From: Clostridia bacterium
GTDB lineage: Bacteria; Bacillota; Clostridia; JAAYHZ01
Assembly (NCBI GenBank): GCA_050950825.1
Contig: JBMNIH010000010.1
Location: forward strand, 1-64,000
Length of the DNA: 64,000 nucleotides
Reading direction: 5' to 3'
A model generated the notes under the pieces. It saw only the letters and a list, made by a program, of their open reading frames with translations, was not told the DNA's origin and ran no database searches. Of this stretch, positions 1 through 64,000 are shown piece after piece. Numbering within the stretch: position 1 is the first letter of the stretch; each line of letters begins with the position of its first letter. Position numbers and translations under genes: made by a program.

Positions 1-117
1 GGAGGCAAAGCATTAACTGTTTTTAATATTACTGCCATGATAGGTGTAGGTAATAAGTATAGGAAACAGGTTGTGGAGGAGATTAAGAGAGTGTTAGGGG
101 AGTTGGGTGAAAGGTGA
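1..117 (+). CDS. 3' end of an unidentified CDS running in from outside the window
   Basis: Frame 1 is open from base 1 (GGKALTVFNITAMIGVGNKYRKQVVEEIKRVLGELGER) to TGA at 115-117; purine-rich, coding-like composition. Confidence 0.4.
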   Translation, partial: GGKALTVFNITAMIGVGNKYRKQVVEEIKRVLGELGER

Positions 118-236
118 AAATGCGTAAGAAAGCAGATGCTTTTATAGGTTGCATGAGGTAAAATTTAGATGTATGTTATACATTAGTAGTATAGTATTAG
201 GTAAGTAGTTTTTATATGCGGCAAAGGAGTGCGGGA

Positions 237-413
237 ATGAAAAAAGATGCATCAGCAATTGGATTTATAGGGATACCTGATGAAGAAAGCATTAAAATGC
301 TGGAAAAAGAGTTAAGGAAGCCTATAAAGAAGATTGAGAAAAAAGGAAAGATTATTTTGTTGATTGGCAAAGGATTGTTTAAAAAGAAAATTATAATTCC
401 TATCGAAAAATAG
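237..413 (+). CDS. small basic hypothetical protein (58 aa)
   Basis: AAGGAG SD upstream of ATG 237; Lys-rich ORF; no recognisable family. Confidence 0.4.
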   Translation: MKKDASAIGFIGIPDEESIKMLEKELRKPIKKIEKKGKIILLIGKGLFKKKIIIPIEK

Positions 414-445
414 ATGTACTTGAAACTGGTTTACATTGTTTTTAT

Positions 446-473
446 AAGTCGCATTAGTAGAATTATGTGAAGT
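446..473 (+). other. dif/Xer-like recombination site (C arm | D arm)
   Basis: AAGTCGCATTA-GTAGAA-TTATGTGAAGT has the 11-6-11 layout and resembles E. coli dif GGTGCGCATAA-TGTATA-TTATGTTAAAT. Confidence 0.55.
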
Positions 474-507
474 AAAGTTTTTTATATTTGACGAAAGGAT
501 GTGCGCC

Positions 508-1029
508 ATGAAAAATACAATAAAATATATCGGGGCTTTTATAGTTGTGATACTTATAGCAGTTTGCTTTTTATATTTTAATAACAATATAGGGATAAGC
601 AAGTCAAACATCGAGAAAGATGCTCGTTATTCCCATAAGATTAAGGATACTTGGGATGTGGCTAAAGATACTACAGAATCTATGTCTGCGATGATTTTCT
701 ATTCCGAAGACTTTGCAGACCATACATTTTCAATTTATGTCAATCGCCCAGGCCTTTCATTCGGATATTTTTTTAGAGGTGGTGGTTCAGTTACTGAAAC
801 AGAAAAATACATAGCAGAAATCTATATAGAAGGATTCAATGAGCGTGCATTTGTTTCAATGAATAAGCAACAAGTGAGTAAAGTGGAAATTGACGATGGT
901 AATGAAGTTCAAACGATTAAGATTGATAGTGAAAAACCTTTTGCATTGATTTTGCCTGCCAACGCTGGAAATGTGACTATTTACGACATAAACGGTAATA
1001 TCGTTGAGAGTGTTCAGCACAAAATATGA
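508..1029 (+). CDS. membrane-anchored/exported hypothetical protein
   Basis: AAAGGA SD, ATG 508 (ORF track starts at 499); basic N-terminus, one hydrophobic helix, then a soluble domain; AT-rich codon usage unlike the core genes. Confidence 0.8.
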   Translation: MKNTIKYIGAFIVVILIAVCFLYFNNNIGISKSNIEKDARYSHKIKDTWDVAKDTTESMSAMIFYSEDFADHTFSIYVNRPGLSFGYFFRGGGSVTETEKYIAEIYIEGFNERAFVSMNKQQVSKVEIDDGNEVQTIKIDSEKPFALILPANAGNVTIYDINGNIVESVQHKI

Positions 1030-1048
1030 ATATTATATTACGGGGCAT

Positions 1049-1076
1049 ATGTCACATCATTAATAAAATGCGATAT
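1049..1076 (-). other. degenerate dif/Xer-like site, inverted relative to 446-473
   Basis: Minus strand reads ATATCGCATTT-TATTAA-TGATGTGACAT; the outer flank TTTAAATTGTTT also matches TTTACATTGTTT (430-441). Confidence 0.4.
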
Positions 1077-1186
1077 AAACAATTTAAATTATACTCCAAA
1101 CAAATCCATGCTAAACACCTACTTTTCCCGAAAGACATTATTTACATTTTGGAACGACTTAGCATAAATTCATTAAAAAACTTGTC

Positions 1187-1523
1187 CCTTACCCCTTAAA
1201 TCCTTAGTCCTATCTATGTGAATATAAAACAAACTCTTTCCATCCCCAACTTCGCAAACCCGCATGGTTGATGGGTGGGTAAAAATGGATGAAAATAAAG
1301 ATGTTCCTTAAAATAGATGGTTGGATAGGATTAAATGGGAAAAATGGAAAGCATAACAGGAAATAAAGTCGTTCTATTTTGAGTGAGAGGAATAAGGGGA
1401 AAGGGAAATGGACAGTAAGATAAAATCCTTCGTAATCCGCATGATAAGTGGATTATGAAGGATTGATTTATTTTATTGGATAATATCCTTACCCCTTAAA
1501 CCTATCCCCTTAAGCCTATTCCC
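1187..1523. repeat. repeat- and palindrome-rich island boundary
   Basis: CCTTACCCCTTAAA at 1187-1200 and 1487-1500, variants at 1501-1523, an inverted variant at 1393-1404, and a 17-bp imperfect inverted repeat at 1424-1440/1448-1464. Confidence 0.6.
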
Positions 1524-1554
1524 ACGGAACAAGTTTATTTTCAGCGGAATGACT

Positions 1555-2103
1555 TTATTTGCAATGGAAAGAGTTTATTTGATGTTTACAACAGACCGAT
1601 ACGGGAACGGCTTGTACGGAGAAATCCTTCGCCATTAAAGCTCTGATATACCCCCTGTCGGTACTCGTGTTTTCGATACGAAATCCGCGATCATAATAAA
1701 ACCGAACCAAGTCTTTATTGCTGACGGCGGTATGAAGATATACCTTTTTAACGTCGGAGGCTTTTAAGAAATCCTCCGCCGCATCCAAAAGCTTACCTCC
1801 TATTCCGAAGCGGTGAAAAATGGGCAGCACTCCGAAACGGGTCAAATAAGCCGACCGGTCCTGCAGTATTTCAAGGCGAAGCGTTCCCGCAATGATTCCG
1901 TCGTTTAAAACCGCAACCAAAACATGCTTGTTAAAAATATCTTTTTCAATATCTTCAACGGTTTCCTTCAGCGCTTCCACCGTATAGTCCAAACCGGACT
2001 TTTCACAATATTTTATAAACGATTCCTGTATAACGGTATGGATACCCGAGGCATCCTCCGGTACCGCTTTTCGAATAAATATTTGATTCATTTCCAATCC
2101 CAT
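1555..2103 (-). CDS. GNAT family N-acetyltransferase (last gene of the arg operon)
   Basis: V..(FH)RFGIGGKLL acetyl-CoA motif A and N..LVRFY..RGF motif B; 9 bp downstream of argF. Confidence 0.85.
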   Translation of the reverse strand: MGLEMNQIFIRKAVPEDASGIHTVIQESFIKYCEKSGLDYTVEALKETVEDIEKDIFNKHVLVAVLNDGIIAGTLRLEILQDRSAYLTRFGVLPIFHRFGIGGKLLDAAEDFLKASDVKKVYLHTAVSNKDLVRFYYDRGFRIENTSTDRGYIRALMAKDFSVQAVPVSVCCKHQINSFHCK

Positions 2104-2112
2104 AAGCTCCGA

Positions 2113-3039
2113 TTACTTATTATCCTTCATCAACATAACCATAATGGCCTTTTGCACATGCAGACGGTTTTCCGCTTGGTCGAAAATTTTTGACATCGGA
2201 CCGTCGATAATATCCTCCGTCACTTCATAACCTCGGTAAGCCGGCAGACAATGCAAAAACATGGCGTCTTTCGCCGCATGAGCCCATAATTCCTTGTTCA
2301 CTTGATAATCCTTAAATGCTTTTATCCTTGTTTCTTTTTCTTGCTCCTGCCCCATGCTTACCCAAGTATCGGTGTAAATCACATCGGCATTTTCCACCGC
2401 CTTGACCGGATCGTTGATAAGCTCGATTACCGCTCCGGATTCCTTTGCATTTTGCAAAGCGTTGTTAATTACCGCAGGGTCGCATTCATACCCCTTCGGC
2501 GTCGCTATGGACAGCGCCATACCGATTTTGGAGCAGCCGTGCAAAAGGGAATTGGCGATATTGTTTCCGTCTCCCACGTATGCCAGCTTCAAGCTTTTCA
2601 AATCTCCCTTGTATTCCTTTACGGTGAACAAGTCCGCCAAGATTTGGCAAGGATGCAGAAGGTCCGTTAATCCGTTGATAACGGGTATGGTACCGTATTT
2701 CGCCAATTGCTCTACGTCCGATTGCTTGAAGGTCCGGATCATGATTCCGTCTATGTATCGAGACAAGACCTTGGCGGTATCATAGAAGGATTCTCCTCTG
2801 CTGACCTGAATATCGTTGGCGCTTAAAAACAAGGGGTACCCTCCCAACTGGTACATTCCGGTTTCGAAGGAGACACGGGTTCGGGTGGAGGATTTGGTGA
2901 AAATCATCCCCAATGTTTTGCCCTTCAACAAATGATGCTCGATACCTTCCTTGACATATCTTTTTAATTTTTCCGACCATTCAAACACCCGGTTAATTTC
3001 GTCTATGGTCATATCGTTTATGCTTAACAAATGCTTCAT
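2113..3039 (-). CDS. argF: ornithine carbamoyltransferase
   Basis: STRT, HPCQ, DTWVSMG and HCLP motifs. Confidence 0.97.
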   Translation of the reverse strand: MKHLLSINDMTIDEINRVFEWSEKLKRYVKEGIEHHLLKGKTLGMIFTKSSTRTRVSFETGMYQLGGYPLFLSANDIQVSRGESFYDTAKVLSRYIDGIMIRTFKQSDVEQLAKYGTIPVINGLTDLLHPCQILADLFTVKEYKGDLKSLKLAYVGDGNNIANSLLHGCSKIGMALSIATPKGYECDPAVINNALQNAKESGAVIELINDPVKAVENADVIYTDTWVSMGQEQEKETRIKAFKDYQVNKELWAHAAKDAMFLHCLPAYRGYEVTEDIIDGPMSKIFDQAENRLHVQKAIMVMLMKDNK

Positions 3040-4259
3040 TGTTTCATTCCTCCCGTTAACGCCTGCTCAAATTCCGCAAAGAAGGGATCCGTATCCTCCT
3101 TCTTAATAATCAACGGCGGAGTAAGGCGGATCACACGGCTTCCGACCGTACCTACCAAAAAGCCTTTTTCAAGTAAAGCGTCTTTTACCGCTGCGGCAAT
3201 ATCCGATGTAAACTCGATACCGATCATTAAACCTTTTCCGCGAACCTCTTTTATGAGGTCGGTTTTCGCCGCGATCTCGTTAAGCTTTTCCGTCATATAC
3301 GCTCCCATCGCTTCAACATTTTTAAGCAAGCCGTCTTTTTCAATGGTATTTAAAACCGCTAAAGCCGCCGCACAAGCCAAAGGATTCCCTCCGAAGGTGG
3401 ATCCGTGGTCTCCCGGTTCCATGGCTTTTGCAACGAATTCTTTGGCCAAAAATGCTCCGATGGGAACACCGCCTCCTAATGCTTTTGCCAAAGTAAAGAT
3501 GTCCGGCTCTATGCCAAAGTGTTCGTACCCGAACATTTTTCCGGTTCTCCCTATGCCGCATTGCACCTCGTCGAATATAAGTAAAAGGTCGTATTGATCG
3601 CATAAAAGGCGAACCTTCTTGGCATAATCCGCGTCCACGATGTTAATGCCCCCTTCCCCTTGGATGGGCTCCATCATAACGGCGCAGGTATTTTCATTGA
3701 TCTTTCCTTTTAATGCATCAATATCGTTGGCCGGAACCGATACGAATTTTTCAGGCAGCGGTTTGTACGATTTATGATATTTTTCCTGCCCCGTTGCCGC
3801 TAAAGTGGCCAAGGTCCTTCCGTGGAAGGATTTTTCCAACGTGATAATTTCGTACTTTTCTTTTAATCCTCTTTTTTGAAAATACAAACGAGCCAGCTTA
3901 ATGGCGCCTTCATTGGCTTCCGCACCGCTGTTGGAAAAGAAAACCTTATCGCAACAGGACAGAGAAACCAGTTTTTGGGCTAATTCCGCTTGCTTTTCAA
4001 TGTAATACAGGCTGGAGCAGTGGATTAGCTTTTCCGCTTGGGATTTAATCGCCTCTACCAAAGCGTGATGATTATGCCCTAAACAGTTAACGGCAATACC
4101 CGCCAAAAGATCGCAGTATTTTTTCCCCTTGGTATCGTACAGGTACACTCCTTCGCCTTTTTCAAAGCATACCGGAGTGCGATTCCCGAATGTATTCATA
4201 TAATATTTTTTATCAAGATCTATAATTTTTTGAAGCTTCGCATCGTCTTGAACCGTCAT
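3036..4259 (-). CDS. argD: acetylornithine aminotransferase
   Basis: Class III PLP motifs SGAEANE, FHGRT, DEVQCG, LAKALGGG, HGSTFGGNP; arg operon context. Confidence 0.95.
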   Translation of the reverse strand: MTVQDDAKLQKIIDLDKKYYMNTFGNRTPVCFEKGEGVYLYDTKGKKYCDLLAGIAVNCLGHNHHALVEAIKSQAEKLIHCSSLYYIEKQAELAQKLVSLSCCDKVFFSNSGAEANEGAIKLARLYFQKRGLKEKYEIITLEKSFHGRTLATLAATGQEKYHKSYKPLPEKFVSVPANDIDALKGKINENTCAVMMEPIQGEGGINIVDADYAKKVRLLCDQYDLLLIFDEVQCGIGRTGKMFGYEHFGIEPDIFTLAKALGGGVPIGAFLAKEFVAKAMEPGDHGSTFGGNPLACAAALAVLNTIEKDGLLKNVEAMGAYMTEKLNEIAAKTDLIKEVRGKGLMIGIEFTSDIAAAVKDALLEKGFLVGTVGSRVIRLTPPLIIKKEDTDPFFAEFEQALTGGMKQ

Positions 4260-4285
4260 AGATTTTCATCCCTTTCCGTTTTTAA

Positions 4286-5209
4286 CTATCCCTCCATGTA
4301 TACCTTCTCGTTTTTATGGTATAACATCTTATCCTTAAAAATCATGGTACCGATTCCCCTGCTGGTAAAGATCTCTAGCAATATACTGTGGGGAATTCTG
4401 CCGTCGATAATGTGGGTTCGGTTTACACCGCTTTCCGCCGCACGAATGCATCCTAAAACCTTCGGAATCATTCCGCCGGATACGACACCGGACTTCATTA
4501 ATTCCTTCGCCTCGTCGACGGATAGATAAGGAATGACTTCATCGCTGTCAACCGACTCTTTAATCCCCGGAACGTCCGTCAGTAAAATCAGCTTTTCCGC
4601 CTTCAGACGAGCGGCCAACTCTCCGGCAACGGTGTCGGCATTAATATTGTAGCTGTGCCCGTCGGCACCTACCCCGATGGGAGCTACCACCGGTATATAC
4701 CCGTCTTTAGCTAATGTATCCAGAACCTTTGCGTTGATGTTTGTAATCTTTCCGACATATCCTAAATCCACCCATTCGCCGTCGGATTCCATTTTTTCCT
4801 GTTCGCATTCGATAAGCTTCGCGTCGATACCGCATAACCCCACCGCTTTTCCGCCGGTTTGGTTGATTAAGGATACGATTTCCTTGTTCACGGTTCCTAC
4901 CAAAACCGATTGGACCACTTCCATGGTGGCTTGGTCGGTGACTCGAAGTCCGTTTACAAACTTCGTGGGAATATTCATAATCTTCAACGTTTTATTGATC
5001 TCCGGTCCGCCCCCGTGAACAATAATGGGATTGGTTCCGATAAATTTCAACAGCGTAATATCCTCCATTACCGAGCTTTTCAAGCTGTCATCCAGCATAG
5101 CGCTTCCGCCGTATTTAATGACAATGGTTTTTCCGCTCAGTCCTTGGATATACGGGAGAGCTTCGATTAATATTTGTGCCTTTTTAATGTATTTGTCCAT
5201 ATCCATCAT
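4286..5209 (-). CDS. argB: acetylglutamate kinase
   Basis: EALPYI, VIKYGG, VHGGG, NINAD, GGMIPK motifs; start placed at ATG 5209 behind AGGAG. Confidence 0.96.
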
Positions 5210-5246
5210 ATCTTTCGCTCCTGTTCGCTTGGTTTTTTTGTTTTGG

Positions 5247-6287
5247 TTATAGATACAACCCCGAAACGCTAAGCCCTGCTTTTTCATCGATTCCGAACAT
5301 TAAATTCAAGTTCTGTATGCCTTGGCCGGACGCTCCCTTTCCGATATTGTCGATAGCGGAAAGGACGATGACCCTTCCCGTTTCCTTATCCGTAGCAATC
5401 CCGATATCGATAAAGTTGGATCCCGCTACGGACTTTGTTTCCGGGTATACGCCTTTGTTCAAAATTCGTACAAAGTATTCGCCCTTGTAATACTCTTTGT
5501 ATAGCTCCAAAAGCTCTTCCGCAGACGCTTCCTTTGTCAAGCTCGCATACCCCGTTACCAGCATTCCTCTTTTCATGGGAACCAGATGAGGCGTAAAGGT
5601 CAATTTAATCGGCTCTCCGTAAAGCTTGGAAAACTGCTCTGCGATTTCCGAGGTATGACGGTGGGAAGCCGGCTTATATGCCAGAAAATTCTCCGTGCAT
5701 TCGCAGAAGGAATAGGACAATTCGCTTTTTCTTCCGGCACCCGATACTCCGGACGCGGCATCGATGATAATGGATTTCGGATCGATTCGTTTTTCACAAA
5801 GCAAAGGCGCAAATCCCAATATGGAGCAAGTGGGATAACATCCGGGGTTCGCTACGACGGGAGCTTCTTTGATTTTTTCCCTGTACAATTCCGGGATGCC
5901 GTAAACCGCTTTTTTATTCCATTCGGGATACTCGTGCTTTATACCGTATACTTTTTCGTATATGTCAATATTGTCGTATCGATAATCGGCACTTAAGTCC
6001 ACGACCTTCAAGCCTTTTTCCGCCAAATCACAGGTCATTTTCATGGAAGCACCGTGAGGAAGAGCCACAATAGCCGCATCCGCAGCTTGGGCTATTTTTT
6101 CAACATCCGGTTCCTCGCAAACGATATCGGTGATTCCTCTCAGGTGGGTATAAACATCGCACAGTTTTTGTCCCTTAAACGTTTGGCTGCCGGCAAAGGT
6201 CAGCTTAAATTCCGGATGATTTAAGACGAGCCTTGCCGCCTCGACTCCTGCATAACCCGTTATTCCGACAATTGCAACTTTTATCAC
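5247..6287 (-). CDS. argC: N-acetyl-gamma-glutamyl-phosphate reductase
   Basis: [33 protein letters not shown] motifs; GTG start at 6287 likely. Confidence 0.96.
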
Positions 6288-6337
6288 ATCAAGCACCTGC
6301 CTTGCCATATATTCCAATTCTATGTTTCATTTTTTGT

Positions 6338-6396
6338 ATTATAACTCCGTCTGCATAAAAATTCAATAGCAATCTTTAAAAATGTATATTTATTCA
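6338..6396 (-). promoter_or_regulatory. sigma-A promoter of the arg operon with two ARG boxes (ArgR/AhrC operators)
   Basis: -35 TTGAAT (6361-66), 17 bp, -10 TATAAT (6338-43); TGCATAAAAATTCA (6352-65) and TGTATATTTATTCA (6383-96) match TGAAT-N4-ATTCA. Confidence 0.8.
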
Positions 6397-6490
6397 CTGT
6401 GTTTTTCTCGTATAAATTTCTGTGTAAATATGGTATAAATATAGGTAGAAGATGTATATATAAAATACCTGTAGTGAATCGGAGGAACCT

Positions 6491-8242
6491 ATGAAGTTAA
6501 ATCACATCGAAGAATACAACAAGTGGCTAAACGACCCTTATATAGACGAAACAACCAAACAAGAGCTTCTGAAAATCAAAGACGATGAAAACGAAATCCT
6601 CGATCGATTCTACCAAGGCCTGCCCTTTGGCACTGCCGGTATGCGAGGTATCATCGGTGCCGGTTTAAACCGAATGAATTCCTATGTCGTGGAAATCACC
6701 ACCCAAGCGTTAGCGGAGGTTTTGATCGAAGAAGGAGAAGAGAACAAAGAAAAAGGGGTGGCCATAGCTTACGACTGCAGGCACTTTTCGAAGGAGTTTG
6801 CATGGCTGAGCGCTTCCATTTTGGCCGGCAACGGCATCCGTACTTACATTTACGACGGGATGAGGCCTACGCCGGAATTGTCCTTTACCGTCAGGCATTT
6901 AAAATGCGCATCCGGAATCATGATCACCGCCAGCCACAATCCGAAAAATTACAACGGATACAAGCTGTATAACAGCGAAGGGTCCCAAATTCTATCGGAT
7001 ACGGCGGAAAAAATCGCCTACAAAAAGGAGCATATGAACGGTTTTGCTTCGGTTAAAAAAATGAACACCGAAACGGCAATAGAAAAAGGATTGATCAAAG
7101 TGTTAGGAGAAGAAACGGACCGTGTGTACATCGATTTGGTCAAAGGCTTGACCTTGATCGATCCCGCGATTCCAAAGGACATCAATATCGTTTACACTCC
7201 CTTAAACGGCACCGGCAGCAAGCTGATGCGGCAAGTACTGGCCGAAAGCGGCTTTACAAACGTATACATCGTTAAAGAACAGCAGGATGAAGATCCCGAC
7301 TTTACGACGGTAGAATACCCGAATCCGGAAGATCCGAAGGCCTTTGATTATGCCCTTCGATACGGCAAAAAACATGATGCGGACCTTTTACTGGCAACGG
7401 ACCCGGATGCGGATCGATTGGCCGTTATGGTAAAAATGAAAAACGGAGAATATCAATTCTTAACGGGAAACCAAACCGCCGCTTTATTAATCAGCTACAT
7501 TCTCGCTTCCCGAAAAGAACGAGGGATACTGCCGGCAAACGGCGCTATGATCAAATCCATCGTTACCGGAGAGTTAGGAGACGAGATTGCAGAAAGCTAC
7601 GGTGTTGCAACCTTTGAAACCTTAACAGGATTCAAAAACATTTTTGCAAAAGCCAACGAATTTGAAAGAACCGGCAAATACGAGTTCTTGCTGGGATACG
7701 AAGAAAGCATCGGTTATAACGCCGGGACCTTTGTAAGGGATAAAGACGCCATATCTTCCGGTATGCTGATTTGCGAAGCCTGCGCTTACTACAAAAGCAA
7801 AGGCTTAACCCTGTACGACGCGTTGGAGGAGCTTCAGAAGCGATTCGGGTATTTCGGGGAAAAATTAATGAACATTGTGTTGGAGGGGTATGAAGGGCAG
7901 CGTATCATCAACGCTACTATGGAAAAATGGAGAACAAGCTACCCTGCCGAAATGAACGGAAGCAAATTGGTTTACAAAGTCGATTACAAAACCGGAATAA
8001 AAGAAACGATTGCAGACGGTAAAACCGAGAAGGTGGACGTGGATTATTCGGACGTGTTGAAGTACAAATTTGACAACGGCTGTTGGTATGCGATCCGGCC
8101 TTCGGGAACGGAACCGAAATTAAAGGTATACCTCTATTCGAAAGGAACGAGCAAACAAAACGCACAAGACAATATTGAAGCTCTTGAAAGAATCATTACC
8201 CAAGAGTTGATAGAGGCCGGTGCCATTCGTAAGGAGCGGTAA
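6491..8242 (+). CDS. pgm: phosphoglucomutase/phosphomannomutase
   Basis: FGTAGMRG, TASHNP, DPDADR, YEES, RPSGTEPK motifs; GGAGG SD. Confidence 0.93.
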   Translation: MKLNHIEEYNKWLNDPYIDETTKQELLKIKDDENEILDRFYQGLPFGTAGMRGIIGAGLNRMNSYVVEITTQALAEVLIEEGEENKEKGVAIAYDCRHFSKEFAWLSASILAGNGIRTYIYDGMRPTPELSFTVRHLKCASGIMITASHNPKNYNGYKLYNSEGSQILSDTAEKIAYKKEHMNGFASVKKMNTETAIEKGLIKVLGEETDRVYIDLVKGLTLIDPAIPKDINIVYTPLNGTGSKLMRQVLAESGFTNVYIVKEQQDEDPDFTTVEYPNPEDPKAFDYALRYGKKHDADLLLATDPDADRLAVMVKMKNGEYQFLTGNQTAALLISYILASRKERGILPANGAMIKSIVTGELGDEIAESYGVATFETLTGFKNIFAKANEFERTGKYEFLLGYEESIGYNAGTFVRDKDAISSGMLICEACAYYKSKGLTLYDALEELQKRFGYFGEKLMNIVLEGYEGQRIINATMEKWRTSYPAEMNGSKLVYKVDYKTGIKETIADGKTEKVDVDYSDVLKYKFDNGCWYAIRPSGTEPKLKVYLYSKGTSKQNAQDNIEALERIITQELIEAGAIRKER

Positions 8243-8803
8243 ATGAGTTATATCAACGTCTTCGTAATTGCCCTGGGGCTCGCAATGGACGCTTTGGCCG
8301 TATCCATAACCGTAGGTTTGAAATCTTGTGATTGCAACAATCGCACGAGTGTCGCCCTCAAAGCCGGAATATGGTTTGGGGGTTTTCAAACGGGTATGAA
8401 TCTTATGGGGTGGTTTTTAAGCAGCTTTTTTACAAGATATATTGAAGCGTATGGACATTGGATCAGCTTTGCGTTGCTGTCCTTAATAGGGCTCAATATG
8501 ATTCGTGATGCCATTAAGAAAGAAGAAAAGGCATGTGAATTCCACAATTGGCAAAAGGTTTTTGTGCTGGCGCTGGCGGTAAGCATCGATTCCATGGCGG
8601 TCGGCATCAGCTTCGCTTCTTTGGGAGATCCGATTTTAATACCTTCCTTGATCATTGGGATGGTATCCTTTTTATTATCGATGCTGGGAGTGCTTTTCGG
8701 CAATCTTGCAACAAGAATTAAGGGGCTGTGCGAAAAAGCGGATTTTCTCGGCGGCTCTCTCCTTATTTCCATGGGAATTAAGATTTTGGTTGAGCATATA
8801 TAA
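8243..8803 (+). CDS. mntP: manganese efflux pump MntP family
   Basis: LAMDALAVS and AVSIDSMAVG repeats; about six TM segments. Confidence 0.88.
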   Translation: MSYINVFVIALGLAMDALAVSITVGLKSCDCNNRTSVALKAGIWFGGFQTGMNLMGWFLSSFFTRYIEAYGHWISFALLSLIGLNMIRDAIKKEEKACEFHNWQKVFVLALAVSIDSMAVGISFASLGDPILIPSLIIGMVSFLLSMLGVLFGNLATRIKGLCEKADFLGGSLLISMGIKILVEHI

Positions 8804-8805
8804 CG

Positions 8806-8843
8806 AAAAAAACGGAACGATTGATATGCGTTCCGTTTTCTTT
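8806..8843. terminator. bidirectional intrinsic terminator
   Basis: AAAACGGAACG...CGTTCCGTTTT between convergent genes. Confidence 0.8.
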
Positions 8844-8860
8844 ATGAATCACGACATGCT

Positions 8861-9718
8861 TTACAAATACAAAATTTGGCTCCAAGCGGTTTTTCCCTCT
8901 TGGTCGTAGCATTCCAGCCTCACATAGGTTTCATTAGGCTTCACGGTATAGATGCCTTGCGTAATGCATTTGCCGTCTTTTCCGCTTTGGACTCGATCCG
9001 GCGCCCACAGAGCGTCGCTTAAAAAAGCCATGGAGGCAACCGGAGAAGTTTGTGCAACGATGATATCTCCTTCTCTTTCAAACCGGTAAATTTCGGGTCC
9101 TTGGCTGCAATAGAAGTTCCCTTCTTTTATGGATTGAAGCAAATCTTGCTTGGATAAAGAGGGACTTTCGACGACAATATATCCTCCGAAATGGTCGGTG
9201 TCGTAAAAATGAGCGTCATCCGTTGCAAGTAAAAGGATTTTCTTTCCCGAGGCTGCGCAAACGTCAATGTACGAACCGGAATGGCCCCTTCTTGAATAGG
9301 CATGAGATATATGATTCCATATTTCGATTCCGATTATGTTTTGAAGATTCAAGCAATCGTCAAATGACATCAAGGACCAGGCAGGATGAGCCAAAAAGGC
9401 GATTCCGCCCCGGTTTACGATGTCTCTTGTCGCTTCGTTAGGCGTTATATTGCGATTAGGAACAAAATCGTCGTCGGGCTCCAAACACACAATATGAAAA
9501 GATTTATTTGGGTTTTTAAAATCGTAATTCAGCTCGCAGCCGTTGAAAACCGTAAATGTCGAGTCGCAATACTCATCCGCGTAGGGAAACAGCTTGTAAT
9601 GATCCGTAATGGCCAAAAAGTCGTATCCCTGCTTTTTGTACAGCTCGATGCAGTCCTTCGGGTCCAATTTTCCGTCCGAGCGTGTCGTATGCACATGTAG
9701 ATTTCCTTTAAATTTCAT
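8861..9718 (-). CDS. PHP-domain metallohydrolase (CehA/McbA-like)
   Basis: GNLHVHTTRSDG, AITDH, AHP, DDAH metal ligands. Confidence 0.85.
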   Translation of the reverse strand: MKFKGNLHVHTTRSDGKLDPKDCIELYKKQGYDFLAITDHYKLFPYADEYCDSTFTVFNGCELNYDFKNPNKSFHIVCLEPDDDFVPNRNITPNEATRDIVNRGGIAFLAHPAWSLMSFDDCLNLQNIIGIEIWNHISHAYSRRGHSGSYIDVCAASGKKILLLATDDAHFYDTDHFGGYIVVESPSLSKQDLLQSIKEGNFYCSQGPEIYRFEREGDIIVAQTSPVASMAFLSDALWAPDRVQSGKDGKCITQGIYTVKPNETYVRLECYDQEGKTAWSQILYL

Positions 9719-9736
9719 CTTACCACCTTATATTTT

Positions 9737-10474
9737 TTAGTCTAACTCCGTATACCGTACCAGTTTTTCGATGCTTCTCGGAACCGCGTCCTGCGAGTTC
9801 TTCCAAGGTTCGTTTTGGTAGCGATAATCGAACTTTTTAATAAACCAATCCATATCGCCGTATATGCGTTTTAAGTTTTCCACTTGGAGGTTCAAAACGA
9901 CGGATACGAACTCCTCCGCTCTGTCCCCGCTCATATATTTCGCCGTACTTTTTAGCAGCATGTTTAAATGGGGTAAACAAAAACCCTTATGTTCTTTAAA
10001 CATTCTTCGGAACTCGTCTTCTCTTCCGTATAAATAATAGATGACCTCCAAATATCGTTCCATGGTAGCGTTTATGCGATCGCATATTTCACAGGTTGAT
10101 TCCAGCCGGTCCAGCGTTTGTATAGCTTTTTGGGCTCCTGCAACGGTCTTTCCCTTGCCGAACAAGGAAGCTTTTTTCTTCCCTCCGGGTCCCGGCTTCG
10201 CATCTTCCATCAATTTGATCACATACTCCAAATGGGAATTGATTATCAATGACAAACCCAATATGTTTTCCCGGGCGTTGTATAGCTTTGTCAAATGTCT
10301 TCTGCAAAAGCCCTTTTCGGTCGTATCATCCCTTTTATCCGGTTCCATTAATGACGGCCCTAAGATGAACTCCACCGCCTTGTCCTCCAAATCCTTTTCC
10401 AAGACACATATAGGGCATTCGCAATCCTGCCTGAATGCATCCGTTACAGGAATCGTATAAATTTTCTCCTTCAT
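9737..10474 (-). CDS. conserved Clostridia protein with duplicated Cys/His motifs (DUF6062-like)
   Basis: MKEKIYTIPV start; CECPIC..GFCRRH and CEIC..GFCLPH; KFDYR...W tail. Confidence 0.75.
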   Translation of the reverse strand: MKEKIYTIPVTDAFRQDCECPICVLEKDLEDKAVEFILGPSLMEPDKRDDTTEKGFCRRHLTKLYNARENILGLSLIINSHLEYVIKLMEDAKPGPGGKKKASLFGKGKTVAGAQKAIQTLDRLESTCEICDRINATMERYLEVIYYLYGREDEFRRMFKEHKGFCLPHLNMLLKSTAKYMSGDRAEEFVSVVLNLQVENLKRIYGDMDWFIKKFDYRYQNEPWKNSQDAVPRSIEKLVRYTELD

Positions 10475-10597
10475 CGTTAAAGTCCTTTCTTGATCGAATT
10501 GGGCTAAAATAGTCGTATTACACAATATTATACCACAACAAATCCTAGAAACATCTTACGGTTGCAAAATCCGACAAGAAAGATTAAACTGTTACAC

Positions 10598-11488
10598 ATG
10601 GTAAGAAACGATTATCTAAAGGAAGCTACATATACGGCGCGGCAAGAAGAAAACTGCGTAAAGCTGTACAATGTCAGGCATTTTGATTTGCCCTCTACCT
10701 TTGAAAACGGCCAGTGTTTTCGATGGGAAAGAATGGATTCCGACCGTTACATCGGCGTTGCAAAGGGCAAGGTGCTGGAGGTCAAAAAAGACGGAGACCT
10801 TTATTTATTCTATAATACGAATCTCCAAGAATTCGAGAAGGTGTGGGTCCCCTATTTTACACTTGACATCGATTACGATAAGGTCATAAAGGTTCTGTCC
10901 AAAGATCCTCTCTTGGAAAAAGCCATTGCCTTTGCACCGGGCTTGCGCCTTTTGCGTCAGGATTTTCACGAAACCTTGATTTCTTTTATCCTGTCATCCA
11001 ATAACAATATTCAAAGGATAAAAAAGATCATCGGCAACCTGTGCCAAGCGGCGGGAAAAGACATACGGTATAACGGAAAGATATATAAAACCTTTCCAAG
11101 CATACGGGATATGAAGCATCTGACCTGCCGAGACTTTTTAGATATGGGTGCAGGCTACCGAAGCAAGTACTTAGAGCATACGATCCAAAGGTTGTGCTGC
11201 GAAGATATCGATGCATCCTTTCTTCGAACCTGTTCCTTGGACCAAGCCCGAAAAACTCTCCAACAATACATGGGAATCGGCGTAAAGGTAGCGGATTGTA
11301 TTTTACTGTATTCCGGAACGCGGTACGACTGTTTCCCGGCGGACGTGTGGATAAAAAAAATCATGCGCTCCTACCTTGATGACCGGTTTTCCGTGGATGA
11401 CATATTGGAATACGCTTCCTCCGTTTTCGGCCCCTATGCCGGTATTGCCCAACAATACTTGTTCCACTATGCCAGGTTCCATCTGTAA
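10598..11488 (+). CDS. ogg: 8-oxoguanine DNA glycosylase (HhH-GPD, Ogg-type)
   Basis: GQCFRW, SSNNNI.RI, GAGYR, GIGVKVADC, FPADVW, YAGIAQQYLF motifs. Confidence 0.88.
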   Translation: MVRNDYLKEATYTARQEENCVKLYNVRHFDLPSTFENGQCFRWERMDSDRYIGVAKGKVLEVKKDGDLYLFYNTNLQEFEKVWVPYFTLDIDYDKVIKVLSKDPLLEKAIAFAPGLRLLRQDFHETLISFILSSNNNIQRIKKIIGNLCQAAGKDIRYNGKIYKTFPSIRDMKHLTCRDFLDMGAGYRSKYLEHTIQRLCCEDIDASFLRTCSLDQARKTLQQYMGIGVKVADCILLYSGTRYDCFPADVWIKKIMRSYLDDRFSVDDILEYASSVFGPYAGIAQQYLFHYARFHL

Positions 11489-11561
11489 GCATACGACATA
11501 AGAACACATGGGAGATTTTGTTCATATACTGGGGGTATAGAAAATTGTATCAGGTGGTTCT

Positions 11562-11828
11562 ATGCATGAATGTTTAGCAACAATGGATTCCGGAAATTTC
11601 GCCGTTGCTCTTGCCCATAATTTGAAAACGGAAGGATACGACGCTCGCGTCATACCGACACCTTGCCGAATCTCCAGAACGGGTTGCGGTTATTGTATTC
11701 GAATCTTGGAAAATCACATACCGGTTTTATTTAACAAAAGCAGCCAAATGGGGTATGTCATAAGAGAAATTTATCGTGTTGAAACACATAACGGAAAAAC
11801 GAAATACGTTCTCATTTATCCGGCATAG
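11562..11828 (+). CDS. DUF3343-family small protein
   Basis: IPTP..IS..GCGYCIR motif; AGGTGG SD. Confidence 0.75.
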   Translation: MHECLATMDSGNFAVALAHNLKTEGYDARVIPTPCRISRTGCGYCIRILENHIPVLFNKSSQMGYVIREIYRVETHNGKTKYVLIYPA

Positions 11829-11886
11829 CCGTACTTTACTCGCATTTTATTGCTATTTTTGTGCTTGACTGATAGTTTTTTACTAT

Positions 11887-11915
11887 TTGCAAAAACAGTT
11901 CCATTGTGTTATACT
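11887..11915 (+). promoter_or_regulatory. sigma-A promoter of the 6S RNA
   Basis: TTGCAA-17bp-TATACT. Confidence 0.7.
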
Positions 11916-11929
11916 TACCATACCGAAAA

Positions 11930-12130
11930 AGATTCCTGGGATGTGCGTGGTACTTTATATTTTGACCCTACGTTTACAAATCGGGAGAGGTTTTAAGTCT
12001 TTGGTCGGAATGCCAGGCCGCATTTATTACCGTTTTTAACGGTAGCAGCGGACGGCAGGAAAACCAATCACCTCACCCACCTAGCAGGGAGCTAGGAGTC
12101 AGAAATGAAGGAAACGGCATCCCGGGATTT
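11930..12130 (+). ncRNA. ssrS: 6S RNA
   Basis: Closing stem TCCTGGGATG..CGT / ACGGCATCCCGGGA; TTTGACC, GGGAG and CCCACCT..GGAGC elements typical of Firmicute 6S; about 200 nt, own promoter. Confidence 0.85.
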
Positions 12131-12305
12131 TATTTTACCGACCGTGCTTGTTCCGGTCTTTTTTATCCCTTACCTCCTTTCCGTCCGTTAACCCTTGTGA
12201 GTTTAATAAGATGTGGTATAATAAGTTCAATAATTGAGTCAATCAAATTCAATTTTGGAAACGAACTTTCTCAATGTAAAATATGACGAAAGGAATGATA
12301 AATAT

Positions 12306-13574
12306 ATGAAAACGAAAGCGGTCAGATTATATGGAAAAAACGATCTAAGATTAGAAGAGTTTGAGTTGCCGCCTATTAAAGAAGACGAAATATTGGCTCG
12401 AATTGTTTCGGACAGTATTTGCATGTCCACATACAAAGCAACCATCCAAGGAACGGATCATAAGCGAGTTCCCAAAAACGTACATGAAAAACCCGTCATT
12501 ATCGGACATGAATTTGCAGGAGAAATTGTTGAGGTAGGAGAAAAGTGGAAAAACGAGTTTAAAAAAGGGCAAAAGTTTTCCATACAACCGGCTGTTAATG
12601 TTCCGGAGCGTCCTTACGATGCACCGGGCTATTCTTACCCGTATATCGGTGGGGCGGCGACCTATATCATCATTCCGAATGAGTTCATGGAGAGAAAGTG
12701 TTTATTAAACTTCTCGGGCGATGCCTTTTTCCAAGGCTCCTTAGCGGAACCCATGTCTTGCATCGTAGGAGCTTTTCACGCATCGTATCATACCAAACCG
12801 GGCGTATACGAGCATGAAATGGGAATAAAAGAAGGCGGTAAGATGGCGATCCTCGCCGGCGTAGGTCCCATGGGCTTAGGTGCCATTGATTATGCTTTGC
12901 ATTGCGACAGGAAGCCAAGCCTTTTAGTGGTAACCGACATTGACGAAGCTCGTTTGCAAAGAGCGGCAAGCATTTATACCGTCGAGGACGCGGCGAAAAA
13001 CGGAGTCAAGCTTATTTATGTCAATACCGCAAAAACCGACGATCCCGTGAAGCTGTTAAAAGACTTTACGGACGGAACCGGTTATGACGACGTATTCGTC
13101 TTTGCACCGGTAAAACCGGTGGTTGAGCAAGGAGATCAAATCCTAGGAAAAGACGGCTGCTTGAATTTCTTTGCAGGTCCTACGGATCCGAAATTCAGCG
13201 CCATGTTCAATTTTTATAATGTTCACTATTCCTCTACTCATATCGTAGGAACCAGCGGCGGGAATACGGAGGACATGGTTGAATCGTTAGATCTGATGTC
13301 CGCTAAAAGAATCAACCCCGCAGCCATGATTACCCACGTAGGAGGCATCGACAGTGTTATCGAAACGACACTGAACTTACCGAAAATACCCGGCGGTAAA
13401 AAATTGATCTATACAAACATCAACATGGAGCTCACCGCCATTTCGGATTTCAAAGAAAAAGGAAAAACCAATCCCCTCTTTGCGAAATTGGCTGAAATCG
13501 TGGAAGCCAACAACGGTTTGTGGTGTGCCGAAGCGGAAAAATACCTTCTGGAGAATGCCGATAGCGCACATTAA
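12306..13574 (+). CDS. zinc-binding (MDR) dehydrogenase, L-sorbose-1-phosphate reductase-like
   Basis: SDSICMS, GHEF, AEPMSC, GPMGLG, GTSGG, IPGGKKLIY motifs; start ATG 12306. Confidence 0.85.
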   Translation: MKTKAVRLYGKNDLRLEEFELPPIKEDEILARIVSDSICMSTYKATIQGTDHKRVPKNVHEKPVIIGHEFAGEIVEVGEKWKNEFKKGQKFSIQPAVNVPERPYDAPGYSYPYIGGAATYIIIPNEFMERKCLLNFSGDAFFQGSLAEPMSCIVGAFHASYHTKPGVYEHEMGIKEGGKMAILAGVGPMGLGAIDYALHCDRKPSLLVVTDIDEARLQRAASIYTVEDAAKNGVKLIYVNTAKTDDPVKLLKDFTDGTGYDDVFVFAPVKPVVEQGDQILGKDGCLNFFAGPTDPKFSAMFNFYNVHYSSTHIVGTSGGNTEDMVESLDLMSAKRINPAAMITHVGGIDSVIETTLNLPKIPGGKKLIYTNINMELTAISDFKEKGKTNPLFAKLAEIVEANNGLWCAEAEKYLLENADSAH

Positions 13575-13587
13575 AATGTAAATACTA

Positions 13588-13624
13588 CCGACTTCGACTG
13601 CCCGAAAACAGTCGAAGTCGGGTT
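13588..13624 (+). terminator. stem-loop after the dehydrogenase gene
   Basis: Perfect 13-bp stem CCGACTTCGACTG/CAGTCGAAGTCGG; weak U-tract. Confidence 0.65.
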
Positions 13625-13670
13625 ATCAAATTCTGAGGTTTTGCAATTTTTGCAAGCTCTAATTTTGCTG

Positions 13671-13699
13671 TTGACAAATAAAATTTCATCAGTTACAAT
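13671..13699 (+). promoter_or_regulatory. sigma-A promoter of tRNA-Ser
   Basis: TTGACA-17bp-TACAAT. Confidence 0.85.
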
Positions 13700-13745
13700 G
13701 ATTAAGCGCTCGTTGAAAACGCAGCGAGAAAACCGAATTATTTTT

Positions 13746-13836
13746 GGAGAGTTCGCCTAGATGGTCGAGGGCGCATGACTGGAAATCATGTATACCCGTA
13801 AGGGTATCCAGGGTTCGAATCCCTGACTCTCCGCCA
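13746..13836 (+). tRNA. tRNA-Ser(GGA)
   Basis: Acceptor GGAGAGT/ACTCTCC, anticodon arm CATGA-CTGGAAA-TCATG, long variable arm, GTTCGAATC T-loop, discriminator G and encoded CCA. Confidence 0.97.
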
Positions 13837-13837
13837 A

Positions 13838-13887
13838 AAAAGTCTTGAAAGACCGAATTCATAAGTCTTTTAAGACTTTATTTTTTC
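13838..13887 (+). terminator. intrinsic terminator after the tRNA
   Basis: AAAGTCTTGAAAGAC...GTCTTTTAAGACTTT followed by a T-run. Confidence 0.75.
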
Positions 13888-14037
13888 CCGTCACAGCCGC
13901 ATCCCCGTAACGATTTTCTTGTTCATTTCTTCTTACGATCTTTTTGCCGCACTCTTTTTCAACAATACGTAACTTATGCATAATTTACAAAGGCATGTGA
14001 ACAATAAGTAAAAACCATAACACGGAAAGAAGGATGC

Positions 14038-15660
14038 ATGTTTCGATATATATTAAAAATACTTCGTTATACCGCCTTGAAAAGTAAAAATTCATCCCAA
14101 GACCATACGTCGAATAATGGCTATAACGAACCCATACCGTCCGATTTGAAAAAGAGCCGAGAAATCATTGAAAACATCCTGCACAACAGCAGCGATGTAT
14201 CCGTCCATGAATTTTATTTCGGTAATAACCGTGAATGTAAGGGTGCCTTGCTTTTTATTAATAGCATGGTCGACAAGGAAGAAATTCATAAAAACATTCT
14301 GCAGCCTTTAATGTACGGCACATTGATGTTCGGCAATGACAAGAATTTGGATTTATCCGATATTGATACCATCAAAACACATTATATATCCATCACCGAT
14401 TGCCTGAAGATAACCTCGTTAGGCGATTTAATCGACAATTTATTGGCGGGAACCGTCATTCTTCTGGTAGACGGCTCAAAAGAAGCCTTGGTTATTAACA
14501 CGGGGAAGCGGGAATCCCGCAACATCGAGGAACCGGGAACGGAAGCCGTTGTGCGGGGGCCGAGAGAAGGCTTTAATGAAAATATCAACGTGAGCATCTC
14601 TCTTATCCGACGGAAAATAAAAAGCCCGGATTTGTGTGTAGAAAAATTAAAGCTCGGCGAAAAATCAAAAACGGATGTATGCATTGTATATCTAAAAAGC
14701 ATAGCCAATCCGGAGCTGATCAAGGAAATCAAAGCACGGCTGAATCGAATCAAGATTGATGCCATATTGGAGTCCGGGTATATCGAGCAATTTATTGAAG
14801 ATGCTCCCTACTCCATATTCCCCACCGTTTCCAACAGCGAAAAGCCGGACAAAATCGTAGCAAAATTATTAGACGGCCGTGCCGCCATTCTGGTTGACGG
14901 AACTCCCTTTGTCCTGGTGGTGCCTATGGTTTTCATTGAAACCTTCCAAAGCGTGGAGGACTACTATTCCAGACCTTATCTTGCAAGCATCATGCGGATT
15001 ATCCGGTTCTTGTCCTACATCATCAGCACTTTAGGACCTGCTTTATATGTAGCGCTAACCGTTTTTCATCAGGAGCTGATACCGACCTCCCTTTTAATTT
15101 CAATCGCGGAAGGCCGTGAGAGAGTTCCGTTTCCGGCCATACTGGAAGCATGGCTGATGATATTTACCTTCGATATATTACGCGAAGCGGGAATTCGTTT
15201 ACCGAAAGCGGTAGGGCAAACCATCGGAATCGTAGGAGCTCTGGTATTAGGCCAAGCCTCCGTTGAAGCCGGCCTCATAAGTCCCATCATGGTCATCGTG
15301 GTATCGGCTACCGCCATTGCCAGCTTTGCCGTTCCGGCACAAACGGACTCCGGAACCATTCTACGGTACATCTTTCTGGCCCTTGCCGGAATAGCAGGAG
15401 GCTTCGGCGTTATTATGGGGCTTTTGGTAACCCTCATACACCTCACATCGTTAAGATCTTTCGGAACACCCTATTTATGGCCGATCGCGCCTTTGAATTT
15501 ATCCGCTTTAAAGGACGTTTTCATACGAATGCCCCTTTGGAACATGACAAAACACCTAAGTGCCATCATCTGGAAAGATGCCGATTACTATCGTCAAGCC
15601 CCCGACTTAAAACCCTCACCGTACAAAAACGACAACAGCGATTCCAAGCAAAAGGAGTAA
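14038..15660 (+). CDS. gerKA: spore germination receptor A subunit (GerKA/GerA family)
   Basis: VVRGPREGF, VDGTP, PFP, REAGIRLP, IVGALVLGQA, SFGTPY motifs. Confidence 0.93.
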   Translation: MFRYILKILRYTALKSKNSSQDHTSNNGYNEPIPSDLKKSREIIENILHNSSDVSVHEFYFGNNRECKGALLFINSMVDKEEIHKNILQPLMYGTLMFGNDKNLDLSDIDTIKTHYISITDCLKITSLGDLIDNLLAGTVILLVDGSKEALVINTGKRESRNIEEPGTEAVVRGPREGFNENINVSISLIRRKIKSPDLCVEKLKLGEKSKTDVCIVYLKSIANPELIKEIKARLNRIKIDAILESGYIEQFIEDAPYSIFPTVSNSEKPDKIVAKLLDGRAAILVDGTPFVLVVPMVFIETFQSVEDYYSRPYLASIMRIIRFLSYIISTLGPALYVALTVFHQELIPTSLLISIAEGRERVPFPAILEAWLMIFTFDILREAGIRLPKAVGQTIGIVGALVLGQASVEAGLISPIMVIVVSATAIASFAVPAQTDSGTILRYIFLALAGIAGGFGVIMGLLVTLIHLTSLRSFGTPYLWPIAPLNLSALKDVFIRMPLWNMTKHLSAIIWKDADYYRQAPDLKPSPYKNDNSDSKQKE

Positions 15661-15665
15661 GAAAA

Positions 15666-16832
15666 ATGAGAAAAAACGCTGCACATTTGGTAATCATTCT
15701 TCTTACGATTTTCCTGTTTTCCGGCTGTTTAGGCGGAAGAGAAATTAACGATTTGGAAATCGTTATTGGTATGGGAGTAGACAAAGGTCAAGACACACAA
15801 GATATCATCATCACCGCTCAGGTGGTCAAAGAAGCCGAGGTCGGAAGAACATCCGATGAAAGCGGCGGCGGAAAAGCCTATTGGAATGTTACGGGTAATG
15901 GAAAATCCGTTTTTGACGCCATAAGAAAAGTAACGCATAAAACGGGAAACCGGTTATTCGTATCCCACAGCCAAGTCGTCATTTTCGGAAATGATTTGGC
16001 TTCGGAAGGCTTACAAGAGTATATCGATTTTTTCTTGAGGGCTCATGAAATGAGACCTACGGCATTGATCCTTATTGCCGAAGATCAAGCTGCCGATATT
16101 ATGGATGCCAAACCGGAAACCGAAAAATTCCCCGCCATTAATATCGTCAAATTGGTTAAATCCTATCGTTTTACGTCTCATTTCTACAAAGTCAATATGA
16201 AAGATTTTGTATCATCCTTGATGTGCGAAACGACGGCTCCGACAGCCCCGATAGTCAAAGTTATGGAAGAGGAAGGACAAAAAAACATTCATATATACGG
16301 CATGGCCGTGTTTAAAAACGACAAAATGGTGGGAAAACTCGTCCACGAAGAAACACGCGGGCTTCTTTGGGTTTTAGGCAAGGTGGAAAGCGGAATCTTG
16401 TTAGTGCCGTATCCCGAAGACCAAGGATTGTTGTCGCTGGAAATTTTAAAAGCGGAAAGCAAAGTGACACCGAAAATCGAGAACGGAAAAATCGTCATGC
16501 ATATTAAGATCAAGCAAGAATCCAGTCTTGCGGAACAATCATCCGCCTTAAATCTGACAACCATGTCCGTATTTGAAAAGATTGAAAAAGCCCAGTCGGA
16601 AGTAATTCGCAAGGAAATCATGACGGCTTTTGAAAAATCCAAAGAACTGAATGCCGACATATTCGGATTCGGCAGAATGCTTCATAAAAAATACAAAAAC
16701 GAATGGGAAAAGCTTAAAGACCGGTGGGATGAAGTCTATCCGACCATTGAACTTGATATCGAAATTGAAGCCAAGATTCAAAAAACCGATTTATTGGTGA
16801 AGCCGGCGGCACCGGGCCAAAAGGAGGAATAA
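15666..16832 (+). CDS. gerKC: spore germination lipoprotein, Ger(x)C family
   Basis: AAGGAG SD, ATG 15666; lipobox FSGC; EINDL.IV.GMGVD and DIFGFG motifs. Confidence 0.92.
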   Translation: MRKNAAHLVIILLTIFLFSGCLGGREINDLEIVIGMGVDKGQDTQDIIITAQVVKEAEVGRTSDESGGGKAYWNVTGNGKSVFDAIRKVTHKTGNRLFVSHSQVVIFGNDLASEGLQEYIDFFLRAHEMRPTALILIAEDQAADIMDAKPETEKFPAINIVKLVKSYRFTSHFYKVNMKDFVSSLMCETTAPTAPIVKVMEEEGQKNIHIYGMAVFKNDKMVGKLVHEETRGLLWVLGKVESGILLVPYPEDQGLLSLEILKAESKVTPKIENGKIVMHIKIKQESSLAEQSSALNLTTMSVFEKIEKAQSEVIRKEIMTAFEKSKELNADIFGFGRMLHKKYKNEWEKLKDRWDEVYPTIELDIEIEAKIQKTDLLVKPAAPGQKEE

Positions 16833-16833
16833 T

Positions 16834-17940
16834 ATGAATGTTGAAAAAGGTAAAATCTGCAGTATGCAATTGTTCTTTTTATTTGCCGGCTTCGTTCAAG
16901 GATCCGTTTTGTTAGTCGATTTTGCCATCGGAATATCGGAAAGCCAAACCTGGATGGTAATATTAATAGGGCTGGGTTTGGCCATTCCTTTCGTTCTTTC
17001 CTATGTAGCCCTTGCAAAAAGGTTTCCCGGGATGAACGTAGTGCAAATAAACGATGCGGTTTACGGCCGCTTTTTAGGCAAGACCCTATCTTTATATTAT
17101 ATCTTCTTTTTTCTAATGACCCTCTCTTTTAACATTCGGGATGTAGGCGAACTGTACATCACTTTTTTAATGCCGGATACCTCTTTCATTTTTCTATTGG
17201 TTGCTTTTTCGGCAACCTGTGCATATGCCGTTTCCAAGGGTTTGGAAGTATTGGCAAGAATAAGCCACCTGATTGCATTGATCGGCATATTCGTGCCTAT
17301 ATGTACGACGATTCTTTTGATTGATCAAATGGATTTCTCCAACTTTTTGCCTCTATTTGAACTGCCCTTTGCCAGGATGCTTCATGGCATCCACATCATG
17401 ATGGCCATACCTTTTTGCGAAACTCTTGTATTTCTAATGATTATGGCATCTTTGGATAAAGCGGAAAAAGCGAAAAAAAGCATTTTATCGGGTCTTTTGG
17501 TCGGTACCGTCTCCCTTTTTATCGTTGCCGTTCGCAATACGGCCGTTTTGGGCAATACGCAAACCATATGGACTTCTCCTTCTTTTCAGTCTACTCGACT
17601 TATTGACATCGGGACGGTGTTAACCCGTATGGACTTTCTTATCGGTATTGCACAGACCTTTCTCATATTTTTTAAATGCTGCCTCTTTTTATACGCATCG
17701 GTCACGGCCATAGCTCAAATATTCAATCTGAAAACCTATATACCGCTGGTTTTACCTGTCGCCGGTATCGAAGTAATTCTTGCGGCTACCGTTTTTCAAT
17801 CCAAGGTGGATCATGCCGAAATCTCGCAAAACGCAGGCATAATTTATTCCGCTCCGCTGATGTTTCTAATTCCGCCCTTAACCCTGTTGATAGCTAAGCT
17901 TCGAAATCTACCGAATAAGGGAGGGAAAAACGACTCGTGA
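16834..17940 (+). CDS. gerKB: spore germination permease, GerB/KB family
   Basis: About ten TM helices; MPDT, GLEVLAR, RMD motifs; operon position. Confidence 0.9.
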   Translation: MNVEKGKICSMQLFFLFAGFVQGSVLLVDFAIGISESQTWMVILIGLGLAIPFVLSYVALAKRFPGMNVVQINDAVYGRFLGKTLSLYYIFFFLMTLSFNIRDVGELYITFLMPDTSFIFLLVAFSATCAYAVSKGLEVLARISHLIALIGIFVPICTTILLIDQMDFSNFLPLFELPFARMLHGIHIMMAIPFCETLVFLMIMASLDKAEKAKKSILSGLLVGTVSLFIVAVRNTAVLGNTQTIWTSPSFQSTRLIDIGTVLTRMDFLIGIAQTFLIFFKCCLFLYASVTAIAQIFNLKTYIPLVLPVAGIEVILAATVFQSKVDHAEISQNAGIIYSAPLMFLIPPLTLLIAKLRNLPNKGGKNDS

Positions 17941-18158
17941 TCTATCTTGTATTAATCTATACCGTTATCATCCTCTTCACCGTTCCGGATTTGGTAAAAA
18001 GAAAACTAAAAAAAGAGCTAGCGGTGTTCTCCGTCCTATGCTTTATTGCATTTGTTTTAGGCTTGTTGTATGTACTGGACGTACCCATCCCTAGCCCCAT
18101 GAAAGGGCTGCATAAGCTTATCGTCGAGAAATGGGGAATCCGGTATCCGAAGCAATAA
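17937..18158 (+). CDS. small two-TM protein of ger operons
   Basis: GTGA overlap with gerKB; KK.KKEL.VF and IPSP pattern. Confidence 0.75.
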   Translation: MIYLVLIYTVIILFTVPDLVKRKLKKELAVFSVLCFIAFVLGLLYVLDVPIPSPMKGLHKLIVEKWGIRYPKQ

Positions 18159-18218
18159 AAACATAAGGCTTGTTATTGTAGCCTGCGTTTTTCACCGATA
18201 AAAACAAAACACGTAAAA

Positions 18219-19481
18219 TCAACGGCTTTCATTGAATTCGTGTACCGCTTCTATCATGGCTACGATGTTTTCGATAGGTGTCTTGGCTTGGATGTTGTGG
18301 ATGGCATTGAAAACGTAGCCTCCGTTTTTCGAGAAGATCTCCAGCCTTTCCAGAACCTGACTTCGTACCTCTTCCTTGGTTCCGAAGGGAAGAACCTGTT
18401 GGGTATCAATGCCGCCGCCCCAGAACACGATCCGGTCTCCGTATTTTTCTTTTAATTTTTTCGGATCCATTCCTGTGGCGGAACACTGTACGGGATTTAA
18501 GATGTCAAATCCCGCCTCAATAAACAAAGGGATAAAAGGTTCAATGGCGCCGCAGCAATGCTTGAAGGTTTTCCACTTGGTATTTTCTTTGATCCATCTG
18601 TTCATTTTAACATAGTAAGGCATGTAGAGTTCTTTAAAGGTCTCGGCGGAACAGAAGGTGCTTTGCTGGGTTCCGAAATCGGTTCCGCAAATAAACACCA
18701 CATCCACGTATTCTCCCAAAGCTTCGTGAAGCTTTTTAAGATTCTCCAAAGCGATATCGGTTTGCTTTTCAAAAATGGCATGTAAATAGTCCTGTCTTAA
18801 GACAGTGGAAATATACCACTCTGTTATATCCCGAATACCTTTCGGATGCTTTAGAAAAGGCGCCGGAACCAATGCGATGTCCCCGATAGCGGTACCGCCA
18901 AAATTGGCAATGACTCCTTTCCCCGTGTCGTATGCCTTTACGGCTTCTTGCTTAAAGTATTGTACCTCTTCATCGCTTAAGATCTTGAATTCTTCCAAGT
19001 TGTCTTCCGGATTCAAAGAATCGTCGTCAATATCCTGCCGGCGAATGATGGTATCAAAATAGTATCCGCCTTTCGGCATTTTTGCGGAAGGCGGGACGCT
19101 TGTATCCCCTTCCGGATACACGTAAGTATTTCCCTCTTCGTCTGCCGTGGTATTGAAATTGCCCGGTACAAGCACAATTTGACCGCTTTCCAATCGCCAT
19201 TCTTTCCAGTTCTCATTGGTTATTCCGAACATATTGTTCTTCGAAGAAACCCCGACAACATCAATTCCCATGACATCGGCCAGGTCTTTGTCGACGTATC
19301 CTAACAGCTGGTACGGCTCCCAAACCTTTACGGGTCTTTTTTCAAGACCGTAATATTCTCGTAACTTCTCAACACAGGAAACATGGATACCGGTGACGGC
19401 CGTGCCGTTAAAATCAATAGGGACCTTCCCCTCTTTATGATTGAGCGCATGGATCAACTTTTCCCTTGAATTCATCTTCAT
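18219..19481 (-). CDS. uroporphyrinogen decarboxylase / MtaA-CmuA methyltransferase family protein
   Basis: MNSRE start; DFGTQ, HCCG, LNPVQ, FWGGGIDTQ, HNIQ motifs. Confidence 0.85.
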   Translation of the reverse strand: MKMNSREKLIHALNHKEGKVPIDFNGTAVTGIHVSCVEKLREYYGLEKRPVKVWEPYQLLGYVDKDLADVMGIDVVGVSSKNNMFGITNENWKEWRLESGQIVLVPGNFNTTADEEGNTYVYPEGDTSVPPSAKMPKGGYYFDTIIRRQDIDDDSLNPEDNLEEFKILSDEEVQYFKQEAVKAYDTGKGVIANFGGTAIGDIALVPAPFLKHPKGIRDITEWYISTVLRQDYLHAIFEKQTDIALENLKKLHEALGEYVDVVFICGTDFGTQQSTFCSAETFKELYMPYYVKMNRWIKENTKWKTFKHCCGAIEPFIPLFIEAGFDILNPVQCSATGMDPKKLKEKYGDRIVFWGGGIDTQQVLPFGTKEEVRSQVLERLEIFSKNGGYVFNAIHNIQAKTPIENIVAMIEAVHEFNESR

Positions 19482-19569
19482 CACCCTTTGACCCTCACAT
19501 TTGCTTTCATTATACCCCGGTTCCGTCCATTTGCACAATTTTTATGCTCTTGTTCAAGGTTATCTCGCT

Positions 19570-19662
19570 TTATTTTAACAATAAAGCAACGGCTACAACG
19601 ACAATCACCGCAACAACGAAATAAATGAGAGCGAAAATTAATTGTTTTTTCGGGTTTTGCAT
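19570..19662 (-). CDS. unannotated 30-aa single-TM peptide MQNPKKQLIFALIYFVVAVIVVVAVALLLK
   Basis: Perfect AAGGAGG SD directly upstream of ATG 19662; basic N-terminus plus 22 hydrophobic residues; TAA at 19570-72. Confidence 0.7.
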   Translation of the reverse strand: MQNPKKQLIFALIYFVVAVIVVVAVALLLK

Positions 19663-19692
19663 ATTGCCTCCTTAATAATAAAGTGGATATAT

Positions 19693-19730
19693 AAAAAAGA
19701 GTGGGAAACACAAATTTTTGCTTCCCACCC
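19693..19730 (-). terminator. intrinsic terminator downstream of oadB
   Basis: Minus strand GGGTGGGAAGC...GTTTCCCACTC-TTTTTT. Confidence 0.75.
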
Positions 19731-19803
19731 TAGAAGTTTCACAATTCTATTACTTGAAACGAAGATAACTTCGTCAACCGTTTTTGCATTTTATGTAATT
19801 TTA

Positions 19804-20941
19804 TTATCTTCCGAATATATTCAATAAAACTCCTGCTGCAACGGCAGATCCAATAACCCCGGCTACGTTCGGTCCCATAGCATGCATCAAAAGATAGTTT
19901 GTGGGGTTCGCTTTTTGCCCTTCAACTTGGGATACCCTTGCCGCCATAGGTACGGCCGACACGCCGGCAGAACCGATTAAAGGATTAATCTTTCCTTTAG
20001 ACAACCAACACATCAACTTTCCTATTAACAGACCACCCACGGTGCTGAAGATAAAGGCCGTCAATCCCAGTCCGATAATCATCAGAGTTTCCGGCTTCAA
20101 GAATCGATCCGCGCTTGCAGTTGCTCCTACCGTTACACCGAGAAAGATCGTAACGATGTTTATCAACGCATTTTGAGCCGTATCCGATAGACGAGCCACC
20201 ACTCCGGATTCTCTGAACAAGTTTCCTAACATCAGCATTCCGATCAAAGGCGCAACATCCGGCAGTAAAAGGATGCATAATACGGATACGACGATGGGGG
20301 AAACAAATCTTTTCCAACTTCGATACTTCACGAAGCTGTTCCATCTTAATTTCCCTCTCTTTTTTCGTAGTCAGCAGCCGCATAATAGGAGGTTGGATTA
20401 ACGGAATCAAAGCCATATAGGAATAGGCGGCGATGGCAATCGCAGGTAACAGCTCCGGTGCAAGCTTCGTTGTCAGATAAATAGCCGTCGGGCCGTCGGC
20501 ACCGCCGATGATAGCGATGGAAGACGCTTCATTCGGCTTAAAGCCAAGGGCAACCGCTATAATGAACGCCGCGCTGATACCGAATTGGGCACCGGCACCC
20601 AACAACAAGCTGGTGGGTCTGGCCAATAACGGGCCGAAGTCGGTCATAGCCCCTATTCCGAGGAAGATCAGCGAAGGATAAATACCTTTTTTAACGCCTA
20701 AATAAAGATAATAGAGCAGACCTCCGTTTTCCGTCTCGGTAGGATCCTTCATCAAGTTGGCAATCGGAAGGTTAGCCAACAGCATACCAAATGCAATAGG
20801 CAGCAACAATAACGGTTCAAATTCTTTGACAATGGCAAGATAAATCAATATGAAAGATACAAGAATCATAACTCCATGTTGCCACGTTAATGCTGCAAAG
20901 CCTGAAGCTTCCCAAATACTTAAAAGCGTATCAACAAACAT
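19804..20941 (-). pseudogene. oadB: Na+-translocating decarboxylase beta subunit, frameshifted
   Basis: FEPLLL.PI.FG, IIGGADGPT and AYSYMAL in one frame; [17 protein letters not shown] and HAMGPNVAG in another; one extra base in the G5 run at 20296-20300. Confidence 0.9.
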
Positions 20942-20990
20942 ATTTCAGTCCTCCTTGCCGTTCTCTTGTATCGGATTTGTGAGGGGCGCC

Positions 20991-21044
20991 CTATTCCATC
21001 CGTTTATACTTCTTTCGAAACAAAATGTAACTATCATGCTTCAA
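20991..21044 (-). pseudogene. possible remnant of a biotin carboxyl carrier gene
   Basis: Orphan GGAGG SD plus TTG; fragments MKH / IVTF / KKY across frames recall MKYIVTLNGKKY starts; lies at the expected position between oadG and oadB. Confidence 0.35.
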
Positions 21045-21071
21045 TAAATAACCTCCAACAAATTTCTCGCT

Positions 21072-21379
21072 TTATTCTTTTTTTAACAACTTAATGGATT
21101 TAAAGCGCAGCTTGGATGCGGGCACACCGGATGCACCGCTTACCGCCGCCATAATCACGGCCGCCGTTTTTTCGTCTACATTCTCCAGCGTAAGCTCGCC
21201 CGTTGTTTCTTTCGACGCGCTCTTTACACCGCTTTCTTTTTTCGGTTCTTTCTTGCCTTTCGTATAAGGCTCGAAAGAATGGAAGAAAACAGCATGATAA
21301 ACAAGCAGATAACACATAAGACAATAAAAACGATTACAATACATATGGCTGCAACGCCAAGACTCTCAAAAAAGGTCAT
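21072..21379 (-). pseudogene. oadG: decarboxylase gamma/delta subunit (OadG family), frameshifted
   Basis: AAGGAGG SD, ATG 21379; TM N-terminus (IVIVFIVL) and C-terminal VDEKTAAVIMAAVS...LRFKSIK are in different frames; shift near 21258-21266. Confidence 0.8.
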
Positions 21380-21760
21380 CTTTGTATAATCCTCCTTCAC
21401 CAATATTGTATGGACAATCCATTCCTTTCCCGCTTTCTTTTCTCTATTCCATATGATGTTCTCATCATCCATAGGAGCGAAACGGAACAGGACTACCTCT
21501 TTTATTCAATATAAATGCACGTAAACCGGTTGTCAATGAACCGTGTTGCATTAAAAAAGGATGCTGATTTCTTGTGAAACCCCCACCCAAAGGTTACAAG
21601 TCTTGAAAACAGATTTATTATCTGTCCAACCGGTACAAAAAAATATTTACTAAAAATCGAAATTAGCATATCATGAATCGGTTTTTGAGTCAACCGAAAA
21701 CAATCGTTTTTAATACAGGATCAAGAAAGCAAATATTTATAACTCTCCTATATTTTAGGA

Positions 21761-21789
21761 TTGACGAAAGAGATATTCTATATTATGAT
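21761..21789 (+). promoter_or_regulatory. sigma-A promoter of the metG leader
   Basis: TTGACG-17bp-TATGAT. Confidence 0.75.
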
Positions 21790-21814
21790 ACACATATCTT
21801 TTAACCGAATACAA

Positions 21815-22099
21815 TAGCGTTGAAGAGAAGAGTAGGTGTCGATTTCTTTTACAGAGAACTCCGTCAGCTGAGAAGGAGCAAAGAATAGGCATACGAAGAT
21901 GGTCTCGGAGCTTTCGCACCGAATCCTTTAAGGGTTAAGGCTGCGACGGGTGCTCCCGTTACAGAGCCGGAGTATAATCGGAACATTTTTTCGACGTACT
22001 CGCTGAGGCCGGCGTTGCGAAGTGCCGGCGAATCGGGGTGGTAACACGAAGCATCATGCTCTCGTCCCCGGGATTTTGTCCCGGGACGAGAGCTTTTTT
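21815..22099 (+). promoter_or_regulatory. Met T-box riboswitch
   Basis: AGTA, AGAGA and GCTGAGA stem-I motifs; specifier ATG at 21899-901; T-box AATCGGGGTGGTAACACG at 22031-48; terminator 22058-99. Confidence 0.95.
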
Positions 22100-22120
22100 A
22101 TTTTAAACGGAGGTGATTTT

Positions 22121-23749
22121 ATGAATGTATTAATCGGCAATGCATGGCCTTACGCAAACGGGTCCTTGCACATCGGACATATGGCCGCATTGCTGCCGGG
22201 AGACGTTTTGGCAAGGTATTTTCGTGCCAAAGGCGATACGGTGTTTTTTGTTTCCGGCAGCGATTGCCACGGTACCCCGGTGGCTATTCGAGCCAAAAAA
22301 GAAAACAAAACGCCGCAGGAAATCAGCGATTATTATCACAAAGAGTTTACGGATTGTTTTTTACGTCTCGGTTTTTCCTACGACATGTACGGAAAAACAT
22401 CCGGCGCCGAGCATAAAGGCTTTGTAACGGATTTTCACAAAAAGCTTTACGACGGCGGATACGTTTATGAAGAAAGCGTTCCGCAAGCCTATTGCCCGGT
22501 ATGCGAGCAATTCTTGCCGGACCGTTATTTAAAAGGCATATGCCCTCATTGCAGAAAAGCGGCAAGAGGTGACCAATGCGAAGCATGCGGCAATATACCG
22601 GATCCGAAAACACTAATTCAGCCCGTATGTTCTCTTTGCGGGAATATACCGGAATTCCGTCCTTCCAAGCATCTTTATTTGGCCGTTACACGAATGAAGA
22701 AGGTCCTCGGTGAATATATAGAAAGCCATGGCGAATGGAGAAAAAACGCGTATGAAATGTCCAAAAGGTATCTTCAAGAAGGATTACGGGATCGAAGCCT
22801 GACTCGAGATTTGGATTGGGGTATCGACGTTCCGAAGGAAGGATACGAAGGCAAGAAAATATACATTTGGGCGGAAAACGTGCTTGGATATCTTTCCATG
22901 TGCCATACCCTATGTCTTCGTTTCGGAATGGATTTTTACGAATTTTGGAACAGTGCCGTGCAATATTACGTGCACGGGAAAGATAACATTCCCTTTCATA
23001 CCCTAATTCTTCCTTCGCTGCTTTTTGGGCGTACCGACGTTACGCTGAAGTTCCCGGACAGGATCATATCAAGCGAGTACCTAACTCTCGAAGGAAGAAA
23101 AATATCTACAAGCGAAAACCGGGCCGTTTGGGTAAAGGATATTTTGGATCGTTACGATCCCGACTCCATACGGTATTTTCTCATCGCTAGCGGTCCCGAA
23201 AAAAGAGATACGGACTTTACTTGGCGAGAATTTGTCCACAGCCATAACGGAGAGCTTTTGGGGGCTTACGGGAATTTTGTAAACCGCAGTTTGGTATTTA
23301 TCCAAAAGTATTTTGAAAACAAAGTCCCCGATTCCCCTGTCAATCTCGATTTTATAAGGCAAATTCAAAAGCTATATACGGAAACCGGGGAACGGATTGA
23401 GCAAGGAAATTTCAAAGAAGCGTTGGAAGGGATCTTTTCATTGGTAAGAGCGGCCAATAAGTACTTCGACGAGGAACAACCGTGGATAACCGTAAAGAGC
23501 GATAACAATAAGTGCAAGGAAACGCTAAACACTTGCGTGCAGATTATCGCCAATCTCTCTTGTCTTCTCGAGCCTTTCCTACCCTTTTCTTCGGAGAAAG
23601 TAAGGAGGATGCTGAAAATCGAAAAGCCCGTGTGGCAATATATTCATATTCCTTCCGGCCGAGAACCGGAGAATGTAAATATTCTGTTCCAAAGAATCGA
23701 TAAAAAGGTCATAGAGGAGGAAGAGGCAAGGCTTCATGGTTGTATATAA
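22121..23749 (+). CDS. metG: methionine--tRNA ligase (MetRS2 type)
   Basis: PYANGSLHIGH, four CxxC pairs, GKDNIPFH, KISTS; GGAGGT SD before ATG 22121; Met T-box upstream. Confidence 0.95.
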   Translation: MNVLIGNAWPYANGSLHIGHMAALLPGDVLARYFRAKGDTVFFVSGSDCHGTPVAIRAKKENKTPQEISDYYHKEFTDCFLRLGFSYDMYGKTSGAEHKGFVTDFHKKLYDGGYVYEESVPQAYCPVCEQFLPDRYLKGICPHCRKAARGDQCEACGNIPDPKTLIQPVCSLCGNIPEFRPSKHLYLAVTRMKKVLGEYIESHGEWRKNAYEMSKRYLQEGLRDRSLTRDLDWGIDVPKEGYEGKKIYIWAENVLGYLSMCHTLCLRFGMDFYEFWNSAVQYYVHGKDNIPFHTLILPSLLFGRTDVTLKFPDRIISSEYLTLEGRKISTSENRAVWVKDILDRYDPDSIRYFLIASGPEKRDTDFTWREFVHSHNGELLGAYGNFVNRSLVFIQKYFENKVPDSPVNLDFIRQIQKLYTETGERIEQGNFKEALEGIFSLVRAANKYFDEEQPWITVKSDNNKCKETLNTCVQIIANLSCLLEPFLPFSSEKVRRMLKIEKPVWQYIHIPSGREPENVNILFQRIDKKVIEEEEARLHGCI

Positions 23750-23753
23750 ATGG

Positions 23754-23786
23754 AGAGCACCTTATTTTAAAAAGTAAGGTGCTTTT
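23754..23786. terminator. terminator between convergent genes
   Basis: AGCACCTTATTT...AAGTAAGGTGCT plus T-run. Confidence 0.75.
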
Positions 23787-24713
23787 TCAAAACAATTTCA
23801 TTTGCTTATTTACATTGGATTTTACATCTTTTAAAATGACTTTCTCGTATTCCTGAACTTCACCGATCAAGAGCTCTCCCTTCGGATCGTGCCTTTTATC
23901 GTTTTTCTCTACGGATTCCATACTGTAGTTGGCATAGCAGTAGATACAGCCGTTTTTGCATGTGTTGTATGCACCGATATCGACGCTTTCATAGCATTCG
24001 CAGCCGTGCCGTTGATTTTTATCCTTTTTAAGATCAAGACCGTACCCGCAAATTTTTTCAATAAGAGCTTTGTCGATGCAGCTTGCCTTTTCCATACCGC
24101 ATTCCGATAGGAAAGATTCTTCACAGCAGGCCTTTACCGTAATACCGTAGTCTTTAGCAACGGTAGATATCATCCGGCTTATTTCCATCATTTCCTCTTT
24201 TCGGATTTCTCTTAATCGGTCCTTTTTTAACTTCGAATAAAGGTCCACAAAGCTTACGATACATTGGTTCGTGTCATTTTCCAATTGCTTGCACAGATAC
24301 GAAAATTTTTCTTTATGATACGCAAAATCAAAGGTCTCGTTCAATATGATCGGATCGTACCGCCAAACCGTCTTTTCATGGCCGATGCGACGGCTTAGCT
24401 CCTTAAAAGTACGTACAATATCTTCTTTGTCTCGTAATTTTCTTTCAACGGACCGGTCGTAAGGCGTTAACGTAAAATAAAAATAATATTTGTAGTCGAG
24501 CTCGTCAAGAGTATCCAGCTTGTCAAGCATATTCAAGGGATCCTTTGTCCAAAAGACAATACAATCGATGATATCCTTTGACAAAGGAATTCTATAAATT
24601 TGGGAGGGATTCATCGGATTTCTTGTCAACACATATCCTGCCTGCAGTCGGTTTATGAGCCATTCGGAATAATGGCAAGGAATATCCGTCCTTCGAGAAG
24701 CGCTTAAAATCAT
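23787..24713 (-). CDS. DUF1848 family protein (SPL-like, Cys-rich C-terminus)
   Basis: MILSASRRTDIP, FWTK, WRYDPI, DIGAYNTC..GC.YCYA motifs. Confidence 0.9.
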   Translation of the reverse strand: MILSASRRTDIPCHYSEWLINRLQAGYVLTRNPMNPSQIYRIPLSKDIIDCIVFWTKDPLNMLDKLDTLDELDYKYYFYFTLTPYDRSVERKLRDKEDIVRTFKELSRRIGHEKTVWRYDPIILNETFDFAYHKEKFSYLCKQLENDTNQCIVSFVDLYSKLKKDRLREIRKEEMMEISRMISTVAKDYGITVKACCEESFLSECGMEKASCIDKALIEKICGYGLDLKKDKNQRHGCECYESVDIGAYNTCKNGCIYCYANYSMESVEKNDKRHDPKGELLIGEVQEYEKVILKDVKSNVNKQMKLF

Positions 24714-25162
24714 GTTTTTTCATCCTCGATTCGCATGGTAAACGCCGTTTTTTCAAAACGATTAAAACCGCATTTTTCGTAAAACCTTAAAACATTTTCC
24801 TCCTTTGACCCGGTAAGAAGCATAATTTTGTAGCATCCCTTGTTCTTCGCAATCTCTACGGCCTTTTTCATAAGGGCTCCGGCATATCCTCGGCATCGAT
24901 AATCTTTATGCGTCACCACATTCTCGATTAGGGCATACGGTCTCAACCCGCGAGTTAAATTTTTGATTACCACAACCGTCACGCTTGATACGATCCTTCC
25001 GTCATACTCCCCGATCAGTATATGGTAATTTTCGTCAAGAAGGATTTCTCTCCATAAAGACCGTTGCTTTTTCGTAAAATTAGGTTTTTCTTTTTCATGC
25101 AAGTGCAAATACAATTCCAAAAGCCCGTCAAGATCCGATTCTTTCACTTCTCGAATAATCAT
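24710..25162 (-). CDS. GNAT family N-acetyltransferase
   Basis: IENVVT...YR.RGYA, GCYKIML.TG, FYEKCGF motifs. Confidence 0.88.
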   Translation of the reverse strand: MIIREVKESDLDGLLELYLHLHEKEKPNFTKKQRSLWREILLDENYHILIGEYDGRIVSSVTVVVIKNLTRGLRPYALIENVVTHKDYRCRGYAGALMKKAVEIAKNKGCYKIMLLTGSKEENVLRFYEKCGFNRFEKTAFTMRIEDEKT

Positions 25163-25414
25163 AAGAAATCTCCCTTTCCTCGGTTTTTTCAAAACCCTTG
25201 CGCATCAAGCCGAGCCGTATGCCGGTTGTTGTTCGGGTGCTTCCCGCTTTTTCCGCTTTCGTCCTTGTAAACCGAAAGCTCGTTGATTAACGTTATTATA
25301 CCCCATCCTGCCTTCGGCTGCATTAGCTTGCCGTCATCCGACCTTCTATTTGTGCAAATTTCAAATGTGTGCTATATATTAATATATGACGAAAAGGAGT
25401 TGAAAAAAAGACCC

Positions 25415-26422
25415 ATGACAGCCGTGTATAAGTCCATCGACCTTTTTGCCGGGATCGGAGGAATTCGCTTAGGATTTGAACGTGCCTTCGGAGAATCCAT
25501 AGAAACCGTATTTATCAGCGAATGGGATGAAAACGCTCAAAAAACCTATTACGCCAACTTTCCGGACAAGCCGAGGATTGAAGGAGACATTACGAAAATC
25601 GACGAAAAAGACATTCCCGCCTTTGATATTTGCCTTGCCGGTTTTCCGTGCCAAGCATTTTCCCTCGCAGGCAGAAGGATGGGCTTTGATGACGATTACA
25701 AAGGGCTGTCAAGAGGCACCCTCTTTTTTGACGTATTAAGAATTTGCAGCCGTCATAAGCCGAAGGTCATTTTCTGTGAGAACGTAAAGGGACTTACCAT
25801 CCATGACAGAGGACGCACCTTCAAAGTGATCTTAGGAGCATTAAAGCAATCGGGGTATACGGTGTACCATGAAGTATTGAACAGCAAGGATTTCGGTGTG
25901 CCGCAAAACCGAGAACGTATCTACATTGTCGCCTTTCGAGACGATGTTCGAAGCGACGGATTTTCGTTCCCCGAACCGATGAATGTGAAAACTTGTATAG
26001 AAGATATCATGGAAGAGGAGGTGTCCGTGAAGTATTACCTATCCGATACCTACTTGGAAACCTTGAAAAGGCATCGTGAGAGGCACGAAGCGAAAGGAAA
26101 CGGCTTCGGCTACGTTGTAAGAGATTTGAACGAGGTAGCGGGAGCCATCGTATGCGGCGGGATGGGCAGAGAGCGTAATTTAATCGTCGATAAACGATTG
26201 AAGGACTTTACTCCTGTCACACCGATCAAAGGCAAGGTGAATCGGGAAGGAATCCGCAGAATGACCCCGAGGGAGTGGGCACGACTGCAGGGTTTTCCGG
26301 ACAGCTTCCGGCTTCCTTTGGCGGACGTTCATTTGTACAAGCAATTAGGCAACAGCGTAACCGTTCCCGTTATCGAAGCCATTGCCAAAAAAGTGAAGCA
26401 TGTATTGGACCAATCCATGTAA
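25415..26422 (+). CDS. DNA (cytosine-5)-methyltransferase, HpaII-like, orphan
   Basis: Motifs I (DLFAGIGG), IV (FPCQ), VI (ENV), VIII (QNRERIY), IX-X; target region KGNGFGY..GGMGRERN recalls M.HpaII; start ATG 25415 or TTG 25400. Confidence 0.93.
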   Translation: MTAVYKSIDLFAGIGGIRLGFERAFGESIETVFISEWDENAQKTYYANFPDKPRIEGDITKIDEKDIPAFDICLAGFPCQAFSLAGRRMGFDDDYKGLSRGTLFFDVLRICSRHKPKVIFCENVKGLTIHDRGRTFKVILGALKQSGYTVYHEVLNSKDFGVPQNRERIYIVAFRDDVRSDGFSFPEPMNVKTCIEDIMEEEVSVKYYLSDTYLETLKRHRERHEAKGNGFGYVVRDLNEVAGAIVCGGMGRERNLIVDKRLKDFTPVTPIKGKVNREGIRRMTPREWARLQGFPDSFRLPLADVHLYKQLGNSVTVPVIEAIAKKVKHVLDQSM

Positions 26423-26436
26423 AGGAGATTATGCAT

Positions 26437-27456
26437 ATGCTGCAAATTGTAACGGTAGCCAAAAGCGCCAAAGAATTTACTCGAAAAAGCGAAGGAGATG
26501 TCATTGAGCTTCGCGACGGCCGACTGCTTATCGTCTATATGGAATTTACGGGAGACGGAAGCGATTATGCCAAAACGTTGATCGTAAGTAGAATATCCGA
26601 TGACGGAGGTCTTACGTGGAAGAATCGTAAAGTCATCGCCGAAACCGTTCCCGGCGATATCAACGTGTATTCCCCCAACTTGATTCGGGCTTTAGACGGC
26701 AGTATTCTTCTTATCTTTATGCGGCAGCATTCGTCGAACCCTAGAACCACCACCATGATTGCTTACAAATCCTTCGACGAGGGGGAAACCTTTCAGCCCT
26801 ATTCGGAATTTGCAAAGAAAATGGAATACAGCTTATGCAACGCCGTATTAAAACGGTTGGATTCCGGAAGGCTGTTGCTTCCGGTAAGTCCTTCTTTCAA
26901 AGCCTCCGTTTTATACAGCGATGACGACGGGTTGACCTGGCAAGAATCCAAGAACCGGGTGTTTTTACCTATGCGGGGAGCCATGGAGCCTCACGCGGAG
27001 CAAACCCGGGACGGTAGAGTGTTGATGGTGATTCGTAACCAATTGGGCTCTTTATTCATCGCCGAATCCAAGGACCAAGGAGAAACCTGGGAAAAACCTC
27101 AAACATCCGGGCTGCGTACGCCGGAATCCTGTCCGGAGCTGACCCGTATACCCGGAACGAATGATTTATTAATGATATGGAATAACAGTCCTTACGATCC
27201 CGATTTTCGATCCCACTACGGAAAAAGAAGCCCCTTGTCGTGCGCCGTATCCAAGGATAACGGCCGTACTTGGGAAAACATTAAAGACATTGAAACCGAC
27301 TCCACAAGAGCCTTTTCGAATCCCGGTTGCCGATTCTTATCCGACGGAAAAGCCGTTATCAATTATTGGACCTGCGAGTACCTGCCGGATTGGAGAATGC
27401 AGGATGTCATCGATTTAAGAGTCGCTATAATCCACAAACAGTGGTTTTATACATAA
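26437..27456 (+). CDS. BNR/Asp-box (sialidase-fold) beta-propeller, cytoplasmic
   Basis: Five Asp boxes (SDDGGLTW, SFDEGETF, SDDDGLTW, SKDQGETW, SKDNGRTW); no signal peptide. Confidence 0.88.
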   Translation: MLQIVTVAKSAKEFTRKSEGDVIELRDGRLLIVYMEFTGDGSDYAKTLIVSRISDDGGLTWKNRKVIAETVPGDINVYSPNLIRALDGSILLIFMRQHSSNPRTTTMIAYKSFDEGETFQPYSEFAKKMEYSLCNAVLKRLDSGRLLLPVSPSFKASVLYSDDDGLTWQESKNRVFLPMRGAMEPHAEQTRDGRVLMVIRNQLGSLFIAESKDQGETWEKPQTSGLRTPESCPELTRIPGTNDLLMIWNNSPYDPDFRSHYGKRSPLSCAVSKDNGRTWENIKDIETDSTRAFSNPGCRFLSDGKAVINYWTCEYLPDWRMQDVIDLRVAIIHKQWFYT

Positions 27457-27476
27457 CAGCTTTTTCATCTTATATC

Positions 27477-27514
27477 GCGGTTCGGACATCTTTGGTCCCG
27501 AACCGCTTCTTTTT
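27477..27514 (+). terminator. intrinsic terminator
   Basis: GCGGTTCGG...CCGAACCGC-TTCTTTTT. Confidence 0.75.
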
Positions 27515-27517
27515 ATA

Positions 27518-28192
27518 TCAAATCTCCTTCAGCCTTTCTCGATCCAATAAAAGAATCCTTCGGCTTCCGGACAGCTTGATCAAGCCTTGGTCGGCAAACT
27601 GCGTCAGTTTTCTGCTTAACGTCTCTTGGCTCATACCTAAAGAGGAAGCAAAATCACCCTTCGACATGGGAAGATGAACCTCATGTTTACCCTCCGAAAG
27701 GGACAGGAGAGCTTTTGCAATACGTTGTTCTACCGTATTGGCGGAAATGGCTTCGATTTGCGCTTCTGCGGCCTCCAGACGCTTGCTCAATTCCTCCATC
27801 ACCTTAAAGGCGATGGACGTATATTTTGTCATCAATTCCTTCAGCTTCACGCCTTCCACCACACACATCTTTGAAGGCTCGATCGCTTGGGCGTAATCCG
27901 TCAAAGGAAGCCGGCTGAACAAAGACAATTCTCCGAAGAACTCCCCCGGGCCGACCACGCGGATCACTTGCTCCTTCCCGCTTGCCGTCAAGCGGAAAAT
28001 TTTCACCTTTCCGGTATGCAAGACAAACATCTTTCCGCCTTGGTCTCCGGCCATGTAGATCATATCCCCTTTTTCATGGGCTTTCGGCGTCGTAATTCGA
28101 GCAACCTCCGTCATCTCATCCGGATTTAAGCTGCTGAAAATCGGAACGCGCTTGATACAATTTCGCTGCTCTATGCAATGATTGCATTCCAT
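27518..28192 (-). CDS. Crp/Fnr family transcriptional regulator
   Basis: GEFFGE cNMP-fold, EQRIA, LG..QETLSR HTH; N-terminal CxxC-x5-C. Confidence 0.92.
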   Translation of the reverse strand: MECNHCIEQRNCIKRVPIFSSLNPDEMTEVARITTPKAHEKGDMIYMAGDQGGKMFVLHTGKVKIFRLTASGKEQVIRVVGPGEFFGELSLFSRLPLTDYAQAIEPSKMCVVEGVKLKELMTKYTSIAFKVMEELSKRLEAAEAQIEAISANTVEQRIAKALLSLSEGKHEVHLPMSKGDFASSLGMSQETLSRKLTQFADQGLIKLSGSRRILLLDRERLKEI

Positions 28193-28254
28193 GAACCCTC
28201 ACTCCTTTCGAAAATTATACCATACGAAAACGTGAAAAAAGGTTTTTAAACCTA

Positions 28255-28308
28255 TTGACATCGAAGAAAAAGAATATATAATTAACGTGTTAATTATTAA
28301 ACGTTTAA
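28255..28308 (+). promoter_or_regulatory. promoter with tandem palindromic MarR operators
   Basis: TTGACA-16bp-TATAAT overlapped by AATTAACGTGTTAATT and TTAAACGTTTAA. Confidence 0.7.
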
Positions 28309-28349
28309 CTAATAAAAAATCGAACCGTTCATCAAGGAGGTGAACAACG

Positions 28350-28841
28350 GTGGAAAAGAGGCTCAGTCCTCAAAAGGAAGCATTACACAAATTTCTCTGC
28401 GCGAATCGGCTGCATCGGAAAACCGTTGAGAGCTTGGTAGGTAAATTGGGATGGCAGCATACCCAGCACCGAATCCTTATTTATCTCCACCTTAACAGCC
28501 ACAATAATCCGTCTCAGCGTGATATCGCGGAATTTTTGCAAGTTACTCCGGCGGCAGTGACCGTAACTCTAAAGAAAATGGAGAAGGCCGGTTTAATCGA
28601 AAGATCTGTCAGCAATGAAGACAACAGGGTCCATCAAATAAGCATTTCCCCTTACGGGCAACGCATCGTCCGGGCTACGAATCATGTCTTCGATCTGATG
28701 GATCAAGCGGTTTTCAAAGGTTTCGAGCAAGAAGATCTGAAGATATTTATAGATTACTTGGATCGGATACAAGCAAACATCAACGAATTGGATATTGAGA
28801 AAATCGTTTCGGAAGGAAGGAAGGCTTTAAAGACAGTATGA
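28350..28841 (+). CDS. MarR family regulator
   Basis: SQRDIA..L.VT..AVT..LK.ME..GLI.R....DNR winged HTH. Confidence 0.92.
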   Translation: MEKRLSPQKEALHKFLCANRLHRKTVESLVGKLGWQHTQHRILIYLHLNSHNNPSQRDIAEFLQVTPAAVTVTLKKMEKAGLIERSVSNEDNRVHQISISPYGQRIVRATNHVFDLMDQAVFKGFEQEDLKIFIDYLDRIQANINELDIEKIVSEGRKALKTV

Positions 28842-30571
28842 AAAGATGGTTTAAATATGTAAAACCCTATCTCCCGTATTTTATCATCGGTCCGTTGTGT
28901 ATGATCATTGAAGTCATCGGGGAAGTGTTGATGCCCAAGCTTCTATCCAATATCATCAACAATGCCAATGCGGGAGCATTGACGGTAGGGTCTAGTATAG
29001 GAACAATGTTTTTGATGATTCTCATCGCCGTCATCATGATGGCGGGAGGCGTAGGCGGCGCCTATTTCGGAGCGAAAGCCTCCGTTAACTTCGCTACGGA
29101 CCTAAGAGCCGATGCCTATGCAAAGATTCAGAAATTTTCTTTTTCCAGCATCGATAAATTTTCCACGGGCTCCTTGGTTACTCGCTTGACCAACGACATA
29201 GCCCAGCTGCAGAATTTCATCAACATGCTTCTTCGTATGGCATTAAGGGCTCCGGGCATGCTTATTGCCGCATTGATCATGGCCATATTGCTTCAGCCCT
29301 CCTTATCCGTCGTACTGGCCGTTACCATTCCTTTAATGTTAATTGTTATCGGTTTTATCATAAAAAACGGTTTTTCACGATTCGGTGCTATGCAAGAAAA
29401 AATTGACCGTTTGAACACCAACGTTCAAGAAAACTTGACCAATGTTCGTGTAGTCAAATCCTTCGTAAGAGAAGACCATGAAATCGATAAGTTCGCAAAA
29501 ACCAATCGGACTTTAAAAGAAGCAAGCATGGATGCATTCAAGGTGATGATCTTCATGCAGCCGGCGATTACCGTATTCATTAACATCACCACCTTGGCCG
29601 TCGTATGGTTCGGCGGTAAAACCGTACTCAAGAACGGAATGGAAGTAGGGGATCTGTCCGCTTACTTGACATACGTCACCCAAATTTTGTCCTCATTGAT
29701 GATGATCACCATGATGCTTATGTTTTCCTCCCGTGCCCTTGCATCCGCCCGCCGTATTCGGGAAATATTGGAGGAAAAAATCGATATGGACGATACAAAT
29801 GCGGCACATCCCGATAAAGAGGTTACGGAAGGGGCCATTGAGTTTCGTAACGTTACCTTCCGCTATTACAAAACAAGTGAAAAACCGGTTTTGGATCGTA
29901 TTAATTTGACGATAAAGCCGGGGTCTACCGTGGGAATCATCGGTTCTACCGGCTGCGGCAAAACCACCTTGGTTTCCATGATTCCTCGTCTTTACGACAC
30001 GGACGAAGGCGAAGTTTTGGTAGACGGTGTCAACGTTAAGGACTATTCCTTGAAGCGTTTAAGAGACGGAATCGGTATGGTACTCCAGCAGAACACTCTC
30101 TTTTCCGGAACCATTGCGGAAAATCTCCGTTGGGGAAATCCGAATGCAACGGAGGAGGATATTGAAAAAGCTGCAATCCAATCTCAAGCCGATAAATTTA
30201 TCGGCTTAATGAAAGAAAAATACGATACCGTTGTGGAACACGGCGGCACAAACCTTTCCGGAGGGCAAAAACAGCGTTTGTGCATAGCAAGAGCCCTGAT
30301 TAAAAAACCGAAAATCATCATTCTGGACGATTCCACTTCAGCGGTGGATACGGCTACGGAAGCCCTTATTCGAAGAAGCTTTAAAAACGAACTGAAGGGC
30401 TCCACTAAAATCATTATCGCCCAGCGAATTTCTTCCGTTATTGATGCCGATGAAATTATTGTCATGGACGACGGCAAGGTTACCGGAATCGGCACTCACG
30501 AAGAGCTGCTTGCTTCCAACAAAGAATACCAAGAAATCGTTTATTCCCAAAACGGACAGAAAGGAGCATAA
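28838..30571 (+). CDS. heterodimeric ABC exporter subunit (TM287-like)
   Basis: TMD+NBD; GSTGCGKT, LSGGQ; degenerate Walker B (LDDS) and switch (AQR). Confidence 0.93.
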   Translation: MKRWFKYVKPYLPYFIIGPLCMIIEVIGEVLMPKLLSNIINNANAGALTVGSSIGTMFLMILIAVIMMAGGVGGAYFGAKASVNFATDLRADAYAKIQKFSFSSIDKFSTGSLVTRLTNDIAQLQNFINMLLRMALRAPGMLIAALIMAILLQPSLSVVLAVTIPLMLIVIGFIIKNGFSRFGAMQEKIDRLNTNVQENLTNVRVVKSFVREDHEIDKFAKTNRTLKEASMDAFKVMIFMQPAITVFINITTLAVVWFGGKTVLKNGMEVGDLSAYLTYVTQILSSLMMITMMLMFSSRALASARRIREILEEKIDMDDTNAAHPDKEVTEGAIEFRNVTFRYYKTSEKPVLDRINLTIKPGSTVGIIGSTGCGKTTLVSMIPRLYDTDEGEVLVDGVNVKDYSLKRLRDGIGMVLQQNTLFSGTIAENLRWGNPNATEEDIEKAAIQSQADKFIGLMKEKYDTVVEHGGTNLSGGQKQRLCIARALIKKPKIIILDDSTSAVDTATEALIRRSFKNELKGSTKIIIAQRISSVIDADEIIVMDDGKVTGIGTHEELLASNKEYQEIVYSQNGQKGA

Positions 30572-30574
30572 CCC

Positions 30575-32536
30575 ATGGCAAGAAATTTGGAACAGCTTCA
30601 GCAGCGATACAGCAACACTTCCGCTTTCACAAAAGGGCCGGGAGGCCCGGGGGGACCCGGTAGAAGAGGCGGCCCCGGCGGACCGAGAGCCATGATGGGA
30701 GGAAAACCGAAAGACGCAAAGAAAACCTTGGTCCGGCTTATGCACTATCTGGACCCTTACAAATTTCATTTTCTGTTGGTATTTCTTTGCATGATCGTCA
30801 GCACGGTTACTTCTCTGGTGGGCTCCTATTTCATGGCCCCCATCATTGACAAATTAACAGTAGCCGTGGTACCCGGTGCCGTTACGAAAACAGGCCGAAT
30901 CCAGCAAATTGCGGACGGCATTATCGTAAGTTTAACGCAAAAGCTTCATGTAGGAGATCAAGTTCTGCCCTACATTATCACCGCCATCGGACTTTTAGGC
31001 GTCATATACTTAATCGGTATCGTTACTACATACCTGCAGAGCCGGCTGATGTTAACCATTACTCAGGGGTCTTTGGAAACCTTGCGAAACGATTTGTTTA
31101 AAAAGCTTCAAAAGCTGCCCCTTCGCTATTACGATTCCAAGCCCACCGGTGAAATTATGTCGCGCTTTACCAACGATATTGACAATGTAAGCATGGCATT
31201 GAGCAACTCCTTTACGTCCTTGGTGTCCGGTACCATAACGTTGATCGGTACTTTATTCTTTATGATCTCCACCAACCGGATATTGACTTTAATTACGGTG
31301 ATCTTTGTTCCTATCTTCTTACGAGGAGGAATATGGATTGCAAAAATGTCCTCCAAATACTACAGGGGACAGCAAGCGGCATTAGGCGCCATTAACGGAT
31401 ATATGGAGGAGACCATTACCGGCCAGAAGGTTATTAAAACCTTCAATCACGAAGAAATTTGTATCGAAGAATTCAGCCTGCTTAACGGCGATATGAAAGA
31501 CAAACAGTTTAAGGCCCAATTTTGGGGAGGCATTATGGGGCCCATCATGGGCAACATTTCCCAGATCTCGTATGCCGTTACCGTGGGCGTCGGAGGCGTT
31601 CTTATGGTGACATCCGGTCTTACCCCCGGAGCGTTAACGGTGTTTGCCAACTATTCCAGGCACTTTTCCATGCCCGTAAACACCATTTCCCAGCAAATGA
31701 CCTCTATTTTTGCAGCATTGGCCGGAGCCGAACGTGTTTTTGAAGTCATGGACCAACCTCCGGAAGAACCGGACAAAGAAGACGCAAAGACCATGGAAAA
31801 CATGAAAGGCCACGTAATCATGAAGGACGTAACCTTCGGGTACATAAAGGACAAGATCGTTTTAAAGAACATCAACCTTTACGCCAAGCCCGGTCAAAAG
31901 GTTGCTTTCGTAGGTTCTACGGGAGCCGGGAAAACCACCGTTACCAATTTGCTGAATCGCTTTTATGACATATCCCAAGGCTCCATTACCATTGACGGGG
32001 TGGATATTAAAGACATTAAAAGAGACGAGCTTCGGAAGAACATCGCCATGGTATTGCAGGATACCCATTTGTTCACCGGAACCATTATGGAAAACATTCG
32101 ATACGGTCGATTGGATGCTACCGACGAAGAAGTCATAGAAGCGGCAAAAACCGCCAATGCCCACGGCTTTATCGAGCGGTTGGAAAAAGGCTACGATACC
32201 GTTATCGAAGGAGACGGCGCCAACCTTTCCCAAGGCCAGCGGCAGCTTCTCAATATCGCCCGAGCCGCCCTCAGTAAAGCACCCATATTGGTGCTAGACG
32301 AAGCCACGTCATCGGTGGATACCCGAACGGAAAAGCAAATCGAAAAGGGAATGGACAGCTTAATGAAAAACCGCACCACCTTTGTCATTGCCCACAGACT
32401 GTCTACCGTTCGAAATGCCAATGTGATCATGGTTTTAGAGCAAGGGGAAATCATCGAACGCGGTACCCACGAGGAACTGCTTGAACTAAAGGGAAGGTAT
32501 TACGAGCTGTATACCGGAATGAGAGAATTGGAATAA
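30575..32536 (+). CDS. heterodimeric ABC exporter subunit (TM288-like)
   Basis: TMD+NBD; GSTGAGKT, LSQGQ, LDEATS, AHRLST. Confidence 0.93.
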   Translation: MARNLEQLQQRYSNTSAFTKGPGGPGGPGRRGGPGGPRAMMGGKPKDAKKTLVRLMHYLDPYKFHFLLVFLCMIVSTVTSLVGSYFMAPIIDKLTVAVVPGAVTKTGRIQQIADGIIVSLTQKLHVGDQVLPYIITAIGLLGVIYLIGIVTTYLQSRLMLTITQGSLETLRNDLFKKLQKLPLRYYDSKPTGEIMSRFTNDIDNVSMALSNSFTSLVSGTITLIGTLFFMISTNRILTLITVIFVPIFLRGGIWIAKMSSKYYRGQQAALGAINGYMEETITGQKVIKTFNHEEICIEEFSLLNGDMKDKQFKAQFWGGIMGPIMGNISQISYAVTVGVGGVLMVTSGLTPGALTVFANYSRHFSMPVNTISQQMTSIFAALAGAERVFEVMDQPPEEPDKEDAKTMENMKGHVIMKDVTFGYIKDKIVLKNINLYAKPGQKVAFVGSTGAGKTTVTNLLNRFYDISQGSITIDGVDIKDIKRDELRKNIAMVLQDTHLFTGTIMENIRYGRLDATDEEVIEAAKTANAHGFIERLEKGYDTVIEGDGANLSQGQRQLLNIARAALSKAPILVLDEATSSVDTRTEKQIEKGMDSLMKNRTTFVIAHRLSTVRNANVIMVLEQGEIIERGTHEELLELKGRYYELYTGMRELE

Positions 32537-32542
32537 AAAATG

Positions 32543-32583
32543 AAAAGCAAATCCGCCGAAAGTATGGGGGATTTGCTTTTTTT
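32543..32583. terminator. bidirectional terminator
   Basis: AAAAGCAAATCC...GGATTTGCTTTT. Confidence 0.8.
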
Positions 32584-32584
32584 A

Positions 32585-33286
32585 TTATACCGGTGTAAAA
32601 ACACTTTTCGGAGCTCTGCATAAAGGACAGGTCCAGTCTTCAGGCAGATCGTTGAAGGAAGTTCCGGGCTTGATGCCGTGCTCCTCGTCCCCTTCTGCCG
32701 GGTCGTAAATATATCCGCAAATGGGACAACGATATTTCGGATATCCCGAAGCCGCTTCTTTTTGTAAGCTTCCTTCCTCCTCCGGTCCCCGATATGTCGG
32801 CGCCGTTTTGGGAGCCGTCCCTTTTTTCACTTCGTGATAATAGGCGTAGGTTAATGGCTTGTCCTTCTTAAACACCATCGCGTCAATCACATCCCCAATA
32901 AACATGGTATGGGTGCCTACGTCTACCGTTTGCTTCACATTGCACTCCAAATACCCGAGGCAGTGGTCGATGATAATGGGGGATCCTCCTTGCGCGTTGA
33001 TATAATCGAGTCCGGCAAACTTATCCGTGTCGCGTCCGCTTTTAAATCCGAACAAACCGATAATATCCATGGGGGTATCCGTTGAGAGTATGCATACTCC
33101 GAATCGTTTGGCCCTCATAATCATTTCATGGGTTAAATTTTCTTTGTTGATGCATACGGTAATGGTTTTCGGCTCCGCCGTAACCTGAAAAACCGTATTG
33201 GCTATTTGTCCGTTGATTCGATCTTGATCGCGTACCGTTATGATATAGAGTCCGTACGTTATGTCATAAAGCGCTTTGTCATCCAT
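32585..33286 (-). CDS. flavin reductase-rubredoxin fusion (high-molecular-weight rubredoxin)
   Basis: [25 protein letters not shown]; C-terminal [10 protein letters not shown]...W.CPLC. Confidence 0.9.
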
Positions 33287-33460
33287 AAAAGAAATCCTTT
33301 CTCCGTCTGACATTTATTGTTCATCTATATAGTATCATTTTCCTTGCCGGAATTCTATATAAAATAAGCGGAAGATACCCATTGTCCCTATATCTCACCG
33401 ATCGGTTACGTTATGGTACAATTGCGTTAAACAAAAATAGAAAGGAAGAGATCTTTGCAT

Positions 33461-34162
33461 ATGAAAGGAAAAACGGCAGTGGTAACCGGCGGAGCAAAAG
33501 GAATCGGAAAAAATATTTGCGACGCTTTTCGAAGGGAAGGAGCCAATGTCTGCGTAATTGACGTGCTTCCCAATGACTATTTCGTTGGCGATATCGCCGA
33601 TGAGAAGACTCTTGTGGCATTTTCTCAAAAAGTGATTCAAGACTACAACAAAATCGACTTTTTAATCAACAACGCCTGCTTGACAAAAGGAGGCATCCAT
33701 ACCTGCAGTTATGACGATTTCAATTACGTTCTTCGCGTCGGCGTAACGGCACCGTTTATGTTAACCAAATTATTTAAAGATCACTTTAATCCGGGAGGCT
33801 GCATCGTAAACATTTCTTCAATCCGGCACATGATGAGCCAAGCGGATACGGAAAGCTACACGGCGACAAAAGGAGCCATCACCGCATTAACCCACGGATT
33901 GGCCATAAGCCTTGCCGGGAAAGTGCGGGTAAACGCCATTTCTCCCGGTTGGATCGATACAACCTACGGCGTTTTCAGTGAGGAAGACAACAAGCAGCAT
34001 CCCGTTGGCCGCATAGGGCTTCCGGAAGACATTACAAACGCCGTCATGTTTCTCTGCAGCGATAAAAGCGGTTTTATCACCGGGCAGGATATAACGATTG
34101 ACGGCGGCATGTCAAAACTCCTAATCTATCATAACGAGTGCGGCTGGACATATAACAAGTAG
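33461..34162 (+). CDS. SDR family oxidoreductase
   Basis: TGGAKGIG, NNA, YTATK, ISPGWI motifs. Confidence 0.92.
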   Translation: MKGKTAVVTGGAKGIGKNICDAFRREGANVCVIDVLPNDYFVGDIADEKTLVAFSQKVIQDYNKIDFLINNACLTKGGIHTCSYDDFNYVLRVGVTAPFMLTKLFKDHFNPGGCIVNISSIRHMMSQADTESYTATKGAITALTHGLAISLAGKVRVNAISPGWIDTTYGVFSEEDNKQHPVGRIGLPEDITNAVMFLCSDKSGFITGQDITIDGGMSKLLIYHNECGWTYNK

Positions 34163-34354
34163 CTAAGCATCGATCTCCGTATCTTTTTTACCCTTTTTAC
34201 GTTGTCGGACGCATTCGGTCAAAAGGTATTCGATTTGTCCGTTGATGGAGCGAAATTCTTCGGCGGACCATTGGGCAAGCTCTTTCCACAGGGATGACGA
34301 TATTCTTAAAACGATTTGCTTTTTTTCATCGTTTTCGTTTTTCAAGATCATCAT
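34163..34354 (-). CDS. Arc-like ribbon-helix-helix protein
   Basis: KKQIVLR...W...EFRSINGQIEYLL; follows the SPFH gene. Confidence 0.85.
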   Translation of the reverse strand: MMILKNENDEKKQIVLRISSSLWKELAQWSAEEFRSINGQIEYLLTECVRQRKKGKKDTEIDA

Positions 34355-34368
34355 CCCCCTTTTCTTTC

Positions 34369-35409
34369 TTAATAAAGCGATCCACTGTTTACCACCGGTT
34401 GCGCATCCCTGTTACCGCAAAGAACCACTAACAAATTGCTAACCATGGCAGCCTTTCTTTCTTCGTCCAATTCCACTATACCGTTTTCGCTGAGCTTGGA
34501 CAAAGCCATTTCCACCATCCCGACGGCTCCTTCTACGATCATTTGCCTTGCGTCGATGATTGCCGAAGCTTGCTGTCTTTGAAGCATCGCCGCCGCAATT
34601 TCCGGAGCATAAGCCAAGTGGGTGATTCTGGCTTCCAAAATCTCCAGTCCCGCGACCTCCACTCTCGCTTGAATATCCTTCGCCAATCGATCGGAAACCT
34701 CTTGGCTGCTGCCCCTTAGCGATTTTTCATTGTCCTTGTCACCGGATACATCGTAAGGATAAAGCCTTACAATGTTTCTTAAAGCCGCATCGCTTTGAAT
34801 GGATAAAAACTCGGTGTAGTTATCCACGTTGAATACCGCTTTCGCCGTGTTTACTACTCTCCAAATGACCACAATTCCGATTATAACGGGATTGCCCAAT
34901 AAATCGTTGACTTTTTGCTTGTCGTTATTCAATGTAACGGCTTTTAAAGATATGACCTTTCTTCTGGTTAAAGCGCTAAGGTCCGTTGCCATAGGCTGGC
35001 TTTTTGCCGTGGGAAGGACCTGCTCCGGTATGATTTTCCCGGAAGAGGTGGCTTTCAAAGCAGGATTGACAGCCGTAACAAAAGGATTGACAAAGTAGAA
35101 ACCCGCTCCTTTTAATGTACCGTAGTATTTTCCGAAAAGAGTAAACACATACGCTTCGTTCGGGCCTAAGACCTTTAAACCGGCAAACAATACGGGACCG
35201 ACTATGAAAGCATATAAAGAACCGACCACAATCAATATGACCCATCCCGCTCCGCCGCCTTCTTCAAGCCGGACGGCGCTGACGACGAATAAAGCGAGAA
35301 ATCCGATAATCAACACAATATTCAGCAGCAACATCATCATACCGTTTGTATGTTTTGCCTTGATCTCTTGATATTCCGTCATTTTTCCTACTACCGAATT
35401 GTTTTCCAT
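34369..35409 (-). CDS. SPFH/Band 7 domain membrane protein
   Basis: Two TMs; [29 protein letters not shown] motifs. Confidence 0.92.
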
Positions 35410-35454
35410 ATGCCACGATTCTCCTTTCACGAAATTTTATAATCATCCTTATAT

Positions 35455-35493
35455 TGATATGTAAATGATATCATTTTGATATCACTTTGATAA
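35455..35493. promoter_or_regulatory. TGATATCA array at 11-bp period (putative RHH operator)
   Basis: TGATAT 35455, TGATATCA 35466, TGATATCA 35477, TGATAA 35488, upstream of the SPFH-RHH operon. Confidence 0.65.
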
Positions 35494-35584
35494 TACAATA
35501 AATAACCGAAGATGTAAACAGTCATTGAAAAAAAAGTATAAATACCGGTATACTTAAAAAAACAGAACAAAGAGGAGAAAACGG

Positions 35585-35845
35585 ATGAAAGAGCTTACCT
35601 ATTTTTATTTACCCGGATGCCCGTTTTGTAAACAAGCATCGGCTTGGATGGAGGAACTTATCAAAGAAAATCCCGATTACGGGAAAATTCCCGTACAACG
35701 AGTAGACGAAAGGCAGAATCGAGCATTAGCCGATCAATACGACTATTGGCTCGTTCCCTCTTTCTTTATAGGAGACGAAAAGCTGCACGAAGGTGCCGCA
35801 ACGAAGGATATTATTAAAAAAGTTCTTGACAAAGCCTTGGAATAA
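35585..35845 (+). CDS. glutaredoxin/thioredoxin-like protein
   Basis: CPFC active site, cis-Pro VP; GAGGAG SD. Confidence 0.88.
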   Translation: MKELTYFYLPGCPFCKQASAWMEELIKENPDYGKIPVQRVDERQNRALADQYDYWLVPSFFIGDEKLHEGAATKDIIKKVLDKALE

Positions 35846-35931
35846 AAATAAAAGGGTCCGTTCCTCTATTCAACAACACCAACCACGAAATATTGCTGTA
35901 GATGAACGGACTCGCAACTAAAGGGAGGCTT

Positions 35932-38442
35932 CTACGGAATAACAACCGGATCTTTCTTTAAGTTAAATACATTATCTTTAACGATGAATTTATCGTAATA
36001 ATCGGAATTCCAACCGTACAAATACCCTTTTTCATAGGCATCCAACGGCATATACACGGCGTTTCGGTAAAACTCCTGTACTCCGGAGGGCAGCCCTCGT
36101 ATGAGATACGGGTATTTTTCCGATAAAAAGGTATTGTGATAAATCATGATATTTTCTCCTGCCGTGGATGTTCCGTCTTTTCGGTCACTGCCGCCGTGCA
36201 TATCGAAGCAATGGCTCAAAGAGTGGCCCATCTGCAGGTTGTAACGTGCCGTATAACCGGAGCCGGGTTCCCCGCTTCCTTGAATGTCGTGACGATTGTA
36301 ATCGAACAAATTGTATTCGATTAACGATATCGCCTTTCCGTGGCTTACGCCGTAGCCTAAGCCGTTTCTTTGGTTGTGGTGGATGTAGTTATGATGGATG
36401 TGATGATTTTTGCTTTCACCGGAGATGCTGATGGCACCGGTGCTGAAGCCCGCCAATTCGCAATTATCCACCTGCAACCCGTTATAATTGGTCAGCAGCC
36501 CGTACATGGTAACCAATTTAAAATAGTAGTCGTGGCCTTTCGGATTATCGCCGCCAAAGGACCTTTTATGGAAATCCAATCTCGGTTCGGGATCCGGACC
36601 CTTGATGCACATTCCGGTAATGCGGACATTTTCTTTTAACTCAAATACCGGTGCATAAAAAGTATCGCAGTATATCAATGCTCCCGGAGAATCACCGTTT
36701 CCGCGGTCGCTTGCGATGGTTACGCCGCTGTTCACCTTTAAGGTGTTGCTGATAACGGTTAAATCAATCGTCGCATTTCCTTTGACGAAAATAACTTCTC
36801 CTTCCTTGGCTTTCGACAAAGCATCCGTGAATTCTTCCACGGTTTCCACTACGTAATCGCCGTCGGTAAAAATCTCATCATACCCGTACCCGCCTCCTAA
36901 AGGCCGGTCATCCGGTATGGCACCGTATTTTTCTCCGTCGATTACCGTGTAAGGTTGTTCCAAATAGTCGTATGCCAAATCATAGCCTTCGATTGTTCGA
37001 ATGATATTTTTAATGGAACCAAAGGTCTTTTCCTTTTCTTCCTCCTTCGAGCTTTCCAACTCCGTTAAAAGAGTGTTCATAAGGTCATGCACAACGCTTA
37101 AATCGCAGTAATAGATCCGGGCAGTGATATTGGCAGTCCTCATTTCGGGCGTATGCTTCGCCATATATTCCTCAATACGAAATTCGTCATCAATCTTCTT
37201 TTCATCCTGTAAATCTTTTAATCCGAAGGCGTTGCTTTCACCGAAGGAAGCATCCAAGCCTATATACTCTTCTTTCTTTTGGTACAAATGATTGTTCTTA
37301 AACTCGATGCTTTCGATCAAAAAGTCCTTTATATCCATAGCGGGAGCTTCGGAAAGCAGCGTATTGTTAACGATGACAACTCCTTCCGGTTCGTTATACG
37401 TTCCCTCGGCCTTCGATTTTTCCAATCTCAAAAAGCATTCCTTGGTATTACCCATGTCCACGTTGTTCGCGATTTCCAAACGAAGGGACGGCCTTTTGAC
37501 TCCTTTTATGGAAACTCGAAGATTATTAAACAAATTGCCTTCAACCCGAACAAAGGCTCCTTCCGCCAATACGCCGAATCCTCGGTTGACCGATTTGCAA
37601 TCGTGAATGTAATTGTTTTTTACAATCGCTTCTTCCGACCCGAAAATTTCAATGGCGGCGTAATTAAATCCGGATATTTCGCAATTATCTACCGTGGCAC
37701 CGGTACCGTTGATGAAAATACCGCTCATTTTCAATCGATTTTTCCAATCTCTTTCCTTTGCATCCGGACCTTGTATGCGCAGTCCGGTTACACGAGCGTT
37801 TTTGTCCATTTGGATGAAAGGAACCGCCCGCATGGCGCTTGTATAAATCATGCCGCCCTTTGATCCGTTGTTTCCACGATCGGAGGCTAACGTTACGCCT
37901 TCCTTTAATTTGATATCGTATTGGTCCGCATACATAAACTCCGTCATATCGATCTTTACGTCCCTCGGTACGAATATGACGTCACCGGCTTCGGCTTTTT
38001 CCAAAGCATTCACCAGCTCCTCGGCATTTTTAACGACGTATTTGCCGGTTTGGAGAATTTCGGGATATCCCGCTCCCCCTCCTACGGGACCTTGGTCGTC
38101 GGTAATTCCGTAACGAATACCGTCCTTTTCAACGGTTAAATAAGGCAGGCAGCTGTAGTATCGGAAGGATTCTTCCATCTCCCTTATGAGGAATGCCAAA
38201 ACCTTCGAAGCGTCTTCCTTGGATATTTTTTCGTTTTTGTATTCATAAAGCAAAACCTCCAAGGATCGATGAATGAAGTATGGGTCAATGAAAAAGCTGC
38301 CAACGGCTAACTTGAATTCACCGAAGAGATTTTCCGGTTTGATTCCCTCGGAGCTTTCGGAAATTTTTACGCAACCTTGGTTGCTTCCCGCCAATAACAG
38401 CGTCATCGCCATCATATAGAACAAAAACCTATTTCTTTTCAT
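35932..38442 (-). CDS. exported right-handed beta-helix protein with two tandem copies of the domain
   Basis: Signal-peptide-like N-terminus ending NQGC; DNCEI.GF, HHNYIHHN, NLF repeats; internal duplication. Confidence 0.8.
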   Translation of the reverse strand: MKRNRFLFYMMAMTLLLAGSNQGCVKISESSEGIKPENLFGEFKLAVGSFFIDPYFIHRSLEVLLYEYKNEKISKEDASKVLAFLIREMEESFRYYSCLPYLTVEKDGIRYGITDDQGPVGGGAGYPEILQTGKYVVKNAEELVNALEKAEAGDVIFVPRDVKIDMTEFMYADQYDIKLKEGVTLASDRGNNGSKGGMIYTSAMRAVPFIQMDKNARVTGLRIQGPDAKERDWKNRLKMSGIFINGTGATVDNCEISGFNYAAIEIFGSEEAIVKNNYIHDCKSVNRGFGVLAEGAFVRVEGNLFNNLRVSIKGVKRPSLRLEIANNVDMGNTKECFLRLEKSKAEGTYNEPEGVVIVNNTLLSEAPAMDIKDFLIESIEFKNNHLYQKKEEYIGLDASFGESNAFGLKDLQDEKKIDDEFRIEEYMAKHTPEMRTANITARIYYCDLSVVHDLMNTLLTELESSKEEEKEKTFGSIKNIIRTIEGYDLAYDYLEQPYTVIDGEKYGAIPDDRPLGGGYGYDEIFTDGDYVVETVEEFTDALSKAKEGEVIFVKGNATIDLTVISNTLKVNSGVTIASDRGNGDSPGALIYCDTFYAPVFELKENVRITGMCIKGPDPEPRLDFHKRSFGGDNPKGHDYYFKLVTMYGLLTNYNGLQVDNCELAGFSTGAISISGESKNHHIHHNYIHHNQRNGLGYGVSHGKAISLIEYNLFDYNRHDIQGSGEPGSGYTARYNLQMGHSLSHCFDMHGGSDRKDGTSTAGENIMIYHNTFLSEKYPYLIRGLPSGVQEFYRNAVYMPLDAYEKGYLYGWNSDYYDKFIVKDNVFNLKKDPVVIP

Positions 38443-38445
38443 CCT

Positions 38446-40884
38446 TTATCTACCTCCGGAAAGCTTTTCACGGTGAAACCCAAACGGTTCGATCTTTATT
38501 TTTTTTATACCGTATTTTCGGGTTTCCATCTCAAGCTCCACAGGTTCACTTCCTCCGTTCATGATACTGATATCCCCTTCTTCGCCGGTTTGTATGACAA
38601 TTCCTTCTTTCATGTGACGAACTCGACCGAAGGAATTGAAAAAGCCTGCGGAATGCTTCGGAATCATTTTCTCATATACCCACTCCGAAGAAAAGGCGGT
38701 AATCAAACCGGGGTAAATATCCATAGGGTCTTGGCTTATAGGCCGCTTTATATTCAACACCGCATTCCGGTCGTCGTGATTAAAATAGCAAAGATAATCC
38801 TCGACCTTCAATACGTCGATATTCGGGCGCCCTGCATCCCATATTTCAAGTTTTTCGTAAACTTCTTTCCCTTGCAAGTAGTCCCGGTTCGGCATGATGA
38901 CCGAAATCAATTTACCGAAAAACTCCCCCTCTTTCACAAAGAAGGGCTCGTTAATATGGTCCAGTATACATACGTCTTCCAATCCCACCCATTTCGGATA
39001 ACGATGGACGTTAATATACTTGGTCTGTTTATTATACAGAGCAATAAAGCCCATTTCGTTGTCGATGTTCATATAGTGCAAATCGGGATAATAATCCGTA
39101 ATATCCTCGCCGCCCATATACCCGAAATACCGTTTCACGCGGTGCTTCGTATAAAGGGTACGGTATCCTTTCGCAACGTCCTCGTTGTTTTTGTAGCTTT
39201 CATTCCGTATGCCGATAATGCCGGCATTTAAGGATGTGACTTTTAAGTCGCGATTGGCGGCATAGATATGAGAATATACGCACATATCGCCGGGCAATGC
39301 AATAAACCCCACGTTTTGGTCCGTCATTCCCAAACCGCGATCAACGGTTCCCCGAGCCGTGTAATGGTCCTTCTCCTTATGGATATTCACCTTCTTCATA
39401 TTTCGAACCGTATGAAAGTTCGACAAGCCGGGATCTCCTTCATATCCTTCCACGGTGATTTCTCCTATGAAATTCGCCGTTTTGGGAGTAAAAGACCACA
39501 ACCCTTTTTCCGGGAAACAAAAGACCATGCAATTGTTTCGATATGTGAAACAGGAAAAGCTTTTTCCCGAGTTTCGTATAATACTGTTGCCGTACGGATA
39601 GTGGAAAACGCCTACGGTATTGGCAGACCTTTTGGCCGGAACCTTTTTCGCAAACTTATGCAGCAAAAAGGTTAAAGCAACGGAGGAGGCCGCCATATGA
39701 TCCATCTCGAAAGCGCTTTGGTGCTCATTGATCACGAATTTTTTACCGTCTTTTTCATAAAAGCATCCGTTTCCGTTTCCGTCCTGTATGCTTTTAATCC
39801 GTTCCAAGGCCTTCTTTTCGAAAATACCCGCTTCTTCGTCGCCTTGAAGAACGTACATTACCGCATGGGTAAAATGGCTGTCGGGTAGCGTATAATACCA
39901 CCAGTCCTGGCCTTGGATCGGTATCGGGGTTCCGTCCATATCCGACCATATTTTGATGGTATTGTCGTATACATCCTTCCATCGATATGTAACCGCTTCC
40001 GGGATCTCAAGACCCGCCATTTGGTACATGATGGCGATCACCGCACGAATATGAATTCCGCAGGCGATGTAATTCGGATGTACAAACCGATGGTTTTCCG
40101 CCGTAAAGTCCGGATGGGTGGTTACCGTATTGATCCATCCTCCGGCAATCCTTCTTCCTTCCCACTTATCTTCTCTGAAAGCATCCAAATAGGTTGTACA
40201 GGAGTTAAAAGCCCACCGCTTTGCGGCCCTTTCCCACTTGTCGCGGTTCGGATGATCCTTCAGCAAAAAGCTTGCCGTGGCGATTCCCATAGCGGTCCAG
40301 GCATTTTCCTCCGTCTGTGTATCCGAATACGTCCCCGAGGGACAAGGATAGTCCATCCAACGATCGGCATAATTCTCTAAAACGTTCCATACCAATCCCT
40401 TTGTCTCGTTATCAAGGTACTCCCACAACAACCAAGCCGCTAATCCGAATCTGGAGATCGACGTCCCATGTTGACTGGCCATGAAAAAATTGTCATTCAG
40501 CCCGCCCCACTTTTTATTGCTGCAGTGCGGATTATTGGATTTTTCTCTGACGCAATCGGCAGGACCGGTATCATGGGTAAAACCCAAATACCGAATAGCC
40601 GATACGGCCTTTTGAATAATTTCATCTTTAGGTACTCTGCATAAAGCGGGATCGATTTCGTCGAAAGAAGCTACAACGGCATATACGAAGGCTGCAAAGG
40701 TTGTTTCTATTTCGTACCAATAGGATCCGCCAAAAAAATGTCCGCAATTTTCTCTTCCGTTCCACTTGCTGTAATGGTCGTCGGCGAAGTTGATCCACTT
40801 TTGCAGCATCCGGTGGGTCAAGCGAGTGACTTCGTCATCCTTGGTATCCTTTACGATGTCAAAACAAGTATAATTAAAGTTCAT
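38446..40884 (-). CDS. large cytoplasmic hypothetical protein, probable alpha/alpha-toroid + beta-sandwich (lyase-like)
   Basis: 812 aa; EENAW, ENH..VHPNY, QGQDW motifs; helical N-half and beta-rich C-half (fold is inferred). Confidence 0.65.
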   Translation of the reverse strand: MNFNYTCFDIVKDTKDDEVTRLTHRMLQKWINFADDHYSKWNGRENCGHFFGGSYWYEIETTFAAFVYAVVASFDEIDPALCRVPKDEIIQKAVSAIRYLGFTHDTGPADCVREKSNNPHCSNKKWGGLNDNFFMASQHGTSISRFGLAAWLLWEYLDNETKGLVWNVLENYADRWMDYPCPSGTYSDTQTEENAWTAMGIATASFLLKDHPNRDKWERAAKRWAFNSCTTYLDAFREDKWEGRRIAGGWINTVTTHPDFTAENHRFVHPNYIACGIHIRAVIAIMYQMAGLEIPEAVTYRWKDVYDNTIKIWSDMDGTPIPIQGQDWWYYTLPDSHFTHAVMYVLQGDEEAGIFEKKALERIKSIQDGNGNGCFYEKDGKKFVINEHQSAFEMDHMAASSVALTFLLHKFAKKVPAKRSANTVGVFHYPYGNSIIRNSGKSFSCFTYRNNCMVFCFPEKGLWSFTPKTANFIGEITVEGYEGDPGLSNFHTVRNMKKVNIHKEKDHYTARGTVDRGLGMTDQNVGFIALPGDMCVYSHIYAANRDLKVTSLNAGIIGIRNESYKNNEDVAKGYRTLYTKHRVKRYFGYMGGEDITDYYPDLHYMNIDNEMGFIALYNKQTKYINVHRYPKWVGLEDVCILDHINEPFFVKEGEFFGKLISVIMPNRDYLQGKEVYEKLEIWDAGRPNIDVLKVEDYLCYFNHDDRNAVLNIKRPISQDPMDIYPGLITAFSSEWVYEKMIPKHSAGFFNSFGRVRHMKEGIVIQTGEEGDISIMNGGSEPVELEMETRKYGIKKIKIEPFGFHREKLSGGR

Positions 40885-40934
40885 AGGACGCTACCTCGTA
40901 GTATCAGATTCTAATACGGTCTCATATAAAGGAG

Positions 40935-40961
40935 GGAAGTTGCCGTTTTATGGCAACTTCC
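40935..40961 (-). terminator. stem-loop after the solute-binding protein gene (stabiliser or partial terminator)
   Basis: GGAAGTTGCC...GGCAACTTCC. Confidence 0.6.
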
Positions 40962-40981
40962 GGGAGTCTAGGCCGATTCAG

Positions 40982-42862
40982 CTACTCTTTTAATATAAAC
41001 TTCAAACCGGGGTCGTATTTTTCAAATTCAGGATTGTTGAAGAAATCGTCAACCAACCTCTGCAAGCCGTTTGCATACAGCTGATCGATATATTGGCTCC
41101 ACTCCGTATCGAAGTTTGCAATCTGTCCCTTCAAGGCTCTGTTCTTAAAGTCGGCGATAATGGGATTCAATTGTGCGTTGATTTCCGCGCTGACTTCGTT
41201 GTATTGGGCAAACAGTTCTCTTCCCATGTAGGCTTCGGACAAGTGCTTTTCAGGGTTTAACGCATACTTTTCAAACAATCCGTAGTAGTGCATGAAGGGC
41301 ATGAACCACCAGTAACCGTCTTTTAACGCGTTGTCAATCTGGGATTGAACCGTCGAGGGTGTATAGAACAAGCTGAACACCTTCAACTGTCCTCTGTATT
41401 CTTCGGGAAGATCGGCGGCATTCACTTTAATGATATTGCTCTTGTAAGGTTCGCCTGCCCATGTGAAATGGATGCCTTCGATACCGTTGTTGTAGCGGGT
41501 ATAGTTTTCAATGCTGCTGAAGGTGGTATACTGGAGTATTCTGCAGATTCTTTCCAGTTTTCCGTCATCCACTTGGGCTCCGATCAGCTGCAATCTGTAG
41601 GATCCGGTTCCATAGGGGTCGATATCGTATGTCATATTCACGAGTTTTCCTTCGGGACCTCTGAACATGGGACCGATGACGAATCTTGCATCCTTAAATT
41701 GCTCTTGCAAGAAAATATTTTGAGGAGGATACACCTGGTAGCCGGAACTGTTTAAGTAAACATAACCGTCGCTAACAATGGACATTACGCCTACTTTGTT
41801 GGTTCCGGAGAGCTGGCAGTATTCCGTTACCCAGCTTTCTTTTCCGGGAAGGGTTGTCATATAGCCTTTTGCAATAACGTCGGCAACCCATTGTAAGTAA
41901 TCTTTATACGGAGTATAGGCATATTTCGGTACAATATCACCTGTGACCGGATCCTTGTACAGGTACTTGGCATCGTGAACAAAACCGAACAAACCTTCTT
42001 GGGTCATATTCGTCCATTGGGTTTCAGGCATATACATGGTTCCGACGGTGTCGTCGATTCCGTTTCCGTCAGGGTCGTCTTCCGTGAACTTCTTAAGTAT
42101 GTCGTTGTATTCTTCAAAAGTGAAGTTTCCTTCTGCGAAATAAATGTTATCATTGTACTGCTCATAACCGGATACGGTGGTCTTAAACGGAGTAAGCTGA
42201 CTTTCGTCAAATCCGTATCCGATAGCTTCTAACCAGTCTAAGTTCACGCAGGTAGCATCATAGAAGAACTGGCAGCTTCCCATTTGGTTGAATGTAAATC
42301 CGATGTACTCATCGTCTTTTCCCGGTACCAAATTGTACTTGAAGCCTATGGGTATCTTTTCCATTGCTTCCACATAACCCGGAATCCAATCCTTCATTTG
42401 TTGGAGGGTAATGGAACGAATGATACCGGCATCATACATGTCATAAGGCTGCATGGGAGCTTGAGGCATATAGAAGTAATCGGGAATATCTCCTGCAGCA
42501 ACCAACTGGGCCATTCTTTCCGTATTTCTACCGTCTTCCGCCCAAACCTGAAGATCTACGTTGAACAACTCTTCCAATTCCAGCTCGTCCCATCTTCCTT
42601 CTCTCCAGTCGGCGTTCAATTGAGTCAACCACGTAATCTCATAGAACGTTTCCAGAGGATTCGGCTCGGGAGCCGCTGTCGTTGTCGTTGTTTGTGCGGC
42701 TGTCGTTGTGGTAGCCGGTTTACTTGTCGTCGTTTGAGCTTTTGTTGTTGTTGTGTCGGACGCAACGGGCTCCTTCTCAGCGGATTGAGAACACCCTATC
42801 AATGATACAAGCATTGATATCACGACCAATAAACAGATCAAACAAAGCAATCGTTTAAACAT
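40982..42862 (-). CDS. carbohydrate ABC transporter solute-binding lipoprotein
   Basis: AAGGAGG SD, lipobox LIGC, Thr-rich linker, AAGDIPD, DPDGNGIDDT, GIEGIHF motifs. Confidence 0.88.
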   Translation of the reverse strand: MFKRLLCLICLLVVISMLVSLIGCSQSAEKEPVASDTTTTKAQTTTSKPATTTTAAQTTTTTAAPEPNPLETFYEITWLTQLNADWREGRWDELELEELFNVDLQVWAEDGRNTERMAQLVAAGDIPDYFYMPQAPMQPYDMYDAGIIRSITLQQMKDWIPGYVEAMEKIPIGFKYNLVPGKDDEYIGFTFNQMGSCQFFYDATCVNLDWLEAIGYGFDESQLTPFKTTVSGYEQYNDNIYFAEGNFTFEEYNDILKKFTEDDPDGNGIDDTVGTMYMPETQWTNMTQEGLFGFVHDAKYLYKDPVTGDIVPKYAYTPYKDYLQWVADVIAKGYMTTLPGKESWVTEYCQLSGTNKVGVMSIVSDGYVYLNSSGYQVYPPQNIFLQEQFKDARFVIGPMFRGPEGKLVNMTYDIDPYGTGSYRLQLIGAQVDDGKLERICRILQYTTFSSIENYTRYNNGIEGIHFTWAGEPYKSNIIKVNAADLPEEYRGQLKVFSLFYTPSTVQSQIDNALKDGYWWFMPFMHYYGLFEKYALNPEKHLSEAYMGRELFAQYNEVSAEINAQLNPIIADFKNRALKGQIANFDTEWSQYIDQLYANGLQRLVDDFFNNPEFEKYDPGLKFILKE

Positions 42863-43145
42863 ATTTGTAACCTCCTTATATATAGGCGCGAAAATTTTTT
42901 TCAGCACCGGTTATCCGTAAAAAAGCAATAGTAAAATTGTGCAATGAACAATACGTTTTTCACTGCAAAAAAATCCCCGTTTCCGGTCTTTCGAAGTATA
43001 AATGTTTTCCGATTTCTTGTTATGTGCCTGATGATAGTGTATAATATAAGCAGGAATATTTCCTTGACTATCATGCAATTTATTAGTAATATCCTACAAA
43101 ATTCATTTTCATACGTTCTCTCGTATGGAAAAAGAGGTGTTGAAG

Positions 43146-44024
43146 ATGACCCATCACGCATTATATAGAAAGCCCTATTTACCGGATTCCTATTTCCCCA
43201 TCATCATTCGGCGGGTTCGCTATGCGGTCCAAGGTCCTATTTGCGACAGCCATTGGCATGAGCAAATAGAAATATTGTATTTTGTTGAGGCCGATGCGGT
43301 AGTGGAATGTAATTTCAACGATATCAAAGTGAAATCCCGGGACATCATCTATATCAACAGCAACGAGCTTCATCGAATCTACAACCCGGGAGGAAAAGCC
43401 TTGGAGTATTACTGCATCGCTTTTGACCCTTCCTTGATTCAAAGCAGCTTTTTTGACTCCATCAACAGCAAATATATCGTTCCCATCGAAAACAACCAAA
43501 TCCTGTTTAAAAACAGAATCAGCGACGATCCTACCGTTTCTCGATATATCAGCGAAATGATATGGGAGGCGGAAACCAACGAGGAAGGCTATGAAATTGC
43601 CGTAAAAGCCTACGTCTATTTGCTTTTGGTGTGTCTGCTCCGTAGCCATAAAAAAGCGGTACTCAGCAAAAAGGAATCCCGTATTCGGAGCAACAACTTG
43701 GATTGCTTGAACAAAGTCATCGTGTACATAGAAGAGCACTACAACGAAAGGCTTACGGTCAACCAATTGGCCCGCTATGCCGGTATGAGCACATCCAATC
43801 TGCATCTTTTGTTTAAAAAAGCCTCCGGCAAAACCATCACCGACTACATAAACCAGGTGCGGATACAAAACGCCGATCGCCTTTTAAGAAACTCCGATAT
43901 GAACATATCGGAAATTGCAACCGCCGTAGGCGTGGATGACAGCAATTACTTTACCAAGCTGTTTAAAAAGTACAAGAAAATCGCGCCTTCTCAAATTCGG
44001 AAGGCCGAAGGGACCGGTGCTTAA
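43146..44024 (+). CDS. AraC family regulator (cupin + HTH)
   Basis: HWHEQIE, NELH, ISEIA..VG..DSNYF.KLFKK. Confidence 0.93.
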   Translation: MTHHALYRKPYLPDSYFPIIIRRVRYAVQGPICDSHWHEQIEILYFVEADAVVECNFNDIKVKSRDIIYINSNELHRIYNPGGKALEYYCIAFDPSLIQSSFFDSINSKYIVPIENNQILFKNRISDDPTVSRYISEMIWEAETNEEGYEIAVKAYVYLLLVCLLRSHKKAVLSKKESRIRSNNLDCLNKVIVYIEEHYNERLTVNQLARYAGMSTSNLHLLFKKASGKTITDYINQVRIQNADRLLRNSDMNISEIATAVGVDDSNYFTKLFKKYKKIAPSQIRKAEGTGA

Positions 44025-45379
44025 GAAGACAAATACGCTCCCTGCTCGATTAAAATCCTCCGAAGCTCTTTGACGGGAACCTCTTTGGGAATCGTTTGAT
44101 GCTTTAAAGAAAGATACGCCGCAACCCCTCCGCCGTGGCCGATGGCTCCCGCCGTAGGCGTGGTTCGAATGGCCCCTTGGGCTTCAAAGGTAGCCGAGAT
44201 ACATCTTCCTACCGTTATCAAATTTACGACATCTTTGTTCACTAAACAGCGATAAGGTATGCTGTAGACCGTACCGTGCTTAATATGCATATCGTCCTTG
44301 ACGGCGACTTCTTTTCCGTCCGGGCTATGGATATCAATGGGATACCCTGCATGCGCTATGGTATCCTCGAATTTTGTACCTTTCAAAATGTCTTCGTGGG
44401 TCAGGGTGTATAAGCCCTTGATTTGTCGTGAGCTTCGAGCGCCGACCGAAGGGCCGGATTGCAGCAATATCGCATTTTCGAACCCGGGAATTCGGTTTTT
44501 AAAAAAGGTCTCCAGCTCGCGAACTTGCTTTCTCCCCTCGATTTCGGCCTTGGTCAGTTGATCGGGATCCGTCGGATCGTATCCGTAAAGGCGGCTTGTG
44601 TTTATGATGACCTCTCCCGGATTGTTTGTTTCAAAAAACAAAACACCCTCCAACCTTTCCGTGATCTCTTTGTTTTCAATCGCTTTTTCCAATGTTTTTA
44701 CGAAACCGCTTACGGACAGATGGGAAGCCATGTTCACCATCCGGGTGTTTCCTTTCAAATACGGAAATTCCTCCGGATGGTCCAAAACATAAGCTTTTAC
44801 CTTTTCAAGATCCACATTCCCCATCTTCATGTTCATGGTTAAAGGCTGGCATGCACCGTCGGGGACCCTGCCTTTTGTACATTCCACTCCTGCCCATGCC
44901 GACAAATCTCCGTCCCCGGTGGCATCGATAAAAATCTTAGCGCGAATAGGATTGATTCCGGCTTTGTTGCATACGTAAATCGCTTCGATACACTGACCCT
45001 TCTTTTCCACGCCGGCCAACATGGTATGATACAAAACTTCGCCGCCGCTCTCTTGCAGCATCAATTCCATCTCGTGCTTCATCCATTCCGCATCGAAGGG
45101 CGTCACCGTATAGGTGTATCCGATGGTGTCAAAAACATGACCCGGAGATTTTTTCTTTTTCACCATTCGGTCGATCAATTCGGAGGTAATGCCTCGGACG
45201 ACTTGGTCTGCTCCCGCATGGAAAGTCATCATGGGACCTACCCCGGCCATGGTCAGCATGCCCCCTAAAAAGCCGTATTGCTCGACAACCAATACCTTCG
45301 CACCGAGTCGAGAGGCGGCTACGGCTGCGGCAAAACCCGATATGCCGCCGCCAACCACACAAATATCCGTATATCGCAT
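44021..45379 (-). CDS. FAD-dependent oxidoreductase
   Basis: VVGGG.SG, IDATGDGD, IPYRCL, GRCISA motifs. Confidence 0.9.
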   Translation of the reverse strand: MRYTDICVVGGGISGFAAAVAASRLGAKVLVVEQYGFLGGMLTMAGVGPMMTFHAGADQVVRGITSELIDRMVKKKKSPGHVFDTIGYTYTVTPFDAEWMKHEMELMLQESGGEVLYHTMLAGVEKKGQCIEAIYVCNKAGINPIRAKIFIDATGDGDLSAWAGVECTKGRVPDGACQPLTMNMKMGNVDLEKVKAYVLDHPEEFPYLKGNTRMVNMASHLSVSGFVKTLEKAIENKEITERLEGVLFFETNNPGEVIINTSRLYGYDPTDPDQLTKAEIEGRKQVRELETFFKNRIPGFENAILLQSGPSVGARSSRQIKGLYTLTHEDILKGTKFEDTIAHAGYPIDIHSPDGKEVAVKDDMHIKHGTVYSIPYRCLVNKDVVNLITVGRCISATFEAQGAIRTTPTAGAIGHGGGVAAYLSLKHQTIPKEVPVKELRRILIEQGAYLSS

Positions 45380-45426
45380 AAAAAATTATCTCCTCGTACA
45401 TGATCTTATGTCATTTTACCATAAAA

Positions 45427-45711
45427 TCAGATTTCCGAATCCGCCCCTTGCGAAATATCGATCATCTCCGCCGTGGAAAGCACCATGCCGTTGTCCAAGG
45501 ATTCCGGATCGCTGTCTTCTTTCGGGTTATGAAATGCCTTTTTCTCTTGATCTTCTTGGGGCTTTTTATACCCGTCACCGGCGGCATCTACAATAGGATA
45601 GCCGGTCATGGGCGTTCGACTTCCCTTTTTTAAGTTGTATTTTCTTACAATTACAGGATCCAGCTTGTACAGATTCCCCTCGATATTAACGAAAAGTTCC
45701 TGTTCATCCAT
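45427..45711 (-). CDS. small acidic hypothetical protein
   Basis: AAGGAGG SD; 94-aa ORF filling the intergenic gap. Confidence 0.75.
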   Translation of the reverse strand: MDEQELFVNIEGNLYKLDPVIVRKYNLKKGSRTPMTGYPIVDAAGDGYKKPQEDQEKKAFHNPKEDSDPESLDNGMVLSTAEMIDISQGADSEI

Positions 45712-45881
45712 TTTGCATCCTCCTTCAACATGTTTTCTTTTTTAGGTTTTGTAAAAAAGAAAAATGTATCCGAAAGTACAATAAATATTTCGGCTGTCCG
45801 AATATTATCACAAAAGCTTTATCGTTTTCCCGTGGTATAATATTGCAAAGCCATTTATTCCTGCAAGAGGAGAATAAGGAA

Positions 45882-48596
45882 ATGATAAATTATGAAACCT
45901 CGCTGTTACGTTGGAAGGAAAACAGGGACAAGTGCACCGTAAAAGACTTTTTTTACAAGGAAAGCACTCTGGAGCAAGCTCGACAAGGTTTTTTAAATAA
46001 TCATCCGGTCATGGTTTCTCTTTGCAATAGCATCAAGGAAAAATTCGGATATCTGTTGGAAACGGATTCCGAATACCTAATCCGAATGATTGAAGACACC
46101 ACACCCGGTCCATGCCACATGAATCTGTCTCCCGAACACGATTTCGGTGTTCCCCACGGCGTATGGACGTGGGATCCGAAGGACCCGGACGTCATCGTAG
46201 ACGAAATTACAAAAACTCGATTCCCCAATGATAAGTATCCGGAAACCGGCGTTTTGGAAACGCATTGGGGACGTCCTCAGCGATTCACCTTCTACACCGG
46301 AAAATCCATTCTGTACAACCGCTATCATATCTTTGCAAGCTTCAGCGGAAAGGTTCGATTTTACAAAGTTCAGTACATGACGGAAGCCGCTTACAACCTG
46401 GCCTTTTTGTACCGATTGACGGGACATTTCCCGTACGCACAAAAAGCTCGGGAAATACTGCTGCGCTTTGCCGAAGTCTACCCCTATTGGCTGGCCCACG
46501 GCATGTACGGAGATATCGCCGATATGGACCCGAGGATTGCAGGGCAAGACCCCGCCAATTTACCGTATCCGAGGACCTGCCTGCCTCCTAATGAGTCGAT
46601 CCGGTCGATTCACGTAGGCTATTGGAGCTTAGGAAGAGCCACCGCATCGGGACAGGAAGGAGGAGGCTTCCTGCTGCCCATGTGCATTACCTATTCCCTT
46701 ATCGCCGATGCCGTATCCCCCGAAAATATTCCTCTTTTTACCCAAGAGGAACGATACAAAATCGAAAAGGATATTCTTTTAGAGGGGATCTCTTTGGTTG
46801 TAAACGATACGAAGCTGAACAACAAATCCTGCAGCAACCGCTTCGCCGCTTTGGCGGTAGGTATACTAACAGGCGTAGAAGAGTACATCCGGTTCGGCCT
46901 GGAGGGCTTCTTTAATATCGTGGAGGACTGGTATTTAAAGGACGGCAGTACCTCGGAGTCTCCTTCCTACAGCATGATGGTTATGAACTCCATGTGGATA
47001 GCATCGGAGCTTATCGACGGATGCGAGAAGATAACCCGAGACGGGAAGCCCTTTGACGTATATCGGTGGGATAAATACCGCGCCGTGTGGAAAGGGATGT
47101 ACGATACTTTGCTTCAAAACTGCCAATACCCCCCTAGCGCCGATTGCCGAATGGGCACAAAGCTGTCCCCCTTATATATTCAAGTATTGGCTCATCGGTT
47201 CGGAAATCCGGAATACAAAGCCCTTCTTAAGCAATGTCCCGAAGTCGGCCTTCCTTCAAGAAGCATGTATCATTTTCTTCCGGACCTTGATGAAGCCCCA
47301 AAGCAATACGATCTCATATTCCGAGATCAATATTTTCCCGACTTCGGTCAAGCCTATTTAAGAATAGGAAAGAATAATCAAAAAGGTACCTTCATCCTTT
47401 ATGCTACCGATTGGGGCATTCATCATCATATGGACAGTCTGAACATCTTTTATTATTGGAACGGAAACGAATGGCTGTCCGATTTAGGGTATTTATGGGA
47501 CCAGCCGGAGCGGTATATGACCGTACGGACAGCGGCCCACAATCTGGTGGTTATCGATGAAAAAGACCAAATCCGAGAAGGTCGAGGCGGCGATTTGAAT
47601 CGGTTTGTAATCCTACCCGAAAAATGGAAAATAGCGGACGCATCCTCTCACGCTTACCCGGACGCATCCGTCTATCGTCGGGCGGTGATGCTGTGCGAGC
47701 ATTCCCCGGATCATCATTATATACTCGATTTGTTCCGTGTCCAAGGAGGAGAGGTCCGGGATCTTCTGCTCCACGGTCCCTCCATGGATTACACAATAGA
47801 AAATGCCGAATCCGGTCCTTGGGACGAAAAGCTTCCCTACGAATTGAAAAATGCCAAAAGGCTTTCTTCGACAAAGGACCTGACAATTACTTGGAAAGGT
47901 AAGGACCGAAACCTTTTCGGCCTTCATATTCCGGAAAACGGTAGTAAAAACGAGCGAATTCTCATGACGGAGGGTTGGGGACAAAGAGGCGTCACCGACG
48001 TAGGTGCCGTACTGCCCTACTTAATGAGAAGACATGAAGGAAAAGATCCCCATACCTTCATTACGATTTATTCAAGCTCGGAAAACGATCCCTTCGTTTT
48101 ATCAAGCAGATGCTTCCAAAGCCAAGACGAAAACATGGTCCTTTGCGAGGTTCAAACGCAATCCGGAAAAGACCTTCTCGTTTATCGCTTCGGACCGGGA
48201 GAAACCGTCGTAGACACTCCTTACGGTTCCTTAGAATACGACGGAGCGGCGGCTTGGATTCAAGACACAAAAGATCCTAAGGTCTATTTGTACGGAGGGG
48301 GAGCATTGCGTTTTGCGGGCCGCGAATGGAAGGCGTGTCACGAGACCTTGACAGGGGATATAGAAAGCTTCGACGAGAACGGTTTTTACGTATCCGTACC
48401 CTACGACCAAGCAAAGGATTGGATCGGAAGATCCGTCTATATTCAAAACGACCGAAGAAACACAGGATACTTGGTAAAAGGCATAATCAAAGAAAAAGAG
48501 GGTTCGAAAATTCTCACAAGATCCGAAGACGGCGACGGTTTTTCTTTCTTAGGCGGAAGGTCGTGGAGGATGGATGACGTAACGATTTACGAATAA
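45882..48596 (+). CDS. heparinase II/III-like polysaccharide lyase family protein
   Basis: DGSTSESPSY, HHHMDSLN, SDLGY, TAAHNLVVID motifs; no signal peptide. Confidence 0.85.
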   Translation: MINYETSLLRWKENRDKCTVKDFFYKESTLEQARQGFLNNHPVMVSLCNSIKEKFGYLLETDSEYLIRMIEDTTPGPCHMNLSPEHDFGVPHGVWTWDPKDPDVIVDEITKTRFPNDKYPETGVLETHWGRPQRFTFYTGKSILYNRYHIFASFSGKVRFYKVQYMTEAAYNLAFLYRLTGHFPYAQKAREILLRFAEVYPYWLAHGMYGDIADMDPRIAGQDPANLPYPRTCLPPNESIRSIHVGYWSLGRATASGQEGGGFLLPMCITYSLIADAVSPENIPLFTQEERYKIEKDILLEGISLVVNDTKLNNKSCSNRFAALAVGILTGVEEYIRFGLEGFFNIVEDWYLKDGSTSESPSYSMMVMNSMWIASELIDGCEKITRDGKPFDVYRWDKYRAVWKGMYDTLLQNCQYPPSADCRMGTKLSPLYIQVLAHRFGNPEYKALLKQCPEVGLPSRSMYHFLPDLDEAPKQYDLIFRDQYFPDFGQAYLRIGKNNQKGTFILYATDWGIHHHMDSLNIFYYWNGNEWLSDLGYLWDQPERYMTVRTAAHNLVVIDEKDQIREGRGGDLNRFVILPEKWKIADASSHAYPDASVYRRAVMLCEHSPDHHYILDLFRVQGGEVRDLLLHGPSMDYTIENAESGPWDEKLPYELKNAKRLSSTKDLTITWKGKDRNLFGLHIPENGSKNERILMTEGWGQRGVTDVGAVLPYLMRRHEGKDPHTFITIYSSSENDPFVLSSRCFQSQDENMVLCEVQTQSGKDLLVYRFGPGETVVDTPYGSLEYDGAAAWIQDTKDPKVYLYGGGALRFAGREWKACHETLTGDIESFDENGFYVSVPYDQAKDWIGRSVYIQNDRRNTGYLVKGIIKEKEGSKILTRSEDGDGFSFLGGRSWRMDDVTIYE

Positions 48597-48604
48597 AGGC
48601 TTTT

Positions 48605-48641
48605 AAAAAAATCCCTTCCGGCTTTGCCGGAGGGATTTTTT
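48605..48641. terminator. bidirectional terminator
   Basis: A7-TCCCTTCCGGC-TTT-GCCGGAGGGA-T6. Confidence 0.85.
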
Positions 48642-48651
48642 ATTCCTTGGT

Positions 48652-49749
48652 TTATATAATTTCAACCTTCGGAGGGCAGATATAGTCATGGAAACGACGG
48701 GCTGTGCAAGCGCTGTCGGCATCTCCGTCATGGAAATAGATTCGGTAGCGATAAACGGCACTTTCTCCTTCCTCCAAAGTACGGCTTCCCGTAAAGTAGA
48801 AGTTATTAGGGGCAAACAACCCGTAGTTACGAATATGCCAGTAAGTCGGATAGTGATCGTTTTCCGGGTTATCATAAACGGCAATTCCCGCAAGATATCC
48901 GTCGCTTATCCCGTAATAATCGCACCAGTGTGCTCTTTTTCCCCAGCACTCTTCTTCATCCTTCGCACCGTAGGAATTGATCATGGTGCCGCCCTTTGTA
49001 ACGTTCATGGTTTCCGCAACGCGGATTCCCAAGGGGCCCGCTTCTTTGGTGGGACCGAAAACAACTTTACCGAAGGAAGCTTTAAACCGGCTTTCGATAT
49101 CCACGTATCTTCCGGAGGAGGGCATATTGTAAAAGGTAAGGGTTCGGAATTCTTCCAAAACGGGATTTCCGTCAAAATCCGTCCAAAGATTGATAGCGTC
49201 AATCGCACCGTATACCGGACCGGATTTGCAGCAAGCCTTCGTTTGTTTTTGTTTTCCGTATCCTTCTCTTTCATTCCAAAAATCGATTCCGTTCACGTCT
49301 CCGATCGCAATCCAGACCGAACGCTGATGAGGATGCTCCTTTACCTGAAAGTCCAGTCGGGTAAACCTGTGGCCGTATGTCCCGATAATAGGTCCTAAAT
49401 ACGGCTTGGCGAAGTTGGAATCGTAAACATAAGATGTAAAGAGCTTGCCGTCAATGGAAACATCGATGCGATTTTCTTGTTGCAATAAGCTTACACCTGA
49501 AGAAGGAAAATCGCCTTGTTCCAAAACGTAGGTTTTTTGCTCTCCCGCCTTAAGAGACACCGTAAAATGCAAAACGACGGCATCCTTATCCGTACTTATT
49601 TGAACGGGAAATCTTTCATTCGCTTCATCTCTCAAGACATGCGCTCCGTCCGTTAAAATGCTCCCTTTTTCCTTCGGCAGAGTAACGGAAACCGGACAAT
49701 CCTGCCTGTCATGACGTCCGGCATTTACAACCAGCTTGATTCCTTCCAT
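48652..49749 (-). CDS. PmoA-like/DUF6807 family protein (not a methane monooxygenase)
   Basis: KPYL.P, HPHQRS.W, DFW, WGKRA.WCDY, WHIR.YGLF..N motifs. Confidence 0.8.
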   Translation of the reverse strand: MEGIKLVVNAGRHDRQDCPVSVTLPKEKGSILTDGAHVLRDEANERFPVQISTDKDAVVLHFTVSLKAGEQKTYVLEQGDFPSSGVSLLQQENRIDVSIDGKLFTSYVYDSNFAKPYLGPIIGTYGHRFTRLDFQVKEHPHQRSVWIAIGDVNGIDFWNEREGYGKQKQTKACCKSGPVYGAIDAINLWTDFDGNPVLEEFRTLTFYNMPSSGRYVDIESRFKASFGKVVFGPTKEAGPLGIRVAETMNVTKGGTMINSYGAKDEEECWGKRAHWCDYYGISDGYLAGIAVYDNPENDHYPTYWHIRNYGLFAPNNFYFTGSRTLEEGESAVYRYRIYFHDGDADSACTARRFHDYICPPKVEII

Positions 49750-49838
49750 ATTAACATCACATTCCTTTCGCTGTGCTCAAGGCACAAAATAGAATGAAAA
49801 ATTTTTACTTAAGCCACCCTCTGTAGTAAAATATAAGT

Positions 49839-50025
49839 GGGTATGCAGGTATACTACAGAGCACGGGGAGGTGAGTGTGACAACCAAACTTTGAGTTGTC
49901 CGTATATTAACATGTGCCGTTCGCTCTCTCAAGTACAAATAAGTGTGCCATCGAGCACGAACACTAATCTTTGTTTTAAACAAAGCTCTTGTTTATATTG
50001 AGTGGACAGTCAATGCCTGCATCCC
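49839..50025 (+). ncRNA. candidate IS110 bridge/seek RNA
   Basis: TTTACT-17bp-TAAAAT promoter; closing stem GGGTATGCAGG/CCTGCATCCC; internal hairpins. Confidence 0.55.
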
Positions 50026-50049
50026 TAAATATTTACAAGGGTGAGGTTG

Positions 50050-51315
50050 ATGCTTAAGATTGTCTATCCCATCTGTTGTGGAATTGATGTCCACAAAAAG
50101 TTTGTAATTGCCACTATTGCCACCACCAATGATAAAAATGTTACTTCCTATCAAACACGTCGTTTTAATACTTTCAAAAATGATCTAATCGCTCTCAACA
50201 ACTGGTTAGTAGAAAACAAGTGCAAAGATGTCTGTATGGAATCCACCGGAAAGTACTGGATTCCTGTTTTTAACGTGCTCGAGGATTTCTGCACTATTAC
50301 CCTTGCAAACCCGAGATACGTTAAAAATATCCCAGGTAAGAAAACCGATAAGCGAGATTCAATTTGGCTTGCTGACTTACACAAGCATGCATTGGTAAAA
50401 GGTAGCTTTATCCCATCTAAGCCTATACGGGAGTTGCGGGATTTAATTCGGTACAAGTCTAAACTTACCAACGTCTCTTCCAGTGAGAAAAACCGGGTGC
50501 AAAATTCGCTTACAGTTTCAAACATCATGCTTGCCAATGTTGTTTCCGACACCTTCGGCAAGTCTGCTTCCTCAATTATTAAGCACATGATAGAGAATCC
50601 TGATATCATCGACTTTGATTATTCTTCAATGCTCCACAAAAGTCTGAAGAAAAAATCGGATGAAATTGAACAAGCCGTTGCTGGTAAATTCTCTAAGGAG
50701 CAAGCGGCAAAATTGTCTGTATGCTATGAGCACTATAACAGCGTTGAAAAATGCATCGAAATACTGGAAGCTACAATACTCGAGCTATCTTTACCTTTCA
50801 AAGAACAAATTGACATCATCGCTACTTTACCTGGTATTAAGCAGGCATCGGCTACAGCTATTCTTTCAGAAATCGGAACCGATATGTCCGTCTTCACCTC
50901 GGACAAGCATCTTTGTTCCTGGGCTGGCCTTACACCCCAGAGTAATGAAAGTGCCGGTAAGAAGAAAAGTGTCCGTATTAGCCGCGCCGGTGTCTACATT
51001 AAACCTTTACTTGTCCAGTGTGCTAATGCCGCTGTAAAGGACAAGTCCTGCACTGTTTTCAAAAACCGCTATGAAGCGATTAAAAAACGTCGTGGTCACA
51101 AACGTGCTATTATTGCTACCGCAAGAATGATTTTAACCTGCATCTATCACATGCTCTCTAAAAATGAGCCATTCAATCCATTGCTGTATGATGACAATGC
51201 GAAATCTAAGAAGCGTAATCAGCAGGATTCTCTAAGTATTGAGCAGGCCATCGCATTTTTGCAAGCCAATGGGTATACTGTGAATATTTCTGATCTAGTG
51301 GCAATAACAAACTAA
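50050..51315 (+). CDS. IS110 family transposase/recombinase
   Basis: GIDVHK, MESTG, KTDKRD (DEDD); SWAGL.P...ESAGK; intact ORF. Confidence 0.96.
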   Translation: MLKIVYPICCGIDVHKKFVIATIATTNDKNVTSYQTRRFNTFKNDLIALNNWLVENKCKDVCMESTGKYWIPVFNVLEDFCTITLANPRYVKNIPGKKTDKRDSIWLADLHKHALVKGSFIPSKPIRELRDLIRYKSKLTNVSSSEKNRVQNSLTVSNIMLANVVSDTFGKSASSIIKHMIENPDIIDFDYSSMLHKSLKKKSDEIEQAVAGKFSKEQAAKLSVCYEHYNSVEKCIEILEATILELSLPFKEQIDIIATLPGIKQASATAILSEIGTDMSVFTSDKHLCSWAGLTPQSNESAGKKKSVRISRAGVYIKPLLVQCANAAVKDKSCTVFKNRYEAIKKRRGHKRAIIATARMILTCIYHMLSKNEPFNPLLYDDNAKSKKRNQQDSLSIEQAIAFLQANGYTVNISDLVAITN

Positions 51316-51421
51316 TAGTGTAATTCCAGTTTCATCCACAGTCCTAGGTATTCCTTAAGGGCTTGCTTTGTTGCGGCCTTCGCGGGTCTTTTTTATTTTC
51401 ACACTAAAACCTCCCGGCTTT

Positions 51422-52042
51422 TTATTGTCTCTTCGTTAAGGTTTTTTCCAAAAAACCGAGCACGATATGTCCCGCCTTTAACATGGTAAATGCCTGCCAT
51501 GCCGTTCCAAAAAGAAGGCAAAACAGGTGTATATAAAGACCTTTGTATGCCAATAAGTTTCCTACAATTATATATATGCATACCACAATTATCGATCTTC
51601 TTTTTAGCTTTTTGATTTTCTCCGGTTTGGTAATCGGTTTATTCGGACTGTCTACCGGGGCTTTGGCAATAACGACCCAAAGTGCAAGCAGCAAAAGAAT
51701 ATCGGTTAAGACATATACAAAGACAGGATCCGCGTTTTGTACCCCTATCAGCTTAAATACCGTAGGCATCAAAACGCTTATTACCACTCCCGTAAGGCTG
51801 CAAATCCAAATCGATGACAAATGAGCACCGCCTGCATTGATTCTTAAGATGCTTACGGAAAAACTTAAAATCAAAGATGCATACAAAGTGCCCAGTAAAG
51901 AAGAAAAAACGAGAATCAAAATCATTACGAAAACAAATTGAATAATGGCCAAAAGCCCGTAAATAATGACTTCTTTTTGATCTTGATCCGCCTTAATTGC
52001 CTCGGCGATCTTTTCTCCTAAATTTTCGGCCAGCTTATACAT
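51422..52042 (-). CDS. agrB: accessory gene regulator B (AIP-processing protease)
   Basis: YGL, LR.NAGGAH.....C catalytic His/Cys region, APVDSPNKP; multiple TMs. Confidence 0.92.
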   Translation of the reverse strand: MYKLAENLGEKIAEAIKADQDQKEVIIYGLLAIIQFVFVMILILVFSSLLGTLYASLILSFSVSILRINAGGAHLSSIWICSLTGVVISVLMPTVFKLIGVQNADPVFVYVLTDILLLLALWVVIAKAPVDSPNKPITKPEKIKKLKRRSIIVVCIYIIVGNLLAYKGLYIHLFCLLFGTAWQAFTMLKAGHIVLGFLEKTLTKRQ

Positions 52043-52505
52043 CTTTCCTCTTCCTCATGAACTTAAAGTAATAAACAAGAAATACTTGAACCGCAAGAAT
52101 GATGGTTGACGGAATCGTGTATACCATTCGGGTGTTTGAATCCTTCAAAATCAATTCCATCTTTTCGGGGAATAATAAGTGGATCGATAAAAAATTCAAC
52201 GCTTCCGATATAATTAAAAACAGTACCAACATCAAAGTACCGTTAATAACCTTGGTAAGCGGAATTTTTGCAATAAGATTAAAAATGACCACCAAAACGG
52301 CCATGGTGATGAGTAAGCTCATGCCGTATCCTGTCATCTGAAGAACGGACCGAGATATAAAAGTAACGATCATTAAGATCGCCCAAAGTAAAAGCATTTC
52401 ACCGGTTTTCGGCCTCTTTATATCGCAAAAATAATAAACGCACAAAGCGGCAAGAATTGATTCCGGCGCTCCTTTTACAAGTATTTCCCAAACACTAGTT
52501 TCCAT
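52035..52505 (-). CDS. multi-TM membrane protein of unknown function
   Basis: 156 aa, 4-5 hydrophobic helices; stop overlaps the agrB start. Confidence 0.8.
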   Translation of the reverse strand: METSVWEILVKGAPESILAALCVYYFCDIKRPKTGEMLLLWAILMIVTFISRSVLQMTGYGMSLLITMAVLVVIFNLIAKIPLTKVINGTLMLVLFLIISEALNFLSIHLLFPEKMELILKDSNTRMVYTIPSTIILAVQVFLVYYFKFMRKRKDV

Positions 52506-52508
52506 TCC

Positions 52509-53060
52509 CTACTTCCCCCCGCAATATCTGTTATTTAATAAAACAATCATATTATAAAAAACGATCACAAAATATGCTTTCATTATAATATCGCCGATAC
52601 TCATTACACAATAACCAAAATCAAATATGTCACCTAAAAAATTCATTTTGGTTTGTTCACTCATACCGATATGTATGGCCCCCGGCGCGGAGAAAGTAGC
52701 TTCATTCGAAAAACCGGTCAAGTTGGAAAAGGTAAACTTAACCGGCATTTTGCCCCCGTTCGCATTCATTACCAATTTATTTAACAATGTTCCGACCAAG
52801 ACCAAGCCGCATCCGAATATTGCCGATCGGTAAAGCTTAAAATAAAAAACCGGTAATATCAAATACAAGAAAAACCCGGTTTTTAAAATTCCGGCGTACC
52901 GGATTACGTCAAGGTTACCCTTTGCCGACAGGTATTGAAAAACCCAAAAAACAATTTCCAATGCCAAGAACGGATAAATTATGAAACTTCTAAAAATAAC
53001 AAAAGGCTTGTATCCTTTAATCCAAGCAATAACAAATGCAGCTATTAAAAAAGGTAACAA
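52509..53060 (-). CDS. DUF5317-like membrane protein
   Basis: G..LN.LV..ANGGKMPV, H.....TK..FLGDIF, SIGDI motifs; GGAGG SD before TTG 53060. Confidence 0.8.
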   Translation of the reverse strand: MLPFLIAAFVIAWIKGYKPFVIFRSFIIYPFLALEIVFWVFQYLSAKGNLDVIRYAGILKTGFFLYLILPVFYFKLYRSAIFGCGLVLVGTLLNKLVMNANGGKMPVKFTFSNLTGFSNEATFSAPGAIHIGMSEQTKMNFLGDIFDFGYCVMSIGDIIMKAYFVIVFYNMIVLLNNRYCGGK

Positions 53061-53061
53061 T

Positions 53062-54738
53062 TTAATGTGCCTCCGCAAGTTCAATATTGGCATGCTCCGA
53101 AGCCGTTAACAAAAACTCCAAGAATTGATCCGTCAATTCAGGATCAAAATGTTTTCCTTTGCACCGTTTTATTTCTTCGACGGCTTCCTCAAAGGATAAT
53201 TTTTTTTTGTATGGACGGTCATTGGTCATGGCATCGAAGCTATCGATAATCGTAAGCAAACGAGCCTCTTTGCATATTTGCTCGCCTGCCAAGCCGTCCG
53301 GATAACCGGTACCGTCATAACGCTCGTGATGCTGCCTTACAATCGGTATGATTTCCGGATCGTATCCTAATTCCGATATGATTCTTGCGCCCCATTCGGG
53401 ATGCTTCTGCAGCATTTGGAATTCTTCGTCGGTCAATTTGGTTGATTTCATTAATACGCGAGAAGGAATATTGATTTTACCGATATCGTGCATATACGCT
53501 GCAAAAATCATTACTTTTTTGGTGCATTCATCGTATCCTGCCCACTCGGCAAAGCTCTTCATGTAATTGACAACGTTTTCGATGTGATTGTATGTAAATT
53601 CGTCTCGGGTATTAATGACCGTAATTAACGTCCTTATGGCCGTAAACATTTCGCTTGTATATTTATCGTCGTTATCTATGTTTTCAAATATGTTTTCATA
53701 TTTTCGAACCTGGTTCTTGTCCATAAATTTCGCACGATACAATGCTATATCCGCAAAGCGAACCAGATCGTCCACGGACTTCGCTTCATCGCTCATTTTT
53801 GCAACGCCAATGGATACCGTCAATTTCTTTTCAGGCAAATATTCCTCTCCGTAGAATTTCGTAGATTTCACTTGGTCGCAAATTTTATGAGCGATTTCCA
53901 TGGCTTGATTTTCGGTGAAAGGCCCGGTTATGGCAAACTCGTCTCCGCCTTGCCTGCAAACAATGCCGTTTTGAGCATTTTCCGTAAAGATATTGGCAAA
54001 TTGGACTAGAATGTCATCGCCTTGGACGTGTCCGTGGTATTCGTTATAGGTCTTGAAATTATCAATATCTATTAATATTAAAGCTAAGGGAGTATTGTCA
54101 TGATGGTAATGCTGGATCTTGTCTTCAAGATAAGAGATCAGATATCGATGGTTATAAACGCCCGTCAAACCGTCTTTTTCCGCCAAATCCTTTAAAACAC
54201 CGATATATTTTTCTTTTTCACTTAAGTAATATCCGATTATGTAAGAGGTTAAAACAAGCTCCAAAGCAAAGAGAATGTTTCCCTCCATCATGACCTCGGT
54301 GGCCGTTTTAAAATGCGATTGGGCAAGGGTATATATGGTGACAAAAGCAAGAGAGGACGATATACCCCATGTCAATCCGTTTTCTATGGTCATGATGATA
54401 ACAACAAGGAAAAACAAGTGCTTGTGGTCTCGCGCTAAGGAAGGAGATGCGCATGCTATAATAATCCCGCCTACTAAAAAAAACAAAAAAATGTTCTGCA
54501 GTTTTTTCAGTATCTTCTCTCTTTTTGAAAACTTAAATCCGATAAAAAGCCATATGGAGAAAAGAGCAAGAAAAAGTATTATGCTTGCATAAAAAGGACC
54601 CGGACCTTCCATAATTATTTCCGTAACGCTTCTATCGGAGAAAAGTACTTGAAATAACATGAAAGCCGAAGCAAACATCAACAGCAACTTGATTGATGAC
54701 AATAGATTGATAAGTTTTCCGTTATTGTACGAGTACAC
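53062..54738 (-). CDS. membrane-bound diguanylate cyclase / HD-GYP phosphodiesterase hybrid
   Basis: About six N-terminal TMs; DGLTG, DIDNFK, GGDEF; HDIGK, HHERYDGTGYP; GTG start at 54738 (ORF track 54756). Confidence 0.93.
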   Translation of the reverse strand: MYSYNNGKLINLLSSIKLLLMFASAFMLFQVLFSDRSVTEIIMEGPGPFYASIILFLALFSIWLFIGFKFSKREKILKKLQNIFLFFLVGGIIIACASPSLARDHKHLFFLVVIIMTIENGLTWGISSSLAFVTIYTLAQSHFKTATEVMMEGNILFALELVLTSYIIGYYLSEKEKYIGVLKDLAEKDGLTGVYNHRYLISYLEDKIQHYHHDNTPLALILIDIDNFKTYNEYHGHVQGDDILVQFANIFTENAQNGIVCRQGGDEFAITGPFTENQAMEIAHKICDQVKSTKFYGEEYLPEKKLTVSIGVAKMSDEAKSVDDLVRFADIALYRAKFMDKNQVRKYENIFENIDNDDKYTSEMFTAIRTLITVINTRDEFTYNHIENVVNYMKSFAEWAGYDECTKKVMIFAAYMHDIGKINIPSRVLMKSTKLTDEEFQMLQKHPEWGARIISELGYDPEIIPIVRQHHERYDGTGYPDGLAGEQICKEARLLTIIDSFDAMTNDRPYKKKLSFEEAVEEIKRCKGKHFDPELTDQFLEFLLTASEHANIELAEAH

Positions 54739-54763
54739 TGTCGCAATGACCTCCACCTAGTGA

Positions 54764-54797
54764 AAAGGCTGTAAAAAGTAACCTTTCCACAGCCTTT
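54764..54797 (-). terminator. stem-loop between agrD and the DGC/PDE gene
   Basis: AAAGGCTGT...ACAGCCTTT with a short U-tract. Confidence 0.55.
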
Positions 54798-54808
54798 CTT
54801 GTAGCTTG

Positions 54809-54934
54809 TTACTTATTTTGCAACGATGTCGGCTCCTTCGGTTGGTGGATGAAAAGCCAGCATGCCGAGGTTGCCAATAGTGTTGCTACTACAGAAGCTA
54901 CAACTGCAGCTACTTTTAGTGCTTTTTGTTTCAT
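54809..54934 (-). CDS. agrD: AgrD-type cyclic autoinducing peptide precursor (41 aa)
   Basis: AAGGAGGT SD; MKQKALKVAAVVASVVATLLATSACWLFIHQPKEPTSLQNK with the clostridial TSA-C-x4-HQPKEP signature; heads the agrB operon. Confidence 0.93.
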   Translation of the reverse strand: MKQKALKVAAVVASVVATLLATSACWLFIHQPKEPTSLQNK

Positions 54935-55212
54935 TTGTTTTACCTCCTTCTTTAAGTATTCATTCATATGATATAAACATGAATGTCTATTTAATAAGCC
55001 GGTCTCTTTTCATAAGAAGCCTTTCCATCGATATAATTGTTCTAATAACCTTCCGCTTGCCCATACGTCTAATTGTGATTGTACCAAACCGCTGCGCGGT
55101 AGCTCAACAGTATTTACCCTTTTCGGGTCCTAACCTTTATATTTAATTCCTATCACCTTCAAAATCGTATATAATAGCTCCCATTAATTTGATTTTGAAA
55201 GGTGGTATTGTT

Positions 55213-56088
55213 ATGTCAACAAATTTATCCGTCGATTTTGATCAAGCGCTCCACAATGTTAAGTTTGTTCTTGAGACCTGCCGTTATTCTCAAAGAACAA
55301 TCTATCTTTATGAGCGACAAATTATTAAGTTTTATCAAACGGTTCAGAAACATCCCTGTCAAATCTCTCAGCAAGATGTACTTTTGTATTTGCACGGTCT
55401 TGTTAAGCGATCCTTGAGTGCGGATTACATCAACCAAGTCAGAGCAGCCATACGTCTTTTCTTCCGTGTAGGATTGCAAAAAACTTTTGATGAGTCTTTA
55501 CTTCCTCGTGTTCGTAAGGAAACTGTACTGCCTGCCGTATTGTCGCAAAATGAAATCAAACGAATATTTTCCTACATAAGAAACCCTCGATACAGAGTCA
55601 TTCTATACCTTTGTTATTCTGCAGGTCTTCGTCTCGGAGAAGCCTTGAATCTAAAAATCAAAGATATTGACAGTGAGAATATGCAGATCGCCGTTCGAAA
55701 AAGTAAAAACAACAAAGATCGCTATACGATACTGTCTCCGGAGTATTTGACGCTTCTTCGAGATTATTGGAGGCTTTACAGACCTGAAGGTCCTTATCTT
55801 TTCCCGGGTGCCTCTTCCGGTAAGCCTATGGCAGCGCAGGGAATCCAAAAGGCGTTTCATGATGCCGTAATAAAAGCCGGAATCCGCAAAAATGCGTGCA
55901 TTCATTCTTTACGCCATAGCTTTGCGACACACCTTTACGAATCCGGACAAGATATCGAAGTCATACAATCCCTACTCGGTCATGCAAGCATTTGGACCAC
56001 CAAACGTTACACGCACTTGGCACGGAAGCATCTTCAAGGGGTGAAGAGTCCGGCTGACGGTTTCGGAGGTGATTTTAATGTCCTCTAA
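55213..56088 (+). CDS. tyrosine recombinase with N-terminal SAM-like domain
   Basis: GLRLGE, KNNKDR, HSLRHSFATH, LLGH, TKRY: full catalytic set; ATG 55213 behind AAAGGTGG. Confidence 0.95.
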   Translation: MSTNLSVDFDQALHNVKFVLETCRYSQRTIYLYERQIIKFYQTVQKHPCQISQQDVLLYLHGLVKRSLSADYINQVRAAIRLFFRVGLQKTFDESLLPRVRKETVLPAVLSQNEIKRIFSYIRNPRYRVILYLCYSAGLRLGEALNLKIKDIDSENMQIAVRKSKNNKDRYTILSPEYLTLLRDYWRLYRPEGPYLFPGASSGKPMAAQGIQKAFHDAVIKAGIRKNACIHSLRHSFATHLYESGQDIEVIQSLLGHASIWTTKRYTHLARKHLQGVKSPADGFGGDFNVL

Positions 56089-57235
56089 AATTCAAAAGAT
56101 CTTTCAGTCCTTTAAAGAGAGATTGCCGTCCCAAAGCTATTCTCCCCAAAAAACAAAAGTCATTGACGCAATCTGTAAGTGCCGCACTCCCGAAATGGGA
56201 GGATTCGTCCAACGATGTGACGATTGCGGTTACACCGAGGCACATTTCAATTCCTGCCGAAATCGACATTGTCCCGTTTGTCAAGGGTCCAACCAAAGAA
56301 AATGGGTTGAAAAGCAAGTCGCCAACACGCTCCCGATACCCTATTTCCACGTGGTTTTCACCGTGCCTGCCGAACTCAATCCCTTGTTTCTTGCAAACCC
56401 CGACAATATGTTCAATCTGCTCTTTCGTGCCGCTAGTCAAACCGTTTTGACTCTCTCGGAGAACGAAAAATTTCTCGGGGCGCAACCCGGCTTTATCGCC
56501 GTCTTACATACATGGGGGCGAAACATTCAGTTCCATCCCCATTTGCATTGTATCGTAACGGGCGGCGGATTGTCCAGCGATCGCAAACGATTCGTTGTTT
56601 CCAAAGATTCCTTTTTCCTTCCTCTTAAAGCGATCAGCATCGTTTTCCGGGGAAAGTTCCTCGAGGAATTGAAAACATTCTTTGTTAATAACACCCTTCA
56701 ATTGACGGAAGGTTTGGATACCGTTCAAAAAAGGCAACAATTTCTGGACTTACTGTACTCCAAGGATTGGGTATGCTATTGCAAGAAACCGTTTAAAGAC
56801 GCTTCCGCCGTTATACGGTATCTCGGCCGATATACTCACAAAGTGGCGATCTCGGACAGCCGAATCGTTTCTCATAATCCCGACACGCAGACGGTGCGTT
56901 TCCACTGGAAAGATTACAAAGATCACAACAAAATCAAGATCATGCAGCTTTCCGAAGACGAGTTCGTACGCCGTTTTCTCCTCCATGTGTTGCCCAAAGG
57001 ATTCATGAAAATTCGACATTACGGATTGCTTGCCAACCGAGGAAGAGAAGAGCGTTTGGAATTATGCAGAGATTTGCTGAAGGCAACCGCACCCACGGGA
57101 GTTATTCAAGAATTCCCCAAGTGCAAAGTTGAACCTCTTGACCGCTGTCCGAAATGCGGAAGCCAATCTTTTCTTTTGGTTCCTCGCTCTTTGTACGCGC
57201 AGCCGGCTTTATTGCCTACCGGTACCGGACCGTAG
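56078..57235 (+). CDS. IS91-family rolling-circle transposase
   Basis: Zn-binding CDDC..SCRNRHCPVC, HPHLH (HUH), YLGRY (Y-x3-Y), LHVLPKGF..IRHYG. Confidence 0.95.
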   Translation: MSSKIQKIFQSFKERLPSQSYSPQKTKVIDAICKCRTPEMGGFVQRCDDCGYTEAHFNSCRNRHCPVCQGSNQRKWVEKQVANTLPIPYFHVVFTVPAELNPLFLANPDNMFNLLFRAASQTVLTLSENEKFLGAQPGFIAVLHTWGRNIQFHPHLHCIVTGGGLSSDRKRFVVSKDSFFLPLKAISIVFRGKFLEELKTFFVNNTLQLTEGLDTVQKRQQFLDLLYSKDWVCYCKKPFKDASAVIRYLGRYTHKVAISDSRIVSHNPDTQTVRFHWKDYKDHNKIKIMQLSEDEFVRRFLLHVLPKGFMKIRHYGLLANRGREERLELCRDLLKATAPTGVIQEFPKCKVEPLDRCPKCGSQSFLLVPRSLYAQPALLPTGTGP

Positions 57236-57436
57236 ATTCTTGACAACTGAATATCGTGTAAAACGACCCTTTATGGGAGGGCGTAGCTTGCTCTTTTTCA
57301 GGCGATTTTCCGCTTTTTCTTCGATTTTCAAGGTGCGAAGTACCGTTTTAACGTACTTTTAAGCCTAAAATGTTCGAATCAAACCGATGTTGACCTTTTA
57401 AAATTCCCATGGGAAAATGAGAACCTACGCGGTTTG

Positions 57437-57565
57437 GTACAATATGCGTTTATCAATTCTCTTGTCCGAATATATTTTAGTTTACAACACCCGCCACATT
57501 CACATTGTGGTGGTTTCTTTTTGTGTTGCGAATTGATAAAACGCATAATCATTATACCACAATTA
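57437..57565. repeat. long imperfect hairpin (attC-like) abutting the element's right end
   Basis: ATGCGTTTATCAATTC / GAATTGATAAAACGCAT with one unpaired base; inner CAACAC/GTGTTG and CCGCCACA/TGTGGTGG stems; outer GTACAAT/ATTATAC. Confidence 0.7.
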
Positions 57566-57642
57566 CAGCGATGACTATATGTTTTTCTTAGAAAAAAGCC
57601 ATTTTTTGCGATTAAAACGCCTAAAACGTTAGAAAAACTCTT

Positions 57643-58488
57643 CTAATTGTCAAATCCCCATATCTTCTTTATGTATTCTAATGCCTCTTTGCTATTTTTT
57701 TCAAAGTTATCGGTTTTACACTCGAACGAGAAATAACCGTTGTAACAAATCTTGTCCAATACTTGGGCTAATCGGAGAAAATCAACACCTTCTTCTATGG
57801 TTTCTTTCGGGAACAGGCGATTCCTATCGGACAAATGAACATGAACCAGCTCATGGGCTGCATACTCGATAATATCGAAAGATTCGCTTTCTTCGAACAT
57901 ATGGTAGGTATCCGCTAACAATTTGATACGAGGCAGATTCAAGTCCTTTACAATCGTAAGCCCCTCCGCTACGGTATTGATAACGTTGCACTCTTTTCGG
58001 TTCAACGGCTCTACCGCTACCGTCAGCCGATATTTTTCTCCGTATTCATTGCACAATTTTAAAAAATCCGTTAATTGGCTCATTCCTTTTTCAACCGGGT
58101 AACCGTCGGGAATCCTTCGAGCACCGCCGCTTCCGAAAATAATGAGCTTCCCATTCAGACGTCGGATACGGCTCATGACAAGATCCAAATACTTTGCAAT
58201 TTCGTCTCGGTCCACAAGGTTCCCTGTTAACGGTAAACGCGAAGGAATGAAACTATTGAACACGGGTATTTCATAAGAATTTTCTTCTAAAATCTCCGAA
58301 AGTCGATACGTTTCCTCGTCCGTCAACCCGGCAACGGCACCGACGGTCAATTCACCGAAATCAAATCCGTTGGATTTTAATAAAGCCAGCCCTTTTTCAA
58401 TACCGGTGACCGTATCAAGCGCATTCTTCTCTTTATCCTCAATTTGAGGAACAAAAGAACCTAACGGTAAACAACATCCGAAAGACAT
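57643..58488 (-). CDS. sugar phosphate isomerase/epimerase (xylose-isomerase-like TIM barrel)
   Basis: FGSGGAR, EPLN..E, DTYHM, HVHLSD..R, FEC metal ligands. Confidence 0.88.
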   Translation of the reverse strand: MSFGCCLPLGSFVPQIEDKEKNALDTVTGIEKGLALLKSNGFDFGELTVGAVAGLTDEETYRLSEILEENSYEIPVFNSFIPSRLPLTGNLVDRDEIAKYLDLVMSRIRRLNGKLIIFGSGGARRIPDGYPVEKGMSQLTDFLKLCNEYGEKYRLTVAVEPLNRKECNVINTVAEGLTIVKDLNLPRIKLLADTYHMFEESESFDIIEYAAHELVHVHLSDRNRLFPKETIEEGVDFLRLAQVLDKICYNGYFSFECKTDNFEKNSKEALEYIKKIWGFDN

Positions 58489-58897
58489 TTTTTTACCCTT
58501 TCTTCAATAATGAATACAATCTAAAGCCATATAAAGTAAAGCGACGATTATAGTTTACCATATTTCTGTGAACATGTATATTTATTCTGAACATTTTTAT
58601 CTTTTTTATTATTTGACAATAATCGCTGTGGCAGCACTCGTAACCGTTTCCATCAAAAATCATCGTTTTCATCCGATTAATCAATAATTTAAGCATAAAT
58701 ATACACCATAATATAAATAATGAAAAGATTTTTCTCGTTGTTTCCGCCGGAATATAAAATTATAAGAAAAAAATACTGACAAACTGCAATATTCGCAAAA
58801 TGAAATTTTCATCAATAAGTATTGCTATACCCTATGGCAGCCGGTAGAATTTTTTTAACCGGTAGTAAATGAAAACTCTCACGACAGGAGGAGTATT

Positions 58898-60673
58898 ATG
58901 TCTGTTGCTCTGCTGATCGAAGAAAAAAAAAGGGTCTCGAACGGTTCCGATCCGAACAATTGGAACCCGTATATGGAGGAGGTTTTTGACGAATTGGGTA
59001 TCGCCGCTTCCGTATACCGTACCGAAGAAGAACTGCTCCGAGATCTTCAAGGGAAAAAATGCGTAGTACTTACGGATTCCGATTTATCGGAAAAAGCTTT
59101 TCTCAAATTATCCGAGTGGGTTGAAAAAGGAAGCGTTCTTATCGGTTTTCAAACAAAGGGAGCCGACCCGTTATTCGGAATCGAGGACGCCGGAGAGTTA
59201 AAACAGGGGGACGACCCCTTTACGATCAACGGGTATATCTCCCTAAAGAAAAAAGAATACCTTCCGGTGGAAGAAGCGTACAAGCATACGCTGCCGGTGA
59301 TCTCTCCCGTTCGAAGAATCCTTCCAAAGGACGCGGAGGTCATCGGAGAAATGCTGACTCCCGTATCATCCAATATCTTTCAAGGTAATTCCGAATACGC
59401 CGCCATAACCGTCAAGCCGAAGGGCAAGGGCTTTTGCTTTTACTTCTCCTACGGCCTCGCCCAGACGGTATGCGTTATTCACCAAGGCCGCCCCGTGGAC
59501 AGAGATTACGACCAAGACGGTATGTATCGAACCGGAGACGGCATCGTATTGACCTCCGCCCACGACTTAAGCCTTCCTTATGCCGATTACCATTTGTACA
59601 TTTTACAGTACATGACGGATAAAGCGGGGATTCCTTCCAAACACTTTTTGCCTCCTGCGGACGGTCAAATTTCGGACCTTTTGCTCCACTACGGCGGCGA
59701 TGACGAAGCGGACCCGAGCGGCATACAAAGAAAAGCCATGGAATTCATGAAAAGCCGAGGACTGCCTTATCATTTCAACATCATGCCTAATAAGGACATA
59801 ACCGGTTTTGAAGTGGACAAAGAGCTTTACGACGAAATTCGAAGAAACGGACAGGAATGCTCTCTTCATTTTAACTTCTTAAAAATTCGAGAATTCTTAA
59901 CGAAGGAAGAATTCGATCAACAGCTGGACCTCTATGAAAAATACTACGGCGAAACGCCGGTTGTCACCGTTAATCACTGCTTAATTTTTCGAGGTTGGAC
60001 CGAACAAGCTCGCTGGGCTTCCGAAAGAGGAATAAAAGGAGACAACAGCAGAGCCCATACGCGGCTAATGCCGGAAGCCAATCCCGTGAACGTATTCGGT
60101 TTGGCCTTCGGAACCACTTACCCTCATTTCGTTTACGACGATCATCTTCACGGCAATCGTCGTCTACCATACACCTATATCCCCATTGCTTTCTACGAAG
60201 CACGGGTACGGATCGATGAACACCATGAAAAGGACATAAAAAGGCTTTGGGACATCCTGCAAAAAGCGGTGGACAACGCGTGGACCATGAACATGTTTTT
60301 CCACCCGGTCTATATCGCAAGAACTCCGGAATGTACCGAAGCCATCGACCAATTGTTAAAATTTATAGAACAAACCGGATACCGATCCGTTCATATGGGC
60401 AACGATAAGCTGTGCTTATGGTGGTTTGATCGGTCAAAAAGCGAAGTAATAACGGAAAAGCAAACGGAAAAAGAGCTTGTTTTGAAGGTTTCCGCAACGA
60501 ATAAAGAAGGCTTGGTTATTAGAATTCCCGATTCTTTAGGTTTTAATGTTTGTTTTGTAGACGAAAAGAAAACCGTTTGTGAAAGAAGAAAGATTGCCGG
60601 GAGATACTGTCTTTTAGCCGTTATCCCCCAAGGCGTTCATCAAGTAGTTTTAAAACGAGAGGTGCCTTTATGA
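58898..60673 (+). CDS. hypothetical protein with GATase-like N-domain and polysaccharide-deacetylase-like C-domain
   Basis: GGDDE, LHFN, VNH, FFHP pattern of NodB-like barrels; AGGAGG SD. Confidence 0.6.
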   Translation: MSVALLIEEKKRVSNGSDPNNWNPYMEEVFDELGIAASVYRTEEELLRDLQGKKCVVLTDSDLSEKAFLKLSEWVEKGSVLIGFQTKGADPLFGIEDAGELKQGDDPFTINGYISLKKKEYLPVEEAYKHTLPVISPVRRILPKDAEVIGEMLTPVSSNIFQGNSEYAAITVKPKGKGFCFYFSYGLAQTVCVIHQGRPVDRDYDQDGMYRTGDGIVLTSAHDLSLPYADYHLYILQYMTDKAGIPSKHFLPPADGQISDLLLHYGGDDEADPSGIQRKAMEFMKSRGLPYHFNIMPNKDITGFEVDKELYDEIRRNGQECSLHFNFLKIREFLTKEEFDQQLDLYEKYYGETPVVTVNHCLIFRGWTEQARWASERGIKGDNSRAHTRLMPEANPVNVFGLAFGTTYPHFVYDDHLHGNRRLPYTYIPIAFYEARVRIDEHHEKDIKRLWDILQKAVDNAWTMNMFFHPVYIARTPECTEAIDQLLKFIEQTGYRSVHMGNDKLCLWWFDRSKSEVITEKQTEKELVLKVSATNKEGLVIRIPDSLGFNVCFVDEKKTVCERRKIAGRYCLLAVIPQGVHQVVLKREVPL

Positions 60674-62679
60674 AAGAATTCTTGTTAAACGGACCGGAAG
60701 ATTACAAAGTCATGTGCCAAGAAGGCGTAAAGCAGTATGTGTTTCCCTTGGAATATTCGCATAATGCCATATGGGACAGCAACGTAAGTCCTGAAGGCAA
60801 ATTCTATTTCGGCCTTGCTTCCGAAATATTCACAGGAAACTATGTACGTTTGTGCGAGTACGACTATGAAAAGAACGATATTCATGTTCTGTTTGCCGTC
60901 GAGGACGTCATTTTGCCAAGCGACCGTACCATAAGAGCAAGTAAATTTCATACTTCCATCAGCTTCATGAAGGACGGCAAAATGATTATGACCACCCACA
61001 CCACGGACAAAAGTCCCGCCCATCCCACATGGATGCCGGAAGCGTATTACCACCACCTGTGGGAAGGATTCCCGGGATCCAACATCATCATTTACGATCC
61101 TTCCACAAAAGAAGCATGGAATATGGGTGTTCCGGTTCCCCGAGAGTCGATATACGGTGCCGTGTACGATCCCGGACACCATGCCCTATTTTTCACCGGC
61201 TTTTTCAAAGGCCATATCTACCGATACGACATTGACAAAAAGAGGGTTGCCGACTTAGGAAGAGTGTCGGAAAACTATGCTTTCCGACTGGTATTAGGTC
61301 CGGACGGTAACATTTACGGCGCCTCACGAAGCGGATATGTCTATAAAGTAGACTCCGAAACCTTAAGGATTACGGACATGAATTATCGGCTTCCCCATTA
61401 CAACTACAAATACTCGAGAGATTTTCGTAATATCAGTATCGGACGGATCGGGCCGGATGGACGCCTTTACTTTGCGGTGATGTACGGTCGTGACATAGTC
61501 GCATTGGATACAAAAACCGGTAAATTTGAAAGTATGGGAAGTTATCTTCCTTCCGACCACTATGTCAAAGGCGAAAACCGAAACGGGATTTTCGGCATGG
61601 ATTTTGACAGCAAGGGGGTCCTTTGGTATGCGGTATCCGCAAAAAACGATACCGCCGACAAGCCTGAAACCGGTCTTCCCGGCTCTTTGTTCCGCTGGGA
61701 TATTACAAGATCCGGAAAACCGGAATGGGTCGGACTTTTAGGCACCAAAAAACGTGTCGGCGCATGGATCAGCGAGGTATGCATCTCCAAAGACGATATC
61801 CTTTATGCGGCCGGCTCCAACCACAGCCTGGACGGTCCGGACATTACCGCTATCGATCTGAAAACGTTCGAACCGAATATGCATAAGCTTTCGGAAGGCT
61901 TGGAAGACCGATTCTATGATCCGAGTGCACCCGAATACATTGCAAGCTCGAAAAAGCTGTTCGATTTGGAGGAAATCGGAAAGGAAAATCCCCATACCTT
62001 CGACCTGCCTTTGGCCGCATCACCTATACTTCTTTGGCGGGCGTTAGCACCCGACAGCATTGACAATTCCTCCGTGACGGGATTGTTTTGGAATGAAGAG
62101 GGAATTTTGTACGGCATTTGCGGCAAAGACCAAAGGTTTATCTTTGAAATCAAGGATTTGAAATTGAATCGTATAGAAAAAATCGACAGCTTGGATAAGG
62201 ATTTTGTTTCGGACCTTTTGGACAAATTCGAACCGAAGCCTTCGAACTTAAAAACGTCATTTAAGCTTCCTTCGTATCCCGGAAGGCAATACAAAGCGGT
62301 ACCTTCGGTCCATGCGGAATTCTCCGAAGGACGAATCGTCGTAGGAACAAAAGACGGCATGTTAGCTATCGTATCCGATAACGGCGTATATTCCCTAGGA
62401 CCCGCTTCGCCGAACGGGCCTATTCATGCCATGACCGTAACACCGGACAAGACCCTTTTGTTCGGCGTTGCCGGCGACCCGGACGACATCGGTTCCGTCT
62501 TTACCTACGACGACAAAAACGGTCTTTTGTGGAAAGGATATATCATCTATGAAGCCGTCGATTCGGCAGGTGCGGTATGCTGTTCTCGATTGTCCTGCTG
62601 TTCCGTCAGCAAAGACGGGAAATATTTGGCCATTGCATCCAACGACCGATTAGGAACGGTCCTTTTGTATCAATTGTAG
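60670..62679 (+). CDS. beta-propeller hypothetical protein
   Basis: Repeated GPDG.IY, YD..T...DLG and TPD..LFG blades; ATGA-type overlap with the upstream gene. Confidence 0.7.
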   Translation: MKEFLLNGPEDYKVMCQEGVKQYVFPLEYSHNAIWDSNVSPEGKFYFGLASEIFTGNYVRLCEYDYEKNDIHVLFAVEDVILPSDRTIRASKFHTSISFMKDGKMIMTTHTTDKSPAHPTWMPEAYYHHLWEGFPGSNIIIYDPSTKEAWNMGVPVPRESIYGAVYDPGHHALFFTGFFKGHIYRYDIDKKRVADLGRVSENYAFRLVLGPDGNIYGASRSGYVYKVDSETLRITDMNYRLPHYNYKYSRDFRNISIGRIGPDGRLYFAVMYGRDIVALDTKTGKFESMGSYLPSDHYVKGENRNGIFGMDFDSKGVLWYAVSAKNDTADKPETGLPGSLFRWDITRSGKPEWVGLLGTKKRVGAWISEVCISKDDILYAAGSNHSLDGPDITAIDLKTFEPNMHKLSEGLEDRFYDPSAPEYIASSKKLFDLEEIGKENPHTFDLPLAASPILLWRALAPDSIDNSSVTGLFWNEEGILYGICGKDQRFIFEIKDLKLNRIEKIDSLDKDFVSDLLDKFEPKPSNLKTSFKLPSYPGRQYKAVPSVHAEFSEGRIVVGTKDGMLAIVSDNGVYSLGPASPNGPIHAMTVTPDKTLLFGVAGDPDDIGSVFTYDDKNGLLWKGYIIYEAVDSAGAVCCSRLSCCSVSKDGKYLAIASNDRLGTVLLYQL

Positions 62680-62694
62680 CCAAGGAGGTCTTTT

Positions 62695-63843
62695 ATGGAA
62701 CAGAAAAAATTACGATTAGGTGTCGTCGGATTGGGACATCGAGCCGTTCATTTAATGCGATTGTACAATGCTCATCCCCTTTGGCAGGTGGTAGCCTTAT
62801 GCGACAAGTACCAAGCGTTGACGCAAAAGACGGCAGCCGCTTTAGGACAGCCGGACGTCAAGCTCTTTACGTCCTACGAAGAAATGGTACGCTCCGTCCC
62901 TATGGATGCTTTGCTTATTACCGTCGACCCCAATATCCAAACGGAGTTGGCTTGCGACGCCATGACACGGGGACTTCACGTTACTACGGAGGTCCCGGCG
63001 GCATACACTCTTGATCAATGCAGAAGTCTGGTTCGGACCGTGAGAAAAACGGGCGCAAAATACCAATTGAGCGAACAAACCCGATATTGGGGCTTTATTC
63101 AAGAATGGCGCCGAATGGCCGAAAGAGGGGAATTCGGAAAAATCCTTTTTATGGAAGGAGAGTACCTTCACTACGAAGAGAACTGGATGTTTTGGGTGGA
63201 CCCGGAAACCGGAGAGCTCTTCGGCGGAGGCAAGCCACCGGAGGGAAGAAAAACGGTTCCCACCTGGCGAAACACCACCTTTAGGCATCCCATCTACTAT
63301 TTGCCCCATGAATTAAGTCCCTTGCTCAGTATCATTGATGATAGGGTTACAAAAGTGTCCTGTATGGGAACTCGACCCGTAAGCTATCATACGGAGGATT
63401 TCCCGGCAAGAGATATGGAAGTGGCGCTGATGCATACGGAAAAAGACGTTATTATGCGGTTGGCGGTAGGCTTTACTTCTCCGCACCCGCCGAGAAGCAA
63501 AATACATGCCCACTGGTACCAGGTAAAAGGGACAAAATGCACGGTGGAATGGGCAAGAACCGATAAAGAGCAGCCGAAAATGTGGCGATACGAGGACAAT
63601 ACCTGGCGGGATATGAACTGGTCTCCGGAAGTAAAAGAGGCTTCGGAATTCATCAAAAGCAGCGGACATTTAGGAGCCGACTGGTGGCCCGTTGACAGCT
63701 TTGCAAGAGCGATTCTGTACGACGAACCGCTTTCGATGGATGTTTACAAGGCAGTGGAAACGGCGGCTCCTGCCATATTGGCAGCGGAATCTTGTGAAAA
63801 GGGCGGAATTCTTTTGGAGGTTCCGAATTTTAGGGAGGAATGA
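62695..63843 (+). CDS. Gfo/Idh/MocA oxidoreductase, GH109-like
   Basis: GVVGLGHR Rossmann fold, EVPAA in place of EKP, EGEYLH, Y..H.L.P, GHLGAD. Confidence 0.88.
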   Translation: MEQKKLRLGVVGLGHRAVHLMRLYNAHPLWQVVALCDKYQALTQKTAAALGQPDVKLFTSYEEMVRSVPMDALLITVDPNIQTELACDAMTRGLHVTTEVPAAYTLDQCRSLVRTVRKTGAKYQLSEQTRYWGFIQEWRRMAERGEFGKILFMEGEYLHYEENWMFWVDPETGELFGGGKPPEGRKTVPTWRNTTFRHPIYYLPHELSPLLSIIDDRVTKVSCMGTRPVSYHTEDFPARDMEVALMHTEKDVIMRLAVGFTSPHPPRSKIHAHWYQVKGTKCTVEWARTDKEQPKMWRYEDNTWRDMNWSPEVKEASEFIKSSGHLGADWWPVDSFARAILYDEPLSMDVYKAVETAAPAILAAESCEKGGILLEVPNFREE

Positions 63844-63846
63844 TAT

Positions 63847-64000
63847 ATGAAATACAAGTGGATACCGGTAAACTTAAACGCACCCTTTGCACCTCGTGAC
63901 GGTGCGGGGCTTCTGTCTTTCAAAGGGAAGCTGTGGCTTTTGGGAGGATGGAACCCGAAAGACAAAGTAAACTTCCCCTCCATATGCAATTCCGAGGTAT
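63847..64000 (+). CDS. kelch-repeat protein, 5' part (truncated by the window)
   Basis: GGAGG SD; MKYKW...APFAPRDGAGLLSFKGKLWLLGGWNP kelch GG/W motif. Confidence 0.75.
   Translation, partial: MKYKWIPVNLNAPFAPRDGAGLLSFKGKLWLLGGWNPKDKVNFPSICNSEV

Follow-up and report, generated by a model that had tools for sequence, protein, structure and literature searches.

The agrBDCA operon of Staphylococcus aureus is the textbook agr system. The agrBD loci of clostridia govern toxins, sporulation and biofilm, and a linked receptor is usually absent. Quorum sensing through RpfC/RpfG (HD-GYP) and RpfR is known from Burkholderia and Xanthomonas. The S. aureus operon is described in PMC3754575, and RpfR as a PAS-GGDEF-EAL receptor of BDSF in PMC13220807. 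In C. perfringens, CPE1563 and CPE1562 are co-transcribed with agrB and a 135-bp agrD, which is followed by CPE1560, and no kinase stands alongside in the operon as described there (PMC2706048); VirS, the distant kinase of VirS/VirR, binds the signal, which is a thiolactone ring of five residues (PMC7492741). The peptide of C. difficile Agr1 (agrB1D1) is said to act ‘through an unknown regulatory pathway’, the AgrD1 sensor being given as unidentified (PMC4885068, PMC11210211). Loci named agr-1 and agr-2 are described for C. botulinum and C. sporogenes (PMC4885068), and the C. botulinum orphan kinases CBO0336 (615 aa) and CBO0340 (617 aa) are listed under ‘5 TM-PAS-HisKA-HATPase’, with no function assigned and, in that list, no link to agr (PMC11210211).

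Here we analyse an agr cassette in which one gene encodes a putative c-di-GMP enzyme. A literature search found no published description of an agr peptide cassette wired to such an enzyme.

The agr cassette of the window

The cassette lies at 51422..54934 of the window, the stretch of 64,000 nt that was analysed (contig JBMNIH010000010.1, positions 1-64,000), and consists of five co-oriented, tightly packed genes. Its features are as follows, M156 being the name given here to the 156-aa membrane protein.

54809-54934, minus strand: agrD (TIGR04223 match)
54763..54798, minus strand: hairpin with a 16-bp stem, 11 nt past the agrD stop, then TTTTCAC
53062-54756, minus strand: membrane GGDEF+HD-GYP enzyme, 564 aa (PF00990 and PF13487)
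54187..54756, minus strand: N-terminal polytopic membrane domain of the enzyme, residues 1-190, with about five hydrophobic segments by hydropathy; proposed agr-linked sensor module
53713..54177, minus strand: GGDEF diguanylate cyclase domain, residues 194-348 (PF00990, TIGR00254)
53134..53631, minus strand: HD-GYP phosphodiesterase domain, residues 376-541 (PF13487, HD_5)
52509-53060, minus strand: DUF5317 membrane protein, 183 aa (PF17248)
52035-52505, minus strand: M156, 156 aa (no Pfam or NCBIfam family)
51422-52042, minus strand: agrB, 206 aa (PF04647)

The preliminary description had claimed five close-set genes, the last four with tiny gaps or overlaps, and no histidine kinase or LytTR regulator in the window. 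All of this stands. The five genes are real; the enzyme and DUF5317 genes are separated by 1 nt, DUF5317 and M156 by 3 nt, and the agrB start lies inside the end of M156, giving an 8-nt overlap. None of the 50 window ORFs of at least 90 aa matches HATPase_c, HisKA or LytTR, and a complete S. aureus-type agrBDCA is absent, with neither an AgrC-type kinase (HATPase_c_5) nor an AgrA (REC+LytTR) among these ORFs. The cassette is bordered by an IS110 transposase on one side and by an integrase and an IS91 transposase on the other.

The agrD ORF was listed as 54809-54967, and we set its start at the ATG at 54934, 7 nt after AAGGAGG, which gives 41 aa. The product matches TIGR04223 (E 1e-11, 44.7 bits, cut-off 19) and is laid out as a signal-peptide-like leader, the conserved SAC, the ring residues C-W-L-F-I and then HQPKEP. 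It has the features of the family: a Cys from which a five-residue ring can be closed, and a C-terminal tail that is conserved, acidic and rich in Pro. In the family alignment (n=75) variation is confined to the four residues after the Cys, and the pattern [SA]AC-x4-[YH]QP is found in 75/75 sequences, the window reading SAC-WLFI-HQPKEP. AgrB matches PF04647 (E 1.5e-36, 125.9 bits, cut-off 23), and its catalytic pair is seven residues apart, a spacing that we take from H77/C84 of S. aureus; His74 is kept in 75 and Cys81 in all of the 76 family members. Family membership and these conserved residues mark AgrB as the predicted membrane peptidase/cyclase and AgrD as the predicted AIP precursor. 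We infer that AgrB turns AgrD into the five-residue thiolactone cyclo-CWLFI, and the mature peptide probably lacks the tail because the AgrD leader ends in a signal-peptidase-like site between TSA and C.

Between agrD and the enzyme gene is a gap of 52 nt (or 70 nt), which contains the strong hairpin. The 78 nt past the agrD stop fold with an MFE of -25.7 kcal/mol, and a stem of at least 8 bp occurs at the same site in 56/73 loci, 37 of the 73 also having at least four T in the next 9 nt. The element may serve as a leaky terminator or stabilise the transcript, and its conservation at this position may reflect separate transcriptional control.

The GGDEF domain matches PF00990 with E 6e-36 (124 bits), as well as TIGR00254, and the HD-GYP domain matches PF13487 with E 3e-39 (134.9 bits). 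Intact catalytic motifs and a missing RxxD I-site, both reported earlier, were found again on inspection: RQGGDEF is at residue 268, HD at 423 (HDIGK) and HHERYDGTGYP at 476, and AQNG occupies the I-site position. Across 66 family enzymes the motifs are well kept (GG[DE]EF in 63, HD of HDxGK in 66 and HHE..GYP in 65), and the protein is thus a predicted diguanylate cyclase and c-di-GMP phosphodiesterase in one membrane protein. An RxxD inhibitory site, placed five residues ahead of GGDEF, occurs in many cyclases and is not defining for all. It is present in 43/66 family enzymes and absent in the window and in loci L001 and L002; its absence appears to be a trait of the window's small clade only.

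DUF5317 starts at TTG 53060, 9 nt after GGAGG and 1 nt after the enzyme's TAA, so that the protein has 183 aa and not 194. It matches PF17248 (E 2.5e-21, 76.7 bits, cut-off 25), and in an alignment of 83 sequences N94, N101, G103, M105, P106, D144, G149, S154, G156 and D157 are invariant. Its model (pLDDT 93.2) found no fold match in the PDB, the best E being 3.1. M156 is a helical membrane protein with relatives in 69 representative clusters at E<=0.001; its model (pLDDT 90.3) likewise gave no PDB match.

Gene order and the membrane domain in relatives

We surveyed 80 loci with a DUF5317 profile, these being the best 80 of 200 DUF5317 proteins ranked by likeness to that of the window; the survey is anchored on DUF5317, and agrBD loci without it fall outside. 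Order was scored in the 62 loci whose sequence extends 3.7 kb or more beyond DUF5317. In 60 of these 62 (from the best 80 of 200), DUF5317, M156, AgrB, AgrD and the enzyme follow one another on a single strand; one tally gave 59, and the count of 60 includes L008, where the AgrD ORF was mis-called, as canonical. The two exceptions are L002, with the order of the window, and L019, in which a kinase takes the place of the enzyme. The preliminary description had made its reading depend on a five-gene order kept in relatives. The togetherness of the genes is upheld by these counts, whilst the order itself is not that of the window, L001 and L002, which carry a cyclic permutation of the main one. 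The outer flanks in relatives are unrelated housekeeping genes, and the cassette stays together across families of Clostridia while the flanks change. The window holds one copy of a conserved five-gene clostridial agr cassette. Among the same best 80 of 200, the 1.4 kb around the cassette are free of REC-domain regulators; seven REC ORFs were found in total, in 5/80 loci, the closest at 1.4 kb. M156 was detected with its family profile in 77/80 loci, again among the best 80 of 200, always adjoining AgrB or a sensor-domain kinase, and its overlap with AgrB has a median of -8 nt over 62 loci, as in the window.

The membrane domain of the enzyme (residues 1-190) matches no Pfam family at E<=0.001, and no MASE family in Pfam at E<=0.5. 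Its feature neighbour in the Atlas is MASE2 (score 0.91, 167 shared features), which we record as a lead only.

A profile of this domain matches six PAS-HisKA-HATPase_c kinases of 615-619 aa, in six loci, over the full domain length (E 1e-39 to 1e-53). By BLASTP, the membrane domains of kinases and enzymes share 23-29% identity when compared with the window and 35-48% among Clostridium, the latter being as high as the identity between enzymes (mean 39%). In L019 and L044 the kinase stands in for the enzyme, giving the order M156-AgrB-AgrD-kinase-DUF5317. As the domain is fused elsewhere to a PAS histidine kinase, it would be an agr-linked input module that can be moved from one output to another. 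A different kinase, of AgrC type and 423 aa, is found beside a second AgrB near the cassette in L018, L032 and L048.

Divergence of the membrane domain with the peptide ring

The preliminary description had named covariation of the AIP ring with the TM domain of the enzyme as a check, and the comparisons made here are in line with it. With ring distance based on the four variable ring residues, and in a Mantel test that leaves relatedness in, the partial correlation over 60 loci was r 0.31 (p 0.0005) with HD-GYP distance controlled, as against r 0.02 (p 0.34) for the GGDEF domain. A correlation with the ring is seen, too, for the distances of M156, DUF5317 and AgrB (r 0.19-0.22, by Mantel with relatedness not removed), and recombinational exchange of the whole left part could therefore yield part of the signal.

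Close pairs give a similar picture. When matched on HD-GYP distance (0.082 and 0.085), the membrane-domain distance is 0.131 in five same-ring pairs and 0.258 in 20 different-ring pairs, the close pairs being few and having shared members. In DNA comparisons, 6/6 different-ring pairs show lower conservation of the membrane part than of the catalytic part, whereas in 5/5 same-ring pairs the two are about equal. Between L029 and L041 a variable block runs from the C-terminal half of AgrB (0.58) to the sensor domain (0.74), with flanks at 0.93-0.94, agrD itself, within the block, being at 0.93. In S. aureus, agrB-agrD-agrC form a hypervariable block of a similar kind. On these comparisons the membrane domain appears to diverge with the AIP ring, and the catalytic domains do not.

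A proposed peptide-sensing circuit and its alternatives

The gene-level observation of the preliminary description is confirmed, and its interpretation, that an AIP is read out as c-di-GMP, is partly supported. We consider it somewhat probable that the cassette's own peptide is sensed by the membrane domain, perhaps with M156, and sets c-di-GMP. AgrB would process AgrD to the cyclo-CWLFI thiolactone, and the ~190-aa polytopic membrane domain, alone or with M156, would detect the cognate peptide outside the cell. Detection would shift the balance of cyclase and phosphodiesterase, and cell density would therefore be written into the c-di-GMP level. The wider proposal is more tentative, and we would put it at rather less than an even chance: a new class of AIP receptor in Clostridia, made up of the ~190-aa module and an AgrC-sensor-like M156, encoded right after agrD and fused to a GGDEF/HD-GYP enzyme or a PAS histidine kinase, and including the agr loci of toxigenic clostridia. 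With such a class, thiolactone peptides would directly set c-di-GMP or, through orphan kinases, phosphorelay outputs.

Co-location need not mean sensing. The enzyme might lie beside agrBD for co-regulation of c-di-GMP turnover and peptide, with its membrane domain sensing another cue or none and a distant two-component system of VirS or AgrC type as the sole reader of the peptide. The C. perfringens pentapeptide is indeed bound by a kinase encoded elsewhere, although the VirS paper also reports an unidentified pull-down band of ~75 kDa and leaves room for more receptors (PMC7492741). Given the hairpin 3' of agrD, expression of the enzyme may be controlled independently, and the AgrC-type kinases of L018, L032 and L048 indicate that classical receptors coexist with the cassette. 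We nevertheless find this account doubtful, given that ring divergence tracks the membrane domain and not the catalytic domains, that kinases encoded immediately 3' of agrD carry the domain as well, and that the cassette remains intact across families despite changing flanks. Another alternative divides the receptor, with M156 as a free-standing AgrC-like sensor that binds the peptide and signals in the membrane to the enzyme or PAS kinase, whose membrane domain would serve for docking and transduction. M156 may be the ligand-binding part, and hence the enzyme perhaps not one-component. An ESM Atlas structure search aligned M156 residues 1-150 to the N-terminal, AgrC-type region of a 438-aa HATPase_c_5 kinase cluster (TM 0.76, 147 residues; first row, tied with row 2, and a lead only), but high TM scores come easily to helical bundles, M156 lacks a PDB match, and hhalign against the AgrC-type N-termini of L018, L032 and L048 gave a probability of 2%. 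Paralogues of M156 directly beside sensor-domain kinases, with no AgrB (L070, L029, L041, L079), fit a sensory role, as does the M156 distance of 0.198 in same-ring against 0.278 in different-ring pairs. Between L029 and L041, though, M156 is 94% identical in DNA while the rings differ and the enzyme membrane domain is at 74%, and we judge the divided receptor quite unlikely.

It is also conceivable, if improbable, that M156 and/or DUF5317 have no signalling role and act in maturing or exporting the peptide or in self-protection, leader removal and transport being examples. The close coupling of M156 to AgrB by overlapping genes would suit this, as would the invariant Asp, Asn and Ser of DUF5317 in the membrane, and a C. 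perfringens agrB mutant was complemented only by a fragment with both upstream ORFs, for which a promoter may be the explanation (PMC2706048). Such a role sits poorly with the kinase-adjacent M156 paralogues, with L037 and L064, where DUF5317 follows HD-GYP proteins with no agr genes between them, and with the second agr locus of L070, where M156 and AgrB are present without DUF5317. No peptidase or transporter fold was matched by either protein, and the AgrD leader already has its own signal-peptidase-like end. From its recurrence beside HD-GYP and its invariant polar/acidic membrane cluster, we read DUF5317 as an accessory in output and not in peptide synthesis.

A large group of agrBD loci can now be viewed as five-gene cassettes that each encode a membrane protein for signal output, and a concrete candidate for the sensor module is named together with two conserved accessory proteins. 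Sensing by the membrane domain would couple quorum sensing by peptides with c-di-GMP in Gram-positive bacteria, and would provide a rule for matching peptides to receptors in gut and soil Clostridia. The wider proposal, if true, would extend to the toxigenic clostridial agr loci, where the upstream ‘hypothetical’ ORFs and the missing receptors still call for an explanation.

As in S. aureus agrBDCA, an AgrB (PF04647, with the same His/Cys spacing) and an AgrD would give a thiolactone, and a variable ring goes together with variability in the membrane sensor, here a proposed one, whose gene comes next after agrD. Unlike S. aureus, there is no AgrC (HPK10 kinase) or AgrA (LytTR) beside the cassette or in the window, which is 64 kb of the genome; agrD is followed by the gene of a GGDEF+HD-GYP enzyme, whose membrane domain is unrelated, and there are two extra membrane proteins. 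The C. perfringens operon, with two ‘hypothetical’ ORFs, then agrB and agrD, resembles the main cassette order, that of the window being permuted, and by this layout CPE1563/CPE1562 would correspond to DUF5317/M156. In contrast to what is proposed for the cassette, the known C. perfringens receptor is a distant kinase. Two species closely related to C. perfringens have the full cassette, namely C. sardiniense (L030, L071) and Eubacterium multiforme (L036). In C. sporogenes L070 the cassette is followed by M156'-kinase (615 aa, PAS-HisKA-HATPase_c) and then M156''-AgrB2, the kinase being likened to CBO0336 by length and architecture only. The C. difficile Agr1 pair, from a species not among the 80 loci, is similar to the cassette in having no linked two-component system. 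Finally, the proposed circuit resembles RpfR and RpfC/RpfG in that a quorum signal would enter c-di-GMP turnover directly, by the receptor or its partner, whereas the Rpf systems are Gram-negative and use a fatty-acid signal and a cytoplasmic PAS or kinase sensor, with input domains not homologous to those of the cassette.

The cassette and its surroundings

The preliminary description had proposed five co-oriented agr-like genes, and these are confirmed on the minus strand at 51422–54934. They are listed here with their neighbours.

Features of the cassette and its flanks (window coordinates, ascending)
48652–49749: DUF6807 gene, outside the mobile genes
50041–51315, plus strand: IS110-family transposase, on one side of the cassette
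overlapping the end of the M156 gene by 8 nt, minus strand: agrB, PF04647 (E 1.5e-36)
52035–52505, minus strand: M156 gene (name coined here), starting 3 nt past DUF5317; 156-aa membrane protein
1 nt past the TAA of the enzyme gene, minus strand: DUF5317 gene, TTG start with its own GGAGG site; 183 aa
53062–54756, minus strand: enzyme gene, 564 aa; about five hydrophobic segments in the first 190 residues (the membrane domain), GGDEF (E 6e-36) and HD_5/HD-GYP (E 3e-39)
54763–54798, minus strand: 16-bp hairpin in the 52-nt gap between agrD and the enzyme gene
ATG at 54934, minus strand: agrD, 41 aa, with an AAGGAGG ribosome binding site 7 nt before the ATG; TIGR04223 (E 1e-11)
55189–57235, plus strand: tyrosine recombinase and IS91-type (Y2) transposase, on the other side of the cassette
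57643–58488: xylose-isomerase-like TIM-barrel gene, outside the mobile genes

The AgrD product ends in ...TSACWLFIHQPKEPTSLQNK. M156 was assigned to no known family in Pfam or NCBIfam. The motifs earlier quoted for the enzyme are present (GGDEF, HD and HHERYDGTGYP, with AQNG at the I-site position). The statement that the window holds no histidine kinase or LytTR regulator also stands, histidine-kinase and LytTR domains being absent from the 50 ORFs of at least 90 aa in the 64 kb.

The hairpin is strong and starts ∼11 nt past the agrD stop. A stem of at least 8 bp occurs at the same site in 56 of 73 related loci, with differing sequences, and a hairpin with a T-rich tail in 37 of the 73. It could serve for leaky termination or for stabilisation. 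The enzyme gene may thus receive only partial read-through, or be transcribed from a promoter of its own; given the window's gene order, the hairpin would also precede DUF5317, M156 and agrB. A promoter scan was uninformative (17 sites, against 12.2 ± 3.7 expected), and neither a riboswitch nor any further RNA was detected by Rfam in 48–59 kb.

The G+C content of the cassette is ∼39–40%, compared with ∼44% for the window. Both of the window's outer neighbours adjoin the cassette directly, without mobile genes, in the two closest related loci: the TIM-barrel gene lies directly before agrD in L001, and DUF6807 directly after agrB in L002. The insertion sequences are thus later arrivals on both sides, and the place of the cassette is older. 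A tblastn search of PLSDB with DUF5317 gave no match, which argues that the cassette is not carried on plasmids. The host, a spore former, carries a GerA-type germination operon at 14–18 kb. The cassette lies within an apparent polysaccharide-use region (35932–49749 and 57643–63843), with genes for beta-helix proteins, a heparinase II/III-like protein, DUF6807, the TIM-barrel isomerase-like protein, a GFO/IDH/MocA oxidoreductase and an AraC regulator. Further away, an ORF for a C-5 cytosine DNA methylase (25283–27456, plus strand) overlaps the longest-ORF call of a BNR-repeat protein by ∼150 nt, and no restriction enzyme was seen adjoining it.

Conservation across Clostridia

A DUF5317 profile searched against contigs from one genome per species gave 200 relatives, and the best 80 of these were fetched with 8-kb flanks (loci L001–L080). 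DUF5317 being the anchor, all counts refer to loci that contain it, and the share of agrBD loci without these partners falls outside their scope. When the ORFs were searched with the window's five proteins, the gene set of the preliminary description was found together in relatives, in 60 of the 62 loci that extend 3.7 kb or more beyond DUF5317. Its gene order did not hold: the order there, on a single strand, is DUF5317-M156-AgrB-AgrD-enzyme, of which the window's order is a permutation. The automatic count of this order was 59, to which L008, whose AgrD ORF was mis-called, was added as canonical. Of the two exceptions, L002 shares its order with the window and L019 has a kinase variant. In most of the other 18 loci the sequence is cut short by a contig end. 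Conservation in 60 of 62 loci rules out chance or artefact, and the cassette is real and conserved.

Family profiles detect M156 in 77 of the 80 loci. The genes are closely spaced, with median distances of 28 nt from DUF5317 to M156, −8 nt from M156 to AgrB and 64 nt from agrD to the enzyme gene. The loci come from Clostridium species that include C. sporogenes, C. tepidum, C. sardiniense, C. cadaveris, C. disporicum and C. senegalense, from Eubacterium multiforme, Zhenhengia and Neobittarella, and from metagenome-assembled genomes labelled Oscillospiraceae, Ruminococcaceae, Christensenellaceae, Peptococcaceae and others. The window forms a sub-clade with L001 and L002, whose DUF5317 proteins are 60–70% identical to its own, and the three have in common the cyclic permutation AgrD-enzyme-DUF5317-M156-AgrB, in which AgrD still adjoins the enzyme and the run DUF5317-M156-AgrB stays intact.

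The outer flanks vary between loci and carry ordinary metabolic genes (Pfam, 145 ORFs, L001–L045); for those of L046–L080 (127 ORFs), REC and kinase profiles built here, of lower sensitivity than Pfam, took its place. Applied to all 80 loci, these profiles gave seven REC ORFs in five loci, the nearest at 1.4 kb. Three loci (L018:4128–6011, L032:4995–6880 and L048:5863–7742) carry, a short way upstream of the cassette, an additional agr unit of another kind, in which a 423-aa AgrC-type kinase (HATPase_c_5) is directly followed by another AgrB; no REC-domain gene was found nearby. A few irregularities, namely two M156 genes in tandem (L080:8551–9586), an enzyme gene split into ORFs of 110 and 449 aa (L048:9926–11611) and a short enzyme gene of 516 aa (L070:6001–7551), may be frameshifts or assembly errors.

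The peptide-forming proteins are well conserved. AgrB has catalytic-type residues His74 (75 of 76 sequences) and Cys81 (76 of 76), at the spacing of the catalytic pair in S. aureus. AgrD is highly uniform across its family: a leader resembling a signal peptide is followed by [ST]-[ST]-A-C, four variable residues and [YH]QP[EK]EP. Much variation occurs only in the four residues after the Cys, a pattern which fits a tail-less five-residue thiolactone. A five-residue ring is likewise the likely natural signal in C. perfringens (PMC7492741).

The enzyme and its membrane domain

Among the window's enzyme and 65 orthologues, GG[DE]EF is found in 63 of the 66, HDxGK in all 66 and HHE..GYP in 65, and this conservation indicates that both activities, cyclase and phosphodiesterase, are probably real. 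The I-site loss noted in the preliminary description is present in the window but is a trait of its clade only, RxxD being kept in 43 of the 66. Averaged over pairs, identity rises from 0.39 in the membrane domain to 0.55 in GGDEF and 0.63 in HD-GYP.

A profile of enzyme residues 1–190 matches, over its full length, the N-termini of six proteins of 615–619 aa (E 1e-39 to 1e-53). Pfam identifies the three that were run (L070, L079 and L029) as PAS-HisKA-HATPase_c kinases. By BLASTP, the kinase N-termini are 35–48% identical to Clostridium enzymes over ∼180–200 residues and 23–29% identical to the window's enzyme; the former range is as high as the identity among the enzymes' own membrane domains. 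In L019 and L044 the kinase takes the enzyme's place in the window's cyclic order, M156-AgrB-AgrD-kinase-DUF5317. In L070 (C. sporogenes), L029, L041 (C. tepidum) and L079 it lies beside an M156 paralogue, 0.4–1.6 kb from the cassette, and in L070 it is followed by a further M156-AgrB pair. The L070 kinase looks like the counterpart, by length and architecture, of C. botulinum CBO0336 (615 aa) and CBO0340 (617 aa), which a review table gives as '5 TM-PAS-HisKA-HATPase' orphan kinases without an assigned role (PMC11210211). The pairing of a single input module with two outputs, both found in agr contexts, is the strongest sign from comparison that the domain is part of the peptide circuit. A different, 512-aa GGDEF-only protein, unmatched by the sensor-domain profile, precedes DUF5317-M156-AgrB in L004 (4370–7508) and is a third kind of output beside the same genes.

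Covariation with the peptide was followed in the 60 loci with all parts, taking the four ring residues after the Cys as the ring distance. Ring distance correlates with membrane-domain distance when HD-GYP distance is controlled for (partial Mantel r 0.31, p 0.0005), and the GGDEF domain shows no correlation with it (r 0.02, p 0.34); M156, DUF5317 and AgrB give r values of 0.19–0.22. Among close pairs (HD-GYP distance ≤0.12), the membrane-domain distance is 0.131 for same-ring pairs (n = 5) versus 0.258 for different-ring pairs (n = 20), at equal catalytic divergence. In nucleotide comparisons, conservation is lower in the membrane part than in the catalytic part for six of six different-ring pairs (e.g. 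0.74 versus 0.94), and about equal in the two parts for five of five same-ring pairs. Between L029 and L041 the variable block runs from the C-terminal half of AgrB (0.58) to the membrane domain (0.74), with agrD inside it at 0.93 and flanks at 0.93–0.94. It resembles the agrB-agrD-agrC region of S. aureus, which is hypervariable. Taken together, the covariation gives moderate support to a tie between membrane domain and peptide, with relatedness still acting in the tests and the pairs overlapping.

M156, DUF5317 and the reading of the circuit

The models of DUF5317 and M156 fold confidently (pLDDT 93.2 and 90.3), and neither has a sequence or fold match in the PDB (best fold E 3.1 and 0.88, respectively). 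Representative relatives of M156, similar to it in length, number 69, and M156 is always found with a protein bearing the sensor domain. Its profile search returned 21 proteins (a single-sequence search, four), of which the named ones are all 'hypothetical protein' and none is from C. perfringens. The idea that M156 is related to AgrB, DUF5317 or the membrane domain of the enzyme was rejected (hhalign probabilities ≤7%). In a structure search of the ESM Atlas, the first match (TM 0.76, tied with the second) was a 438-aa HATPase_c_5 kinase cluster of AgrC type, aligned over 147 residues with M156 residues 1–150; the M156 profile gave no significant match to the AgrC-type N-termini of L018, L032 and L048. 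As a lead, M156 could be an AgrC-like sensor in a protein of its own.

DUF5317 also comes straight after HD-GYP proteins where no agr genes intervene. In L037 (5942–7789) a MASE9-HD_5 protein, and in L064 (13–1098) an HD-GYP protein truncated where the fetched sequence stops, is followed by a divergent DUF5317. This suggests that DUF5317 goes with HD-GYP enzymes in general and, together with its absence from the second agr locus of L070, leads us to place it on the output side.

We consider it most likely, if by no wide measure, that AgrB and AgrD would make a peptide which the membrane domain of the enzyme, by itself or jointly with M156, would sense, shifting the enzyme between c-di-GMP synthesis and breakdown. 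The genes might instead be merely co-located and the peptide sensed by a distant kinase, as VirS binds the peptide in C. perfringens (PMC7492741). The authors of that work allow for further receptors and mention a pull-down band of ∼75 kDa without assigned identity; given also the membrane domain's covariation with the ring, we hold this to be rather unlikely. As a variant of the reading favoured here, M156 could be the true ligand-binding subunit. The M156 paralogues beside sensor-domain kinases are consistent with this, and a complex prediction of M156 with enzyme residues 1–190 (score 0.15, mark 0.32) counts neither way; we regard such a role as unlikely.

M156 and/or DUF5317 could also be maturation or export factors, which we think fairly improbable. 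One such role, an LspA-like or GxGD-type aspartyl peptidase cutting SA|C (from the motifs NGGKMPV and SIGD), was rejected for DUF5317 as unsupported, with no sequence or fold match in the PDB; the AgrD leader is already signal-peptide-like.

Parts of this arrangement are in print. The C. perfringens operon CPE1563-CPE1562-agrB-agrD was published as having two ORFs termed 'hypothetical', with its 135-bp agrD lying between CPE1561 and CPE1560 (PMC2706048), and unlinked agrBD loci are described in C. botulinum and C. difficile (PMC4885068). No published mention of DUF5317 was found, subscription journals and supplementary files lying outside the search. Among papers on agrB with GGDEF, HD-GYP or diguanylate, no title points to this gene neighbourhood, and a prior mention is possible. 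What appears new is an agr quorum-sensing variant in which a c-di-GMP enzyme (a PAS kinase in some genomes) is built on a common, putative membrane sensor module. Of the related agr and c-di-GMP literature, PMC3754575 and PMC13220807 concern transcriptional links and RpfR. The nearest functional parallel is RpfR/RpfG, in which a fatty-acid quorum signal controls c-di-GMP turnover (PMC13220807), through input domains unrelated to the membrane domain of the cassette enzyme.
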